Source of the DNA: Malacoraja senta
Lineage: Eukaryota
Assembly (NCBI GenBank): GCA_038087875.1
Contig: CM075990.1
Span: forward strand, 17,734,001 to 17,798,000
DNA length: 64,000 nucleotides
Direction: 5' to 3'
Numbering within the stretch: position 1 is the stretch's first letter; the number at the start of each line of letters is the position of its first letter. Below are positions 1 to 64,000 of the stretch, piece after piece. The position numbers were made by a program, and so were the translations under genes. The notes beneath the pieces were generated by a model. It was given only the letters and a program-made list of their open reading frames with translations, did no database searches and had not been told where the DNA came from.

Positions 1-1365
1 AGCAAAAGCCTGAAATTCAAGAGAGTCAGGGGGTTGGAAGTTAGTGGAGTGGCTATTACCAGGGAGAAGGTGCTTGGGATTGTGGAGGCATTAATAGTAA
101 TATTTAAAGAATCACTCGAGTCAGGAGTGGTCCCAGACGATTGGAAAATGGCCAATGTTACCCTGCTGCACAAGAAGGGAGTGAGGCAGAATAGTGGGAA
201 CTACAGGTCTGACTTTGGTGGTTGGTACGATTTTAGTCCATTATAAAGGATGAGGTTACGGAGTACTTAGAAGTTCACAATACAATATGCCGAAGTCAGT
301 GTAGCTTTGTGAAGGGGATGTCTTGCTTGACAAATTTGCTGGAATTCTTTGAAGAAGTAAATAGCAGGACAAAGGAGAGTCAGTAGATGTTGTTTACTTA
401 GATTTTCAAGAAAGCCTTTGATAAGGTGCCACGTTAGGCTGCTTAGGAAGATGAGAGCCCATGGTATCAAAGGGCAGATACTAGCCTGGATAGCAGGTTG
501 GCTCGATGGCAGAAGGCAAAGAGTGGCAATAAAGGGGCCTTTTTCTGGTTGGCTGCCAGTGACTAGCGGAGTTCCGCAGAGGTCAGTGCTGGGGCCACTA
601 CTCTTCACGTTGTATATTAATGATTTGGACGAGGGGATTGAAGGCTTTGTGGCCAAGTTTGCAGATGATCCAAAAATAGGTGGAGAGGCAGGTAGTGTAG
701 AGAAAACAGGGACTCTGCAGCAGGACTTGGACAGGTTGGGAGAGTGGGCAGAGAAGTGGCAGATGGAATATAGTGTGGCAAAGTGTGGAGTCATGCATTT
801 TGGTAGTAGGAATAAAGGTGTAGACTATCCAGAAATCGGAGGTGCAAAGGGACTTGGGAGCTGGTGCAGGATTCCCAAAAAGTTAATCTGCAAGTCGAAT
901 CGGTAGTAAAGAAGGCACACTCAATGCGAGCATTTATTTCAATAGGTTGATATACAAAATCAGGGCTGTAATGCTGAGGCTCTATAATGTGCTGGTAAGG
1001 CCACATTTGGAATATTGTGAGGAATTTTGGGCACCATAATCTGAGGAAGGATGTGCTGCCGCTGGAGAGGGTCCAGAGGAGGTTTACAAGAATGATCCCA
1101 GGAATGTGCAAGTTAACCTATGATGAGCGTTTGTCAGCACTGGGCCTGTACTCACTGGAGTTTAGAAAAATGAGGGGGGACCTCATTGAAACATACTTAA
1201 TAGTGAAATGCTTGGATAGAGTGGTGGAGAGGATGTTTCCACTAGTGGGAGAGTCGAGGATTAGAGGTCACAGCCTCAGAATTAAAGAACGTGCTTTTCG
1301 GAAGGAGATGAGGAGGAATTTCTTTAGTCAGAGGGTGGTGAAGCCGTGGAATTCTTTGCCACGGA
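1..1365 (+). mobile_element. CR1-clade LINE, decayed ORF2 (reverse transcriptase region) fragment
   Basis: Frameshifted pieces encode CR1 RT motifs: VPDDWKMANVT, VTSGVPQRSVLGPLLFTLYINDLD, KFADD, LERVQRRFTRMIPG, RGHSLRIK, RNFFSQRVV. Confidence 0.92.
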
Positions 1366-1562
1366 ACGCTGAGACAGACCAGGTCCTGTGTAATTACTGC
1401 TCGGGAGAGCAGGCAGCGCCCGGGGGAGTTCTCCCTCGCTGCTCCAGAGAACATACACGGAGAGAGCAAGGTTGTCACGGCAGCGCCGCGCAGTGCGTTT
1501 AAACAGAGTGAAACTCACCATAGCTCGTTGACAGCAGCCTAGCTTTGTCTGAGTCTGTCCCT

Positions 1563-1656
1563 CAGTCTGAAGAAGGGTCTCGACCCGAAACATCACCCAT
1601 TCCTTCTCTCCACAGACGCTGCCTGACCCGCTGAGTTACTCCAGCATTGTGTGTCT
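1563..1656 (+). mobile_element. Short PLE-terminal-repeat-derived element with hammerhead-like motif
   Basis: CTGAAGAAGGGTCTCGACCCGAAACATC at 1567-1594, then acccattccttctctcc...ctgagttactccagca. The same unit ends the Penelope copy at 29845-29935. Confidence 0.8.
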
Positions 1657-1941
1657 GTCTTCAGCGTGGCGCAGCCTCCCTGGAGCACAGCAGGGTCCTA
1701 GCGCCCGCCCTTCACCCCTGCCCCACTTTACCTTGCAAAAAAAACAGACGCAAAATAAAACATACATAAATCCACACGCAAAATGCAGTGGCAACATTCA
1801 CTGTAAAAAGTTCTCAAACTATTACTTTCGGGTTTGCGGGGTTAATCGAGCAGCAGGACTGGAGGCGGCAGCAGCAGCAGTGTCGGCGCTGGCCTGCAGA
1901 GGGCAGCCTCTCCCCGCTTGCTGAAAAACTCAACAAATGCA

Positions 1942-2177
1942 TACCCACACACCAGAGGTCACACACACCCACACACCAGGGGTCACACACACCCAGACAC
2001 CAGAGGTCACACCCACCCACACACCAGGGGTCACACCCACCCACACACCAGGGGTCACACACACCCACACACCAGAGGTCACCCACACCCACACACCAGG
2101 GGTCACACCCACCCACACACCAGGGGTCACACACACCCACACACCAGGGGTCACACACACCCACACATCAGGGGTCA
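1942..2177. repeat. 21-bp minisatellite (ACCCACACACCAGGGGTCACAC-like), about 11 units
   Basis: Direct tandem periodicity; gives HTPTHQGS-type low-complexity ORFs in several frames. Confidence 0.9.
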
Positions 2178-2390
2178 TTTTCACACACAGGGTTGTGGGT
2201 GTATGGGACGAGTTGCCAGAGGAGGTATTTGCGACAGCTACAGTATTTAAAAGACATTTGGACAGGTACATGGATAGGAAAGGTTCAGTGGGGCCAAAGG
2301 TGGATAAATGGGGGCTCAGATAGACATTTTGGTCGTCTTGGATGAGTTAGACCAAAGGGCCTGTTTCTGTGCTATAAGACTCTGTGACTC
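2170..2390 (+). mobile_element. CR1 LINE 3' end fragment
   Basis: FTHRVVGVWDELPEEV...FKRHLDRYMD, then ccaaagggcctgtttctgtgct and a gactct tail. Confidence 0.8.
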
Positions 2391-2974
2391 CACCTGTAAG
2401 GCACCAGAATACAGAATCAGTTATTCTGCTGAACAGTGTAGAAAGTTATGGATTTGGCCACACAAGATGATGCATTCTTGACTGGAACGTCCACAGGCAT
2501 GCAAGCATCTATCTATCTATCTATCTCTCCCTCTCCCTCTCCCACATGTAAGGCAGACCCAGTAGATAGATATGGGCCGGGCTCGGTGGAGTGCGGGTAA
2601 CTGTGCAAGAATCTTCATATTCTATTCTCCAGGCCTGGGCATGTCTGGCATTGCCAGCGGTTATCACCCTTGCCCTTGAGATCTGGGCTGTGAGTCTCCT
2701 TCCTGCACCACATGTAGTTGTGGTGATGATGCTCCCTTGGTGCTCCTGTTGGCTTCCTGACTCCGATACTCATTGCCTCGCCCAATGAAGGCAAGCAAAC
2801 CCTCTGCCTGTGAACCACTCTATCTAATTGTGTTGTCACTCTCAGCGAGCTGTGCACTTGGACCACAAGACCTGCACGTCAATGCTGTTACTGATCTTGC
2901 CATTAACTATAAACTTTTCCCTTACATTGCACCTCCCAAAGTGCAACACCTCACGCTTGCTCAGATTAAACCTC

Positions 2975-3100
2975 ATCTGGATGGAGTTGAGGGAGGAAGT
3001 ATGAGGACAGGTGTTGCATCTCCTGCGGTTGCAGGGGAAGTATCGAGGGAGGGAGTGGTCTGGGTTTCAGGAGAAGGATTGTTGCAGAGGGATTTGCAAG
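2975..3100 (-). mobile_element. Degenerate Penelope-like element fragment
   Basis: gatggagttgagggagg...gttgcatctcctgcggttgcaggggaagt resembles 21034-21100 and 52540-52610. Confidence 0.5.
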
Positions 3101-3552
3101 CAGAGAGTTTGGCCGATAAACAAATGGCTGGAAATATAACTCCAGTAAAACTTTGTGGTGAAAATTATTATTTGTATTCAAGAACTGTTTTAAGTACTCA
3201 TAAAAGATAATTGAAAGCACAGCGGTGTAACTGATCATTATCATAGGAATGTTCTGGTAGAGGAGCTTGGTTCAGACTTCAGCAGGCTTTACTGTTTAAT
3301 GGGCAGCAGCATTATTTATTCACTGTGGAATCAGCACCAACTTTCACCCGAGATAAAAGCCTGTTTCATCTGCACAAGCTCCATCTGCTTCTTACATCAT
3401 CATTTACACTTTATAATACTTTATATGTATTACTCCATTTGGTCAGTAGCTGAGAGTAGATTGACCAATCTAACACCCACAACTATCAGACTTTGCAAAC
3501 ACTTTTATTTCCTTCAAGCCCCAATGAGAATTAGAGTTAGATATGGCTCTTA

Positions 3553-3694
3553 AAGATAGCGGAGTCAGGGGATATGGGGAGAAGGCAGGAACGGGGTACT
3601 GATTGTGGATGATCAGCCATGAACACATTGAATGGCGGTGCTGGCTCGATGGGCCGAATGACCTACTCCTGCACCTATTGTCTATTGTCTATTG
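3553..3694 (+). mobile_element. CR1 LINE 3' terminus with (ATTGTCT)n tail
   Basis: gatatggggagaaggcagg...gatgatcagccatga...gggccgaatgacctactcctgcacc, matching the end of the CR1 at 61840-61957. Confidence 0.85.
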
Positions 3695-4329
3695 AAACTG
3701 GGAATAGATAAGGGTGAATCACATCCCTGAATTACAGAAGCCAATTAACCCACAAGCCTGCACATTCTCTGTTGGTGTGGCACTATAGTGTGCATTGTCT
3801 TTTTCCCTTTGTACTTACTACTCGTTGATGGGACTCATGCTTTGATGTTCCTGGATAAAACATTATAGAAGGTGTTCACTGTATCTGATCACGGGTAGAT
3901 AATAAACCATATAACAGTCAGCACAGAGCTGAGAGTGAACTTCCCCCATAGTTACAGATTGCTAACACAGATACGCATATTCCATATTCCCGGGTCGAGA
4001 GAGCCCATTCCGTGATATTAAATATTCAACTTCCAACAGCATTATGCAACCATAATTACCTCACTGAATCACAGAGCGGAACCATAAATTAATGTAAATA
4101 TGCAACCACGCTTACTGTGCTGTCTGATCTGAGCTGCTCTTTGAATCACAATATGGTTTGTTATTTAACAACAGGAAGAAACTGTGCAACACTTTGTCAG
4201 AGAAGCCCCAGGGAGACTGCACAGAAAATGCTGCAGTACACTGCAGGTTTACCTTCAGGATGTATCTTCAGAGTTTGTATCTCCTGCCACATGGATCCAA
4301 CACAGGCTTCCCAGTGCATTCTGAAGAGG

Positions 4330-4416
4330 TCTGAAGAAGGGTCTCAACCCGAAATGTCACCCTTTCCTTCTCTCCAGGGATGCTGCCTGTCCTGAGTTAT
4401 TCCAGCATTTTGTGTC
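4330..4416 (+). mobile_element. Short PLE-terminal-repeat-derived element (hammerhead-like)
   Basis: ctgaagaagggtctcaacccgaaatgtcacc...gatgctgcctg...tccagcattttgtgtc. Confidence 0.75.
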
Positions 4417-4689
4417 AATATTGCCAGTTCATTGTTCTTTCGGGGACATATGACAATAAAACACTCTTGACTCTTGACAAACCGATCCCCAGCGCTTGGT
4501 CCTGTGTCACCGACACTGCAGTGACCTGATCTGTCTGCACATTATCCGTCCACACTGCAGAGCTCCTGCCTCCACAACCAGCAGCAGACTGACCAGATCA
4601 CCTCAGCCTCCTGAACCAACAGCCTTGCACACATCTTCAATGCTTTCTCAACCTAGAATCGTGCACATTCGGAGAGGTCATGCAGAACT

Positions 4690-5130
4690 TTGTTAAACAA
4701 GGATGCTGCCAGGACTCGAGAGCCTGAGCTATAGGGACTTAAGCAGGCTAGGACTCCATTCCTTGGAGCACAAGAGGATGAGGAGAGATCTTATAGAGAT
4801 GTACAGGATCATCAGAGGCATAGTTAGGGTAATTGCACAGAGTTTCTTGCCCAGAGTAGGGGAATCGAGAACCAGAGGACATAGGTGTAAGGTAAGGGTA
4901 GAAATATTTAATAGGAACCTGAGGGACAATTTTTTTAATACAGAGGTTGGTGGGTGTATGGAACGAGCTGCCAGAGGAAAGATTGAGGCAGGGACTACCT
5001 CAACGTTGAAGAAACATTTGGACAGGTACATGGATAGGACAGGTTTAGAGGGATATGGGCCAAACACAGGCAGGTGGGGCTAGTGTATATGGTGCACCTT
5101 AGTCGGGATAAACAAGTTGGGCCACACTGT
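4690..5130 (+). mobile_element. CR1 LINE 3' fragment
   Basis: ORF 4703-5083: MLPGLESLSYR...LGLHSLE..RMRRDLIE...SRTRGH...KKHLDRYMD. Confidence 0.88.
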
Positions 5131-6235
5131 ATGACGATGATTCCTTGACCACTGCTGAATTTGGCAACGTCCTGGGTGAAAGGGAATTGTCACTAGTATC
5201 AGCTTTGTTCTGCTCGACACCTGTGTGAACTGCGGATTCACACTGACTGCAGCAACATACGTGTGGCGGTCACTGGGACTACTTGCTACCAAGCTGACAG
5301 GCCAGTGTCAACAAGCCACAGTCACTCTACAGACCAGTGGCTGCAAGCTGCCCTCACCCTGCCTCTTTAGCAGCAAATTCTGAAGCAAATCCAAAACAAC
5401 ATCCTGTTAGTGTGAAGCTTTCTCTCACCCACCGCACAGAGAGAAGCCATACCAACATCCATGCCCAACATGTACGTGAACCTGCCGACCGTTGTCTGTG
5501 AGACGTTGTCGACAGCACAGCACTGAATCGAGCAGCAAACAGCAACCCTGGGAGGAGGGGTCTACCTGAGCCCTGGCCCGGGTTAGACCTGGTTCAGGAA
5601 CAGTGTGTGAACTTCAGTGCAGACAAACAGGGAGAGGTTCAGCTCATATACACTTCTGAAGTCTTCAACATCTCTCGGTTTTCTTTTGCCTGGTTTCACA
5701 TTATTAATGCTGTTTAATAGTCTGATTAACTTTTCACTCCTTTTGGACACAACCATTGAATCATTTCCATCGTCTCAGTGATGCCAGAATGTTCTGTGAG
5801 CATCGCTGTCCACAAAATGTTTCATTAACTTTCTACTGAAATTCTGAAATTCAGCAGAACTGTTCTCTAACTCTGTCTGTGCAAGACATAAAAGGCAGTA
5901 GCTCAGTAATGAAAGTGATGTATGGCACTTTCTCACACAACGAGGGAACCATAAACACTAAGAGAGTCATGCATCCTCACTCCTGCAGCGTTGGAGCGTG
6001 ACAAAGGTAGGCCATGCAATTGCAAGCTAGTTGGTTTATGGTTTTTTTGATCGGGAATTGATGTGCGAGGAGGTTGGAGAATCATTATTCTGTCAGCGCT
6101 GAAGCAAACATTGTCTCTCACACCTCACTCCCATCCATCAGTCTCTGCTGTTGGTACCTCTAGTGCTCGGTGCCAACCGCCCCATCCCTTCCACTGCCTG
6201 TAACATTAACGAGCACGGAACAGAGCTTGTGAACC

Positions 6236-7370
6236 GCACCAACACCAGGACCAACATCGACACCAGGACCAACATCGACACCAGGACCAACACCAACAAC
6301 AGGACCAACACCAACACCAGGACCAACACCAACACCAGGACCAACACCAACACCAACATCAACACAAAGACCAACACCAATACCAGGACCAACACCAACA
6401 CCAACACCAACACCAACACCAGGACCAACACCAGGGCCAACACCAGGACCAACACCAACACCAACACCAACACCAGGACCAACACCAGGACCAACACCAA
6501 CACCAGGACCAACACCAACACCAGGGCCAACACCAACACCAACGCCAACACCAGGGCCAACACCAGGACCAACACCAGGACCAACACCAACACCAGGACC
6601 AACGCCAACACCAACACCAGGACCAACACCAACACCAGGACCAACACCAACACCAACACCAGGACCAACACCAACACCAGGACCAACACCAACACCAGGA
6701 CCAACACCAACACCAACACCAACATCAACACCAACACCAGGACCAACACCAACACCAACACCAACACCAGGACCAACACCAACACCAACATCAGGACCAA
6801 CACCAGGACCAACACCAACACCAACACCAACACCAGGACCAACACCAACACCAGGACCAACACCAACACCAACACCAGGACCAACACCAACACCAACACC
6901 AACATCAACACCAACACCAGGACCAACACCAGGACCAACACCAACACCAGGACCAACACCAACACCAACACCAGGACCAACACCAACACCAGGACCAACA
7001 CCAACACCAAGACCAGGACCAACACCAGGACTAACACCAACACCAGGACCAACACCAACACCAGGACCAACACCAGGACCAACACCAACACCAACACCAA
7101 CACCAGGACCAACACCAACATCAACACCAACACCAACACCAGGACCAACACCAACACCAGGACCAACATCAACACCAACACCAACACCAGGACCAACACC
7201 AACACCAACACCAGGACCAACACCAACTCCAACACCACCACCAGCACGAGGACCAACACCAACACCAACACCAACACCAGGACCAACACCAACACCAACA
7301 CAAGGACCAACACCAACACCAACACCAACACCAACACCAACACCAGCACGAGGACCAACACCAACACCAT
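6236..7370. repeat. Hexamer-based simple repeat array (ACCAAC/ACCAGG), about 1.1 kb
   Basis: Continuous in-phase ACCAAC and ACCAGG units; gives (TN/TR)n, (VL)n and (GVGP)n pseudo-ORFs. Confidence 0.95.
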
Positions 7371-8739
7371 GACCACCCTGTCCACTGCCCCTGCTACCCA
7401 AACCATTACAGCCTTAGTCATCACACAAACTCCAGCAATGCCCCTTGGCTCCCAACTCCTTCACTGATCTGCCTCTCGGTCTCCTAAACCCAAAGCAACA
7501 TTTCAGTCCCATTTCTCTCCCCTGCTCAAGAGCACCAGCTCCATTCTCCCAACCTCTGCACCTTTGTACTGGTGAGGTGAACAGAACCAACCGAGTGTTA
7601 GTGTGAGTGCAGCAGCACACTATTACCCACAGCTACATCACTGCCATCTCCCCATACAGGTAGTCAATACATTCTCCATCTGTAACATGGTTTATTCCAG
7701 AAAGCCGATTGCCCGAGGGTACAAGAAAACCACTTCAGGAACAGCTTCTTCGATCATCAGGCTTCTATTCACCTCTACCCCAGTGAGGACATTGGACATT
7801 GTCTATGGGACCGGTGTGCTACAATGCTGAGGTGTGTGTATTCTGCACTCGGTATCTGTCCCGTTCATCTACCTATTGTACTTGATTATATTTATTTATG
7901 GCGTATCTGACCTGATTGGATAGCATGCAAATCAAAGCTTCTCATTGTACCTCAGTCCATGTGACAATAAAGAACCGAAACCCAAACTTAAAATGAAATT
8001 TAGAATCTTAAACTTCCCAAGGTGTCCCCTAAGTAACTTCGATCACACGATATTCATAACAACTCAAACCTGCACCAATTCTTAATTCAGAGCATGCAAT
8101 TCAAATGATCTAATAATTCCAGATTTTAACACAAAGCGCTGCTTTTTCTATATTTATAATCTGTGCACATTTCTTCAGTTACAAATAGCTTTGTACTGGC
8201 AGGTTCAGACTGTACTTGACAATCCACTCTGAGCCTGTATCATCAGACGGGCCAGAAACCAACATGGTCCTCAATCAAGTGTAAACACGTGCACATTTAG
8301 CACTTCCTGGAGATTCTGCTGAAGACAGGAGATTTGAGATACAACCCACGCCACACTCAAAACTAGGGTAAGATTGATAATGAGATGTCTTCTCCAGTCT
8401 GGGGCTCCTCACCAATGATCAGATATGGGCCATGGTTAGTGGCAGTCATGAATTTCCTTCCATGTCTATCTGTTAAACCTTTGGACAGCTCATGGGTCCA
8501 CAAAACAAAGCAGGTAGGAAGTCAGCAACACAGTGCAGTGCACAGTTCGAGGCAGCACGGGAGTAAGTCATCAGACAGTGGAGGATGTGCATTGCAATGA
8601 AGTGCGACGTGTAAACTGAAACTGTTAACAGGTCATCGATTGAGCAAAGTATATCTGATTTCTAAAGATCACTGCTCCAGTGTTAAAGGTTTTTTAAACA
8701 AACTCTGGGGATTTATAAAGACGTCATTAAACAGATATT

Positions 8740-9345
8740 TGCATCTTCTTTAGCCACAGGCAAGGTCCCACAAGACTGGATAGTAGCAAATGGTCTTCCT
8801 TTGTTTAAGAACGGAACTGGAGAGAATCCAGGGAACTATAGGCCAATGAGCCTCACGTCAGTGGCAAGAAAACTATTGGAGGAGACCGGATTTATTCCCA
8901 TTTGGAGGATAATGTGTAAATTAGGGGTAGCCAGCATGGCTTTGTACACGACAGGTCGTGTCTTATTAACAATCACATTTTTGAGGAGGTAACAAATGTG
9001 ATCAATGAGGGTGAGGTGGTGGATGTTGTCTACATGGATGTTGGTAAAGCATTTGATAAAGTCTCCCATGGTAGGCTGATCCAGAAGATTAAGATGCACG
9101 GGACTTGTGGATTCATAAACGGATTACTGCTAGGACAGAGGGTTGTGGTGGAAGGACAATATTCAGGCTGGTGGTCTGTGAGCAGTGGAGTTCTGCAGGG
9201 ATCCACTGCTGTTTGTGATAGATATAAATGACTTGGGCATAAATGGGTTGGGTAGTAAGTTTTCAGATGACATCATGATTGCTGGAGTTGTGAACTGTGA
9301 AGAAGGCTGTCAAGTTATTTAATGGGATAAAGATCAGCTATAGAT
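8740..9345 (+). mobile_element. Decayed CR1 RT fragment
   Basis: NPGNYRPMSLTSV; VDVVYMDVGKAFDKVSHGRLIQK; SGVLQGS. Confidence 0.85.
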
Positions 9346-10549
9346 CAACACCGCCCAGTATAGCAATGAACAGGGATGGTAAGATGCTGCCGATAGATTG
9401 CCACAGTGTCAGCTGTGTCGAAATGACAGTTACAGGTTTCCTGGTTCCAACGCTAAAGAAACAAATAAAACATTGAGCAACAAGAAATATGTTTTAAAAT
9501 ATTCAGCAAAAGATCCCAGAGCATGTTGGGCTTAATTTTAAATGGTCAGCGTGGGGTAAATGTTATTTGGATTAATTCCGATAAATGTGAATCACCTCCA
9601 GTGAGGGTTCAGTGAGTATGCAGTGTTTTTATCCCATGCGGTTTGCTAAATATCCTGATTTATTTTTGTTCTCGGTGACCTTGGCAAGTCGGAGTGAGCT
9701 ACATCCAACGTAACTCCCTGACGATCCCATTGTGCGTGTGTACAGCAGCACCCACTATCAAGGGCATCCTCTGCTCAGAGCATTCACAGTGTAAATCAAA
9801 CTATTCTAATTCACACTTTACCTTCACATATATTTGTGAAAACATTTTTTAAAGAAAGAAGTCTTTGCTGAGATGATATCATTAATTTTGATGCATTTGA
9901 AAAATTGACATCAATGTTCAGCTGACGTCACTGGGGGTGGATGTTATGGGAGTTTGTTTGCAGCAGAATACTAATGTGTTTGAAGAAACAAAACCTGCAG
10001 ATCTAGCAAAGAAATATTCCCTCCACACTGTGGGTGATGTTGCTTTCTGCCCAAGTGCCCTGCTGATCCACACCTCAGCACGCACTGAAACATTACTCTT
10101 TTGACAAAATGGCTCTAAACTTAAAAGGTGGAAAATAATAATTGCAAAAGCTCATTCAGTGAAGATTATTCCCCTCAGACTGATATCCTGAACATACTGG
10201 TAAAGCTGGTTCTAAAATAATGATAGTTATATTGCGCAGAATTAATTAATTAATCAGCAATGTTTCAGCTGGCCTGCTCTAGTTTCACACGAGCGCCGCA
10301 GATTACGGACAAACCACTGTTCAAGGTGTTTGTGGCCCAACTACTACACACTGGGTGGTGGAGACTGCAGTGAAATATCAGCCTCTTTGTCATCCCTGTC
10401 CGTTCCAGTATCACCGCAGGCGTGGACTGGCCTTCCTTGCTGTGTGTAAATGTGCACATGGCTGAAGGGGGCAGGTGTTCACCGTAATCACCATTCTAGT
10501 GAGCCGCCTTCCTTCCACGGTGGCGTAGAGTGACACGACTGGCCAACCC

Positions 10550-10790
10550 CTCCCCCCACTTCTCCATCACCAACCCCTCCCTCCACCACCCTCTCCCCCC
10601 ACCCTCTCCATCACCACCCCTCCCCCCCACCCTCACCCCCCTCCCCCACCCTCTCCATCACCACCCTCTCCCCCCACCACCCCTCCCCCACCCTCTCCAC
10701 CCACCACCCCTTCCCCCACCACCCCTCCCCCACCCTCTCCCCCCACCACCCCTCCCTCCACCATCATCTCCCCCCCCCACCCGTTCCAGG
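10550..10790. repeat. C-rich low-complexity tract
   Basis: Repeated ccccccaccctctcc-like units. Confidence 0.8.
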
Positions 10791-11302
10791 CACCCACCAC
10801 TCTCTGTGTAATAAATGTTAAAGCTATGCCCTCTTGTCTTTGACATTTCCACCCGAGGAATAATGCTCTGCCCACTCTCTATATGCCTCTCATGTGTACA
10901 TCTTTGCGACATGATTTTTGGTGCAGTATCCACCTGTGTTTGCCAGCAGTACAGCACTGGTGTCGGTGAGGGGAAGAGAGGGAGGGGGGCGGTGGAAGGA
11001 GAGGGTGGGGGACCGGGGGGGGGGGGGGGCAGAGAGGTGGCCAGTCCTGTCTGGGAGGAGAGAGATCTTTGAACACAATGCCGTGACCTTCACGGTTACT
11101 GCATTATTCAGTTTCAATTGGACTACGTGGACAGGTAACAGGGTCGACTAGTGCAGATAAGACAACTAATTCAGTTATCTAACCTTAGGAATGAACTGCA
11201 AATAAACTTAACGTTTTAAAACTGATATTACATCTCCTTTTACATGAGATAAAAGTGGATCAATGTAGTGAATGTTAGTACAAGTGGATGTGAGCAGAAT
11301 CT

Positions 11303-11777
11303 CACACACACACACACACACACACACACCAGAACATTCACACACACAGACTTACACTCAGACTCACACACACCCACACACAGATACTAAGACACACACT
11401 CACACACACTCACATATACACACACTTCACACACACACACATACACTCACACACATATACTCACACATACACTCATACACTCACACACACACTCACACAC
11501 GCACTCTCACACACGCACACGCACACGCATACACACACACACATGCACTTGCACACGTACACTTACACACACACACATACACTCTCACACACGCACACTC
11601 ACACACACACATTCACACACACATTCACACATACATTCACACACACACTCACACACACACACTCACACATACACACTCACACACACACACTCACACACAC
11701 ACTCACACACACACACTCACACACACACTCACACATACACTCTTACACACACACATACACTCACACACTCACACACA
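11303..11777. repeat. Imperfect (CA)n microsatellite tract
   Basis: Directly visible. Confidence 0.9.
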
Positions 11778-12049
11778 AGCTGGACTTGCTTTCACTGCAG
11801 ACCCATGAAACATTTGATTGGGGCTGTCATTGTGTAAAACAGACCAGAAGTAGTTAAATTCTTGAAAATTGATTTTTGTTTTTAAATCTGAATGTCCACT
11901 AGGTTATTATCAATTTTTCTCATTTCATTTTATTTATTACACTCATAAAACTAAATAAAATCAGAGAAACTGGAGCAATAAAACTGTGAAAATGATACAT
12001 TTATTTATGGGAACTGCATCGATTACCGGGGCAGGGGCATTTATAAATG

Positions 12050-12495
12050 GGGAGGGGGGGAGGTAGTGAAGGGGAGATGGTCCAAGCAAAAAGAGAGAGT
12101 AGGTGAGTGAGTGGGGGAGGGAGAGAGAGAAGACGGGATGTGAGTGTGGATAGGAAGATAGTGGAAGTGTGAGGTGGAGAGAGAGAATGGGAGATAGTGA
12201 GATTAAGAGAGAGAGAGAGAGTGGGGATGGAGAGAGAGAGAGAGATAGGGGGGACAGAGAGGGGGAGAGAGAGAGGACGGAGAGGGAGGGGACAGAGAGT
12301 GGACAGAGAGAAAAGATGGAGGGAGAGAGAAAAAGAGAGGGGTGGAGAGAGAGAGAGTGGGGGAGTAGGGATGAGAATAGGAGGGTGTGGGGAGGGGGAG
12401 AATGGAGAGATGTGCGAGAGGGGAGTGGGAGGGAGGGAGGTGGGAGATTGTCTGGGTGGTGTGGGTGGGGTGGGGGGAGTGTGGATTGAGAGAGG
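12050..12495. repeat. GA/G-rich polypurine low-complexity tract
   Basis: Directly visible. Confidence 0.8.
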
Positions 12496-13019
12496 TGGGT
12501 CTGTGCTGAGACTCCAGCCCGCTACCCCGCACCCGCTGCGGATCCGCAGTCCCTCTGCAGTGAATCAACAGTTGGTGCAATGCTCCAGGATTCTCTCCAA
12601 TCCCACCCCCGCTGCCGGGTCATTAACTCCTGGTGTCCCGGCGGCCGCTCACCTGCAATGTGGGCTCGGGAGCCGGACCCGGGGGGAGGGACATGAAGAC
12701 GGGGAGATCAGGGTGCAAAGTAACGGCGTGGAATCAGCCCGTGCCTGAGAGCCGCTCCAGATGCCCCGGCCGGCGGTGCATCCACTGATAGAATCAACGA
12801 TGTGAACGGCACCATCGCCTGTTGCCTTCATGGAGTTGAACCCCGCACAGCCTGATCTGCTGCAAAGATCGCTCTATGATCTGTGGTCTACAGAATGTCC
12901 CTGTAGCTGGAGGGTTCAAATACCGCGAGTCTGCACTGGGTCATCTAGATTTGCGATGAAGTGTCTGCATAAAGACCTGCATTTATCATCTCAGGACCCC
13001 CCCCCCTCCCCCCCCCCCC

Positions 13020-13056
13020 CACACACACCTTACATCAACACACATACACACACACA

Positions 13057-13095
<39 letters not shown>

Positions 13096-13290
13096 TGCAC
13101 ACACACACACACACACTGTGCACACACACCATACATGAGCACATACACACACTCACACACACTGTGCACACACACTATACACACACAGACTGTGCACACA
13201 CACCATACATGAACACATACACACACACTGCGCGCACACACACACACACACACACTATACACACGCATACTCACACACACTATACACACT
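13020..13290. repeat. Imperfect (CA)n tract
   Basis: Directly visible. Confidence 0.85.
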
Positions 13291-14734
13291 CGCTCTCTCC
13301 CTGGTGGGATACTCCACTCTCCTTCGCCCTGTTGACATTATTCAAACGCGAACGCTGGTCGATTGCCAACGCGCGGGCCCCGGGCAAATCTGGAGGTGGG
13401 AACGCTGCCGCTGTCTTACAATCTGAAGGAGCAGCTTCCCCGCTCCGGTAAACTCAGAGATCAAACCCTCAGCCTGCAACATGAAAGATCTTAGATACAA
13501 AAACCTGGAGTAACTCAGCGGGTCAGGGAAGGGTTGAGCCCCTTCTTCAGACTGAAGAACGATGACGTAGAGAGATATGGAACAAATGGATGAAAGATAT
13601 TGAAAATAACGATGGTAAAGGAAGCGGGCCATTGTTAGGTGTGGGCTAGGGGAAACCAGGGACAGACAATGAGACTCAACAAGACGACTTTGAAGCTGGT
13701 GCGTTGGGTGGGGGGGGGGGGAGAGCGGGGGAGGACACGGACACACTGAGTTCCTCCAGCAGTTTGATTTTTTTGCTCAAGATTCGAGTATCTGCAGTTT
13801 CTTGTGTTTTGAAGATTCACCTTCGACCCATGGTGGAAACAGAAAGAGCGGATCACTCACTGTGTGAGGTGCCCACCTGACACTGTCCCCAGTGTGGGTG
13901 AGTGTTGATATCTGGGGGGAGGGGGCGGGGAGAATAAAAATGGAATTAATGTGGGAGTATGTAAATAGTGTTCGGCGATTGGTACAAACTCAATGGGCCG
14001 AAGGGCCTGTTAACGTCACATGACCGTCTGACTATTCTAATGAGCTTTGTGTATCCTAGAAGTGTACTATATCCAGGATATGTATCCATTATCAGGGCTC
14101 CAATTGGAAGGCAGCGGTAGTAAAATCAAGGGTTTAAACCACCTGGATTTTCAGTGGGATTTCTGTTTATGTCCAGTCTCTGAGTTGCACCTTAGTCGGT
14201 ACACACGGTGCTGGAGTAACTCAGCGGGTCAGACAGCATCTCAGGATGCTGAATTACTCCAGCACCTATCCCAGCAGCTGCAGTTCCTTCTGTCTCTCAC
14301 TCTGTTCACACAGCTCTGCGCTGACAATAATTCTCCAAGTCCACGTGAATAATTTATAAGGTTGTAAGGACCTCTAAAGAGAATGTGAGAGAATGTGGAG
14401 AATATCGTTTAGGGAAAAAACTATTAAAGGCAGCCCAGGGAGTGTGAGGCAGAGAAAGAGTCTCTCACTGACCTCGCACAGTGGAGGCCACTATCAGCCT
14501 GGGAGATAACACATGGGTGGCATGGACAGTTCAGGAGTGAAGGGGTTAAAATCGTTGCCCCCTCAGTCCCGACAAGCAACAGATCCGCCACTTTGTTCTG
14601 CACCATTTCTGTTCATTACTTTGAGTTTGTGCAAAGTTTGTGAGAATGCGCTGTTAGATTCTGCAGTGAAACAGCCTTGCCCATTGACGTCAAAAGTCTC
14701 TTAATAAATCCGCACTATCCAGCAAGCTTTAGTG

Positions 14735-16117
14735 CATGAAACATTGAACAGTGCAGCCCAGGAACAGGCTCTTTGGCACACAATGTCTGTACCGAACATG
14801 ATGCCATCAAACTAATCACATCTGCCTACACTTGATCCACATCTGTCCAATCCATGCATTACCAAGTGTCTATCTAGCCGCTCCCTCAACACCACGATCA
14901 TATCTGCCTCCATCACTACCCCTGGCAGCGCACTCAAGGACCCCCCCCCCCCCCAACTCTCTGTGTACAAATCTGTCCTAAGCATCTTTATTAACGTTTC
15001 ACCCTTTAAAGCTATGCCCTCTACTATTTGACATTTCCATCCTGGGAAAATGTACTTATTGTTTACCCCGTCTCTGCCTTTCATAGTTTTATAAATGTCT
15101 ACCAGACCTTCCCACAGCCTCTGACACTCTAGAGAAATCAATCCGTTTATCCAATCTCTCCTTAAAGCTAATACCCTCAAATCCAGGTAGGGGATGTTCA
15201 TGTTAAACTCTATCGTGTATTGTGTTATTTGTATTTGTATGGCAGGATGGGGACTCAAATCTCACTGTACCATGGGTGCAGGTGACAATAAATGTAACTT
15301 GAACTTGATTCAGGTAAACGTCCTCTGCGCCCTCTCCAAAGCCCCCACACCGTATTTGTAACGGGGCGACCAGAATTGCTCGCAATACTCCAAATACAGC
15401 TTCATCAAAGTCCTTTAGAGCAACAACATAACTTCCTGATTAAAGCACTGACCAATGAAGGCAAGCATACCACATGCATTCTTTCCCACTCTATCTATTT
15501 GAGCTATGGATTTAGACTCCAAGACCCCTCTCTACATTAATACTGTTACAAGTCTTGCCATTATCGATATACTTTCCACTTTCATTCAACCTCCTAAAGT
15601 GCGACACCTCACACTTGTTTAGATTAAATTCCATCTGTCATTGCTGTAGCTGATCTATATATTGTCGGAATGTCCGCCAGTTATTGTCTGTTAATTTACT
15701 AACCAACCCATCTACATTTACATCCAAGTCATTTATACACATCACAAACAGCGGAGGTCCCAGCACAGATGTCAGCAGAACTCCACTCGCCACAGATCTT
15801 CAGTCAGAATAACACCAACCCATGGGTTAAGCCAGTTCTGATTCAAAGTGACCGAGTCACTGTGACCCATGCCTTAATCTCCCGGATCAGCCCACCACCG
15901 GGGACTTTATCAAAAGCCTTACCATGTAGACAACACCCACCAACCTACGCTCATCGATTACCTTCGTCACCTCAAAAAAAACCTCGATCATGTTCGTAAG
16001 ACATGACAACCGTGTACAAACCCTAACCCTAACCCTAACCGGGCTGACGATTCCAAATGAACCCATTCTCTTTCACGTGCAAGTAAATGACATCCCAAAG
16101 AATCCTCTCCAATAGTT
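14735..16117 (-). mobile_element. Decayed CR1 LINE (minus strand), cut by the assembly gap
   Basis: ORF 14812-15258(-) has degenerate CR1 C-terminal motifs (LISLECQRL..LVDIYK, RLDRHL); RT-like sequence continues to the gap. Confidence 0.75.
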
Positions 16118-16317
16118 NNNNNNNNNNNNNNNNNNNNNNNNNNNNNNNNNNNNNNNNNNNNNNNNNNNNNNNNNNNNNNNNNNNNNNNNNNNNNNNNNNN
16201 NNNNNNNNNNNNNNNNNNNNNNNNNNNNNNNNNNNNNNNNNNNNNNNNNNNNNNNNNNNNNNNNNNNNNNNNNNNNNNNNNNNNNNNNNNNNNNNNNNNN
16301 NNNNNNNNNNNNNNNNN
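16118..16317. other. Assembly gap (200 N)
   Basis: Run of 200 n. Confidence 1.
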
Positions 16318-18939
16318 TGACATGGACGAGCTGGAAGCCTCTGTGCTGAGAATCATGTCTGAGGACGGGTCTGGGGAAGGAGTGGACGAGGAAGAGTCAA
16401 CCAGGCAGGAGGATGGTGAAGATAAGGACGAGGCAACCACAGCCGAAGCCTCGGATGAAGAGGAGGCCGAGAGGAGCAGTGGAACTAAGGAAGACAGCGC
16501 AGAGGAAGGCGGCATAGAGAGTAACGAATCTGAGGAGAAAGTCACTGCATCTGGAGCAGAGAGTGACGCGGGTGCAACAGAAAGCAAATGTGGGGAAGAG
16601 CGTGTAGATGACAGCGCTGCCCAGGCGGAGGGAGGGATGGTGGAGGAGAGTGCAGGTAGTGAAGAGGAGGCTAGAGAGGGAGAAAGCAAAGAGGGAAAAG
16701 CTTTAGAAAGCGAAGAAATTGGTAAATCAATTGAACAGTCTGAAAAGCAAAATCTTACCAAGAGGAAAGACGCCGACGAGGAAAAACTATCAGAAAGAAA
16801 ACCAGAGAGAGAAGATATTACAGGAATCACGGAGTCTAATGAGCAGGAAGCAGCAGAAACAAAAGCAGCGGCTGAAGAGGTTAGCACAAGCGATAAAACC
16901 GAGAGTGTGAAACAAGGAGCAATGGAGGAAAGTCACCGTAAAGAGGGAAGAAGCGGCAAGGGACAGCGTGAAGAGCGAGTACATCAACAGCAGGAGGAGT
17001 TGAAAGTAATGAACCAAAAAGCAACTGTTGCGTCTGAAGTTAGAGGGGAAAGTGAGGGTCATAAGAAAGAGGATAAAGTGGAGCAATATCCACAGAAAGC
17101 AAAAGAGGAATCACAAGGAGACAAGAGAGAAACTGCTCCCCAAGTGTTAGCAAAAGAAAGCGAAAGTCAGAAAGCTAAAGTTGAAACAAGGGAAGAAATA
17201 ACAACGCCTGAGATGAATGGGCAAGTGGAGAAATCACACCATCAGATAGAAGGCAACAAGAAAGCCTATATTTCCAAGGAGGGGGAAGAAGCCAGTCAAG
17301 AGAAAGAAGTAACAATGGAAGAACAGAGTGAGAAAGAGAAAGTAGAAAGTGAAGAAAATGTAGAGAAAATCTCAGTAGAAAGTGTGGAAGAAAAAAATGT
17401 AGCTGAAACTCCCAAAAGCAAGGACCAACAATCAGGGGACAGTGGCCCACAATCAGGAGACAAGACTCAACAGTCTGGGGACAAGAGTCCACTATCAGGA
17501 GACAAGAGCCCACAGTCTGGGGACAAGAGTCCACTGTCAGGAGACAAGAGCCCACAATTAGGGGACAAGACTCAACAGTCTGGGGACAAGAGTCCACTGC
17601 CAGGAGACAAGAGCCCACAGTCTGGGGACAAGAGTCCACTATTAGGGGACAAGACTCAACAGTCTGGGGACAAGAGTCCACTGTCAGGAGATAAAAGTCC
17701 ACAATCAGGAGACAAGAGTCCACAGTCTGGGGACAAGAGTCCACAATTAGGGGACAAGAGTCCACAGTCTGGGGACAAGAGTCCACTGTCAGGAGATAAA
17801 AGTCTACAATTAGGAGACAAGAGCCCACAGTCTGGGGACAAGGGTCCACTATCAGGAGACAAGAGCCCACAGTCTGGGGACAAGAGTCCACTATCAGGAG
17901 ACAAGAGTCCACAATTAGGGGACAAGAGTCCACAGTCTGGGGACAAGAGTCCACAATCAGGGGACAAGAATCCACAGTCTGGGGACAAGAGTCCACAGTC
18001 TGGGGACAAGAGTCCACAGTCTGGGGACAAGAGTCCACTATCAGGAGACAAGAGTTCACAATCAGGGGACAAGAGTCCACAGTCTGGGGACAAGAGTCCA
18101 CAATCAGGGGACAAGAGTCCACAGTCTGGGGACAAGAGTCCACTATCAGGAGACAAGGGTCCACAGTCTGGGGACAAGAGTCCACAATCAGGAGACAAGA
18201 GTCCACAATCACGAGACAAGAGTCCACAATTAGGGGACAAGAGTCCACAGTCTGGGGACAAGAGTCCACTATCAGGAGACAAGGGTCCACAGTCTGGGGA
18301 CAAGAGTCCACTATCAGGAGACAAGGGTCCACAGTCTGGGACAAGAGTCCACAATCAGGAGACAAGAGTCCACAATCACGAGACAAGAGTCCACAATTAG
18401 GGGACAAGAGTCCACAGTCTGGGGACAAGAGTCCACTATCAGGGGACAAGAGTCCACAGTCTGGGGACAAGAGTCCACAATCAGGGGACAAGAGTCCACA
18501 ATCAGGGGACAAGAGTCCACAGTCGGCGGAGAAGATCCCACCGTTTGGGGACAAAGAAACACAGTCTGGGGAGAGGAGCCCGCAGTTAGGGGAGAGGGTC
18601 ACAGGGTCAGGAGACAGAAGCCCACAGCCTGGAGACAAAGGACTACAGTCGGGAGATAAGGTCGCACAGTCAGGAGACAAGCGCCCACCGTCTGGGGACA
18701 AGGACTCAGTGGCCATCATAAATGGGCTGGACATCAACATGGATAATGAAGAAAGTGAATCTGAAATTGACAAGAAGATGCCAAATACCTCAGAGGTCAT
18801 TCAGAAGATCACCGAGAAGACAACTGAGCACACAAAGATATCTAAAGTCTCCATCACCCGCACAGTGAATGAGGATATGAAGACGGTGGTAACAGTGGCC
18901 AAAGCAGATCCAAAGAGTGATGCCAAAGAAAGTAAATGA
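16318..18939 (+). CDS. Terminal (tail) exon of a neurofilament medium/heavy-like protein with KSP repeats; 5' exons missing in gap; apparent 1-bp deletion at 18338-18340
   Basis: Glu/Lys-rich ORF 16322-18340, then about 61 heptads containing 41 KSP motifs. Restoring one G joins ORF 18709-18939 (AIINGLDIN...IQKITEK...KVSITRTV), which resembles the NEFM C-terminus (VVTNGLDLS...EKITSE...KSVTVTQKV, from memory). The start DMDELEASVLRIMSEDG aligns with NMAELEADYKIVMDQEG of the neighbouring neurofilament gene. Confidence 0.85.
17432..18711 (+). repeat. Coding 21-bp tandem repeat (TCTGGGGACAAGAGTCCACAG, SGDKSPQ), about 61 units
   Basis: Counted by hand: 52 well-conserved and 9 degenerate heptads. 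Confidence 0.95.
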
Positions 18940-19306
18940 AGACCGAGGCAGCATTAGTTCTTCGATGAGAGAAATGCATGTTTCACAGCAGAGCGGGCAC
19001 TGCAGAATTTCCAGATCATAGAAATTAAACTCATGATTGTCCAACGGGAAGTGTGAGAATTTCTCAGGGGAGAATAATTTTAGTTTTAATTTAATGCATG
19101 AATAATTGCACAACTAAACATTTGCCATGGGGTGCTTTGACTTTGACGAGTAGATTTAACGATACTAAACACAGCATAATAATTTTTTTGTTGCTATTAA
19201 TCTATTGAAGTACATGCACATTGTGTATTGGGATTTTGACACTTTTGATGAACTGCTCCACCAACTGTTGCCACAAATACAATCAACCAACAAAGAGCCA
19301 ACCACA

Positions 19307-19312
19307 AATAAA
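19307..19312 (+). terminator. Candidate polyadenylation signal of the KSP neurofilament gene
   Basis: AATAAA about 370 bp after the TGA, at the end of an AT-rich 3' UTR-like stretch. Confidence 0.5.
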
Positions 19313-20050
19313 TGCACTTTGTCCGAGAAACCAGACCTGTTTAACACGATTCATTTATGTGAACCAGTGACTCGGGCTACCTTCACATTTAATCATTCCG
19401 CCTGCAACAGTCATTTCTTCACCTCTCCCCCAACCCCTCCTCCTTTTAGTTGATCTTTGAAATCTCTCCCTTTCTACTCAGTTTTCACCCAAACCTCATC
19501 TCATATTGCTGGGTATTTAGTTTGAGAGCTCTGCTTGGGAAGGGAATTACATCAAAAGCACCAAGTAAATACAATATGTGGTTTATCTTCATCCAATACA
19601 CGCTGGATATTTTGTTGCCTGGACTTTGACTTAATGCAACCTCCCTACTACAACAGATACAACAATTAACACAGTGAATCACAGTCTAGATTAGAGCAGT
19701 TTCCTGTTGTACGCACCAGGCTGCAGCGGAATTCCTTGTTCACGTGAATAATAAATACCACAATAAACACAACAGCGAGCGCACACCAGCAGAATGGTGC
19801 AGGACTGTAGTAAATCTGAAGTAGTGCACAAATAATATTAAAGCACAATAACTGAATAACTAATGAAGTAGAGTTAAAGGTCGGAGTATGCGGCAGCAAC
19901 TCCGTGGTGATTGGATCAGGAGTCTGACGGCAGTGCGGCTTTCGAGCTTCCCAGCTTCTGCATCCTCACCCACAAGGGGCATCATTGACGATACTTCCAG
20001 CTCTCCTGATGCAACGCACCATGAAGATGGACTGGATGGAACAACAGGAG

Positions 20051-20058
20051 CGAGAGCG

Positions 20059-20109
<51 letters not shown>
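20051..20109. repeat. (GA)n microsatellite
   Basis: Directly visible. Confidence 0.95.
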
Positions 20110-20113
<4 letters not shown>

Positions 20114-20640
20114 GTGAGTGAGCGCAGAGTTGAGACAAAGTGAGAGAGCGATGAGACAGACGAGAGGGAGAGAGGCACACACACACCAAGGCCCATGGAG
20201 AGCCAAGGACAGAGTGAGAGAGGGCCTGAGGAGTAGGAGCTGTGTGTTCTGTGGCGATGACAGGTCTACCGTGCCCGCAGCTCCACTACGCTGCTGGGTC
20301 TCCGATCGTCTATCGATCCGAGCCTGTTGTGGGCTGTGTGACTAGGAAACCCCAATGGCCCGCCCCCGTCTGGGCGCAGAGAATCCCCCCCCCCCTATCC
20401 CCGCAACCACCATCCTCCCGCAACCCCCTCCCCACCTCCCCCCTCCCCAATCTCTCTCCCCCTACACCTCCACCCTCTCAACCCCCTCCCCCATCTTCCC
20501 CACTCCTCCAATCTCCCACACCTCCACCCATTGATGGAGATAAAATAGTGACAAATTGTGCATTACAATGCAGAAACCATTTACTTAATATAACATCAGC
20601 ACAGAAGTTAAAAGGATTTCAAATGTCAGACTTCACCTTT

Positions 20641-21372
20641 AGGTAGACAAAAAATGCTGGAGAAACTCAGCTGCGTGTGGGGGGGGGGGGGGATTAGAGA
20701 CGTCACTGTTCATACCGCTGGGGTGTAAACTACACAAGTGAAATATAAGGTGCTGTTCCTCCAATTTGTGCTGGGCCTCACTTTGGCAATGGAGGAGGCC
20801 CAGGACAGAAAGATCAGAGTGGGAATGGGAGGGGGATTGAAGTGCTGAGCAACCGAGCGATCAGGTTGGTTAAGACGGACTGAGCGGAGATGTTCAGCGA
20901 AGCGATCGCCGAGCCTGCGCTTGGTCTCGCCGATGTAGAGAAGTTGACAACTGGAACAGCGGATGCAGTAGATGATGTTGGAGGGGGTGCAGGTGAACCT
21001 CTGCCTCACCTGGAAAGACTGAGTTGGTCCTTGGATGGAGTTGTGGGGGAGGTAAAGGGACAATTGTTGCATTCGCTGCGGTTGCAGGGGAAAGTACCCG
21101 GGGAGGGGGAGGTTTGGGTGGGAAGGGACAAATTGACCATGGAATTACGGAGGGAACGGTCTCTGCGAAAAGCAGAAAGGTGAGACAATGGGAAGATGTG
21201 GCCAGTAGTCTTTTTCCTGTCCACCCCACCACCCCCGACATCAGTCAGAAGAAGGGTCTCGAACTGAGACGTCGCCAATTCCTTCTCTCCATAGATGCTG
21301 CCTCACCCGCTGAGTTTCTCCAGCATTTTTTGTCTACCTTTGATTTTTGCAGCATCTGCAGTTCTTTCTTAA
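20641..21372 (-). mobile_element. Penelope-like retroelement fragment (GIY-YIG endonuclease) with inverted terminal-repeat copies
   Basis: ORF 20710-21072(-): QVRQRFTCTPSNIIYCIRCSSCQLLYIGETKRRLGDRFAEHLRSV. 20641-20670 is the reverse complement of about 21310-21339. Confidence 0.88.
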
Positions 21373-21384
21373 ACACTTCACCTT

Positions 21385-21682
21385 TAGTTTAGTTCAGAGA
21401 TACAGCGCGGAAATAGGCCCTTCGGCCCACCGAGTCCACACCGACCAGCGATCCCCGCATATTCACACAATCCTAAACACGCTAGGGACAATTTACATTT
21501 ATACCAAGCCAATTAACCTACAAACCTGCACGTCTTGGGGGTGTGGGGGGGAACCGAAGAAAACCCACATAGGTCATGAGGAGAATGTACAAACTCCGGA
21601 CAGACAGTACCATAGTCAAGATCGAACCCGGGCCTCTGGCGCTGTAAGGCGGAAACTCTACCGCTGCGCCACTGCGCCGCCC
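21385..21682 (-). mobile_element. tRNA-derived SINE (HE1/V-SINE-like)
   Basis: Minus-strand head GGGCGGCGCAGTGGCGCAGCGGTAGAG (A box) and GGTTCGATC (B box), central gagtttgtacattctcc segment, CR1-like tail gggccgaagggcct and (CTAAA)n end. Confidence 0.85.
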
Positions 21683-22089
21683 TTATGCCCTATCTGATGG
21701 GTGGTTTACAATGGAAATCAAATTAAAAACACAATTAAACGTGTCTGAATTGAAGGAGGCTGAGGGATGATCTTATAGAGGTGTATATAGCCTGGTCCAT
21801 ATCTGGTGTGTGGTCTGCGACATTCAATGCGTGAGCTCCGCCAACACTTCCCGTCTCATCCACTCTGAGCTCACGGGTCCCTCTGCACCACAACCCTTCA
21901 CTGCGGGGACACACGCTTACAAGTTTAGTTGCGCAATGATCTATATTTCCTCCGTCATCAGCAATAAATACTGCAAGCAAGTGAATAGATATCTTCTAAA
22001 CGTCTGGTGGGACTGAGATCGCACGTTCCCCATTCTGCTGTCTATACAGTCTCTAAAATAAGCTCAGCATTAGAGGGAGAACCTACAGC

Positions 22090-22560
22090 AGATTCTAGTG
22101 TTGACAGCACCCTGAACCATGATGTGGATCTATTCCACAGTAAATTGATCAACTGTACCTGTCCAAATGTTTTTTTAATGTTATAGTACCCGCCTCACCT
22201 ACCTGCCTCAACTACCTGCCTCAACTACCTGCCTCAACTACCTGCCTCAACTATCTCCTGTGGCAGCTCGTTTCATCCACCAACCACCAACACCACACAG
22301 AGGGAAAAGCTGCCCCACAGATTTCTATTAAATCTTTCTCCTCACCTGAAACATATGTCCTCTGGTTCTTGATTCACCAACTCTGGATAAAGAACTGTGC
22401 ATTCACCTCATCTATTCCCCGTATGATTTTATACACTCTATAGGATCACCCCTCACCTTCCTGAGCTCCAAGGAATAAAGTTCCAGCTGGCCCATCTTCT
22501 CCCTACAGCTCAGTCTAGGCGACATCCTTGTAAATCCTCTCTGCACTCTTTCCAGGTCAG
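22090..22560 (-). mobile_element. Decayed CR1 3' fragment containing a 13-bp tandem repeat (ACTACCTGCCTCA x4)
   Basis: Reverse complement of CR1 C-terminal sequence (tcacccctcaccttcctgagctccaaggaataaag). Confidence 0.7.
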
Positions 22561-25500
22561 TGACATGATACCATGGCAGGATTAGAACTCAAGTCACTGA
22601 TCTTCTGACTGGGCACCTGGACAGCTCACTTGGTAAGTAACCACTGAGCTCAAAGCCAGGCAGTATCTGTGGAGGCAACGTTTTGGTCGGGACATTCTTC
22701 AGACTGATGCCAGCATGACCTTACTTAAAGACCTTGCGTAAAGAACGGACTGTAATCGCTGAATCACATCGGCCCACACAGTGGCATGCCCTCATAAACA
22801 CTGGAAATTACCATAGGAACATACTACATCTATGCACGCACACGTACACACGCACACATACACACACACAACACACACACGCAATGCACACACATGCATG
22901 CATACACAGTACGCTTACAATCCCTGCAGGTATGCACAAATATCCTGATCTAAAGACAAACCCACTTCACACGGTGCTCCTATTTATTAGAATCTGCTAT
23001 TTATTAGAATCCGTATAGAGTAAAGAAACAGGGATTCTGGCCCATCCTTTGCCAACCATCAAGTGCCCATGTTACACTAATCCTAACCATATGCTTATTC
23101 CACCTGCATTCCCAAAGCATACACACCCCCTCCAATTTCACTCCACAAGCTAACCTCATAAAAGTCAATTGATTTAACCAGAAAAGAGAGAGTATCCTGT
23201 TTATGAAGAAGGGTCTCGATGTCGCTTATCCATTTGCCTCCACAGATCATGCCTGACCCACGGTCTGTATTTTGTTCTAGTGTTCCACTCTCTGCACAAG
23301 AACGATGAGACTGAGTATCTGGAGTCTCCGATGGTGCAAGTATTCCCCATTGCTTCAGTCAGCTGATTATCTGCTTGAGCAAGGATCAGAACAAACTGTC
23401 CTAGCAGAGATGATATGTACTAGTCCTAGTACATCCACTTCACCCCCCTGACACTTCAGGTGGAGAATCTTTAAATTCCTGTATTTGGAAATGGCAAAAT
23501 GCAGAGCAGTAATAGAGGTCCAGTCCACAGTTACAGCGTCCCCTTATATTCCATCTGCGGGGATTGTGAGTGACTGGTGTCTTAGCGGCCGTTCACATGG
23601 TGATCAGCGTTAACTGATGAGATAATACAAGGGGATAGATTAGGTGAGCATAGACAGGCCGGGGCAATGGTATCACTTACTCTGAACAATGCACAGTCTC
23701 CCACCCAAGTCATTCCCTCTTATCTCCTCTCCCACAAGCTGCAAAAGGATGAAAGCACGAACCACCAGATTCAAGGACAGTTTCTTCGCCTGTATTCAGA
23801 CATTTGAACAGACCTCTCATAAGCTAACAATGAATGCCAGATCTCCCAATCTACCCGCTGCTGCATTTACACTTTTTTTTTAAATGCGCTCTTACTCTGT
23901 AGCTGTAAGATTGCATTCTGCACACTGTTTATTTTCTATGTTGTACCATCTGGCGCACACAGGTATATATGATCTGCCTGGATAACATGCAAACCAAAGT
24001 CTTTCACTGTATCTAGGTACACGTAACAACAATGAACCAATATTCTGTCTCTGTCTGGCCTGCTGTTTATGTCGCGATTGTATTGTTAGCGGGTACACAC
24101 CACTCTGAGATAATGCAGAAACATTACCAATGGGATCAAATCCACATGTTTATTCTGGTTCGGTATTCCAAAACTAAAATCAAAGGGGTTAAACAAGGAT
24201 TTCAGTGCAGTGGATATTATATGCAAAGAAAATAGCAATAAAAATGGCACAGCTACCAACGATAATGTTTGAGCACTTGTTTAGTGAAACAGGAAAGCTG
24301 TGCAGCACAAAGTAACTCAGTGGTTAATAATACAGTGAATGTAGTTTGTTATTCATTAATTTGTTGATGACACTCTACGTGAGATATGAACCATAATACG
24401 ATTGTTTTATTAATGAATGTATTGGTATTCCACTGATAAAGTTATCACGACAAGTTCCTCTGCTACTCCCCTCACTCCACACTCCCCCAACTTTTACAAC
24501 ACTGCTGGAGATAACAGGTTCAATACCATGCACAATAGATGATTCTGTTCGTTCCGCATTAAATATTAAGCCTTAAAAGCCATTATTGATCATTGGTTGA
24601 GAGCAGAAGTGAAGTCATCACCAGCGAGAGGCTGCCAGTGTGAACTTGTCACATCCATCATCCCTGCCGAGAGTCCGCACTGCATCCGGAGAGCCGCAGT
24701 ATCTCAAGGCCATTCTCAAAGGCGTCAAGTACCCCAGGCTCTGTGCCACACCATTCCTGTGCGGGCGAGAAGTCAATACAGTAAATGTGTCTGGCTACCT
24801 TCTTTCTGAAATGACGTAAAACAGTTTATGTTCAGAAAAATCACAAACCAAACGGTTTAAAAATAATTAGTTCCTGTGTTCTCAGTAACAGCTCCCACAA
24901 CAGCTGCCATTTGGGATTCACACAGTCTACACAGAGGGATAACAATGGCAGAGGTTGGCAGACAGAGACTTGACGCTGTGTGGTCAGAGAGCAGGACCCA
25001 GAGAGGGATTCCAGAGCATGGACAGTGGGCAGCTGAAACCAATAGTCAGCATCACTCCAGGACTACAGGGGTGGGGATGTGAGGAAATTGTAGCTGCTCG
25101 CTAACATTGCTGAAGCCACAACAAGCCGGGAAGCTCTGAACTGTTTACGTTCCCTGCCACAGGAACAGATTCAGTCATTGCAACGTTAGGGAATCGGATA
25201 ATGAGCCGAGTCCAGAATCTCTGCTCCATGGGCATTCAGTGACCGAAGCTGATATTGTTTGACATTGCGGTAAAGCCGTTCTAACCATATCCGTAGAAAT
25301 ATTTGAACAAGAATATAGGTGGGATGGAAACATCGCCCTCAATTCCATCTGGAATAATTCCCTCTCTTGACTCACAATGCTGCCTTTGTACCCTTTGTCC
25401 CTGAGTGGAATTTCACCCAGACAGCTGGCCATCTCCTGATCAGACCTACTCACACTTTACTACTCTCCTGGTCATCTGTCCTCACCAAATACTTTGTCCA

Positions 25501-25589
25501 CTATCCCTGGTTATTCCTCCACAGTACAAAGGAACATTCAAACTCTCAGCAGGTGTGCTGGACCAAGGAAGGGGGCAGAGAGAACTTGC

Positions 25590-25775
25590 CATAGAGTCAG
25601 AGAGTGATACAGTGTGGAAACAGGCCCTTCAGCCCAACTTGCCCACACTGGCCAACATGTCCCAGCTACACTTGTCCCCTACTCTGGGCAAGAGACTCTG
25701 TGCATCTACCCGATCTATTCCTCTCATGATTTTCTACACCACCAAAAGATCACCCCTCATCCTCCTGCACTCCAT
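25590..25775 (-). mobile_element. CR1 3' fragment, internally deleted
   Basis: Closely matches parts of 28080-28540. Confidence 0.7.
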
Positions 25776-26149
25776 GGAATACAGACCCAGTCCTGGCAAC
25801 ATCCCCGTAAATGCCAGAAGGGTTATTGTAAAGGGGGACCTCAGTGCCAAGGTCAAATGGAGAAACTGGGTGGGTTAAATTTCCAGCATTTTCATTCACG
25901 CTTACATCACTTCAAAGCATCGCTGGTGAAACCCTGGTATATCTGTATGCCAGCTTCGCCCCTTGAGCTATTCATGGTATATCCGTACCCACCCCACTCC
26001 CCAGTCTGACTCCATTGTATATCTGTACCCACCCTTCCCTTGGACTGAGACCCTGGTATATCCATACGACCCTCCCTGAGCTGTCCATGGTATATCCTTA
26101 CCCACCCCACTCCCCTCACCCCCCTTTCGAGCTGAGCTGAGCTGAGCTC

Positions 26150-27320
26150 CATTCTAAGGGACAGGGTCTACCTGCATTTGGAAAACAAAGACTGAAGAAG
26201 GATAGTCAGCATTGCCTTGTGTGGAAAATCATGCCTCACCAATTTGAATGAGGTTTTTGAGGAAACGGAGGATTGACGAGGGCAGAGTAGTAATGCCATC
26301 TACTTAGACTTTAGCAGAACCTTGACAAGGTCCTGTCTGATTAGTTGCTCTGGAAGATTAGATCACTGGGAATATGGGGCGGGCTAGCCAAGTGGACACA
26401 GAATTGGCTTTGGTGGAAGGAGGCAGAGGGTGATGGTGCTGGGTTGTTATTAGAGGCCTGTAACCAGTGGTGTACTGCAGGGGCCGGTGCAGGGTCCATG
26501 TGGTTTGACATCTATATTAACAAGTTGGATGACAATGTTGCTAACATGGGTAATAATGCACATGGTACCATGTGGATGGCACCAAAATTGGTGGTGTGGT
26601 TATCTACAATTACTACAGGATCATGATGAACAGGGGAAGCGAGGAATGGCAAGTGGAATTTAACATAGATGATGACATAGTTTTGCATTTTGGTAAGTTA
26701 AACCAAGGCTAGACTTACACGGTAGGGAGTAGGGCCCTGGAGAGTGTGGTAGAGCAGAGAGAACTAAGGGAGTACAGGTAAATAGTTCCCTGAATGTGGC
26801 GACACAGGTAGATGGGGAAATGAAGAAGGCTTTTGGAATGCTTGCCTTCTTTTGTCAGAGAACTGAGTACATGAGTTGGGACATCATGTTACAAGTTGTT
26901 TGTGAGGCCCACAGAGTATTGTGTGCAGTTCTGGTCACCCAACTATAGCAAGGATGTCATGAGGTATGCATGGGTGGAAATAAGATTCACAAGATATTAG
27001 TGGGACAGAAAGTATTGAGTAATAAAGAGAGGCTGGAAGACTGGGACATTCCCCTGTAGCATAGAGGTTGAGGAGTGGCCTCATAAAGGTGTATGAAATC
27101 TCCAGGAGATAGATTAGGTGAACAGTCTTTCCCAGGGTAGAGGCATCTAAAACTAGAGGGCATTGATTTAAGGTGAGAGGGCAATGGATTAATAGTAACC
27201 TGAGGAGCAATGTTTGCCACACAGAGGGTGGTGGGCATGTGGAGCCAGCGGTCGGTGTTGGTTGTAGAGGCGAGGTACAAAAACATTAGACAGGTAGATA
27301 GATAGGAAAGGTTTTGGAGA
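26150..27320 (+). mobile_element. Old decayed CR1 RT fragment
   Basis: aaatcatgcctcaccaatttga, tacttagactttagc, tatattaacaagttggatgac, gagtattgtgtgcagttctggtcacc, aactagagggcat. Confidence 0.8.
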
Positions 27321-28079
27321 CACAGGCAACTACAGATGCTGAAATCTTGAGCAGAACTCAGAGTGCCGGAGGAACAGCGCGCCAGGCAGCATCAGTGGAG
27401 GCAACGTACAGATGATGTTTACGGGTCGGGATCCTTCTTCAGGTTGCCTGTCGCTGAGTTCCTCCAGCACGGTGTTTTCCTGAAGACTTAGAGGATGTGG
27501 GCCATGCGCGAGTGGTGCAGAAGTGTTTCCGTGCTGTAATGACTCTGACTCCATGGTATATCTCTGCTACCGCGCCCAGGGCAGTGGTGACACTGCGAGT
27601 GATGTTCAAATGTGAAAATATTTCTATGTTCCTAAGTTTCTGGTCAATTGAATTTCTCGTCAGATTTAACCAGCGGTCACCTTGCTCTGACCTGCACCTG
27701 TGACCATGCGGCCCGGGGTCTCCCCCGCAGTCTCCCCCCCCGCAGTCCCCCCCCCCCTCCCCCACAGCCCAGCCCAGCCACCGGCACCAGCAACCGCTGC
27801 AGTAACGCGGCGGCCAAGTCCTGACTCAGAGCCGCTGCAGCAGAGGGCGGGGCGGCAGAGACAGTCTCCCTTAAAGCGGCACCGTGTCTGTCTATCTCCC
27901 ACCCCGACTCCCCCCACCACCACCCCTCCCCCACTGACCCCATCTCCTCATGGAGCGGCCCCAGCAAGGCACTGCATGCTCTCGGGAGACGGCAGCCACG
28001 GTGGGGGAATGGGTGATTGGAGCGCCAAGCCTGGCCTGCTCCACGATGGATAGCGTCTCATCTCCGGGCCTTGATGGTG

Positions 28080-28700
28080 GTCATAGAGTCATATAGAGTG
28101 AAAACAGGCCCTTCAGCCCAGCTTGCCCACACCGACCAACATGTCCCAGCTACACGTCCCACCTGCCTGTGTTTGGTCCATATCCCTCCAAACCTGTCCT
28201 ATCCATTTACCGATCAAACTGTTTCTAAAACGTTGGGATAGTCTCAGCCTCAACTACTTCCTCTCGCAGCTTGTTCCATACACTCACCATCCTTTGTGTG
28301 AAAAGGTTACCCCTCAGATTATTATTTAATCTTTTCCAGTTCACCTTAAACCTATGTCCTCTGGTCCTGCATTCGCCTACTCTGGGCAAGAGACTCTGTG
28401 CATGTACCCGATCTATTCCTCTTATGATCTTGTACACATCTATAAGATCACCCCTCATCCTCCTGCGCTCCAAGGAATAGAGACCCAGCCTGCTCAACCT
28501 CTCCCCATAACTAACACCCTTTAGTCCTGGCAACATCCTCGTAAATCTTCTCTGGATCCTTTCTAGCTCAACAACATATTTCCTGTAACACGGCGCCCAG
28601 AACTGATGCAATACTCTAAATGCGGCCTCACCAACGTCTTGTACAACTGCAACATGACCTCCCAACGTCTACATTCAATACTCTGACTGATGTAGGCTAA
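28080..28700 (-). mobile_element. CR1 3' portion, interrupted by a Penelope insertion and resuming at about 29933-29990
   Basis: ORF 28225-28665(-): FWAPCYRK..LERIQRRFTRMLPGL...RMRGDLID...RTRGH...NLFTQRMV. Confidence 0.88.
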
Positions 28701-28704
28701 TTAA

Positions 28705-29935
28705 TGCGCCTTCATCTGACTTCATCCATTTCACCACTAACTTCCATCCGGCACTCAAATTCACCTGGACCATTTCCGACATCTCCCTACCGTTTCTAGA
28801 CCTCACCATCTCCATCACAGGTAATAGACTACTGACTGACATCTACTACAAACCCACTGACTCCCATGGCTATCTGGACTACACTTCTTCAACATCTGCA
28901 GTTCCTTCTTATACACTTCTTCCCACCCTGCTTCCTGTAAGGACTCCATCCCCTACTCCCAATTCCTCCATCTACACCGCATCTGCTCCCAGGATGAGGT
29001 GTTCCAGACCAGGGCATTGGAGATGTCCTCATTCTTTAGGGAACAGGGGTTTCCCTCTTCTATAGATGAGGCTCTCACCAGGGTCTCCTCTATATCCCGC
29101 AGCTCCGCTCTCACTCCCCATCCCCCTACTCTTAACAAGGGCAGAGCCCCCCTTGTCCTCACCTTCTACAATACCAGTCGTCACATACAACATATAATCC
29201 TCCAACATTTTCGCCACCTCCAACGGGATCCCACCACTTGCCACATCTTCCCATCTCCTCCCCTGTCGGCTTTTCACAGAGACCATTCCCTCCGTAACTC
29301 CCTGGTCAATTCGTCCCTTCCCACCCAAACCACCCCCTTCCCTGGTACTTTCCCTTGCAACCGCAGGAAATGCTACACTTGTCGCGTTACCTCCCCCCTT
29401 GACTCCATCCAAGGACCCAAGCAATCTTTCCAGGTGAGGCAGAGGTTCACCTGCACCTCCTCCAACCTAATCTGTTGCATCCGTTGTTCCAGGTGTCAAC
29501 TTCTCTACATTGGTAGACCAAACGCAGGCTTGGCGATCGCTTCGCTCAACACCTCCCCTCAGTTCGCAATAACCAACCTGATCTCCCGGTGGTTCAGCAC
29601 TTCAACTCCTCCTCCCATTCCGAATCTGACCTGGGCCGCCATTGCCAGAGTGAGGCCCAGCGCAAATTGGAGGAACAGCACCTCATAGTTCGCTTGGGCA
29701 GTTTACACCCCAGCGGTATAAACATTGACTTCTCCAATTTCAGGTAGTCCTTGCTTTTTCCCTCCTTCACCTCCCCCTCCCAGCTCTCCCACATGCCTAC
29801 TGTCTCCGCCTCTTCCTTTCTTTTTCCCACCCCTCCCCCACATCAGTCTGAAGAAGGGTCTCAACCCGAAACGTCACCTGTTCCTTCTCTCCATCGACGC
29901 TGCCTCACCAGCTGAGTTTCTCCAGCATTTTTGTA
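28705..29935 (+). mobile_element. Penelope-like retroelement, 5'-truncated (RT thumb, GIY-YIG endonuclease, terminal repeat with hammerhead motif)
   Basis: FLDL..TDIYYKPTDSH.YL, SIPYSQFLHL.RICS, FREQGFP, PLVLTF, QVRQRFTCTSSNLICCIRCSRCQLLYIG. Ends with ctgaagaagggtctcaacccgaaacgtc. Confidence 0.92.
29848..29875 (+). ncRNA. Minimal type I hammerhead ribozyme motif (PLE-associated)
   Basis: CUGAAGA, extra A, helix II GGGU-[CUCA]-ACCC, GAAAC, GUC cleavage triplet. Helix III is only the palindromic ACGU; helix I is short (GU/AC). Confidence 0.65.
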
Positions 29936-30404
29936 CACCTACTGTGCTCTGTTCTACAACACCCCACAGAGCCCTGCCATTCACAGTATAAAGGTGTAAA
30001 TGATGTGAAGGCGTGGAGTTCGCTGCAGAGGCCGCCCCTGAAGCCACAATCTTCCGCTCAATGGTGACGCCAGATAGTTAATGGTGGCGACGGCGCTGTA
30101 TGTCAACGGGGGGTGAGTGGTGCAGGAGATGGTCCATGCGCTCCATGTTATGGTGTACATGTGACCTGTCCTTCATCGGACCGTGCTTGGACGCTCCTAC
30201 CTTCATGCGGCTGGAGATGTTCTCCCGTGTTGGGAGCTCCAGGCTTGACACGTGTTGTGATGAAGGAATGGGGACGTATTTCTCAGTCAAGATGGTTTGT
30301 GGCGTGTCGGGGGGGGGGGGGTCAGCGCTCCGCTCTTGCTCTTCGCAACCAACGAGGCAGCGTGGGGAAACGCTGCCAGCGTAGACTGGGCAACTTGCTT
30401 TCAA

Positions 30405-30600
30405 TACAACATAGAACAGTCCAGTACGAGAACAGACCCTTCGGCCCACAACGTTGGTGCCGGACATGATGCCGAGTTAAACTAATCTCCTCTGGCTGCA
30501 CGTGATCCATATCCCTCCATTCCCTATATATCCATATGCCTATCTAAAAACCTCTAATCGCCGCTATCATATCTGCCTCCACCACCCTCTGTGTAAAAGA
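30405..30600 (-). mobile_element. CR1 3' end fragment
   Basis: aacatagaacag...acccttcggcccaca...tgatccatatccctccattccc. Confidence 0.65.
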
Positions 30601-30647
30601 ATGCACTGTCCGTCAACATGGTTTGAAGTGGTGGAAGAGACATTCTG

Positions 30648-31446
30648 TTGGATAGGACGTACATGGTAAATGGTAGAGAATTGAGGAATGCAGTTGAACA
30701 GAGGGATCTAGGAATAACTGTGCATAGTTCCCTGAAGGTGGAATCTCATGTAGATAGGGTGGTAAAGAAAGTTTTTGGGGTGCTGGCCTTTATAAATCAG
30801 AGCATTGAATATAGAAGTTGGGATGTAATGTTAAAATTGTACAAGGCATTGGTGAGGCCAATTCTGGAGTATGGAGTACAATTTTGGTCGCCTAATTATA
30901 GGAAGGATGTCAACAAAATAGAGAGAGTACAGAGGAGATTTACTAGAATGTTGCCTGGGTTTCAGCAACTAAGTTACAGAGAAAGGTTGAACAAGTTAGG
31001 TCTTTATTCTTTGGAGTGCAGAAGGTTAAGAGGGGACTTGATAGAGGTCTTTAAAATTATGAGCGGGTTAGACAGAGTTGACGTGGATAAGCTTTTTCCA
31101 TTGAGAGTAGTGAAGATTCAAACAAGGGGACATGACTTGAGAATTAAGGGACAGAAGTTTAGGGATAACTTTAGGGGGAACTTCTTTACTCAGAGAGTGG
31201 TAGCTGTGTGGAATGAGCTTCCAGTGGAAGTGGTGGAGGCTGGTTCGATTTTATCCTTTAAAAATAGATTGGATGGGTATATGGACGGGAAAGGAATGGA
31301 GGGTTATGGTCTGAGTGCAGGTAGATGGGACTAGGGGGAAGTATTTATTTTAATTTTTTTTTTTAATTAAAAAAATGTTCGGCACGGACTTGAAGGGCCG
31401 AGATGGCCTGTTTCCGTGCTGTAATGGTTATATGGTTATATGGTTG
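30648..31446 (+). mobile_element. Young 5'-truncated CR1 with uninterrupted ORF2 C-terminus and (ATGGTTAT)n tail
   Basis: Open 228-aa ORF (EQRDLG...LVRPILEYGVQFWSP...ERVQRRFTRMLPG...NFFTQRVVAVWN); 8-bp tail repeat at about 31423-31446. Confidence 0.92.
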
Positions 31447-31544
31447 GCATAAGAATCCATTGGCATTTTAGCTGCAGTTGTTATTTGAATCTTGCAGCGC
31501 TGGACACCAGCGAAGGGGGGTGGCGAGATCGGACCGGGCATTGC

Positions 31545-31645
31545 CGGTTTAAATGCAAATCAGAGTAAGATTGCAAGCATCGCCAATTTCCTGGAGAGTG
31601 GAGCACCAAATGACGGCGTCAGCACCAGATTCCGCAATAAAAGGT
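31545..31645 (+). promoter_or_regulatory. Putative proximal promoter of the neurofilament gene
   Basis: Octamer ATGCAAAT 31553-31560, CCAAT 31583-31587, inverted CRE half-sites TGACG-G-CGTCA 31611-31621, TATA-like AATAAAA 31636-31642, then Kozak CCACCATG at 31693-31700. Confidence 0.5.
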
Positions 31646-31697
31646 TGTGTGTGTGAAGGGACGCAGCATTGATCCAGACGGCGGCACCGGCTCCACC

Positions 31698-32684
31698 ATG
31701 AGTTTCGGCTGGGAGTTACTCGATGCTTTCCCACCCAGGAGGCTGCCCCGGGACATGGGGGTCCGCACTCCAGCCTGGTCCCTCAAGCATAGCCCCCTGT
31801 CCGCCAGCCGCGGCCTCGGCTCCCCGCTGCACAAGTCCCCGGACAGCGTGCACCTGCTACAGTCCGGAGCGCTGGCCGAGGACCTCGCCGCGCTCGGCAG
31901 CAACGAGAAGCTGCAGATGCAGGGGCTGAACGACCGCTTCGCCGGCTTCATCGACAAGGTACGCCAACTGGAGCAGATGAACCGCGGGCTGGAGGCCGAG
32001 ATCGCGGCGCTGAGGGAGCGGCAGAGCCGCCAGTCCGGACTGGCCGCCGGCTACGAGCCCGAAATGTCGGAGTTGCGGAATCTCCTGGTGGAAGCGGAGA
32101 AGCAGAAAGTACAGCTTGTGTTGGAGAGCGAGCAGGTGCGGGAGAGCGCACAGCGCCTGGCCGAGCGGTGCGAGGCTGAGGCGCGGGCACGCGTGGACAC
32201 ACAGGTCAATGTCCAGGCCTGCAACACTGAGCGGGACAGCAGTAACGTGGCCACACTGGAGCTGCAGCGCAAAGCGCAGTCGCTGATGGACGAGATCGCC
32301 TTCCTGAAGAGTAACCACGAGGAGGAGGTGTCCGACCTGTACAGCCACATCCAGGCGGCGCAGGTGAGCGTGGAGGCGAGGGATGTGGCCAAGGCCGACC
32401 TGGCGGGAGCCCTGCGGGCGATCCGGGCCCAGATGGAAGGCTGCAGCGGCGACAACATGGGCCAGACCGAGCAGTGGTTCGATGCCCGCGTGGCCAAGCT
32501 GAACCAGGCGGCGGCGGTGAACAGAGAGGCCCTGCAGAGCACACGGCAGGAACTGAGCGAGTACAGTCGCCAGGTGCAGTCCCGGGACATCGAGCTGCAG
32601 ACCATGCGAGCGAGGAAGGAGTCGCTGGAGAAGCAGCTGGGCGACGCCGAGGCCCGGCATGACTCCGATCTAGTCGGCTACCAG
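31698..32684 (+). CDS. Neurofilament (NEFM/INA-like type IV intermediate filament) exon 1: head and most of rod
   Basis: ATG 31698 (MSFGWE...), coil 1A NEKLQMQGLNDRFAGFIDKV, EIAFLKSNHEEEV; donor CAG|GTGAGG; 987 bp, phase 0. Confidence 0.95.
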
Positions 32685-32719
32685 GTGAGGAATGTTAGTT
32701 ACAGAGTTAGATTTAGCTC

Positions 32720-32858
32720 ATAGGGCTAACAGAATCAAGGGATATGGGGAGAAAGCAGGAACGGGGTACTGATTGTGGATGATCAGCCTTGATCATTTGA
32801 ATGGTGGTGCTGGCTCGAGGGACCGAATGGCCTACTCCTGCACCTATTTTCTGTTTTT
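32720..32858 (+). mobile_element. CR1 3' terminus in intron 1
   Basis: gatatggggagaaagcagg...gatgatcagcc...gaatggcctactcctgcacc. Confidence 0.8.
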
Positions 32859-33032
32859 ATGGAATGCGGGTCCCTCTTACCCCCCTCCCCCTCCGCTCCC
32901 GGCTGTTTACTCCACAAAGTGCTGGAGTAACAGCGGGTCTGGCAGCATCTCTGGAGCAGGAATAGGTGACGTTTCGGATCGAGAACTTTTTTTATTGTAA
33001 TTGCGAATTCCAGTCTGCTGTGTGTTTTACAG

Positions 33033-33157
33033 GACGCCATCCAACAACTAGATAACGAACTAAAAAATACAAAGCGGGAAATGGTGCTGCACTTGCGGGA
33101 GTACCAGGAGCTTCTGAACGTGAAGATGGCCTTGGATGTGGAGATCGCGTCTTACAG
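33033..33157 (+). CDS. Neurofilament exon 2 (coil 2B)
   Basis: ttttac[43 protein letters not shown](R)|GTAGG; 125 bp, the characteristic size of this exon in type IV genes. Confidence 0.96.
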
Positions 33158-34429
33158 GTAGGACGCGAGGGCCAGAGCAGGCTGGCGGCGGGATTCTCTC
33201 TCTCCTCCCCCCACGCCGGGAGTTATCTGGAGGGAATTCCCCCTCAGCGGCGAGAACGATGCAGGGGTTAAAACTGCGCAACTCCCAATCACCATTCACT
33301 TTGGACTTGGACAGCAACATGTAAAACCGCGATGCGGAATCAATAAACGGCCGCTGTGCAGCTGCTGCAAGATTGATTCATGCCGGGAATCCGCGGCAGG
33401 TTCAGCAGTTGCGCAAATACCGCGGCTTGGAGACGGGGTAACCCGGTCTGCACATCCACAGAGAGCAGGTCACGGTCTCCGTGCCACAGCCATGTCCACA
33501 CTCGCCGCACACTAGCCGCGCTCTCCCCTCCCCTCCCCTCCCCACTGCGCCTTCATGTACACCCCCACCCCGCCTGCCTGAAGGAGCATCACCTCTGTCC
33601 ACTGCCCGTCAACCCCTCCCTCAGCCTACGCTCTGCAACGTCCCGCAGCTGTCTCTGTCCACCCTTCATGACCAGACACCTCCAGCACATCTCCCCAGAA
33701 CCGTTTTTTTAAAATATACAAAGACTTTATTTCACTTTACTTTATAATCACAGTACAAACACTGGAAGGGCCAATGTTGCCAAACAGTGTACATCAAACC
33801 ACAACGGTATATCGGGTAAACCCGACGCACTGCCCCCTGCGCTCTTTCCTGCACCCCCTCATTTTCGGATCCCACCCCCCTGTACAGTCAACTTCCCAAC
33901 GAGTAAAACGCCGGCCCCGGATACAGCGCGCCAGTGTCGCTGGCCACAGGCGACACAGGATGAAGACAAACTCATCCCATGGGTCTCGTCTGTCTTATTA
34001 TGAACGACGTTTATCTGGAAATATAAAAAGGAGGAGTTTGCAAACCAAATACTGAGTTGCGATTCCCAACTCTTGCTGCCGTCCGGCGGGGAAGGATTTA
34101 ACTGTTAGAGAGCTCTGTTATTCCCGCAGCCCCGCCTCGGGTGCCGGTCGCCCCAGTCCATGTCCCGGCCCCAACGCGAAATGGGCCGTTCTGAACTACA
34201 TTAATCATTTAAAAAAATCAGTGTTGCTTATTTCGGAGCGCAGGTGTATATCGCGGCGGGCAGGTGAGGTCCGGGGACTGTGCCGCCTTGTGCTGGCGGC
34301 GGGAGAGGAGAGCAGCGGGGACAGGCGCTTAACCATGGAATGAGATACATGGAACTGCGGATGCCGGTTTACAAATAGACACAAAGTGCTGGAGTAACAG
34401 CAGGTCAGACAGCGTCTGTGGAGAACATG

Positions 34430-34600
34430 ACAGGCACAATAACAACATTTAAAAAGACATCTCGACAGGTACATGGACAGGTAAGGGCTAGACATAAGGG
34501 CTAAATGCGGGTAAATTGGACTAGCTTAGGGACATCTCGGTCAGTATGGACGAGTTGGGCCAAAGGGCCTGATTCTGTGCTGTATATTTATCTATGACTC
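34430..34600 (+). mobile_element. CR1 3' end fragment in intron 2
   Basis: catttaaaaagacatctcgacaggtacatgga...gggccaaagggcct. Confidence 0.75.
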
Positions 34601-34633
34601 TGAAGCTGTAACATTATTGTTTTGTATTTGAAG

Positions 34634-35960
34634 GAAACTGCTTGAAGGGGAAGAGACAAGATTCGGTGACTACACTCCCTCAACATATACGTATAAACCA
34701 CAGCCATTAACACATGCAACCTACATGACAACCAAGACCAAAGCCACCTCAACAAAGGTCATGCCTCAGTACAGGTTTGTAGAAGAAATCATTAGTGCAA
34801 CAACGAAGGAAGTTAACATGGCAGAGTTGGAAGCTGATTACAAGATAGTGATGGATCAGGAAGGAGAAACACAAGGTGAGGCAGCAGAAAGAGAGGGAGT
34901 TGCGGACAAGGAACCAAGTGAAGCAGAAGAAGCTGCAGAGGGAGAGGAAGCTGAGGTAGAAGATAAGGGTGGGGAGGAAGATGCAAAGGGGGATGTTGAA
35001 GAAGAGGAAAAAGATGAAGAGGAGGTTGCAGAAGGAAAGGATGAAGAGGACACAGGTGAAGATAAGGTTGAAGAGGCAGAAGAGAATCAGGTTGAAGGAA
35101 GTAATGGAGAGGTTAAGAAGGGGGAGGAGGAGCAGGTGGAAGAGAAAGAGGAGGAGGAGGTCAAAGAGGAGCTCAAAGAGGAGGTCAAGGAGGAGGAGGT
35201 CAAAGAGGAGGAGGTGGTCAAAGAGGAGGAGGTCAAAGAGGAGGAGGAGATCAAAGAGGAGGTGGAGGAGGAGGTGGTCAAAGAGGAGGTGGTCAAAGAG
35301 GAGGAGGTCAAAGAGGAGGAGGTCAAAGAGGAGGAGGTCAAAGAGGAGGTCAAGGTCAAGGACGAGGTGGAGGAGGTCAAGGAGGAGGCTGAAGGAAAGG
35401 AAGAGAAGCTTAAAGATGAAGAGACAGTTGAAGTAGCTAAAGAAAAGGTTGAAGAGAAAGTAGTGAAGGAAAAGTTTGAGGAGAAGGTTATAGAGAAGAC
35501 TGAAGAGGAAAAGGCTGACATAAATGATGGAGAGATGGTTGAAGAGAAGACAGAAGAGAAGGCAGAAGAGCAAAAAGCTGAAGGGAAGGCTGATGTAAAG
35601 GATAAAGCGGAAGAGAAGGCGGAAGAGATGGTGGAAGAAAAGGCGGAAGAGAAGAAAGAAGAGAAAGCAGAAGGAAAGGTTGAAGAAAAGATTTCTGAAC
35701 AGAAGGCCGAAGCAAAAGGCATTTCTAAGACGAAGGAAGGTGAAGGTGTAACGGGAGCCTCAGCGGTGAAGGGGGGCGATCAGGTTGAGGATAAACTAAT
35801 GGGCAAGGATGAAAAGGCAAAAGTGCCAGACACCAAAGTAGCAGGAGGGGAGAGCCAGTTAGCTTCAGGAACCACGCCAATGAATGGTAAAGAAACAGTG
35901 ACAGAGACTGAAACTAAAGATGAAGCAGCTTCCACAGAGAACGGCCAGGGGACACAGTAA
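34634..35960 (+). CDS. Neurofilament exon 3: rod end and Glu-rich tail (full protein 812 aa)
   Basis: ttgaAG|(R)KLLEGEETRF; NEFM-like tail motif KVMPQYRFVEEII; E/K-rich tail to TAA 35958-35960. Exon sum 987+125+1327=2439 bp, in frame. Confidence 0.95.
35148..35390 (+). repeat. Coding 15-bp-based repeat (GAGGAGGAGGTCAAA, KEEEV)
   Basis: EEVKEEEVKEEEVVKEEEVK... in the tail. Confidence 0.85.
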
Positions 35961-36224
35961 AGGACAAAGGGGTTAAGAAGTGAACAGTGAGCAGCAACAA
36001 TTGCCAAACGCTTGCTAATACACCAAGCAGAAAGGAACTATGTGAAATGCATGTTGGTGGAGACAGGTCTCAGGAATACAAGTGTGTACTGTAGGGAATA
36101 GGTGATAATCTCAGGGCAACAGCTTCAGCTCGGCTAATGCTGCATGAACCATTGCACTGTTAAATACTGCAGGCATCATAGCCAGCTGAGGAAATGTGGG
36201 GCTCAATCTGTATAAACACGAGCA

Positions 36225-36230
36225 AATAAA
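36225..36230 (+). terminator. Candidate polyadenylation signal
   Basis: First AATAAA about 265 bp after the stop codon. Confidence 0.55.
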
Positions 36231-36764
36231 AGACACTTCAATCTGATATCCGGAGTGCCTCAGTGTGACATTAATGTGCTTGGGGGGAAAGGGGGGAATT
36301 GACATCATTGGTTGGATTTGCAAAGTGCCCCTGTGCAAGGGAGAGCAAAGACCTCTATACTGCTTCACTAGTGTCCCTTCTGAGCGAGATTAGGAGAGGC
36401 AGGATGTGGATTCTAAACAGGGCCAGACTTGAGGTGGGCAAGTGCATGGAGAAGATTACTGTGGCAGAGCAGTTATTTAAAGCACGGGAAGGGCATCAGA
36501 TGCAATCTGTCGCCCTTTCCTCTTCAGGCATGGTGGGGCACCTTGTGTTTATTAGGAATTAGCGGTTGGATATCCTGGTGATTCTCATTGAATCTGTCCT
36601 GGTTCTTCTTGGTAGAGAAACTAAAAGACCCCTCAGAGGTGCCATCTCTGGCGGACCTCAGTGCAGTCCATACACGATACACGATAGGAGCTCTGTCACC
36701 GAGAAGACTGAGTCAACAGGTTTAACAGCTCTGTCCTCATCAGACAAACAAATAGGAACAAAGA

Positions 36765-36957
36765 TCAACAGATGCTCGTTTGTACCAGAGACTCAAGGTG
36801 CTTGAGTGACTCAGCGGGCCAAGCAGCATCTCTGGAGAAAAAAAAGATGGGTGACATTTCTGGTCAGTCTGAAGAAAAGTTCTGTCCCAAGATGTCACCC
36901 ATCCTCTATATCCAGAGATGCTACCTGTCCCGGTGTGTTACTCCAGCACTGTGTCTA
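36765..36957. mobile_element. Inverted pair of PLE-terminal-repeat-derived units (fold-back)
   Basis: ...ctcagcgggccaagcagcatctctggag...gggtgacatttc, then ctgaagaa...gatgtcacccat...ccagagatgct...gttactccagcactgtgtct. Confidence 0.65.
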
Positions 36958-39900
36958 AACTCCTGGGAACAGCCTGATAAATTTTCAGCACTCCTCCAAT
37001 AACTACATCCTTTTGGAGGCAACCAGACCATAACTGTGCACAAGACTCCAGTCTCACCAAGGCACTATATTATGGTAGTTTATGACAGCTCTACACTTGT
37101 ATTCAACTGATGCTATCAAGACCAACACACTCCTCGCTTTGTAAAAACAAGAACTGCAGATGCTGCTTAATACACAAAGTGCTGGAGTGTTCAGCAGCTC
37201 AGGCAGTACTTCTGGTGAATGTGGATAGATGATGTTTCTGATTGTAGGGAAAGCTCATTTTCATGCTGTTAGCTTTCAGTGATGAGTACCAGAACATTAG
37301 TCCCTTCGACTATCAATGTTTCTCAACCTGTCACCATTCAGAAAATTCTCAGCATTTCTGCTTTAAGTGGCTATCCTCACATTTACCACAACATGCTCCA
37401 GCTGCCCATTCGCTCACTCTGCTTGCGCACAGCCACTTGCGCCCACTGTTAACCAGGAGCCATCACCCACCAGTTGACATGACCTGCCTGTTCACTTTGT
37501 GAAAGGCCCACGGTTTTACCACGGACAACTTGAAACATGCAGCACTCACTTGCACAGTAACGTGGGGCAGGGAACAGCTTTCAGTGGTCAGATCAAAAAC
37601 TGTCACAGATGGAAGATCTAACGCTCATCATAGCACAACATTGCAAAACAACCCTTTCTTTCTTTAGTAAAGGTCTTAAACATTATATGAACATCAAGGT
37701 GTTGCAGCACTTACAGAATGCCTTCATGCAGGCTATCGCTGAGCATGTTACTGAGGAAGGTGTGCAAGTGTAAGCTATTGAAAGAGTCTCCAGTGCGCAG
37801 CCAGAGAGCTAGAGACAATCACAATTAGTTCACCACCTGGGACTGGACTGGTCACTCCCTCCTTCTGCAACACCACTCCTGCCATTGGGCAGCACACCAC
37901 TTGATCAGAATGTAGTACAGGAACATAATTAAATGATTGGTCAAACCTCTAGCTGTGGAGAAGGACATAGTTCAGATTGGTATCATTGCTTTCAGCTTCC
38001 CCCTCATCAATCAAACACTGGAAACCAGAGCAGATGCTCGTTTACATAACCATTCATTAGCTGTTTATAGCCTTTGTTCCAATGCTATTTCATCGAGGGT
38101 TAAATGTCTTAAAACCAGGCCACTCAGTGACCTTTGGGGTGATCAAAGAGCAGGGATTTTGTCCACACATCCATTTGGTCCCTTGAAATGTGGCTTGAAG
38201 CTCAGCAAAGACAACATTTCCTGTTTCACATTTCTATCCACTGATTCCACTATTTCCAATTCTGTTCAGGTTTTTAAATTGTCTGAGTTTTGACATTTAA
38301 AATAAAATTCTTAACTTATTGTTGCTAAACTATTTTCAGCAAGTAAAATGAATACTTTATCTGATTCTGTACAATTGACTCACCTCAAGCCCGTATCCAT
38401 TCACCTGGACAGGTAAATCATACGGTTACAAAGCAGAAGGTACAACAGAGACCACACCGGTCCTTTCACTTCCATCCAATGATGATGCAGAGAAACAGAC
38501 ATTTGTTGGTGGCACTTCCACAATGCCATCAACCTTCATGGATTATAGCATCAAATATCTTCCTGTCTAGTTCATAGCCTTGCAACATTCCTCCCCAACC
38601 TCCACCTATTTCTTCAAAGTCACCTCCACGACTGCATCTAGTAGTTTATTCTCAGGTTGATTAGCGTTTGTGTGAAATTTCCAAGTTTAGTTCTCAATCA
38701 GCCACTGTATATGGTCAAACTAGTGAAAGGCAATGGTTTCATTTGAAGCATTCTTTAAAGAATGATGTGCATTCACACATCATCTTTCATGATCTCAATG
38801 TTGTCTGCACTGAGCAGGATCAGTATTGCAGTATAAGAACATGACAGGCCTTCCCTGTACAATTTCACACTGTACACGAGTAGAGTAGAGTTGTCTCTCT
38901 GGTGCGCCTTCAAACCTCTAAGCTGACCGATAAACATCACCTTTTGGCCATTCTCTGCAACACACCCAGGGAGAATTGGGCTTTAAGTTATAATTGTCAC
39001 AGTTCGGTCAGTCAATAGTTGCTCCATAATAAATTGACATTTTAAATACCACGTATATCAGCACCCAGATCACTTTTGACCTCCCCTCACGCACACTCTA
39101 ACCAACATGTACTTTGCTCACCTACTCTTCCCACTGTGCTAGACTGCACTGTGACTGCACAAGGTGCTGGACACAACGTCATACCATCACAGCATCACAC
39201 AAACCCAGCACTGAGTTAACATGGAGCGGTTCTCATCGAGCAGCTTCACAGCAGCGTAACTATGTTGACATTAGAACAGAAAATAGGACATCAGCTCCAC
39301 TAGACCAAACATTTAAAAAATCTGTGAAGTAGACTGAAATTCAGACGATAGGAGCCACTCCAGTGATCAGCATTTTATACAATCGGACACCATCTCACTC
39401 TAAAACCACTCGATGACCACACCAAAAAGGATGCAGTGATGAAAACATTGCAGTCTAACCAAGCAGAGAATCCACATCTCAATCCATGCCACTTACCTGC
39501 TCTATGGATGAACATTTACAGATCACTGGGATCAGCTCTTCACACTGGATTCAATAGAAAAGTATTCAGTCACCTGAAATAGTATTTTCATAATAAACAT
39601 AGTTCTCCAAACTTGTATGATATTTATTCTGTAATCTGGATTCCAGTGGCACTAGCTGTATGGAACTCTAGCCTTTACCAGTTTAGTTTAGTTTATTATT
39701 GTTACATGTACTGAGCTACAGTGAAAAGCTTTTTTGTTGCATGCTATCCAGTCACCGATTGAAATCAAGCCATTCACAGTGTACAGCTACAGGATAAAGG
39801 GTATAACCTTTAGTGCAAGATAAAGTCCTGATTAAAGATAGTTTGAAGGTCTCCAATTGGGTAGATAGGTTAGGACCGCTCTCTAGCTGGTGAGTGGACA

Positions 39901-39999
39901 GTCTAGTTGCCTGAATACAGTGAAGAGGGAGTGTCCGGGGTGAGACTCATTCTAAATCCAAGTGGACCAAGTCCACTGACTCCACCACCAGAATCATGC

Positions 40000-41180
40000 A
40001 GCATAAAAACAGGCCCTTCGGTCCACCATATCTATTTCTATAAATACCATTTACCAGTTCTTGGTCCATTGCCTTAGTTGCCTTGATAATTTAAATCTTT
40101 ATCCAGACACATGTCCAATGCTGGGAAAATCTCTGCCTCCACCACCGCTGAAGGGATTCCAAATGACAACAACCACCTGGGAGAGTTTGTTTTCTCAAAG
40201 ATCACCTCTAAACCTCCTGCTCCTCACCTTAAACCGTAGCCCTCTGGGCTGAGGCACCCAGCAACAGGTACAAGTGTTTTCATCTGTCGGCCTCACATAC
40301 TTTTCTACATTTCCATCAGGTCCCTTTTTAGATTTGTACACTACACAAACCCAGCACGTTCAGTTTCTCCTCGTAATTGGGACTGATAATCCTGGTGAAT
40401 CTCCTCTGCACCCTCTCCAGTACTATCATACCCTTGGTGACCAGAACTGCACACAGTATTCTGGCTGTGGCCTATCCAGTTACTGTGATATCTTTTGGAA
40501 TACAAAGGGCAGAGCCCAGGACAAAGGAGCAGGTACTGAGGGACACACCAAGGCTCTGTGCAGCACTGCTCCATGCACACTGAAACATGCAAACACAACA
40601 CAGCCTGCTCGCTCGAGGAAGCTGCATAAAGGAAATGGAAGGTAAACCTCATAAGAAATTAGAATGATAGGCATACCTGAGAACTGCAGCATGTTCTGCA
40701 AGTATATATTTGTACATTTTAAAATAAACTGGACATTCTGTAAATGACAATACATTGGCTGTTCATCAGATTGAGACCAAGGGCAGATCAGAGATATCTA
40801 AAATGTGTAGGGAGAAAGCGATCTAGTAGTGAAGCAAAGAAAACCTCTTCGCAGAGAGTGGCTGCAATGTTTGACCCGAGATGAAGGAGGCAGGCCCTCA
40901 CACATATCATTATCTAAATAAAGTCAAATCACCAAGCCGGAGAAGGCTATAGTAAATCTATCAAGCAGAAAATGAAGGAAGGATCTTGGAGTTGAAGTCC
41001 ATAGCTCCCTGAAAGTGGAGAGACAGATGAGTGGTAAAGAAGGCATAATGTATGCTTGCCTTCATCAGTTGTGGCACACAGTACAAGAGGCAGGATGTCA
41101 TGTTGCAGCACTAAAACTTTGGTTTGGTCACCACTGTCATGTTGCATGCAGTCCTGGTCACCCCATTACAAGAAGGATGT
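40000..41180. mobile_element. Highly decayed CR1 fragments (about 40000-40470 minus, 40770-41180 plus)
   Basis: ggtgaatctcctctgcaccctctccag, ggtgaccagaactgcacacagtattc; gtcctggtcaccccattacaagaaggatgtg. Confidence 0.6.
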
Positions 41181-41584
41181 GAAGCCTGGCAATGGTCAAG
41201 GCTATTGTAAGCGTAGTGGGATCTCGACTCCAGAAGAAATTAATCATTTACCTGGCCCATGAAGCAGCAGAATGCAGGTAGACAAAGTTAACCCAGAGGC
41301 TCAGTGACAAAGGTTGATGACAGTGGGATCCTAGGGGAAGGTGGTGAGCAGAACCAAAGGGATCAGAATATTGCCAATTTAAAATGAGCCATTAGAGGAT
41401 GTGTCATACAACATAAACAGCCCGTCATGTCCTTGCCACTCAAGTTCCCAACACATATACCCAGTACTTGGCCCATTGCCTTCTCTCCCTTGATAATTCA
41501 AATACTCATGCAAATAATTCAAATACTCCCTTGATAATTCAAATACCCCTCCCCTACTTCATGCACTTCCAAGTTATTTTAGGA

Positions 41585-41902
41585 TTTGGTTTCAAGAGAA
41601 ACAGCATTGAAACACGCCATTCGGCACAGAATCCGTGCCGACCATCGGTCACCCATTCACATTAGTTGTTATCCCACTTTTGCATCCAATCCCTGCACAC
41701 CGGGGGAGGAGAGATTTAAATGTCCAATTAACCCACAAACTCGCACGTCTTTGGGACGTGGGAGGAAAACGGGGTACCTGGAGGAAATGCACGTGATCAC
41801 AGGGAGAGCATGCAAACTTCACACAGACAGCACCCGAGGTCAGAACCTGGGTCTCCAATGCTGTGAGGCAACAGCTCTACCAGCTGTGTGACTGTGCTGC
41901 CC
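41585..41902 (-). mobile_element. tRNA-derived SINE (HE1/V-SINE-like), older copy
   Basis: Minus-strand head gggcagcacagtcacacagctggtagagctgttgcctcacagc...ccaggttctgacc; body similar to 21385-21682. Confidence 0.75.
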
Positions 41903-43119
41903 CATTAGGATATTCCTTAATCTTGCCTGCCAGATATTTTGTGTTCCCACTTTGCTAACGGTGCTAACTGATGAATTTAAATTTAAAAAAAAAAATGAGG
42001 CATAGTTGAGTGCGACCGTGCAAGCTAGGACAGGGGGCTTGAAGCAAGCTGAGGATTGGAGCACAGCAGCCAGCAATATCACACCATAGAATCTGGAGAT
42101 GTCCAAGGCACATTTACAGCATGGCAGAGGTGGCATGGACAGCAGAGTGTGAAAGCCCCACTCACCAGCAGAGAGGTTGCCTCAGTGATTGTGCCAGTGT
42201 TTGTGCTGGAAGCAGCAGGCAGTGACACGTCTAATGAGAAGTCAATGTATGGCAAAGCAAATAAAACCAATAAGTTACACAAATACCTCCACTCTGCTCT
42301 ATGTACGGTTCTTTATTGGTCATTGTTAAGCTAGGTAAAGGCACATGACATGGGCAAAGTTAACAATACAAGGTTAACAATATTTTCTAATCGTTCATAG
42401 TTTAATTCCCACAAATTCCTATTATCTGTACGAGAATAAAATCCTAATTACACTAACACTTGATCATGAGATGCAGTGGGTGCAATAAATGAGAACTTCA
42501 TTGGCATCAATATTGTTCCACAGAAATCCTACACCATGGGATTTAGCAAGTCCTAAGCGTGTAATCTTTAATATATATTATTTCTTAAATAGAAGCACAG
42601 TTCAGGCAAATCTGGATTTGAACAGACCCTTTCCAGGGGGACCTTAGGAAAGGGTTCCATGTGTTAGTTCTTAAATGGAACACTTAACATTAGCGGGCTA
42701 CTCCCGACTCAGACACACAATGGTGATGGCCAATTAATCCAAATAATGAAAGAGGAATTTAACTTTAGGTCCTTCAGCAAACTCACTGCCAGTAAAAGAT
42801 GGCAAAGAACAAGACTTAAATATATATCTGTAAGCATAATATGCCCACTTTGATCAATAGAAATAATTTACACCAAAGTTACCCATTCACGCGTGACAAT
42901 TCATGTTTGCAGTTGTGCTATCTCAATGCATCCGATTACAGGAGCTGCCAAAATGCTTGCTACAAGGGCTGCCATTGCAACTTCACACCTTGCAAAGATT
43001 ACCCTCTCCTGTTGAAATGTCCGTGCCAATGCAAACAGCATTACAGAACATACAACTACATGCCAGTCAACCCTTCATTAAACACACTGTATCAGACTGA
43101 CAGCTTCAGAACATTGAAA

Positions 43120-43360
43120 CTAGACAAAATGTCGGTGTAACTCAGCAGGACAGGCATCTCTGGAGAGAAGGAATGGGTGATGTTTCGGGTCGGGACCCTT
43201 CTTCAGACTGAGTCAGGGGAGAGGGAAACCAGAGATATGGAAGGGCGAGGTGCGCAAACGACAGATCAAAGCAGACGATGCTCATTGTTGCCTGAGGGGA
43301 AGGCGACAACGATGCATACAAACAATGAAATTAATCAGGACAGCGAAACTAGTCAGAGAA
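43120..43360 (-). mobile_element. PLE-terminal-repeat-derived element with hammerhead-like motif
   Basis: Minus strand reads CTGAAGAAGGGTCCCGACCCGAAACATCACCCATTCC (plus about 43171-43207). Confidence 0.75.
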
Positions 43361-43661
43361 CATTATCCATTGTAATAGATGCACCAACGTGCCCAAACAC
43401 AAGGTTCTAAAATACTGAATTTGTGTCCATGATTTTTTTCGTGGCTTTCAACGTACAACATTGCTATGTCCAGATGAACTGATATTACATTCATCACCAC
43501 AGATTTAACTTTCAGTTGAGGGCCACGTCCGTTTGCCGTGCGGTGTCACAGGCAAAATATGAATGTTTCCTGGCAGTAGAGGCCTCCACACAACATTAAT
43601 GACCAAAACCCAAGAGGCAACAAACCCCAGCCCCTTGCTCAACCAGGTGGGAACTAGAGAT

Positions 43662-43757
43662 GTCAGTGAGAAGGGTCTCGACCCGAAACGTCGCCCATTC
43701 CTTCACTCCATAGATGCTGCCTCACCCGCTGAGTTTCTCCAGCATTTTTGTCTACCT
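43662..43757 (+). mobile_element. PLE-terminal-repeat-derived element (5' core damaged)
   Basis: gagaagggtctcgacccgaaacgtcgcccattcc...ctgagtttctccagcatttttgtctacc. Confidence 0.75.
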
Positions 43758-44044
43758 TCAGTGTTCACTGGGAGAATGGCTCCTTCAGTTGCCAGTGACA
43801 CAGGATTCTACCTCACACTCCCATCGCATCGCAACTTGGAGTCGGGAATAAAAAGTACAAGGGAACTGAAAATATACATTTTTGGACAACAGAGCCTCCC
43901 AGCTCCACCTTCTGTTCACAGTAACATTCTGCTACGTTGTTAAGGATCTGAGCATCACTCACAATGTGCCACAGGTAATCGTGAGACTATTGCTGACATT
44001 TTAAATCCATATGGCATTTCATAACAACAAAACCAATGTTACTG

Positions 44045-44262
44045 TGTAGGAAGGAACTGCAGATGGTGATTTACACTAAGGATAGACACAAAATGCTGGA
44101 GTAACTTAGTGGGTCAGGCAGCACCTCAGCAGAAAAAGAATAGGCAACGCTTTGGGTCGAGACCCTTCTTCAGACAGAAGGGCCTTGCCCCGAAACATCA
44201 CCTATTCCTTTTCTCGAGATGCTGCCTGGACTGCTGAACCACTCCAGCATTTTGTGCCTATT
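44045..44262. mobile_element. Inverted pair of PLE-terminal-repeat-derived units
   Basis: Minus copy ending gggtcgagacccttcttcagac, followed directly by a plus copy agaagggccttgccccgaaacatcacc...ctccagcattttgtgccta. Confidence 0.75.
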
Positions 44263-45583
44263 TTCTTGTGTCCATGCCAATGTTACTGCCTGGGAAAGTT
44301 TTTTTATTCCAATAATAAACATCCAGGTTAATTCAGCAAGGCATGAACTGTACGTCACCCTCTATTACTAAACTAATTACTTTCCAGATTAATCAGGTCA
44401 GCTTTGACACTTCAATAGGCAATTGTAAGTGATTTAAATCGGCAAAGAGACATTTGGAAAAACAATGTAGAGTACTAATCATTCTACAAGGTCAAAGCTT
44501 TAGTGCTGTAAAAATGGAACATGCAAGCCAGGCAGGACTCGCTGAGCATTCCTGGCATTTTATTTTTCTTTTATATTTCTTTTGTCGACAGTTTTGATTT
44601 TCATGTAGCTTTGCAGGTACCACAATAGAGCAGCAGCATGACTGTACAAGTATAACACTCGGACTGGTGCCCACCATGTTCAGCTACAGCCCAACAAATG
44701 CTCATTTAGGACTAAAACAACTTCTGACCAAGCCACACCAAGAGTCATCAAGCCTGTTTTCTAGCAAGAGCATATTTCTGTCTCATTTGCCGACTATTCA
44801 ATTATTAAAGGGCTAACATTAAACCATAAAATCTTTCTGAATTTGCCAGGGCAAGATCAATTGCTAGAGAAATGACAGAGGTGTTAAGTTACATCAAGTG
44901 CTCATCCAACAAACAACCTTCCTCAAAGACTATTTCCTTGTCTGCAATACTTTGATACTAACCAATTTGTTGAATTTAGCAAAGTAACAAAATCAGAAAG
45001 TACCATTAATTTACACACCTACTACCATCCTGGCAACAAATAGTTTAATTTTATATACCAACATTTTGTATTTTATCAATGAATCCAGTTCCTTCTCTTC
45101 AGTAATAAAGTAATCTCATAATTAGCACAGTAAAAAGTGGAAATTGAGTCACAAACCACATTTAAGAGGATACAAATCTTCCCATTTAGACACCTTGGAA
45201 ACTTCCTGCTTTCCCCCCACACCCAGCACAAAATAGCTCATCTCCTGTTCTCGAATGCACTGTGCGATGGGCACACTCAGCCACAGAGCAATGCTGCAGC
45301 AGCAGAGACGTACGAGTTTGCAGTGATCAGACTACAATAGTTTAATATTATTTTGCAACGACTTCCCTTGGGACATGGAGCTGCAAGAAATTCTCCAGAC
45401 AAGTGCTTCATGCATACAGCTGAGCAACAGCTGGAGAAATGCAAACTGGTTTTAAAAATACATTATTTCCTTTCACTGCCATCAAGTGTCCCAAGTAACC
45501 TACTGCACTCTCCTGGGGAAGTTGTAGCAGCTTCAAGTGTTACACAAAAGAGCAAGAGGAATAAACAACTGTATTTGATTTTT

Positions 45584-45589
45584 TTTATT
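45584..45589 (-). terminator. Candidate VDAC2 polyadenylation signal
   Basis: TTTATT on plus (AATAAA on minus) about 450 bp past the stop codon; more distal candidates exist (e.g. 42312-42317). Confidence 0.4.
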
Positions 45590-46037
45590 ATCATTCAGCA
45601 TCAACTGTATGGATTTGGGATACCGGAAATAGTTTGAATTTTTGCTACACAGAATCCATAAAATGTTTCAAGTGTAATTTGGATAATTTCAATTTATCCA
45701 ATTGCAGGTGAACTGACGTAGCACAACATCTCAAGATAGATATTAAATCAGGAAACATGCAGTCACCACATGTCTGTATCGTTTTTTCATTATTTAGGTT
45801 GCTGTAGTAACAGTTAAATACATTTTAAATTATGAGTGATCTAGGACTTCTGAATTACCTTCTAGATAACCAAATTTCACACAAAAGAACAGAAACAAAT
45901 ATTAAAGTTCTAAAAATACAGGTATGTGGTTGGTTTGAATCTTTCTTTCCAGGAAAGCTTGTTGCTCAAGTTGGAATTACATGTCACGGCCAAACGTTGC
46001 TTTCTTCTGATATCCCTTTTCTTCCGAGGTTCTCAGC

Positions 46038-46129
46038 TTAAGCTTCCAATTCAAGACCCAGGCCAAGTTTGTGACCACCAGAATTGAAACCCTTCCCATC
46101 AATCAGGGTGCACAGTGTCAGCTTTATCC
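46038..46129 (-). CDS. VDAC2: VDAC2 coding exon 8 (last)
   Basis: AG|(G)[32 protein letters not shown]; 92 bp. Confidence 0.95.
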
Positions 46130-46869
46130 CTGGAATCAACAAGCCAGTGATTAAAAACACATCAGTGCCATGTTTAATAGCATTTTTGCATCAAGCTCCT
46201 GTTCACCAAATCTTTGGCAGAAGGCAACAAACGATGAGACTATACTGCCAGACCAGTCAATCACTGCAAGCTGCCACTCCAGTTTGTAGCTTCTCTCCTT
46301 TGTCAACTTCAGCAAAGAGGGAAATAAGGCAACCGAGAGTAGTCCCCTAATGTAAAAACAATCCTCAAACTGCAGACTAAAAAGCAGGCAAGTACAACTG
46401 GCAGCGTAGATATCAGCCCGCTGAGAAAGGACACAGCATCTTACCCAGCAACAATCTCACTGGGAAATCTACACTAACTGCACATTCACTGAAGATAAAC
46501 ACCTCACATGACTTGGAACCTGTACCATCTTCTTCAACTTTACTGGGCATAGAAATGTGATAAAGCAGCTAAGAGACAAGGCAGAAACATTCAAGTTGTG
46601 GAACTTCAGGGACTCCAGACATTCACCTTCATTGTCTCGGGAGTGGCAACTCATTTTTCAGTTTGGGTTTTATGAAACATCTGAGGGGTGACGAGGGGAG
46701 TGTGGGCTGGTTGAACAAAGCTACAACTGTCAAGCACTTATTCTGAAAGGGGGAGGGGGGAGGTTCAATGAGCTTCACGGAAATCCCATTCCAATCATTT
46801 TACAGTTATCCAACCCATCCAACTACTCATCGTAGCAGTCTTACACAAATAAAGCAGCTGGAGACGTAC

Positions 46870-46927
46870 CTGGCCTAAGAACCTGGCTGTAACCTATTCC
46901 AATTAGGCTGGAGTTGTTGACTTTTGC
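46870..46927 (-). CDS. VDAC2: VDAC2 coding exon 7
   Basis: AKVNNSSLIGIGYSQVLRP(G); 58 bp with AG/GT ends. Confidence 0.95.
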
Positions 46928-47015
46928 CTGAAAGAGATCAGTAAGATGTTAGCATGGCAAAAATATTGAATTATATTTAAACGACAGAGATTAGAAACCA
47001 GAAAGGTGCACTCAC

Positions 47016-47166
47016 AGAAATGGAAGCAGTGGAGTCGAGCTGGTATTTACCAGCAATGCCAAAGCGGGTGCTGTTGTTGCCGGCGGTCCAGGCTAGGTTC
47101 ACTGCCGTCTCCAGACTATCGCTCACCTTCTGATAGATTGATCCACCAAATTCAGCACCGTCATTC
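47016..47166 (-). CDS. VDAC2: VDAC2 coding exon 6
   Basis: [50 protein letters not shown]; 151 bp. Confidence 0.95.
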
Positions 47167-47348
47167 CTGCAGTAAAGTAACCACTTGGTTTAGTTGATTC
47201 ATGGATAATCCAAAAAGCAGCAATTGCTTATTTACAGACCAAGATTTCTGATTTAATAACGAAAATAAATTTAAATAGATAACCTACTGCCAAAGCCAAA
47301 ATCCAAGTGTTTTACCTACGCAAGCATCACTCTTTTAACATAACTTAC

Positions 47349-47576
47349 ACGTTAGTGTGTAGCTGGAAATCTCCGGTTTTGTAGCCTACTGCAAAGTTGT
47401 TCTGGGTGAGTTTTGACTTGGCTGTGTCAAAAGACATTTGGTAGCCAGCAAGCCAACCCTCATAACCAGCTACTGCTGAGGCATGGATGGCAGGGCCTGC
47501 AAAGTCAAAATCCACATCACAGCCCAGGTTGACATATTCACGCTTGTAGGCAGTTTTCACTCTGCCACTCTTCTTG
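47349..47576 (-). CDS. VDAC2: VDAC2 coding exon 5
   Basis: [35 protein letters not shown]...GDFQLHTNV; 228 bp. [10 protein letters not shown] is VDAC2-type. Confidence 0.96.
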
Positions 47577-47660
47577 CTGTGGAGGCAAAGTAGGAACATT
47601 TAGCATCCTGTTGACACCAGAAAACAAAGCTGCTGCAATATCTTTCAGTGCTAGAATTAC

Positions 47661-47713
47661 CCTGTGTTAGGCGAGAAGGTGGTGTCAAATGTCAGCTTCA
47701 GACCTTTGGCAAG
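47661..47713 (-). CDS. VDAC2: VDAC2 coding exon 4
   Basis: LAKGLKLTFDTTFSPNTG; 53 bp. DTTFSPNTG is VDAC2-type. Confidence 0.95.
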
Positions 47714-48262
47714 CTGGCAAAGTAAAATAAACATTGTTTCAGTGCACAACCTAACATTCAAGTCACAATTTTGAAGATAAATGGGGTGTAATACATTTCT
47801 GTACTTGTCCAATATCACAGGTGAGCAAACTAAAGTAACTAGATGATGGACATGGAGACAAAGTGCCCACGCGTTTATTGTTGAAAAAATAGTCCAACCA
47901 CTCTTTCTTCCTCGAGATAATGAGCAAAGCTGGTGAGTTGTGCCACGCAAATGTTCACACTGGCACCAACAGTTTTCCAAATGGGTAAACTCTCAGGCCA
48001 GAATATTGTTTTTGCTTCCTGCCTCACTCGCTCATTAAATTTCCAATATGCTGGAGGAACAGTGGGTTGAACAGTATTGATGGGGAGGAAATAGGGGTGC
48101 TGATATAGGGCGTCAACATACAATGTCAACAATTCCTGCCCCACCACACAACAGATGATGCTCAGCCTGTCAAGTTCCTCCAGTAGATTGTTGCTCCAAA
48201 TCACAGCATCTGCAGTCTCTCGTCTCCAACTCAACTCGTCATCAACTAAAACGAATGATTAC

Positions 48263-48415
48263 CTGATCTTCAATTGCAATTTCTGTGCCCAAAGTGTTAT
48301 CGGTGTTCCATTTCTCCGTAAACGTGAGGCCGTATTCAGACCACTTGTACTTGGTTTCCAAGCTGCCAGACACTTTTCCACTCTCAGTGTTTGAAGATCC
48401 GGAAGTTGTGAATTC
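48263..48415 (-). CDS. VDAC2: VDAC2 coding exon 3
   Basis: [51 protein letters not shown]; 153 bp. Confidence 0.96.
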
Positions 48416-49366
48416 CTGTTAAATTTTGAAATAATGGGCATTCAATATTATGTGTAAATACAGACCAACTTAATTGATGAATTCAGCAGAATCATATCTA
48501 CAAACTGTAACATCTTCAGTCATTTACACTGGGCCAGTTAATGTCCCATTGCTGTATGTGAAGCTCACCGAAACACATTCCCAAACTTTTTTCACCACAT
48601 GGGGGGGGGGGGGGGGGGGGGGGAAGAAAGAGTAGAAATCCATGAAGATTCCTGGGTTCTCTTCAAGGTCAATTACTTTGAATGGAAACTTAGGCACACA
48701 AAACAGACTGTAGCATGGGCCTGTAAATGAACAAGCCAAGGTTTATGGTCTCTTTATTCCTGGTTCATTGCTTACAGATGACTATAATCCACAGAGCAAA
48801 GGAGGCAGAGAGGTGACATTATAGAGGTGTATAAAATCATGCGGGGGATAGGGTGAATGAACAGGGCAGAGAGATCAAGATCCAAAGGACACGGGTTTAA
48901 GGTGAGGGGGGGAGAGTTTATTTTTAGTGTGCCGATGCTTCATCTAGCACTTCTAAACTCCCCACTTAACCAATTGTTCCCCGGGCTAATATTAATGGTA
49001 CAGTTGGGGGTGTGAGCACAAGAGGTTTACAGAAGGTTTCAGGCATTTGTGGCAGTGGGCCCACTGGTGAGGAAACAGACTATAGGAGGTGAAAGGTGAA
49101 GGACCATGCCTATATTGGCCTACTGAAAGGTCCATACACTGAACACAATGAAGGCAAGAACCTCTCACCCCCACTGTCATTAAACAAACAGATATCGCCA
49201 CAGGTGCTCTGTAGATTAATCCCCAACCAATTCTTTATGGATGACCACATTTTCCTTGAAAAAGGGCTATTTCTTTGAAGATCCACCATCGAACATTGCG
49301 AGCTAATACTTTACCGGGGACAAGTAAACCAATTCTGTTGGCAAGAAAGTAGTAAATTAAGCTCAC

Positions 49367-49416
49367 CACTCCACTCTGTGACTTGGTTTTCACTTCCAGT
49401 TTTACCAAACCGAAGC
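49367..49416 (-). CDS. VDAC2: VDAC2 coding exon 2
   Basis: (G)FGLVKLEVKTKSQSGV|GTGAG; 50 bp. Confidence 0.95.
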
Positions 49417-49649
49417 CTAGGACATAGCACACAATTAGAACAGGCCTTCGCATTTTAATTACATTCAATTCAAAATGGTGATGAAAACATCACTGTTAAC
49501 AACATGAAAACAGGTGAATGCAAGCGTCTCAGTCAGCTCGCAAGTGGGGCTTCACACTTCAAGGCTATCGCGATACCACAAGGCATGATTATACAACTGT
49601 TTACAGTGTAAATGAGGTTGATGTCTGAAATGATAACACCAACGTCTAT

Positions 49650-49822
49650 ATGTGTAGGAAAGAACTGCAGACGCTGGTTTAAACCGAAGGTAGACACAAA
49701 ATGCTGGAGTAACTCAGATATTCTTCTGACTGAAGAAGGGTCTCGACCTGAAACGTCACCCATTCCTTCTCTCCAGAGATGGTGCCTGTCCCGCTGAGTT
49801 ACTCCAGCATTTTGTGTCTACA
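49650..49822. mobile_element. Inverted pair of PLE-terminal-repeat-derived units in a VDAC2 intron
   Basis: gtagacacaaaatgctggagtaactcag ... ctgaagaagggtctcgacctgaaacgtc ... ctgagttactccagcattttgtgtctac; the two arms are exact reverse complements. Confidence 0.8.
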
Positions 49823-50767
49823 CCAATGTCCATACTTAAAAAAAAAAAATCTGCCACTTGTAAAAAATCTGTTCGGGTACAAGTTAAAATCAGATTCAAA
49901 TTGACTCAAGCAAAATAATCCGAATTTTTTTATAGCCAACTGCACTGTTAGAGAGCCAGGTTCCAGTAGAGTCACATCACTTAAACTCCCATCACATCTG
50001 TTTCCAAATCCCCATCAGAAAGGGCCAATTCAAACATATTAATACATGTGGGTAAGTAGTGTCAAAGAATGTTATTCATTCAAAAAAATAACCCAATTTG
50101 TTTACTGAATGCTAACTCATTGTTCAACGTATAACGATCATGCAAAACAACATTCTACAATTTCTCACACCCAAAATATATCCAAAAGCATTCTACATTA
50201 AGGGCCATTTACCCATTTGTGATAAACTCCACCTGCATTTCAGTCAAGCAAATAATCATTTGCAAAAAGGTGAACTGCTTCCAAAATAGGGTCAGTGGTG
50301 CAGTGAATAGCTGAGAAACACACGACCCAGCCAGAACAAGAGCAGCCACACCTATCTAAGCTTTCTAGCCTCTCATTTAATGAACAGGATGAAGGGAAAT
50401 CAAAAATAATGAATAGCTTTGAAAGAGCAGGTAAGAAAAATGGTTCTCGGGTTATACAAATTGGTAGTTAAAGAACAAAAAGATGGGGGGGGGGGGGGGG
50501 GGGGGGGGAATAAAATGAAGGTCAATTGAATGCTTTGGATAAAAATATGGCCAACAGGAACAAAGTCCTGAATTTATAAGGAGATTAGGTGAACATTTAT
50601 AAAGGAAATGAACCAAATTGATTACTACCCATGATTAGAGACTACAGCAGGTGGAAAAGTGTAACTGAATGGCTTTCCTCTGGACTGTAACTGATGATAC
50701 AAGATCCAAGCACATACATACTAACAGATCTATATTTTACAAACAGTGGGTGTGTAGAAATATTTAC

Positions 50768-50834
50768 CATAGCCTTTGTTGAAAATATCTCTGGCTGATT
50801 TGCCAAGGTCTGCATATGATGGAGGTATGGCCAT
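50768..50834 (-). CDS. VDAC2: VDAC2 coding exon 1 (start codon; exon acceptor at 50839)
   Basis: cttttctgcAG|ataca[25 protein letters not shown](G)|GTAAAT; 67 coding bp. Total CDS 852 bp = 283 aa plus stop. Confidence 0.96.
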
Positions 50835-50916
50835 TGTATCTGCAGAAAAGAACATTTAATGATAAACCAAATAATTTTACTTGATTATACCAATCCCAAA
50901 ACAATTATATAAAGAT

Positions 50917-51215
50917 TCCAGGTGCGGCAGAGGTTCACCTGCACCTTCTCCAACCTCATCTATTGCATCCGCTGCTCTAGATGACAGCTGCTCTTGGTGA
51001 TCACTTCACCGAACACCTCCGCTCGGTTCGCAATAACCAACCTGATCACCCGGTGGCTCTCCCACAGCCTACTGTCTCTGCCTCTTCCTTTCTTCTCCCC
51101 CCCCCCTCACCCTCACATCAGTCTGAAGAAGGGTTTCGGCCCGAAACGTTGCCTATTTCCTTCGCTCCATAGATGCTGCAGCACCCGCTGAGTTTCTCCA
51201 GCAATTTTGTCTACC
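50917..51215 (+). mobile_element. Internally deleted Penelope fragment with terminal repeat
   Basis: ttccaggtgcggcagaggttcacctgcacc...; hammerhead variant at 51123-51150. Confidence 0.85.
51123..51150 (+). ncRNA. Minimal hammerhead ribozyme motif variant
   Basis: CUGAAGA-A-GGGU[UUCG]GCCC-GAAAC-GUU. Helix II is kept through a U-G pair with a UUCG loop; palindromic AACGUU. Confidence 0.62.
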
Positions 51216-51998
51216 TAGCACCCTCAATAAGCTGCTAATGCCAAAAGAATCCTTCAAAACTGAAGGTGAAGTTGTCGGTTGGCAAGGGAATGATGTGAGG
51301 AAACACAGGTAATGGGAATTAAAGCCTTGTTCAGGCAGGGTCAGAGTGAAGCGAGAAGTTGGATGGATGACTACCTCCAGGATGCAAACCACAACCACTA
51401 CTGGGAATGTGTTTGCAGAACATTCTAGATTTACTATCAACACACATTAGCAAGAAAACAAATTGCATTCCATTGAATGATCATTCTTAAATCACAAACT
51501 GTTTTGATATAAAAATTTGCAAGCACATAGGACCACTTCTAGCATTGCATTAAAGAACTAACTCAGATCAAACAGCATCCTTTCCCCACAGCAACAATTA
51601 AGCTGTGCAATCCAAATAAAGGTGACCAAAGAGAATGGAGGTTTGATATTTTCCAAACACCACAGGCCCTAACTTGTACTTTGTTCACTGTGTAGGTATG
51701 GAATGAGGTCCTAGAGGAATTTTCAAGGTGGGTACAAAATCAAAAAGACATTAGACGGATAAGTCAAACAGAGGAGTATGGGCCAAACACAGGCAAATGG
51801 GATTAGCGCAGGTAGGCAATATGGTCGGCATAGAAACCTGGGCCAAAGAGTCTATTTCCATGCTCTATAATTCTGACTATGTGAAAAATTTGCCCCTTAG
51901 GTCCATTAGCAGTAGAAGCAATCCATCTTTTAAATCTATGCCCTCTAGCTGTAGACTCCATGACCTTCGGAAAGAAACTGACTATTTACCTTATCCAA

Positions 51999-52740
51999 GG
52001 TAGACAAAAATGCTGGAGAAACTCAGCGGGTGAGGCAGCATCTATGGAGTGCAGGAATAGGTGACTTTTCGGATCGAGACCCTTCTTCAGACTGATGTGG
52101 AGGTGTGGGGTGCGGGGAGAAGAAAGGAAGAGGCGGAGACAGTAGGCTATGGGAGAGCTAGGGAGGTGAAGGAGGGAGAAAGCAAGGACTACCTGAAATT
52201 GGAGAAGTCAATGTTCATATCGCTGGGGTGTAATCTGCCCAAGCGAAAAATGAGGTGCTGCTCCTCCAATTTGCGGTGGGACTCACTCTGGCCATGGAGG
52301 AGGCCCAGGACAGAAAGGTCGGATTCGGAATGGGATGAGGAGTTGAAGTGCTGGGCCACCGGGAGATCAGGTTGGTGAGTGCGAACTGAGCGGAGGTGTT
52401 GGGTGAAGCGATCGCCAAGCCTACGCTTGGTCTCACCGATGTAGAGCAGCTGACACCTAGAGCACCGGATGCAACAGATGAGGTTGGAGGAGGTGCAGGT
52501 GAACCTTTGCCTCACCTGGAAAGACTGCTTGGGTCCTTGGATGGAGTCAGGGGGGGGAGGTAAAGCGACAAGTGTAGCATTTCCTGCGGTTGCAAGGGAA
52601 AGTACCGGGGAGGGGATGGTTTTGGGGGGAAGGGGTGAATTGACCAGGGATTGACCAAGAAACCATTCTCCCTGGTCAATTCATCCCTTCCCACCCTTCC
52701 CACCCCCTCCCCTGGTACTTTCTGCAGTTCTTTCTTAAAC
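51999..52740 (-). mobile_element. Penelope-like element fragment with inverted 5' segment
   Basis: ORF 52189-52515(-): RQRFTCTSSNLICCIRCSRCQLLYIGETKRRLGDRF...HFNS...RKLEEQHLIFRLG.LHP..MNIDF; terminal repeat 52000-52100; 52670-52720 is an inverted copy of 52600-52650. Confidence 0.9.
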
Positions 52741-52744
52741 ATTT

Positions 52745-53895
52745 ACCTTATCCTGTCCTTCATGGTTTTATACCTCTACAAGGTCAACCCCCACCCAGCC
52801 TCCTACACTCCAGGGTAAAGTGTCACGCCAATCTTGTCTTGTCATGGCCACAGTTATCTTGTCTTATAACTCAAGACCTTCATTTCAAGTATGATCCTTG
52901 TGAATCTTTTCTGCACCCTTTCCAGGTTGATGACATCCCACAACAAATGACAAAAACTACACACAAAATACTGCCAAGTGTGGTCTCACTAAGATATTTT
53001 ACTAGTTGTAACATGACATCCCAATGTTTGTATTCAACACCGTGATTGATGAAGGCCAACGTGCCAAACACTTTTCTTCAGCACCCTGTCTTTCTATAAC
53101 ATCATGCTAATTCTCTCAGCTTCATTACATCCTCCAGCACTGCCATTTACTTTGCATGTCCTGTCTGGTAGGAATGAGTAGGTTAACCTATGATGAACGT
53201 TCGTTGGCACTGGGCCTGTACTCACTGGAGTTCAGGAGGAAGGGGGAACCTCATTGAAACATGCAGAATAGTGAAAGGCTTGGATAGATTGAAAGTGGAG
53301 AGGATGTTTCCACGAGTGGGAGAGTCTAAGACTAGAGGTCATAGCCTCAGAATTAAATGACGTTCTTTTAGGAAGGTGATGAGGAGNNNNNNNNNNNNNN
53401 NNNNNNNNNNNNNNNNNNNNNNNNNNNNNNNNNNNNNNNNNNNNNNNNNNNNNNNNNNNNNNNNNNNNNNNNNNNNNNNNNNNNNNNNNNNNNNNNNNNN
53501 NNNNNNNNNNNNNNNNNNNNNNNNNNNNNNNNNNNNNNNNNNNNNNNNNNNNNNNNNNNNNNNNNNNNNNNNNNNNNNNNNNNNNNGAGAGTCTAAGACT
53601 AGAGGTCATAGCCTCAGAATTAAATGACGTTCTTTTAGGAAGGTGATGAGGAGAAATTTCTTTAGTCAGTGGGTGGTGAATCTGTGGAATTCTTTGCCAC
53701 AGAAGGCTGTGGAAGTCAAGTCAATGGATATTTTTAAGGCAGAGATAGATAGATTCTTGATTAGTATAGATGTCAGAGGATATGGGGAGAAGGCAGGAGA
53801 ATGGGGGTAGGAGGGAGCGAAAGATCAGCCATGATTGTATGGTGGAGTGGACTTGATGGGCTGAATGGCCTAATTCTACTCCTATCACTTATGGT
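52745..53895. mobile_element. CR1 fragments (52745-53165 minus; 53170-53895 plus, spanning the gap)
   Basis: ggcctgtactcactggagttcag, actagaggtcatagcctcagaattaaa, aatctgtggaattctttgccacagaag, CR1 3' end. Confidence 0.8.
53387..53586. other. Assembly gap (200 N) with overlapping flanks
   Basis: 53320-53386 is identical to 53587-53653. Confidence 1.
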
Positions 53896-55544
53896 TTAAT
53901 TAACCAAAATACAAGCTATCCTTCAGTCATCTACCTTTCAACTCTTCAGACTCAACAATACATGATTCTGATAGAGCTGGCAACATCCCACCAAGCGCCT
54001 ACCCTGCCTCAGGATATGAAATGAAAATGCCAAATAAGAACACCACAGGGACTTAATGTGAAGACTAAAATGACCACTTGAACTATTGGCCACAAGTGGA
54101 ACCCTGCACTGGTAAAATAAATACGCAAAGCAGTTAGATTCTCCGAAAATATTTCACCATCTTCTTTCATGTGATGGCTTCCACAAACATTAAAAACTGC
54201 AAGATTAAATTCGAATACAATATTCCATCTTCTACCTTATCAATCCACACACTATCCAAACCCCTCTGCACCATATTCTATTGTCACCGAGCTAGCTGCT
54301 ACAAGGGACACGACAGCAATGCCAACAAATTGTTGATCTTGTTAATGTGAATCCTGCAGCAACCCAACTGAGATTACAAGTTCTATGCATGGGAAGCAAT
54401 GGGCCAAAGCAACTAGCTGCCAGGCACAGCACATTGATTTAATCTGCAGGCACCATGTTCTGCAAACATTTTCTCATGTATTTAGATCCTTAAGCTTCAC
54501 TTTTGGTTTGAAGTTTGCAATGATATTACTGAATTCTGCAAACAAGGCATTGATGATTTGTCAAATACATTTATAAACTGCACAAGGGCCAACAAAGATT
54601 AAGCTCAGTACGTTTTTTCATGCTACAGATAACTTTGTGCACAGGGAAGCAATTACCAACAGGCAGACAGACCCATCTAATGTGCTGACGTGACCACTCC
54701 CCAATCAGCAGCAAACTGTCAAATCCAACAGAATGTAAAAATATTGGCTGCAATGATCATGAAATAAGAGCAAGATTGGTGTGGATTTGTAACATATGTT
54801 CAATTATCATGTGTCCAGATACAAACCAACCATTCTTTCCCTCAAAGCAACAGCTCATTTGGAAGCCAAATTATTATTTTTATCAGGATATACTAAAAAC
54901 AAGTCCTGGTGAATATCCTCCCAACAGGTCAAGTATACATGTGTACTTGGTGACCAATTCACTCCCTCAAACCTAATGCATTTTCTTCCCCCATAATGAT
55001 ATTCTAGCACCTTCCATTAATTAAAATTGTAAAACATTGAGAACCAGTTATTTCAAAAAAGCTTTTAGTTTGTGCAGCTGAAGAATTCGTTTAAAAGGAG
55101 TCATCCTTCAGAAAAAGGGTCGGATTTTGCAAAATAATAATTCCACTAGTGACAAGACCGACAAAAAAGATTGTGAGAATTTAAATATTCTCTCCTCTGT
55201 GTACACCTTCCTGCCCCACAAGTTTGCAATTACACTCGACAGACCATTGCAAAGAAGCCTGATTCCAAGTTGCTCATAACCCTAGCTGTTGAGGAGTAGC
55301 TGCACCGACTGGCTCTGGAAGGCGAGTCCCGGAGCCATGGATGGTGAAGGACGTCCCCGTCATGTGCGGTCGCCTCCCCTCACGCAGCAATGGCCGCAGC
55401 TCCGGCAGCCAGCGGGTAACCCGGGGCCGGGGAGCGGCGGGAGGTGGAAGCCGGGCCGGTGTCAGTCTGTCTGCCTCCCGCCTCTCCTCCCCCGCTACCC
55501 AGGGCTTACATCTACCCCACCGCCACCCACCTTGTGCCGGGCCC

Positions 55545-57160
55545 AGCCACCACTATCCCGGGCCCACACACACACACTCTATCCCGGGCCCACACACCCT
55601 ATCCCGGCCCACACACACACACCCTATCCCGGGCCCACACACACACACCCTATCCCGGGCCCACACACACACACTCTATCCCGGGCCCACACACTCTATC
55701 CCGGGCCCACACACTCTATCCCGGGCCCACACACTCTATCCCGGGCCCACACACTCACCCTATCCCGGGCCCACACACACTATCCCGGGCCCACACACAC
55801 ACTCTATCCCGGGCCCACACACTCTATCCCGGGCCCACACACACACACCCTATCCCGGGCCCACACACACACACCCTATCCCGGGCCCACACACTCTATC
55901 CCGGGCCCACACACTCTATCCCGGGCCCACACACACTATCCCGGGCCCACACACTCTATCCCGGGCCCACACACACTATCCCGGGCCCACACACACTATC
56001 CCGGGCCCACACACTCTATCCCGGGCCCACACACACACACCCTATCCCGGGCCCACACACTCTATCCCGGGCCACACACACACACTCTATCCCGGGCCCA
56101 CACACTCTATCCCGGGCCCACACACTCTATCCCGGGCCCACACACACTATCCCGGGCCCACACTCTATCCCGGGCACACACACTCTATCCCGGGCCTACA
56201 CCGGGCCCACACACCCTATCCCGGGCCTTCACCGGGCCCACACACCCTATCCCGGGCCTACACCGGGCCCACACACTCTATCCCGGGCCCACACACCCTA
56301 TCCCGGGCCCACACACCCTATCCCGGGCCTACACCGGGCCCACACACCCTATCCCGGGCCCACACACCCTATCCCGGGCCCACACACCCTATCCCGGGCC
56401 CACACACTCTATCCCGAGCCCACACACCCTATCCCGGGCCCACACACCCTATCCCGGGCCCACACACCCTATCCCGGGCCCACACACCCTATCCCGGGCC
56501 TACACCGGGCCCACACCCTATCCCGGGCCCACACACCCTATCCCGGGCCCACACACCCTATCCCGGGCCCACACACCCTATCCCGGGCCCACACACTCTA
56601 TCCCGGGCCCACACACCCTATCCCGGGCCCACACACCCTATCCCGGGCCCACACACCCTATCCCGGGCCCACACACCCTATCCCGGGCCCACACACCCTA
56701 TCCCGGGCCCACACACTCTATCCCGGGCCCACACACCCTATCCGGGCCCACACACTCTATCCCGGGCCCACACACCCTATCCCGGGCCCACACACCCTAT
56801 CCCGGGCCTACACCGGGCCCACACACTCTATCCCGGGCCCACACACCCTATCCCGGGCCCACACACCCTATCCCGGGCCTACACCGGGCCCACACACTCT
56901 ATCCCGGGCCCACAACCCTATCCCGGGCCTACACACCCTATCCCGGGCCCACACACCCTATCCCGGGCCCACACACTCTATCCCGGGCCCACACACCCTA
57001 TCCCGGGCCCACACACCCTATCCCGGGCCTACACCGGGCCCACACACTCTATCCCGGGCCCACACACCCTATCCCGGGCCCACACACCCTATCCCGGGCC
57101 TACACCGGGCCCACACACCCTATCCCGGGCCCACACACCCTATCCCCCCGGGCCCACACA
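55545..57160. repeat. 20-bp GC-rich minisatellite (CTATCCCGGGCCCACACACC/T), about 1.6 kb
   Basis: Direct tandem periodicity with (CA)n length variants and a CCTACACCGGG variant unit. Confidence 0.97.
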
Positions 57161-57169
57161 ACCACGTAC

Positions 57170-57300
57170 CCGCCGCTGCTCCGGTTTAAGGACGATTTGA
57201 AGGAGACAGCGCCGCGCACGCGCACTACCAACCACCTCCAGCGGGGCCCCAGCCGGTGGCCGCGGCGCGCCTGTCACTAGGTCCCCGGACATCAGAATAA
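57170..57300 (-). promoter_or_regulatory. VDAC2: Putative VDAC2 non-coding exon 1 and CpG promoter
   Basis: Minus strand ...ctgtctccttcaaatcgtccttaaaccggagcagcggcgg|GTACGT (donor at 57169); NRF1-like GCGCACGCGCA at 57214-57224; CpG-rich. The ATG exon has a splice acceptor, so an upstream exon is required. Confidence 0.55.
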
Positions 57301-57889
57301 ATCCCGCACTGCAGCGGCTCCCCGCAATGACACCTCCCCGGTACTCATGCACACGGAGAAGGAATTCCTGTCCGGCTTCGAGTTTTACTACAGGCACTGT
57401 GTGGGCCAGCTGTGGTCCGAGGGCCCGTGGTGGCCCCCTGGCGTCCGCACCGCTAGTTGCGACTCTCCTTCCCATTGCTACACTGACCTGACACTAAACA
57501 AGATCAGAGATCCAGTGTCTTATGGCACCTCTAAAAAGTTTTTTTTTAACTGTTTTTTTAAATATTATAAACGGTCAGAACGGTACTGGTACATATACTG
57601 GAACATGGGTAAGAATATTTTATTATATAAAATCCCAAAATATGTTGGGAAATTTTTGAAAACTTAATTGTTTCGTGGTTGAATATTATCAACACAGATT
57701 AAACAAGGGAGAGATAAAAAAATGAATAAGACCGAGGGAAAACTACGGTAAAGAACTAATGCATGATGACAGATGTAGGAGTGAACATGTGGCAGGTGAG
57801 GTGGAGGATGGCTGTACCAGCGTCTGACTGCCGAGGTCAATAGTGAGTACAATGGGTCAGTCAATAACGGTAATATCAGAGAAAGATAC

Positions 57890-58225
57890 AGTAACTCAAC
57901 GGGTCAGGCAGCATCTCTGGAGAACATGGATAGGTGACGTTTCACAGAGTGCTGGAGTAACTCAGTAGGTCAGGCAGCATCTGTGGAGAACATGGATAGG
58001 TGACGTTTCACAAAGTGCTGGAGTAACTCAGCGGGTCAGGCAGCATCTGTGGAGAACATGGATAGGTGACGTTTCACAGAGTGCTGGAGTAACTCAGCGG
58101 GTCAGGCAGCATCTGTGGAGAACATGGATAGGTGACGTTTCACAGAGTGCTGGAGTAACTCAGCGGGTCAGGCAGCATCTGTGGAGAACATGGATAGGTG
58201 ATGTTTCAGGTCAGGACTCTTCTAT
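57890..58225 (-). repeat. 66-bp tandem repeat x5 derived from the PLE terminal repeat
   Basis: Unit gtgctggagtaactcagcgggtcaggcagcatctgtggagaacatggataggtgacgtttcacaga (e.g. 58081-58146). Confidence 0.9.
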
Positions 58226-58789
58226 AATACAATCAGAGAATTCTGGCTCATAATGCCGGGAGATGGTGCTCGCCTTTGACAGTCATGCACAAAGATACTA
58301 GAGGAGCAGTATCTTTGGTCATGCATGACTGACTCACAGAAGATGACTACAGTACATTCTGGTCTCACTACACTCCCACTCAGCTCCCCAGATAATTATG
58401 CAACAATTTAGCAGCTCGTAAATGGAAAAATATGGCCTGCTGCTGATTTAACCAGGGTCAATGATATTCCAAGATGTTTAAGATTGTTCAGCAGCTGACT
58501 TGCTTATCACCCATTCCTCATCATTTCACCAGCTATCGCTGCATTACCCGTGACACAGCGGCCTGGGTGGACGACAGTCAATCATGTCATGTTCAGGTTA
58601 TTTCTCCAGAGGTGTTGATGCTCCAGTGGCCCCTTGAATAGCATCTGCTCCTCAGTTACAGGGTCACTGTTCCCTGGACAAATCTACAGCCAATTTCCAG
58701 TCTTGCAAACTGGAATCGCCAGTCCAATGGCCCTCCATAGATGCTGCCTGACCTACTTTTAGCACTTTATTTTGTAGGTGTAAAATAGG

Positions 58790-59130
58790 AGAGGTTAGAC
58801 AAACTTGGGTTGTTTTCTCCAGAGCATCAGAAGCTCAAGGGGGACCTGATAGAAATGTATAACATTATGAGAGGCATAGATCAGGTACAGTCTGAACATT
58901 TTCCCACTGGAAATGTCAAAGATTAGAGGACATAGCATTAAGGGGAGAGGGGTAAAATTTAAAGGAGATATGCAGGGCAATTTCCTTTTACACAGATAAT
59001 GGTTGAGAGTGTCTGGATCAGATTTGGATGGCAGATACAATAGTGGCATTGGATATGCAAGGAATGGAGGAATATGGATCACTTTCAGGCAGAGGAAATT
59101 AGTTTAACTTGCCATCGTGTTCAACAGATA
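58790..59130 (+). mobile_element. Old CR1 3' fragment
   Basis: aaacttgggttgttttctccagagc...gggggacctgatagaa...agaggacatagc. Confidence 0.7.
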
Positions 59131-59132
59131 TT

Positions 59133-59223
59133 AGAAACATAGAAAATAGGTGCAGGAGTAGGCTATTCGGCCCTTCGAGCCTGCACCGCCATTCAATATG
59201 ATCATGGCTGATCATCCAACTCA
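59133..59223 (-). mobile_element. 3' terminus of a minus-strand CR1 (continues at 61958)
   Basis: Reverse complement of 61873-61957. Confidence 0.85.
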
Positions 59224-61957
59224 GGGATATTCAATATTCAGGAGGGATAGAGAGAAAGGAAAAGGAGGTGGGGTAGCGTTGCTGGTTAGAGAGGAGATTA
59301 ACGCAGTGGAAAGGAAGGACATTAGCTTGGAGGATGTGGAATCGGTATGGGTAGAGCTGCGAAACACTAAGGGGCAGAAAACGCTGGTGGGTGTTGTGTA
59401 CAGGCCACCTAAAAGTAGTAGTGAAGTTGGGGATGGCATCAAACAGGAAATTAGAAATGCGTGCAACAAAGGCAAAACAGTTATAATGGGTGACTTCAAT
59501 CTACATATAGATTGGGTGAATTAAATTGGCAGGGGTGCTGAGGAAGAGGATTTCTTGGAATGTATGCGGGATAGTTATCTAAACCAACATGTAGAGGAAC
59601 CAATGAGAGAGCAGGCTATTCTAGACTGGGTATTGAGTAATGAGGAAGGGATAGTTAGCAGTCTTGTTGTGCGTGCCCTCTTGGGCAAGAGTGACCATAA
59701 TATGGTTGACTTCTTCATTAGGATGGAGAGTGACATTGTTAATCCAGAAACAACGGTTCTGAACTTAAAGAAAGGTAACTTTGAGGGTATGAGACGTGAA
59801 TTGGCCAAGATTGACTGGCAATTAGTTCTAAAAGGGTTGACGGTGGATATGCAATGGAAGGCATTTAAAGACTGCATGGATGAACTACAAAAATTGTTCA
59901 TCCCAGTTTGGCAAAAGAATAAATCAGGGAAGGTAGTGCATCCGTGGATAACAAGGGAAATCAGGGATAGTATCAAAGCAAAAGATGATGCGTACAAATT
60001 AGCCAGAAAAAGCAGCATACCAGAGGACTGGGAGAAATTCAGAGACCAGCAGAGGACAAAGGGCTTAATTAGGAAAGGGAAAATAGATTATGAAAGAAAA
60101 CTGGCAGGGAACATAAAAACTGACTGCAAAAGTTGTTATAGATATGTGAAGAGAAAGAGATTAGTTAAAACAAATGTAGGTCCCTTGCAGTCAGAAACAG
60201 GTGAATTGATCATGGGGAACAAGGATATGGCGGACCAATTGAATAACTACTTTGGTTCCGTCTTCACTTAGGAAGACATAAATAATTTGCCGGAAATAGC
60301 AGGGGACCGCGGGTCAAAGGAGATGGAGGAACTGAGTGAAATCCAGGTTAGTCGGGAAGTGGTGTTGGGTAAATTGAATGGATTAAAGGCCGATAAATCA
60401 CCAGGGCCAGATAGGCTGCATCCCAGAGTACTTAAGGAAGTAGCTCCAGAAATAGTGGATGCATTAGTGATAATTTTTCAAAACTCTTTAGATTCTGGAG
60501 TAGTTCCTGAGGATTGGAGGGTAGCAAACGTAACCCCACTTTTTAAGAATGGAGGGAGAGAGAAAACGGGGAATTACAGACCAGTTAGTCTAACATCGGT
60601 AGTGGGGAAACTGCTAGAGTCAGTTATTAAAGATGGGATAGCAGCACATTTGGAAAGTGGTGAAATCATTGGACAAAGTCAGCATGGATTTACGAAAGGT
60701 AAATCATGTCTGACGAAACTTATAGAATTTTTCGAGGATGTAACTAGTAGAGTGGATAGGGGAGAACCAGTGGATGTGTTGTATCTGGACTTTCAGAAGG
60801 CTTTCGACAAGGTCCCACATAAGAGATTAGGATACAAACTTAAAGCACACGGTATTGGGGGTTCAGTATTGATGTGGATAGAGAACTGGCTGGCAAAGAG
60901 TAGGAGTAAACGGGTCCTTTTCACAATGGCAGGCAGTGACTAGTGGGGTACCGCAAGGCTCAGTGCTGGGACCCCAGCTATTTACAATTTATATTAATGA
61001 ACTGGATGAGGGAATTGAAGGCAACATCTCCAAGTTTGCGGATGACGCTAAGCTGGGGGGCAGTGTTAGCTGTGAGGAGGATGCTAGGAGACTGCAAGGT
61101 GACTTGGATAGGCTGGGTGAGTGGGCAAATGTTTGGCAGATGCAGTATAATGTGGATAAATGTGAGGTTATCCACTTTGGTGGCAAAAACAGGAAAGCAG
61201 ACTATTATCTAAATGGTGGCCGATTAGGAAAAGGGGAGATGCAGCGAGACCTGGGTGTCATGGTACACCAGTCATTGAAAGTAGGCATGCAGGTGCAGCA
61301 GGCAGTGAAGAAAGCGAATGGCATGTTAGCTTTCATAGCAAAAGGATTTGAGTATAGGAGCAGGGAGGTTCTACTGCAGTTGTACAGGGTCTTGGTGAGA
61401 CCACACCTGGAGTATTGCGTACAGTTTTGGTCTCCAAATCTGAGGAAGGACATTATTGCCATAGAGGGAGTGCAGAGAAGGTTCACCAGACTGATTCCTG
61501 GGATGTCAGGACTTTCATATGAAGAAAGACTGGATAGACTAGGCTTATACTCGCTAGAATTTAGGAGATTGAGAGGGGCTCTTATAGAAACGTACAAATT
61601 TCTTATGGGGTTGGACAGGCTAGATGCAGGAAGATTGTTCCCGATGTTGGGGAAGTCCAGGACAAGGGGTCACAGCTTAAGGATAAGGGGGAAATCCTTT
61701 AAGACCGAGATGAGAAAAAACGTTTTCACACAGAGAGTGGTGAATCTTTGGAACTCTCTGCCACAGAGGGTAGTTGAGGCCAGTTCATTGGCTATATTTA
61801 AGAGGGAGTTAGATGTGGCCCTTGTGGCTAAAGGGATCAGGGGGTATGGAGAGAAGGCGGGTACGGGATACAGAGTTGGATGATCAGCCATGATCATATT
61901 GAATGGCGGTGCAGGCTCGAAGGGCCGAAAGGCCTACTCCTGCACCTATTTTCTATG
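59224..61957 (+). mobile_element. Near-complete CR1 ORF2 (AP endonuclease and RT), 5'-truncated and inactivated
   Basis: GGGVALLV, VYRPP, IMGDFN, GKSDH (APE); NYRPVSLTS, YLDFQKAFDKVPH, GVPQGSVLGP, KFADD (RT). In-frame stops at 59522-59524 and 60269-60271 and a frameshift near 60895. Confidence 0.96.
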
Positions 61958-62672
61958 TATCCCGTACCTGCCTTCTCTCCATACCCCCTGATCCCCTTAG
62001 CCACAAGGGCCACATCTAACTCCCTCTTAAATATAGCCAATGAACTGGCCTCAACTACCTTCTGTGGCAGAGAGTTCCAGAGATTCACCACTCTCTGTGT
62101 GAAAAAAGTTTTTCTCATCTCGGTCCTAAAGGATTTCCCCTCTATCCTTAAGCTGTGACCCCTTGTCCTGGACTTCCCCAACATCGTGAACAATCTTCCT
62201 GCATCTAACCTGTCCAACCCCTTGAGAATTTTGTAAGTTTCTATAAGATCCCCCCTCAATCTCCTAAATTCTAGCGAGTACAAGCCGAGTCTATCCAGTC
62301 TTTCTTCATATGAAAGTCCTGACATCCCAGGAATCAGTCTGGTGAACCTTCTCTGCACTCCCTCTATGGCAATAATGTCTTTCCTCAGATTTGGAGACCA
62401 AAACTGTACGCAATACTCCAGGTGTGGTCTCACCAAGACCCTGTACAACTGCAGTAGAACCTCCCTGCTCCTATACTCAAATCCTTTTGCTATGAATGCT
62501 AACATACCATTCGCTTTCTTCACTGCCTGCTGCACCTGCATGCCTACTTTCAATGACTGGTGTACCATGACACCCAGGTCTCGTTGCATCTCCCCTTTTC
62601 CTAATCGGCCACCATTTAGATAATAGTCTGCTTTCCTGTTTTTGCCACCAAAGTGGATAACCTCACATTTAT
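61958..62672 (-). mobile_element. Minus-strand CR1 of the same family (host of the nested insertion)
   Basis: ORF 61894-62802(-) is nearly identical to the C-terminal part of 60936-61883(+). Confidence 0.93.
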
Positions 62673-64000
62673 TGTGGACCAAAGGGCCTGTTTCTCTGCT
62701 GTCCTGTTCTATGTTCTTGTTGATAATCCCTCCTACTTTTGCATTCAATTTCCTTAAGCAAGAAACAATAACATTGTTAATTTTATTAATAATAATTTGC
62801 AATGCAGATCATGCTCCGTCTCCCAGACCTCTCTGCACCTAGTCAGGTCTCTATCACTTGCTATGTAGGTCATCTTTTGGCAATGACATATTGCAGCCAG
62901 GTGCTGGATATGTTGTTGCAAGGTCCAAGAACAATAACTAGGTTACTAGTAATATGTTGCCTGCATCAACCTAGTTGTAACTTGGAAATAAAAAGGCATT
63001 GATAACCATGAAATATGGAACAAATTTATTCAGTTGTACACAAAAACATTCTGGAATTTTTACTAGACGTCAGCAAAAGCTAACAAAAGGCATCATTATA
63101 AAGATGGAATTACACAGAGCTGATGCACAGACCTCTGCAAAACACTGTTTTACACACTCCTTTATTACTTTCAATTAAGCAAAATGCAAATGTAAACATT
63201 AAAGACCTCTGATTTGAACTTGTTAAATAACAGTAATACTGAACAGTACTTGAAACCTATAAATAAACAGGCTAGAGTTCCTTTATTATGGGGCTTCATG
63301 TTTATCCATAGAATTGTTAAAAGGTAATTAATTAACTGGGTGCTTGTAAGATAAAAGTTCTGATGTCTAACTTTGTTGTTTTAAATGAAACACTTGAGTT
63401 GTACAGTCTCACGCTCACAAACATCCAGCCTGTACTGAACAATGTTTTGATACTGAATGTTCCCTTTAGTTTGCAATCTTATTCAACACCAGGCTATTCT
63501 ACAGCATTCCCATTGATGCCACTGGATCATATCTCCCCTTCAGCGGGTTTCCACCTATGGGCACTTTGACAGGGTCAACACCTCTCACTTGCAGAGTTGA
63601 CAAAATATCAAAGGCTTATCGCCACTGTATCCCGCTCACTTTCCTTCATCTCACTCTGTTAATTTGAGCCTGACCAGGTTCTATTTCAAATGAAATGCAA
63701 GGGAACATTCCAGGCAGAGGGTCCTTCTGTGTAGGAAGCAGTGGCAGGTGGGACTGGCAGGACTGACCCACAGTCTCTCAACCTCTGACCATTGTACAAA
63801 CCAGAACACTCACATGCCCATTTGATTCGATCATCACTAACCTATCTGTCTCATTCCTTGCCAGTGATCGTTCCCAGAGTTTACACAGCACGACAAGAAT
63901 AATTTGTAGATTTGAACTCAAGGCACCAATGATTAAGAAATCAGCTGGTCCCAGTTGTCAGAAAGAGAATAAATGCATTTCATAATGCACTGGGTTACAA

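What the first reader, a model, noticed from the sequence alone, without database searches (positions are those of the whole stretch)
16318..35960. Tandem pair of NEFM-related neurofilament genes next to VDAC2, possibly a paralogue cluster absent from mammals
Seen: two same-strand neurofilament genes about 13 kb apart, converging on VDAC2. Their tail exons share a segment (DMDELEASVLRIMSEDG vs NMAELEADYKIVMDQEG), which suggests tandem duplication. The complete gene has the 3-exon NEFM/INA layout but a short, divergent head (about 70 aa). Established (from memory): human VDAC2 is flanked by SAMD8 and COMTD1 with no neurofilament gene, and NEFL/NEFM, INA and NEFH lie at other loci. Inference: these may be a separate type IV intermediate filament lineage kept in cartilaginous (and perhaps bony) fish, which pipelines would label only NEFM-like or NEFH-like.
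Basis: partly seen in the sequence, partly recalled or inferred. Interest (0 to 1): 0.7.

Follow-up and report, generated by a model that had tools for sequence, protein, structure and literature searches.

The report
Unnamed sister gene of neurofilament-M
These two skate genes belong to an old, unnamed branch of the long-tailed neurofilament proteins that shape nerve fibres; it most likely arose when the genome of early jawed vertebrates doubled, survives in sharks, bony fish, coelacanth and salamanders, and was not found in reptiles, birds or mammals.

Summary
The observation mostly stands. Gene 2 (31698-35960) is a complete three-exon type IV neurofilament gene, spliced as predicted in contigs from a related organism. 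Gene 1 is only a tail exon that starts at an assembly gap. Both converge on a VDAC2-type gene. In rod trees the genes fall in a clade of their own (100/100) beside NEFM and NEFH, with members in sharks, rays, chimaera, coelacanth, bichirs, gar, bowfin, teleosts and salamanders. Cartilaginous fish keep canonical NEFM on another contig (8 of 8 species). The little-skate orthologue lies on chromosome 34, the published second-genome-duplication partner of the chromosome type that carries NEFM. Best reading: an unnamed NEFM ohnologue. Databases label it NEFM-, NEFL-, NEFH- or INA-like, or si:dkey-27m7.4; ten literature searches found no description. Two extras: sharks have three tandem copies, two with rods homogenised within each lineage while heads and tails stay distinct; and gene 1 here has 41 KSP motifs where nine orthologues have none. 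Loss in amniotes, neuronal expression and co-assembly are inferred, not shown.

The parts
16118..16317 (.). Assembly gap (200 N); head, rod and start of the tail of gene 1 are missing here or beyond
   Evidence: no second rod in the window by tblastn
16319..18939 (+). Gene 1, tail exon fragment (about 872 codons with one frame break), paralogue type A of the unnamed clade
   Evidence: 5 of 5 type A tails align from the first residue at E 4e-20 to 8e-17, while type B, type C and NEFM tails give only low-complexity matches at E 3e-6 or weaker; C-terminal match to P0020; same last six residues as chimaera type A
17428..18702 (+). 21-bp tandem array coding 7-residue units; 41 KSP motifs; one-base frame break near 18336
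31698..32684 (+). Gene 2 exon 1: head (about 70 aa) and most of the rod; CpG-rich
33033..33157 (+). Gene 2 exon 2 (125 bp), end of coil 2
34634..35960 (+). Gene 2 exon 3: rod end motif and 434-aa acidic tail (36% E+D, no KSP), paralogue type C
36225..36230 (+). Candidate polyadenylation signal of gene 2
   Evidence: AATAAA at 36225; contigs of X1-X3 reach about 36200, the end of the laid stretch
46038..50834 (-). VDAC gene, eight coding exons, VDAC2 by sequence and by position
   Evidence: best solved matches are VDAC2 for both exons tested; position

Best explanation
Both genes are tandem copies of an unnamed fourth long-tail neurofilament lineage (called X here). X is most likely the copy of NEFM made by the second, gnathostome whole-genome duplication: NEFM stayed on the human-8p/chicken-22 type chromosome and X on its partner, the human-10q22/chicken-6 type, next to VDAC2. 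X duplicated locally in cartilaginous fish (types A and B before chimaeras split off, C later; this skate window has A and C) and seems to have been lost in amniotes. How it works (inferred from family knowledge, not tested): the rod forms coiled-coil heterodimers with short-tail subunits (NF-L, alpha-internexin) and builds into neurofilaments; the long acidic tail sticks out as a side arm that sets filament spacing and axon calibre, as NF-M does. Gene 2 gives a side arm of fixed charge (no KSP); gene 1 gives a longer arm with about 40 proline-directed phosphorylation sites, NF-H-like but gained separately. Shown: gene structure, splicing in a relative, separate clade, separate canonical NEFM, chromosome of the little-skate orthologue. 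Inferred: origin by genome duplication, loss in amniotes, neuronal expression, co-assembly, phosphorylation.
For: IQ-TREE on 62 rods x 314 columns: X 26 rows 100/100, NEFM 13 rows 100/98, NEFH 6 rows 100/99; X and NEFM each split into a cartilaginous and a bony branch; X+NEFM 90/81; jawless-fish rows outside at 83/73. Same X clade in FastTree on 140 rows. AU tests on 33 rows reject cartilaginous X with cartilaginous NEFM (p 7.5e-60) and X with two internexin-like rows (p 4.6e-4). A tail motif outside the tree columns separates them: 35 of 38 X rows against 0 of 21 NEFM rows, and 0 of 38 against 20 of 21 for the NEFM motif (motifs chosen after seeing the sequences). Canonical NEFM and X lie on contigs of different length in 8 of 8 cartilaginous species for which both lengths are given. 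The little-skate orthologue P0001 is on a contig of 19,860,700 bp, exactly the end of Leri_34C in PMC10115646 SI Table 8; Znf503 and Kat6b are on Leri_34C; SI Table 3 lists LER34 as 1alpha and LER35 (=chicken 22) as its 1beta partner; Nefm-1 sits in a gene-number block with Kat6a, Dkk4, Fgfr1, Kctd9, Adam28 and a VDAC. Zebrafish chr13 has COMTD1, IFIT13A, a gene called NEFH and VDAC2 in a row (PMC4065003). First intron at the same codon as in read-through models of NEFM and NEFH-clade rows. Function of NF-M tails and KSP sites: PMC10758125 passages.
Against: The three-way split X/NEFM/NEFH is unresolved: X+NEFH p 0.41, X+NEFM p 0.43, and the smaller tree prefers NEFM+NEFH at 66. The AU test with the mixture model on all 62 rows did not finish. 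That Nefm-1 is on LER35 is read from gene numbering, not from a coordinate. The zebrafish chr13 gene was not seen as a sequence. No whole genome is held for this window, so NEFM and INA could not be sought in this species. The tissue of the spliced contigs is unknown. The salamander rows have a long branch (1.24). The skate type C rod is fast-evolving (branch about 0.3), which could mean relaxed function.
Confidence: 0.75

Rival explanations
1. X is the sister, or the parent locus, of NEFH rather than of NEFM: NEFH moved off the paralogon and X stayed, so mammals keep a close relative of X under the name NEFH.
For: X+NEFH is not rejected (p 0.41). The zebrafish gene beside VDAC2 was labelled NEFH. 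NEFH lies outside the human 4/5/8/10 paralogon (recalled), so it must have moved from somewhere.
Against: The best model gives X+NEFM at 90/81. Teleosts hold both an NEFH-clade gene (P0305, named neurofilament heavy) and X, so X is not simply fish NEFH. Type A orthologues have no KSP array.
Confidence: 0.12
2. X arose by a single-gene or segmental duplication of NEFM in the jawed-vertebrate stem, or in the first genome duplication, and its place on the partner chromosome does not reflect the second duplication.
For: Only the timing (before the shark/bony split) is well supported; the branch that excludes jawless fish is weak (83/73; 47).
Against: X sits on the published 1alpha chromosome whose 1beta partner is the chicken-22 type, and a VDAC accompanies both genes. 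A chance landing on that partner is unlikely.
Confidence: 0.08
3. The genes are translocated or lineage-specific copies of canonical NEFM or INA.
For: NCBI names them NEFM-like or alpha-internexin-like; same three-exon layout.
Against: Rejected by AU tests, by the tree, by tail motifs and by canonical NEFM elsewhere in 11 named cartilaginous rows among the 120 listed.
Confidence: 0.02
4. Gene 1 is a decaying pseudogene, or its KSP array is a minisatellite or assembly artefact without protein function.
For: No rod in the window; one frame break in the array; among all 27 distinct unit variants only 8 are synonymous (p 0.18); no second skate copy of the array was seen.
Against: The fragment begins exactly at a gap; the C-terminus after the array is intact and matches type A; 93 of 152 differences between units fall on third codon positions and 6 of the 13 common variants are synonymous against 21% expected (p 0.035; units are not independent); the break is a G-run one base short, a typical read error.
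Confidence: 0.15

Closest known systems
NEFM (neurofilament medium), including the canonical cartilaginous-fish NEFM (P0190, P0203, P0270)
   Same: Gap-free rod alignment, 52-57% rod identity, same first-intron position, long acidic tail of similar charge, a related FVEE motif after the rod
   Different: Separate clade, different chromosome, different tail motif, no Pfam Filament_head hit, no NEFM C-terminal end, tandem copies
NEFH (neurofilament heavy)
   Same: Long tail; gene 1 has a KSP repeat array like the NEFH row P0305 (41 against 22 KSP)
   Different: Separate clade; the array is absent from 9 of 9 other type A tails, so it looks independently gained
si:dkey-27m7.4 (unnamed zebrafish gene; name carried by coelacanth entry H3AHM1)
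   Same: The coelacanth protein with this label is in clade X, so automated gene trees already hold the family
   Different: A placeholder name; one table row in one paper (PMC5854894); the zebrafish sequence itself was not seen here
Lamprey NF-95/NF-180 type and hagfish NF-M-like proteins (P0055, P0101, P0080)
   Same: Belong to the same long-tail group, 100/100
   Different: Branch outside X+NEFM+NEFH with weak support; probably the pre-duplication state
Cryptic ohnologues lost in mammals, such as Bmp16, Pax10 and Kazald2 (search listing only)
   Same: Same pattern: duplicate from a genome doubling, kept in fish, missing from well-studied species, mislabelled
   Different: Different gene family; here with tandem copies and rod homogenisation

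Membership tests
Type IV intermediate filament, long-tail neurofilament group | Alpha-helical rod of about 310 aa with the conserved start and end motifs | tested here: met
   Pfam Filament 4e-67; 311 aa without internal gaps against human NEFM; gene 2 only
Type IV intermediate filament, long-tail neurofilament group | Neurofilament-type intron positions (two introns near the rod end) | tested here: met
   Introns confirmed by joints; first intron at the same codon as read-through models in the NEFM, NEFH and X clades; the second position matches NEFM from recall only
Type IV intermediate filament, long-tail neurofilament group | Rod groups with NEFM/NEFH/NF-180 | tested here: met
   48-row clade at 100/100
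Type IV intermediate filament, long-tail neurofilament group | Neuron-specific expression | not testable with these tools
   Spliced contigs exist but the tissue is coded
Type IV intermediate filament, long-tail neurofilament group | Co-assembly into filaments with NF-L or alpha-internexin | not testable with these tools
   Needs cell or in vitro assembly
NEFM orthologue | Rod inside the NEFM clade | tested here: not met
NEFM orthologue | No other canonical NEFM in the genome | tested here: not met
   Canonical NEFM on another contig in 8 of 8 cartilaginous species; not testable in this species
NEFM orthologue | NEFM tail motif and Filament_head domain | tested here: not met
   0 of 38 X rows have the NEFM motif; no PF04732 in 22 of 22 cartilaginous rows
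NEFH orthologue | Rod inside the NEFH clade | tested here: not met
   NEFH rows form their own clade at 100/99; a sister relation is not excluded
NEFH orthologue | KSP repeat array in the tail | tested here: inconclusive
   Present in gene 1 (41), absent in gene 2 and in 9 of 9 other type A tails
INA (alpha-internexin) | Rod groups with internexins; short tail | tested here: not met
   AU p 4.6e-4 against P0053 and P0156; P0053 matched by eye to the internexin rows in the supplement of PMC2453138; tail 434 aa
Ohnologue of NEFM from the second genome duplication | Split before the shark/bony divergence and after jawless fish | tested here: inconclusive
   First part well supported; second part 83/73
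Ohnologue of NEFM from the second genome duplication | Located on the partner chromosome of the one that carries NEFM | tested here: met
   P0001 on Leri_34C by exact length; LER34/LER35 are the 1alpha/1beta pair; NEFM on LER35 inferred from gene numbers
Ohnologue of NEFM from the second genome duplication | Sister to NEFM in the tree | tested here: inconclusive
   90/81; alternatives not rejected
VDAC2 | Closest to VDAC2 and in the COMTD1/ZNF503/KAT6B region | tested here: met
   Best solved matches are VDAC2 (no VDAC3 among the hits); the linked neurofilament gene's orthologue is on Leri_34C with Znf503 and Kat6b; COMTD1 and SAMD8 were not found in the window

The most novel reading that the evidence does not exclude
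Jawed vertebrates began with four long- and short-armed neurofilament partners plus an extra long-tail subunit, the genome-duplication twin of NF-M, which amniotes lost. Sharks expanded it into a three-gene array in which gene conversion keeps the assembly rods of two copies alike while heads and side arms diverge, giving interchangeable cores with different arms; skates turned one copy into an NF-H-like phosphorylatable brush by amplifying a single motif, independently of NEFH.
Probability: 0.5. Interest if true: 0.65.

Novelty: new member of a known kind. Interest (0 to 1): 0.52.

Why it matters
The textbook set of NF-L, NF-M, NF-H and alpha-internexin is a mammalian view. If X is the lost twin of NF-M, fish, including the zebrafish models used for neurofilament disease and axon calibre, carry extra long-arm subunits that are mislabelled in annotations and left out of gene lists (PMC10683209 names nefma, nefmb, neff1, inab and calls nefla and neflb the remaining two). 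It also gives natural experiments on an open question, what the side arms and KSP sites do for axon calibre (removing all NF-M KSP sites did not change calibre, PMC10758125): sister proteins with and without a new KSP array, and shark copies with near-identical rods but different arms. The kind of event, a cryptic ohnologue, is well known, so this is a solid addition rather than a new principle.

Tried and rejected
No genome is held for this window, so neighbours and other neurofilament genes could not be sought in this species. A search for a second rod or a type B copy in the window found none. Pfam scans of 106 and 67 open frames outside the three genes found no further host gene, COMTD1 and SAMD8 included (106 of the 152 frames listed for the flanks, and 55 of 64 short frames plus 12 others); Rfam found nothing. 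The search with the axolotl protein among longer proteins gave 4 hits of 8000 scored, one salamander and three teleost, no frog or amniote: weak evidence of absence. No run was on record as RNA; the joints come from runs guessed to be RNA. A second short DNA contig with other letters at 31961-32008 in run X6 may be the rod of gene 1, an allele or another filament gene; not resolved. The AU test on 62 rows with the mixture model did not finish. Rows dropped: one search used 140 of the 153 rows that covered the rod (13 near-copies removed); one search used 62 chosen rows; one search used 33 of these; 27 of the 40 bony-vertebrate X rows remain unnamed (26 sit among named teleost rows, P0150 aside all were placed by tree only). 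The idea that the VDAC is the 8p-type (VDAC3-position) gene was taken seriously after and dropped. The NEF alignment of PMC2453138 (parts 12 and 13 of supplement 4, read by eye) shows no X member; its zebrafish chr13 rows are an internexin and another filament gene. Literature searches without a description of the clade; subscription journals and older papers on fish neurofilaments are mostly outside the library, and supplements of PMC3296468 and PMC11979771 could not be read. No fold or complex prediction was run, since a coiled coil would pass by likeness. Earlier findings of this scan held nothing relevant.
Full report
Observation. The window is from a skate: exon 1 of gene 2 is 93% identical to a little-skate protein. 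Gene 2 has three exons (31698-32684, 33033-33157, 34634-35960) with GT-AG introns and encodes 812 aa: a head of about 70 aa, a 311-aa rod that aligns to human NEFM without internal gaps, and a 434-aa acidic tail with no KSP. Contigs from 2 of 4 laid runs, from one study of a related organism, skip exactly these two introns; the runs are only guessed to be RNA and their tissue is hidden. Gene 1 is seen only as a tail exon that starts at a 200-N gap; no other rod is in the window. A VDAC with all eight coding exons faces the pair, 10 kb from gene 2, on the same contig.

Relatives. A search with exon 1 among longer proteins gave 25 hits of 8000 scored, 22 from cartilaginous fish, named NEFM-like, NEFL-like, INA-like or uncharacterised. 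By head and tail they fall into three types. White shark has A, B and C on one contig, two with consecutive accessions. Chimaera has A and B on one contig, and an old fused model gives the order A then B on one strand. Devil ray has A and C on one contig. Gene 2 is type C; the gene 1 tail is type A. No type B is in the window.

Phylogeny. An unfiltered HMMER search (150 listed of 1320) and a search with lamprey NF-95 (120 listed of 2960) supplied references. In a FastTree of 140 rods the window gene lies in a 65-row clade apart from NEFM and NEFH. Named members of its bony branch are coelacanth (two copies on one contig), two salamanders, two bichirs, gar, bowfin and teleosts; 13 of these 40 rows were named. 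IQ-TREE with a mixture model on 62 rows gives X 100/100, NEFM 100/98 and NEFH 100/99, and both X and NEFM split into a cartilaginous and a bony half, so the duplication predates that split. AU tests on 33 rows with a simpler model reject X as a cartilaginous NEFM copy (p 7.5e-60) or an internexin (p 4.6e-4) but do not choose between X+NEFM, X+NEFH and NEFM+NEFH. A motif just after the rod, outside the tree columns, separates X (35 of 38) from NEFM (0 of 21), and the salamander row carries it. Canonical NEFM was found in 11 named cartilaginous rows, on a contig of different length from X in 8 of 8 species where both are given.

Position. The two VDAC exons tested match VDAC2 best, but no VDAC3 is among the solved hits, and the little-skate tables label as Vdac2 a gene numbered among Kat6a, Dkk4, Fgfr1, Kctd9 and Nefm-1, the human-8p type block. 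So sequence did not settle the locus. Length did: the little-skate orthologue of gene 2 is on a 19,860,700-bp contig, the exact end of Leri_34C, which carries Znf503 and Kat6b. SI Table 3 of that paper pairs LER34 (1alpha, chicken 6) with LER35 (1beta, chicken 22). Zebrafish chr13 has a neurofilament gene, labelled NEFH, between COMTD1/IFIT13A and VDAC2. Human chromosomes 8 and 10 belong to one paralogon that holds neurofilament genes (PMC2453138). Together this makes X the likely partner of NEFM from the second genome duplication. That Nefm-1 is on LER35 is inferred from gene numbers; the human gene order at VDAC2 and the places of NEFM, NEFH and VDAC3 are recalled.

Loss. No frog, reptile, bird or mammal row was seen in clade X, and a search with the axolotl protein found only one salamander and three teleost proteins. 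Both searches can miss members, so loss in amniotes is likely, not shown.

Rod homogenisation in sharks (not in this window). For types B and C the exon-1 rod is 92-98% identical within a lineage (4 of 4 pairs; one pair spans two congeneric species) but 69-84% between orthologues of different sharks, while heads and proximal tails mostly show the opposite. The rod tree pairs B with C by lineage and rejects B or C as clades (p 6e-51, 1e-6); the head-plus-tail tree recovers both (97/97, 99/98). The labels were set from heads and tails, so the second tree is partly circular, but the conflict between regions is real. Head and rod share an exon, so shared splicing cannot explain it. Gene conversion is the likely cause; only proteins were available.

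KSP array. Gene 1 has 56 seven-residue units with 41 KSP motifs, at the place where sharks and rays have a single related motif; 9 of 9 other type A tails have no KSP. Differences between units favour third codon positions (93 of 152), with modest statistical support (p 0.035 for common variants, 0.18 for all). One frame break lies in the array. It was seen in this assembly only.

Mechanism. By family knowledge (PMC10758125 passages), long-tail subunits co-assemble through the rod with NF-L or internexin, and their tails set spacing and axon calibre, with KSP sites phosphorylated in the axon. X has the same build and tail charge as NF-M, so this is the likely role. None of it was tested for X.

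What is known. Automated annotation already holds the family: a coelacanth member is named after zebrafish si:dkey-27m7.4, a gene that appears in one table row of one paper. Ten full-text searches found no paper that describes the clade; the library lacks most subscription journals. Papers seen: PMC4065003 one passage; PMC5854894 and PMC12311534 one table passage each; PMC2453138 passages, section 22, the NEF tree text and parts 12-13 of supplement 4; PMC10683209 twelve passages; PMC10451939 one reference line; PMC8733776 five passages; PMC3296468 term search without hits, supplements unreadable; PMC11979771 supplement unreadable, text not read; PMC10115646 rows and part 1 of supplementary file 2 only, other files unreadable; PMC10758125 twelve passages. 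An older report of NF-M from an electric ray is recalled and was not seen.

Verdict. A real, ancient, unnamed paralogue lineage of the long-tail neurofilaments: a new member of a known kind. Separate lineage about 0.95; second-duplication partner of NEFM about 0.75; interest 0.52.

Noticed in passing
P0009/P0013, P0010/P0012, P0016/P0018, P0014/P0022 (shark types B and C): Rods nearly identical within each shark lineage while heads and tails are paralogue-specific: probable recurrent gene conversion in exon 1
   Followed up: partly
P0035: A 556-aa short-tail member whose rod groups with sawshark B and C and whose head looks like a B/C mosaic: possibly a fourth tandem copy; source not looked up
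   Followed up: no
PMC10115646 supplementary file 2, LE07035: The little-skate VDAC in the 8p-type block is labelled Vdac2, so the VDAC3-position gene of skates may be slow-evolving and misnamed
   Followed up: partly
P0184 and P0302; P0057 and P0086: Coelacanth has two divergent X copies on one contig, and the two bichir rows are too different to be orthologues: tandem copies may have arisen again in bony fish
   Followed up: no
window:12652-12696: CpG-rich stretch with an ATG, 14 codons and a GT donor on the minus strand: possible first exon of an unidentified gene pointing away from gene 1; no Pfam hit
   Followed up: partly
window:6103-7464: About 1.3 kb of short-period repeat, open in several frames, no sign of coding
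   Followed up: no
window:55571-57160: GC-rich 20-bp minisatellite, about 79 copies, between CpG-rich flanks upstream of the VDAC coding exons and beyond the second gap
   Followed up: no
window:361-903, 8687-9228, 28228-29685, 52192-52680, 59525-62808: Retroelement fragments: reverse-transcriptase-like frames by eye and a weak GIY-YIG hit at 52192-52680, as in Penelope-type elements
   Followed up: no
window:31961-32008, run X6: A second DNA contig at single-copy depth with four other letters: perhaps the missing rod of gene 1
   Followed up: no

Follow-up and report, generated by a model that had tools for sequence, protein, structure and literature searches.

Short copies of a hammerhead-bearing Penelope terminal repeat in the genome of Malacoraja senta and their probable origin as by-products of Penelope reverse transcription

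Introduction

The window analysed here is a stretch of 64,000 nucleotides of Malacoraja senta (assembly GCA_038087875.1, contig CM075990.1, positions 17,734,001 to 17,798,000, forward strand). Close to its middle, a truncated Penelope-like element ends in a terminal unit with a minimal hammerhead ribozyme motif. The same unit recurs throughout the window, mostly without a Penelope open reading frame (ORF). This raises the question of whether the short, ORF-less copies, here called stubs, form a ribozyme-bearing family of their own or are produced by Penelope elements, and what part, if any, the hammerhead plays.

The hammerhead and its host element

The hammerhead core occupies positions 29848–29875 of the plus strand and reads CTGAAGA-A-GGGT[CTCA]ACCC-GAAA-C-GTC, letter for letter as given in the initial annotation. 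With CUGAAGA, an extra A, GAAA and a palindromic ACGU in place of helix III, it is a minimal type I hammerhead. Helix II comprises 4 bp (29856–29867), helix I pairs 29846–29847 with 29876–29877, and the putative cut follows position 29875. Directly before the core lies the initiator-like motif TCAGT (29843–29847), the GT of which doubles as the 5' strand of helix I. The terminal unit is present in its short, tail-less form (29842–29940), which corresponds to the 5' leader of full-length elements. It is preceded by a pyrimidine-rich 3' UTR of 94 nt (29748–29841), which varies between subfamilies and is missing from stubs.

The associated ORF (28715–29747, plus strand, stop codon at 29745–29747) is 5'-truncated and frameshifted and encodes the C-terminus of a reverse transcriptase, a linker and a GIY-YIG endonuclease. 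Homology shared with other Penelope copies begins at 28715. Relatives of the ORF in sharks and rays show 57–67% identity and contain RVT_1 and GIY-YIG domains, while the closest protein relative was found in Amblyraja (78% identity across a third of the query). On a sister copy at 52192–52560, the GIY-YIG match was weak (E 0.0068). The single-ORF layout of a reverse transcriptase with a C-terminal GIY-YIG domain is present, with every copy seen being broken. The linker features a C-X4-C-X2-C motif of the Neptune/Nematis type (29356–29382, translation CNRRKCYTC). A CX2-5CxxC linker motif is given as a mark of both the Neptune and Nematis clades (PMC8557442), and by this motif, which Nematis has in common, the element likely belongs to a Neptune-type Penelope lineage.

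An Rfam scan yielded no hammerhead family among 26 matches at E ≤ 5, a result that counts neither way because minimal forms are poorly modelled. The motif CUGANGA alone was discarded as evidence, since its enrichment (59 occurrences vs 43 expected) is too small to mean anything. The Penelope copy at 28715 adjoins a CR1-type LINE fragment, and no target duplication was seen there. CR1-type fragments are located at 267–1502, 28080–28700, 30627–31334 and 59162–62808, and long simple tandem arrays at 1900–2200, 6100–7470 and 55400–57200 give rise to spurious open frames.

The Penelope-like element carries the unit, which measures about 100–137 nt, in two places, at its 3' end and as its 5' leader. 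In the latter position, the unit and its tail of about 37 nt lead into the 5' UTR, followed by an ATG about 175 nt from the unit start. This arrangement was seen at loci L105 and L130 and, with all or a portion of the unit in place, at 25 of the 30 loci L195–L224; at the other five of these loci, all with a Penelope 5' UTR, the profile found no 5' unit. A partial tandem lies upstream in 9 of the 30. Since the unit is present before the 5' UTR and ORF as well as at the 3' end, it constitutes the repeat that defines the Penelope terminal repeat (pLTR). Copies end at two sites about 35–40 nt apart, either near position 100 (tail-less) or near position 137 (tailed), and an optional tail of 30–40 bp at one end has been described for Penelope-like elements (PMC8557442, PMC3846280). 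The three features of a pLTR, partial tandems, an inverted 5' copy and a one-sided tail, are all present.

At L219 and L220, the start of the ORF is fused directly to the stop-codon/3' UTR region by an internal deletion. This may represent a deletion derivative of non-autonomous type, or simply the duplication of one locus. The start codon of the ORF overlaps a splice-donor-like AAG/GTATG at L130 (325–345) and at L195–L224. Elasmobranch gene models of DIPK1C, CHID1 and NMRK1 isoforms contain a segment of the Penelope ORF, which probably reflects annotation artefacts or exonised copies.

Copy number and distribution

A profile of the unit, iterated on genome copies, yielded 34 matches in the window, among which all 17 positions listed in the initial annotation were recovered. 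The genome was sampled in 100 evenly spaced 10-kb stretches of contigs C1–C14 (998,200 non-N bases, small contigs left out). In this sample, the profile gave 400 matches compared to 0 in reversed DNA, covering 3.8% of the sampled bases at a density of 4.0 ± 0.3 matches per 10 kb. If the sample is representative, this corresponds to about 0.78 million arms or about 0.64 million insertions. The proposed very high copy number is thereby borne out, at about 0.6 million insertions by extrapolation from the 998-kb sample. A structure-based descriptor of minimal hammerheads found 36 matches in the same sample and none in reversed or complemented DNA. Genome-wide, one exact 28-mer occurs 18,728 times and a degenerate core pattern of 34 letters 26,236 times, each with a control count of 0.

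Most copies in the window are decayed. Only seven motifs keep CUGANGA, GAAA, UH and helix II, and the palindromic pair is kept in three of these (29848, 49730 and 51123). Dispersed copies were matched at 1562–1677 (plus strand) and at 4329, 13489, 14200, 22655, 23204, 27324, 32913, 34348, 37149, 43110, 43669, 48043/48100, 51117 and 58716. The description of the copies as ORF-less applies to most of them, while those at 21240, 51117 and 52000 have a Penelope body attached. Of the loop II variants reported, CCCG and TTCG are real subfamily variants, while CTCA is the product of CpG decay of CTCG; a G at 29863, which gives a CTCG loop, was found in 87–94% of the aligned depth in four sequencing runs in contig form.

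Head-to-head stub pairs are located at 44040–44283 (tail on the left arm only, flanking direct repeat of about 12 bp), at 49640–49835 in an intron of a VDAC gene (again with the left arm alone tailed, and with an imperfect direct repeat of about 15 bp) and at 36758–36958 (older, one tail). At 20616–21377, a truncated minus-strand Penelope body stands head-to-head with the tailed unit at 21240. A truncated Penelope copy with an inverted 5' arm lies in the 5' region of the VDAC gene (51984–52754, minus strand) and has a target duplication of 13 bp. In its inverted arm, roughly 55 nt of ORF sequence are fused without a spacer to no more than the final 19 nt of the tail, which suggests that a tail-primed cDNA can halt after 19 nt and be completed by copying the end of the other cDNA.

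A 66-bp tandem array of the unit (57884–58223, minus strand) is devoid of CUGANGA and helix II. Similar arrays of the downstream part of the unit, again without these two features, were observed at L016, L025 and L283, the last with a repeat length below 66 bp. A 90-nt upstream match common to two stubs was considered as a shared body and turned out to be another repeat.

Copies are indeed located in introns of both genes of the window, as had been stated. A neurofilament-medium-like gene with three exons (31700–35960, plus strand, Pfam Filament) contains one copy in each of its two introns (32913–32992 and 34348–34430), both antisense and core-broken. The VDAC (porin) gene, with eight coding exons by eye (about 46038–50833, minus strand) and a probable non-coding first exon near 55300, contains several. 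Two core-intact arms (49730, which belongs to the pair at 49640–49835, and 51123) are antisense to the gene, and a sense copy at 52090 is without the palindromic pair. Since none of the intronic copies in these two genes combines sense orientation with an intact core, the hazard to host RNAs seems minor. Another long acidic exon, with numerous KSP repeats and resembling a neurofilament-heavy tail, lies at 16091–18939 (plus strand) and would belong to a second neurofilament-like gene; its rod exons were not found, and an assembly gap is located near 16120–16320.

The 5' edge of the stubs

Among 254 unpaired matches, 250 could be classified by their flanks as free (171), joined to the UTR (69) or joined to an inverted body (10). 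The free copies begin at model positions 1–8 in 102 cases (12.8 per nt), at positions 9–30 in 38 cases (1.7 per nt) and beyond position 38 in 28 cases. Only three begin at positions 31–38 around the cut site (0.4 per nt), for which reason 5' ends defined by cleavage were rejected. Copy ends inside the UTR or ORF do not exceed 0.26 per nt. The 5' ends of stubs are concentrated 2–5 nt before the core, away from the cleavage site.

Because the profile model itself begins at position 1, base composition was used as a check. Across 82 well-anchored free copies, the element signal fades over TCAG (positions 2–5) in a sharp cliff, with background composition upstream; in 51 UTR-linked copies, by contrast, the bases before model position 2 are rich in C. 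The edge is identical in 14 copies of the oldest lineage, and the consensus of each young or middle subfamily has TCAGT in front of the core despite unlike UTRs. The 5' unit of the ORF-linked loci L105, L197, L205 and L206 begins at the very same point.

On sequence grounds, we infer that the transcript may start near A29845 within TCAGT. The initiator consensus is YYANWYY, which TCAGT fits. Initiator-like motifs have been found in the pLTRs of a rotifer element (PMC3846280) and also in D. virilis. The promoter of the D. virilis Penelope lies in the pLTR, and transcription starts 46 nt upstream of an intron, the end of which lies at helix I (PMC4209133). The start is thus far from the core in D. 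virilis, whereas the start proposed here is just before it. Two other accounts of the edge were rejected. A polypyrimidine-CAG acting as 3' splice site does not agree with the roughly one third to half of stubs that include bases before the junction, and no captured exon was found in these stubs. A downstream promoter element like that of D. virilis does not fit in its spacing, as judged by eye.

Paired insertions

In the sample, 146 of the 400 matches form 73 head-to-head pairs, compared to seven tail-to-tail pairs and 23 direct neighbours. One tail is present in 56 of the 73 pairs and none in 17. Pairs with two tails were never observed, although 10.7 would be expected (P about 1e-5). Direct repeats of at least 12 bp flank 33 of the 73 pairs, but only 2 of 217 mismatched flank controls. 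With stricter ends, the target duplications measure 12–20 bp with a mode of 14, and their AT content (67%) exceeds that of the background (57%). The two arms of a pair agree at 714 of 878 diagnostic cells (81%), compared to 58% after shuffling. Rare variants common to both arms (12 of 414; shuffled maximum 3.5%) are not beyond chance, and the pair data therefore do not establish a single RNA template. In a set of 160 free copies, a tail is present in 68 but a duplication of at least 11 bp in no more than 25, the starts of these 25 being scattered from −6 to +36.

Subfamilies of stubs and long copies

Subfamilies were clustered from the 232 of 400 sampled matches that span the unit, and the resulting series runs from about 25% to 2% divergence. 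Subfamilies 6, 7, 8, 9 and 11 each hold copies with GIY-YIG coding sequence upstream. Within these five groups, a small sample of 130 stubs was compared to 48 long copies. No column separates the two classes (450 tests; smallest p 0.002, at a CpG), and rare variants shared between stubs are not above chance. Divergence of stubs and long copies is similar in four of five groups; in subfamily 9 the stubs look older (0.122 vs 0.066, n = 22 vs 4). The share of stubs varies between subfamilies (16 of 34 vs 75 of 94 copies, p 0.0007). Judged by the composition upstream of free copies, the stubs have no head sequence, and neither a head nor a body of their own, as SINEs would have, was found.

The stubs had been taken for a separate non-autonomous family. 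This is not supported, given the five main subfamilies that they share with ORF-linked copies and the lack of any stub-specific column. The shared subfamilies and similar ages indicate, for this sample, that one and the same set of sources gave rise to stubs and long copies side by side.

Conservation and likely activity of the hammerhead

The assignment of a minimal hammerhead to a Penelope terminal repeat holds, as the core is kept and the changes between lineages are compatible with the structure. CUGANGA, GAAA and NUH with an extra base after A9 are found in the copy at 29848 and in the main subfamily consensuses, which keep all 11 core positions and both CpG-prone positions. Differences between subfamilies fall on tolerated sites, namely N7, loop II, a U-G wobble, C17 to U (H17) and position 1.1; one such tolerated change is an A to G opposite U. 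Sequence comparison suggests that the core was kept under selection in source elements.

Individual copies give a different picture. An intact core with palindrome and 4-bp helix II remains in only 38 of 225 copies. The palindromic positions 15.2–16.2 still pair in 109 of 225, CpG decay accounting for most losses, and G12, which lies within a CpG, is kept in 121 of 166. The expectation that the core is more conserved than its flanks was not confirmed in single copies (95.0% for core vs 93.8% for downstream positions), and between subfamilies the blocks downstream match the core in constancy.

In the oldest lineage, helix II measures 5 bp and helix I 4–5 bp. The 5' strand of this helix I lay outside the search patterns, and the upstream positions −1 and −2 are T in 11 of the 14 copies. 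In young lineages, helix I is reduced to 2 bp. A structure alignment of 47 copies (14 old, 32 UTR-linked and the copy at 29848) showed 84.8% paired cells for helix II and 50.5% for helix I, with the 14 old copies chosen partly by patterns that fix helix II letters. The first pair of helix II is GC in 25, GU in 12 and AU in 4 of 46 copies. A clean double change throughout a lineage was seen at no pair of helix II; one helix I pair changed from U-A to G-C (9 vs 27 copies). The covariation score of 0.229 is higher than that of every slid control and of 499 among 500 shuffles, but only about one or two lineage events underlie it.

Folding predictions gave a probability of 0.4–0.85 for helix II and of about 1e-4 for helix I, with a competing stem that pairs with downstream pyrimidines. 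The lowest-energy form of two strands is not the hammerhead dimer. Minimal hammerheads with a 2-bp helix I have been published (alignment range 2–5 bp), and minimal forms are inactive alone and weak as dimers (PMC4209133). The hammerhead of an anole element is active only with protein and dispensable for insertion (PMC11167929). As its helix I has only 2 bp and helix III is lacking, the young hammerhead would need a dimer or the protein of the element in order to cut. Candidate natural tandem dimers, with exact cores on one strand, are located 38 bp apart at C1:3997405–3997470 and 173 bp apart at C1:3601827–3602027; such close pairs are rare, with two among the first 100 places listed for the exact 28-mer. 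Cleavage at an AUC before the core was considered and rejected, as it is without helix III pairing.

It is possible, though we consider it doubtful, that in young lineages the motif is kept only as a promoter or protein-binding sequence and the hammerhead is vestigial even in the sources. The shortening of helix I from 4–5 bp to 2 bp, its minute folding probability, the failure of the two-strand fold to give a hammerhead dimer and the constancy of downstream blocks all point that way, as do the Naiad elements, which thrive without hammerheads (PMC8557442). It is at odds with the retention of 11 core and both CpG-prone positions, with changes at tolerated sites, with the U-A to G-C exchange in helix I and with the presence of 2-bp helices among published minimal hammerheads (PMC4209133). 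This reading bears on the ribozyme alone and can stand together with the origin of stubs proposed below. In the stubs themselves, the hammerhead appears to be a mostly decayed passenger, and cutting seems not to define the inserts.

Origin of the stubs

We propose that the stubs are by-products of the Penelope reverse transcriptase, namely cDNAs that are primed within the first RNA unit and end where the RNA itself begins, and put the probability of this reading at roughly two in three (0.68). The element transcript would start at the initiator-like TCAGT. The element's enzyme would nick both DNA strands about 14 nt apart, and each DNA 3' end would prime at one of two internal sites, as in the anole element, for which two internal start sites and extension of both strands have been described in vitro (PMC11167929). 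A cDNA primed in the first unit would run off the RNA 5' end and yield a stub, and two cDNAs joined head-to-head would give a paired stub with at most one tail. Priming in the downstream unit would result in an ordinary 5'-truncated copy such as 28715–29940. One-sided tails and inverted copies are known from Penelope-like elements (PMC8557442, PMC3846280), where head-to-head junctions have been explained instead by self-priming on an antisense template (Arkhipova 2013, PMC3846280). Against the run-off model stand the subfamily-dependent share of stubs, which the model alone leaves unexplained, the seemingly older stubs of subfamily 9 and the small number of free copies with a target duplication (25 of 160).

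The same variation in stub share, together with the very high copy number of a discrete unit, would suit a self-propagating non-autonomous element similar to a SINE or retrozyme, with an internal promoter and re-copied in trans, possibly with help from the ribozyme. Moreover, pLTR sequences suffice for trans mobilisation in a rotifer (PMC3846280), the D. virilis promoter sits in the pLTR, and retrozymes have been proposed to be pLTR-derived (bioRxiv 10.64898/2026.07.22.740005). We nevertheless consider this origin unlikely: the sampled copies include no stub-only lineage, the ends of stubs disagree with the cut site, only 23 tandem neighbours occur among 400 matches and the array in the window has no core. 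In addition, what follows a tailed stub is unique flank, while the anole enzyme requires RNA past its start sites (PMC11167929). An ordinary hot spot of 5' truncation is similarly improbable. In that case, the enzyme would start in the 3' unit and stall or be released just before the C-rich UTR, due to a homopolymer, G-rich cDNA or RNA structure, and the edge would not be an RNA 5' end. The edge does adjoin a C-rich tract, and heavy 5' truncation is known for Penelope-like copies (PMC8557442). However, subfamilies with short C-runs yield more stubs than those with long C-runs (75 of 94 vs 16 of 34), the edge persists where UTRs differ and is found in the oldest lineage too, and the 5' unit of the four ORF-linked loci starts at the stub edge.

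A more far-reaching reading, to which we give only a small chance, regards the stubs as the Penelope counterpart of retroviral strong-stop DNA. The RNA would extend from TCAGT to the hammerhead cut in the 3' unit and would thereby have a repeat of about 31 nt at both ends; the 5' ribozyme would be disabled because only 3–5 nt precede its core. Every round of copying would begin in the 5' unit, proceed to the 5' end and from there jump to the repeat on the 3' side, with failed jumps integrating as stubs and successful ones giving long copies and partial tandems. A 2008 study saw no obvious way to regenerate the pLTR. If true, the strong-stop reading would account for this regeneration and for a role of the hammerhead, with about 0.6 million fossils as test material. 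In a softer version, solo stubs would contain an internal promoter and be amplified anew in the manner of a SINE that depends on Penelope.

Taken together, about 3.8% of the genome consists of one unit of about 100–137 nt, the ends of which record the start and stop of reverse transcription. The one-tail rule, the stagger of about 14 bp and the sharp 5' edge provide quantitative constraints on the insertion mechanism of Penelope-like elements, and the loss of helix I along a successful lineage permits a test of the importance of the hammerhead to them.

Comparison with known systems

Compared to the minimal type I hammerheads described from Penelope-like elements (PMC4209133), the motif agrees in CUGANGA with an extra base, G10.1-C11.1, GAAA, palindromic 15.2/16.2, the lack of helix III, its location in the pLTR and its occurrence mostly as single dispersed motifs from truncated elements. 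The young lineage differs in its 4-bp helix II and 2-bp helix I. Core-intact motifs number about 70,000 here, extrapolated from 36 per 998 kb, compared to about 4,000 in coelacanth and about 9,000 in Xenopus (PMC4209133). A term search of one supplement file of that study gave no cartilaginous fish. An expansion of Penelope-like elements has been noted in the whale shark. Among the papers listed in a literature search, none describes this elasmobranch Penelope family; an earlier description may exist in supplements or in Dfam/Repbase.

Endonuclease-positive elements of the Neptune type (PMC8557442, PMC3846280) share the ORF with reverse transcriptase, linker and GIY-YIG, the CX2-5CxxC motif, partial tandems, head-to-head inversions, a tail at one end, target duplications and an initiator-like motif in the pLTR. 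In contrast to these, most insertions here consist of the unit only, with a common sharp 5' edge, and the hammerhead lies within the 5' UTR, with about 140 nt between it and the ATG. The target duplication of about 14 bp exceeds the 8–10 bp of a rotifer element (PMC3846280).

The anole Poseidon element PAc (PMC11167929) resembles the present family in two adjacent internal start sites that bracket the tail, in the extension of both strands, in a hammerhead dispensable for insertion and in the lack of reads ending at the cut site. It belongs to another clade, its ribozyme overlaps the start codon, and stub formation is not described for it in the available part of that work. Non-LTR retrozymes (bioRxiv 10.64898/2026.07.22.740005), a survey of which sampled one chondrichthyan, are likewise non-coding, pLTR-derived and equipped with a type I hammerhead, and also occur as dispersed solo monomers. 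However, retrozymes form tandem arrays with a ribozyme in each unit, while the copies studied here are single or head-to-head, with 23 direct neighbours among the 400 sampled matches, and the array in the window is without the core.

Inversions, one-sided tails, solo pLTRs and dispersed minimal hammerheads have already been published (PMC4209133, PMC8557442, PMC3846280). New here are the count of 0 two-tailed pairs among 73, the lineage test of stubs against long copies and the loss of helix I pairs. The component parts of the family are known, and its value is that of a natural experiment.
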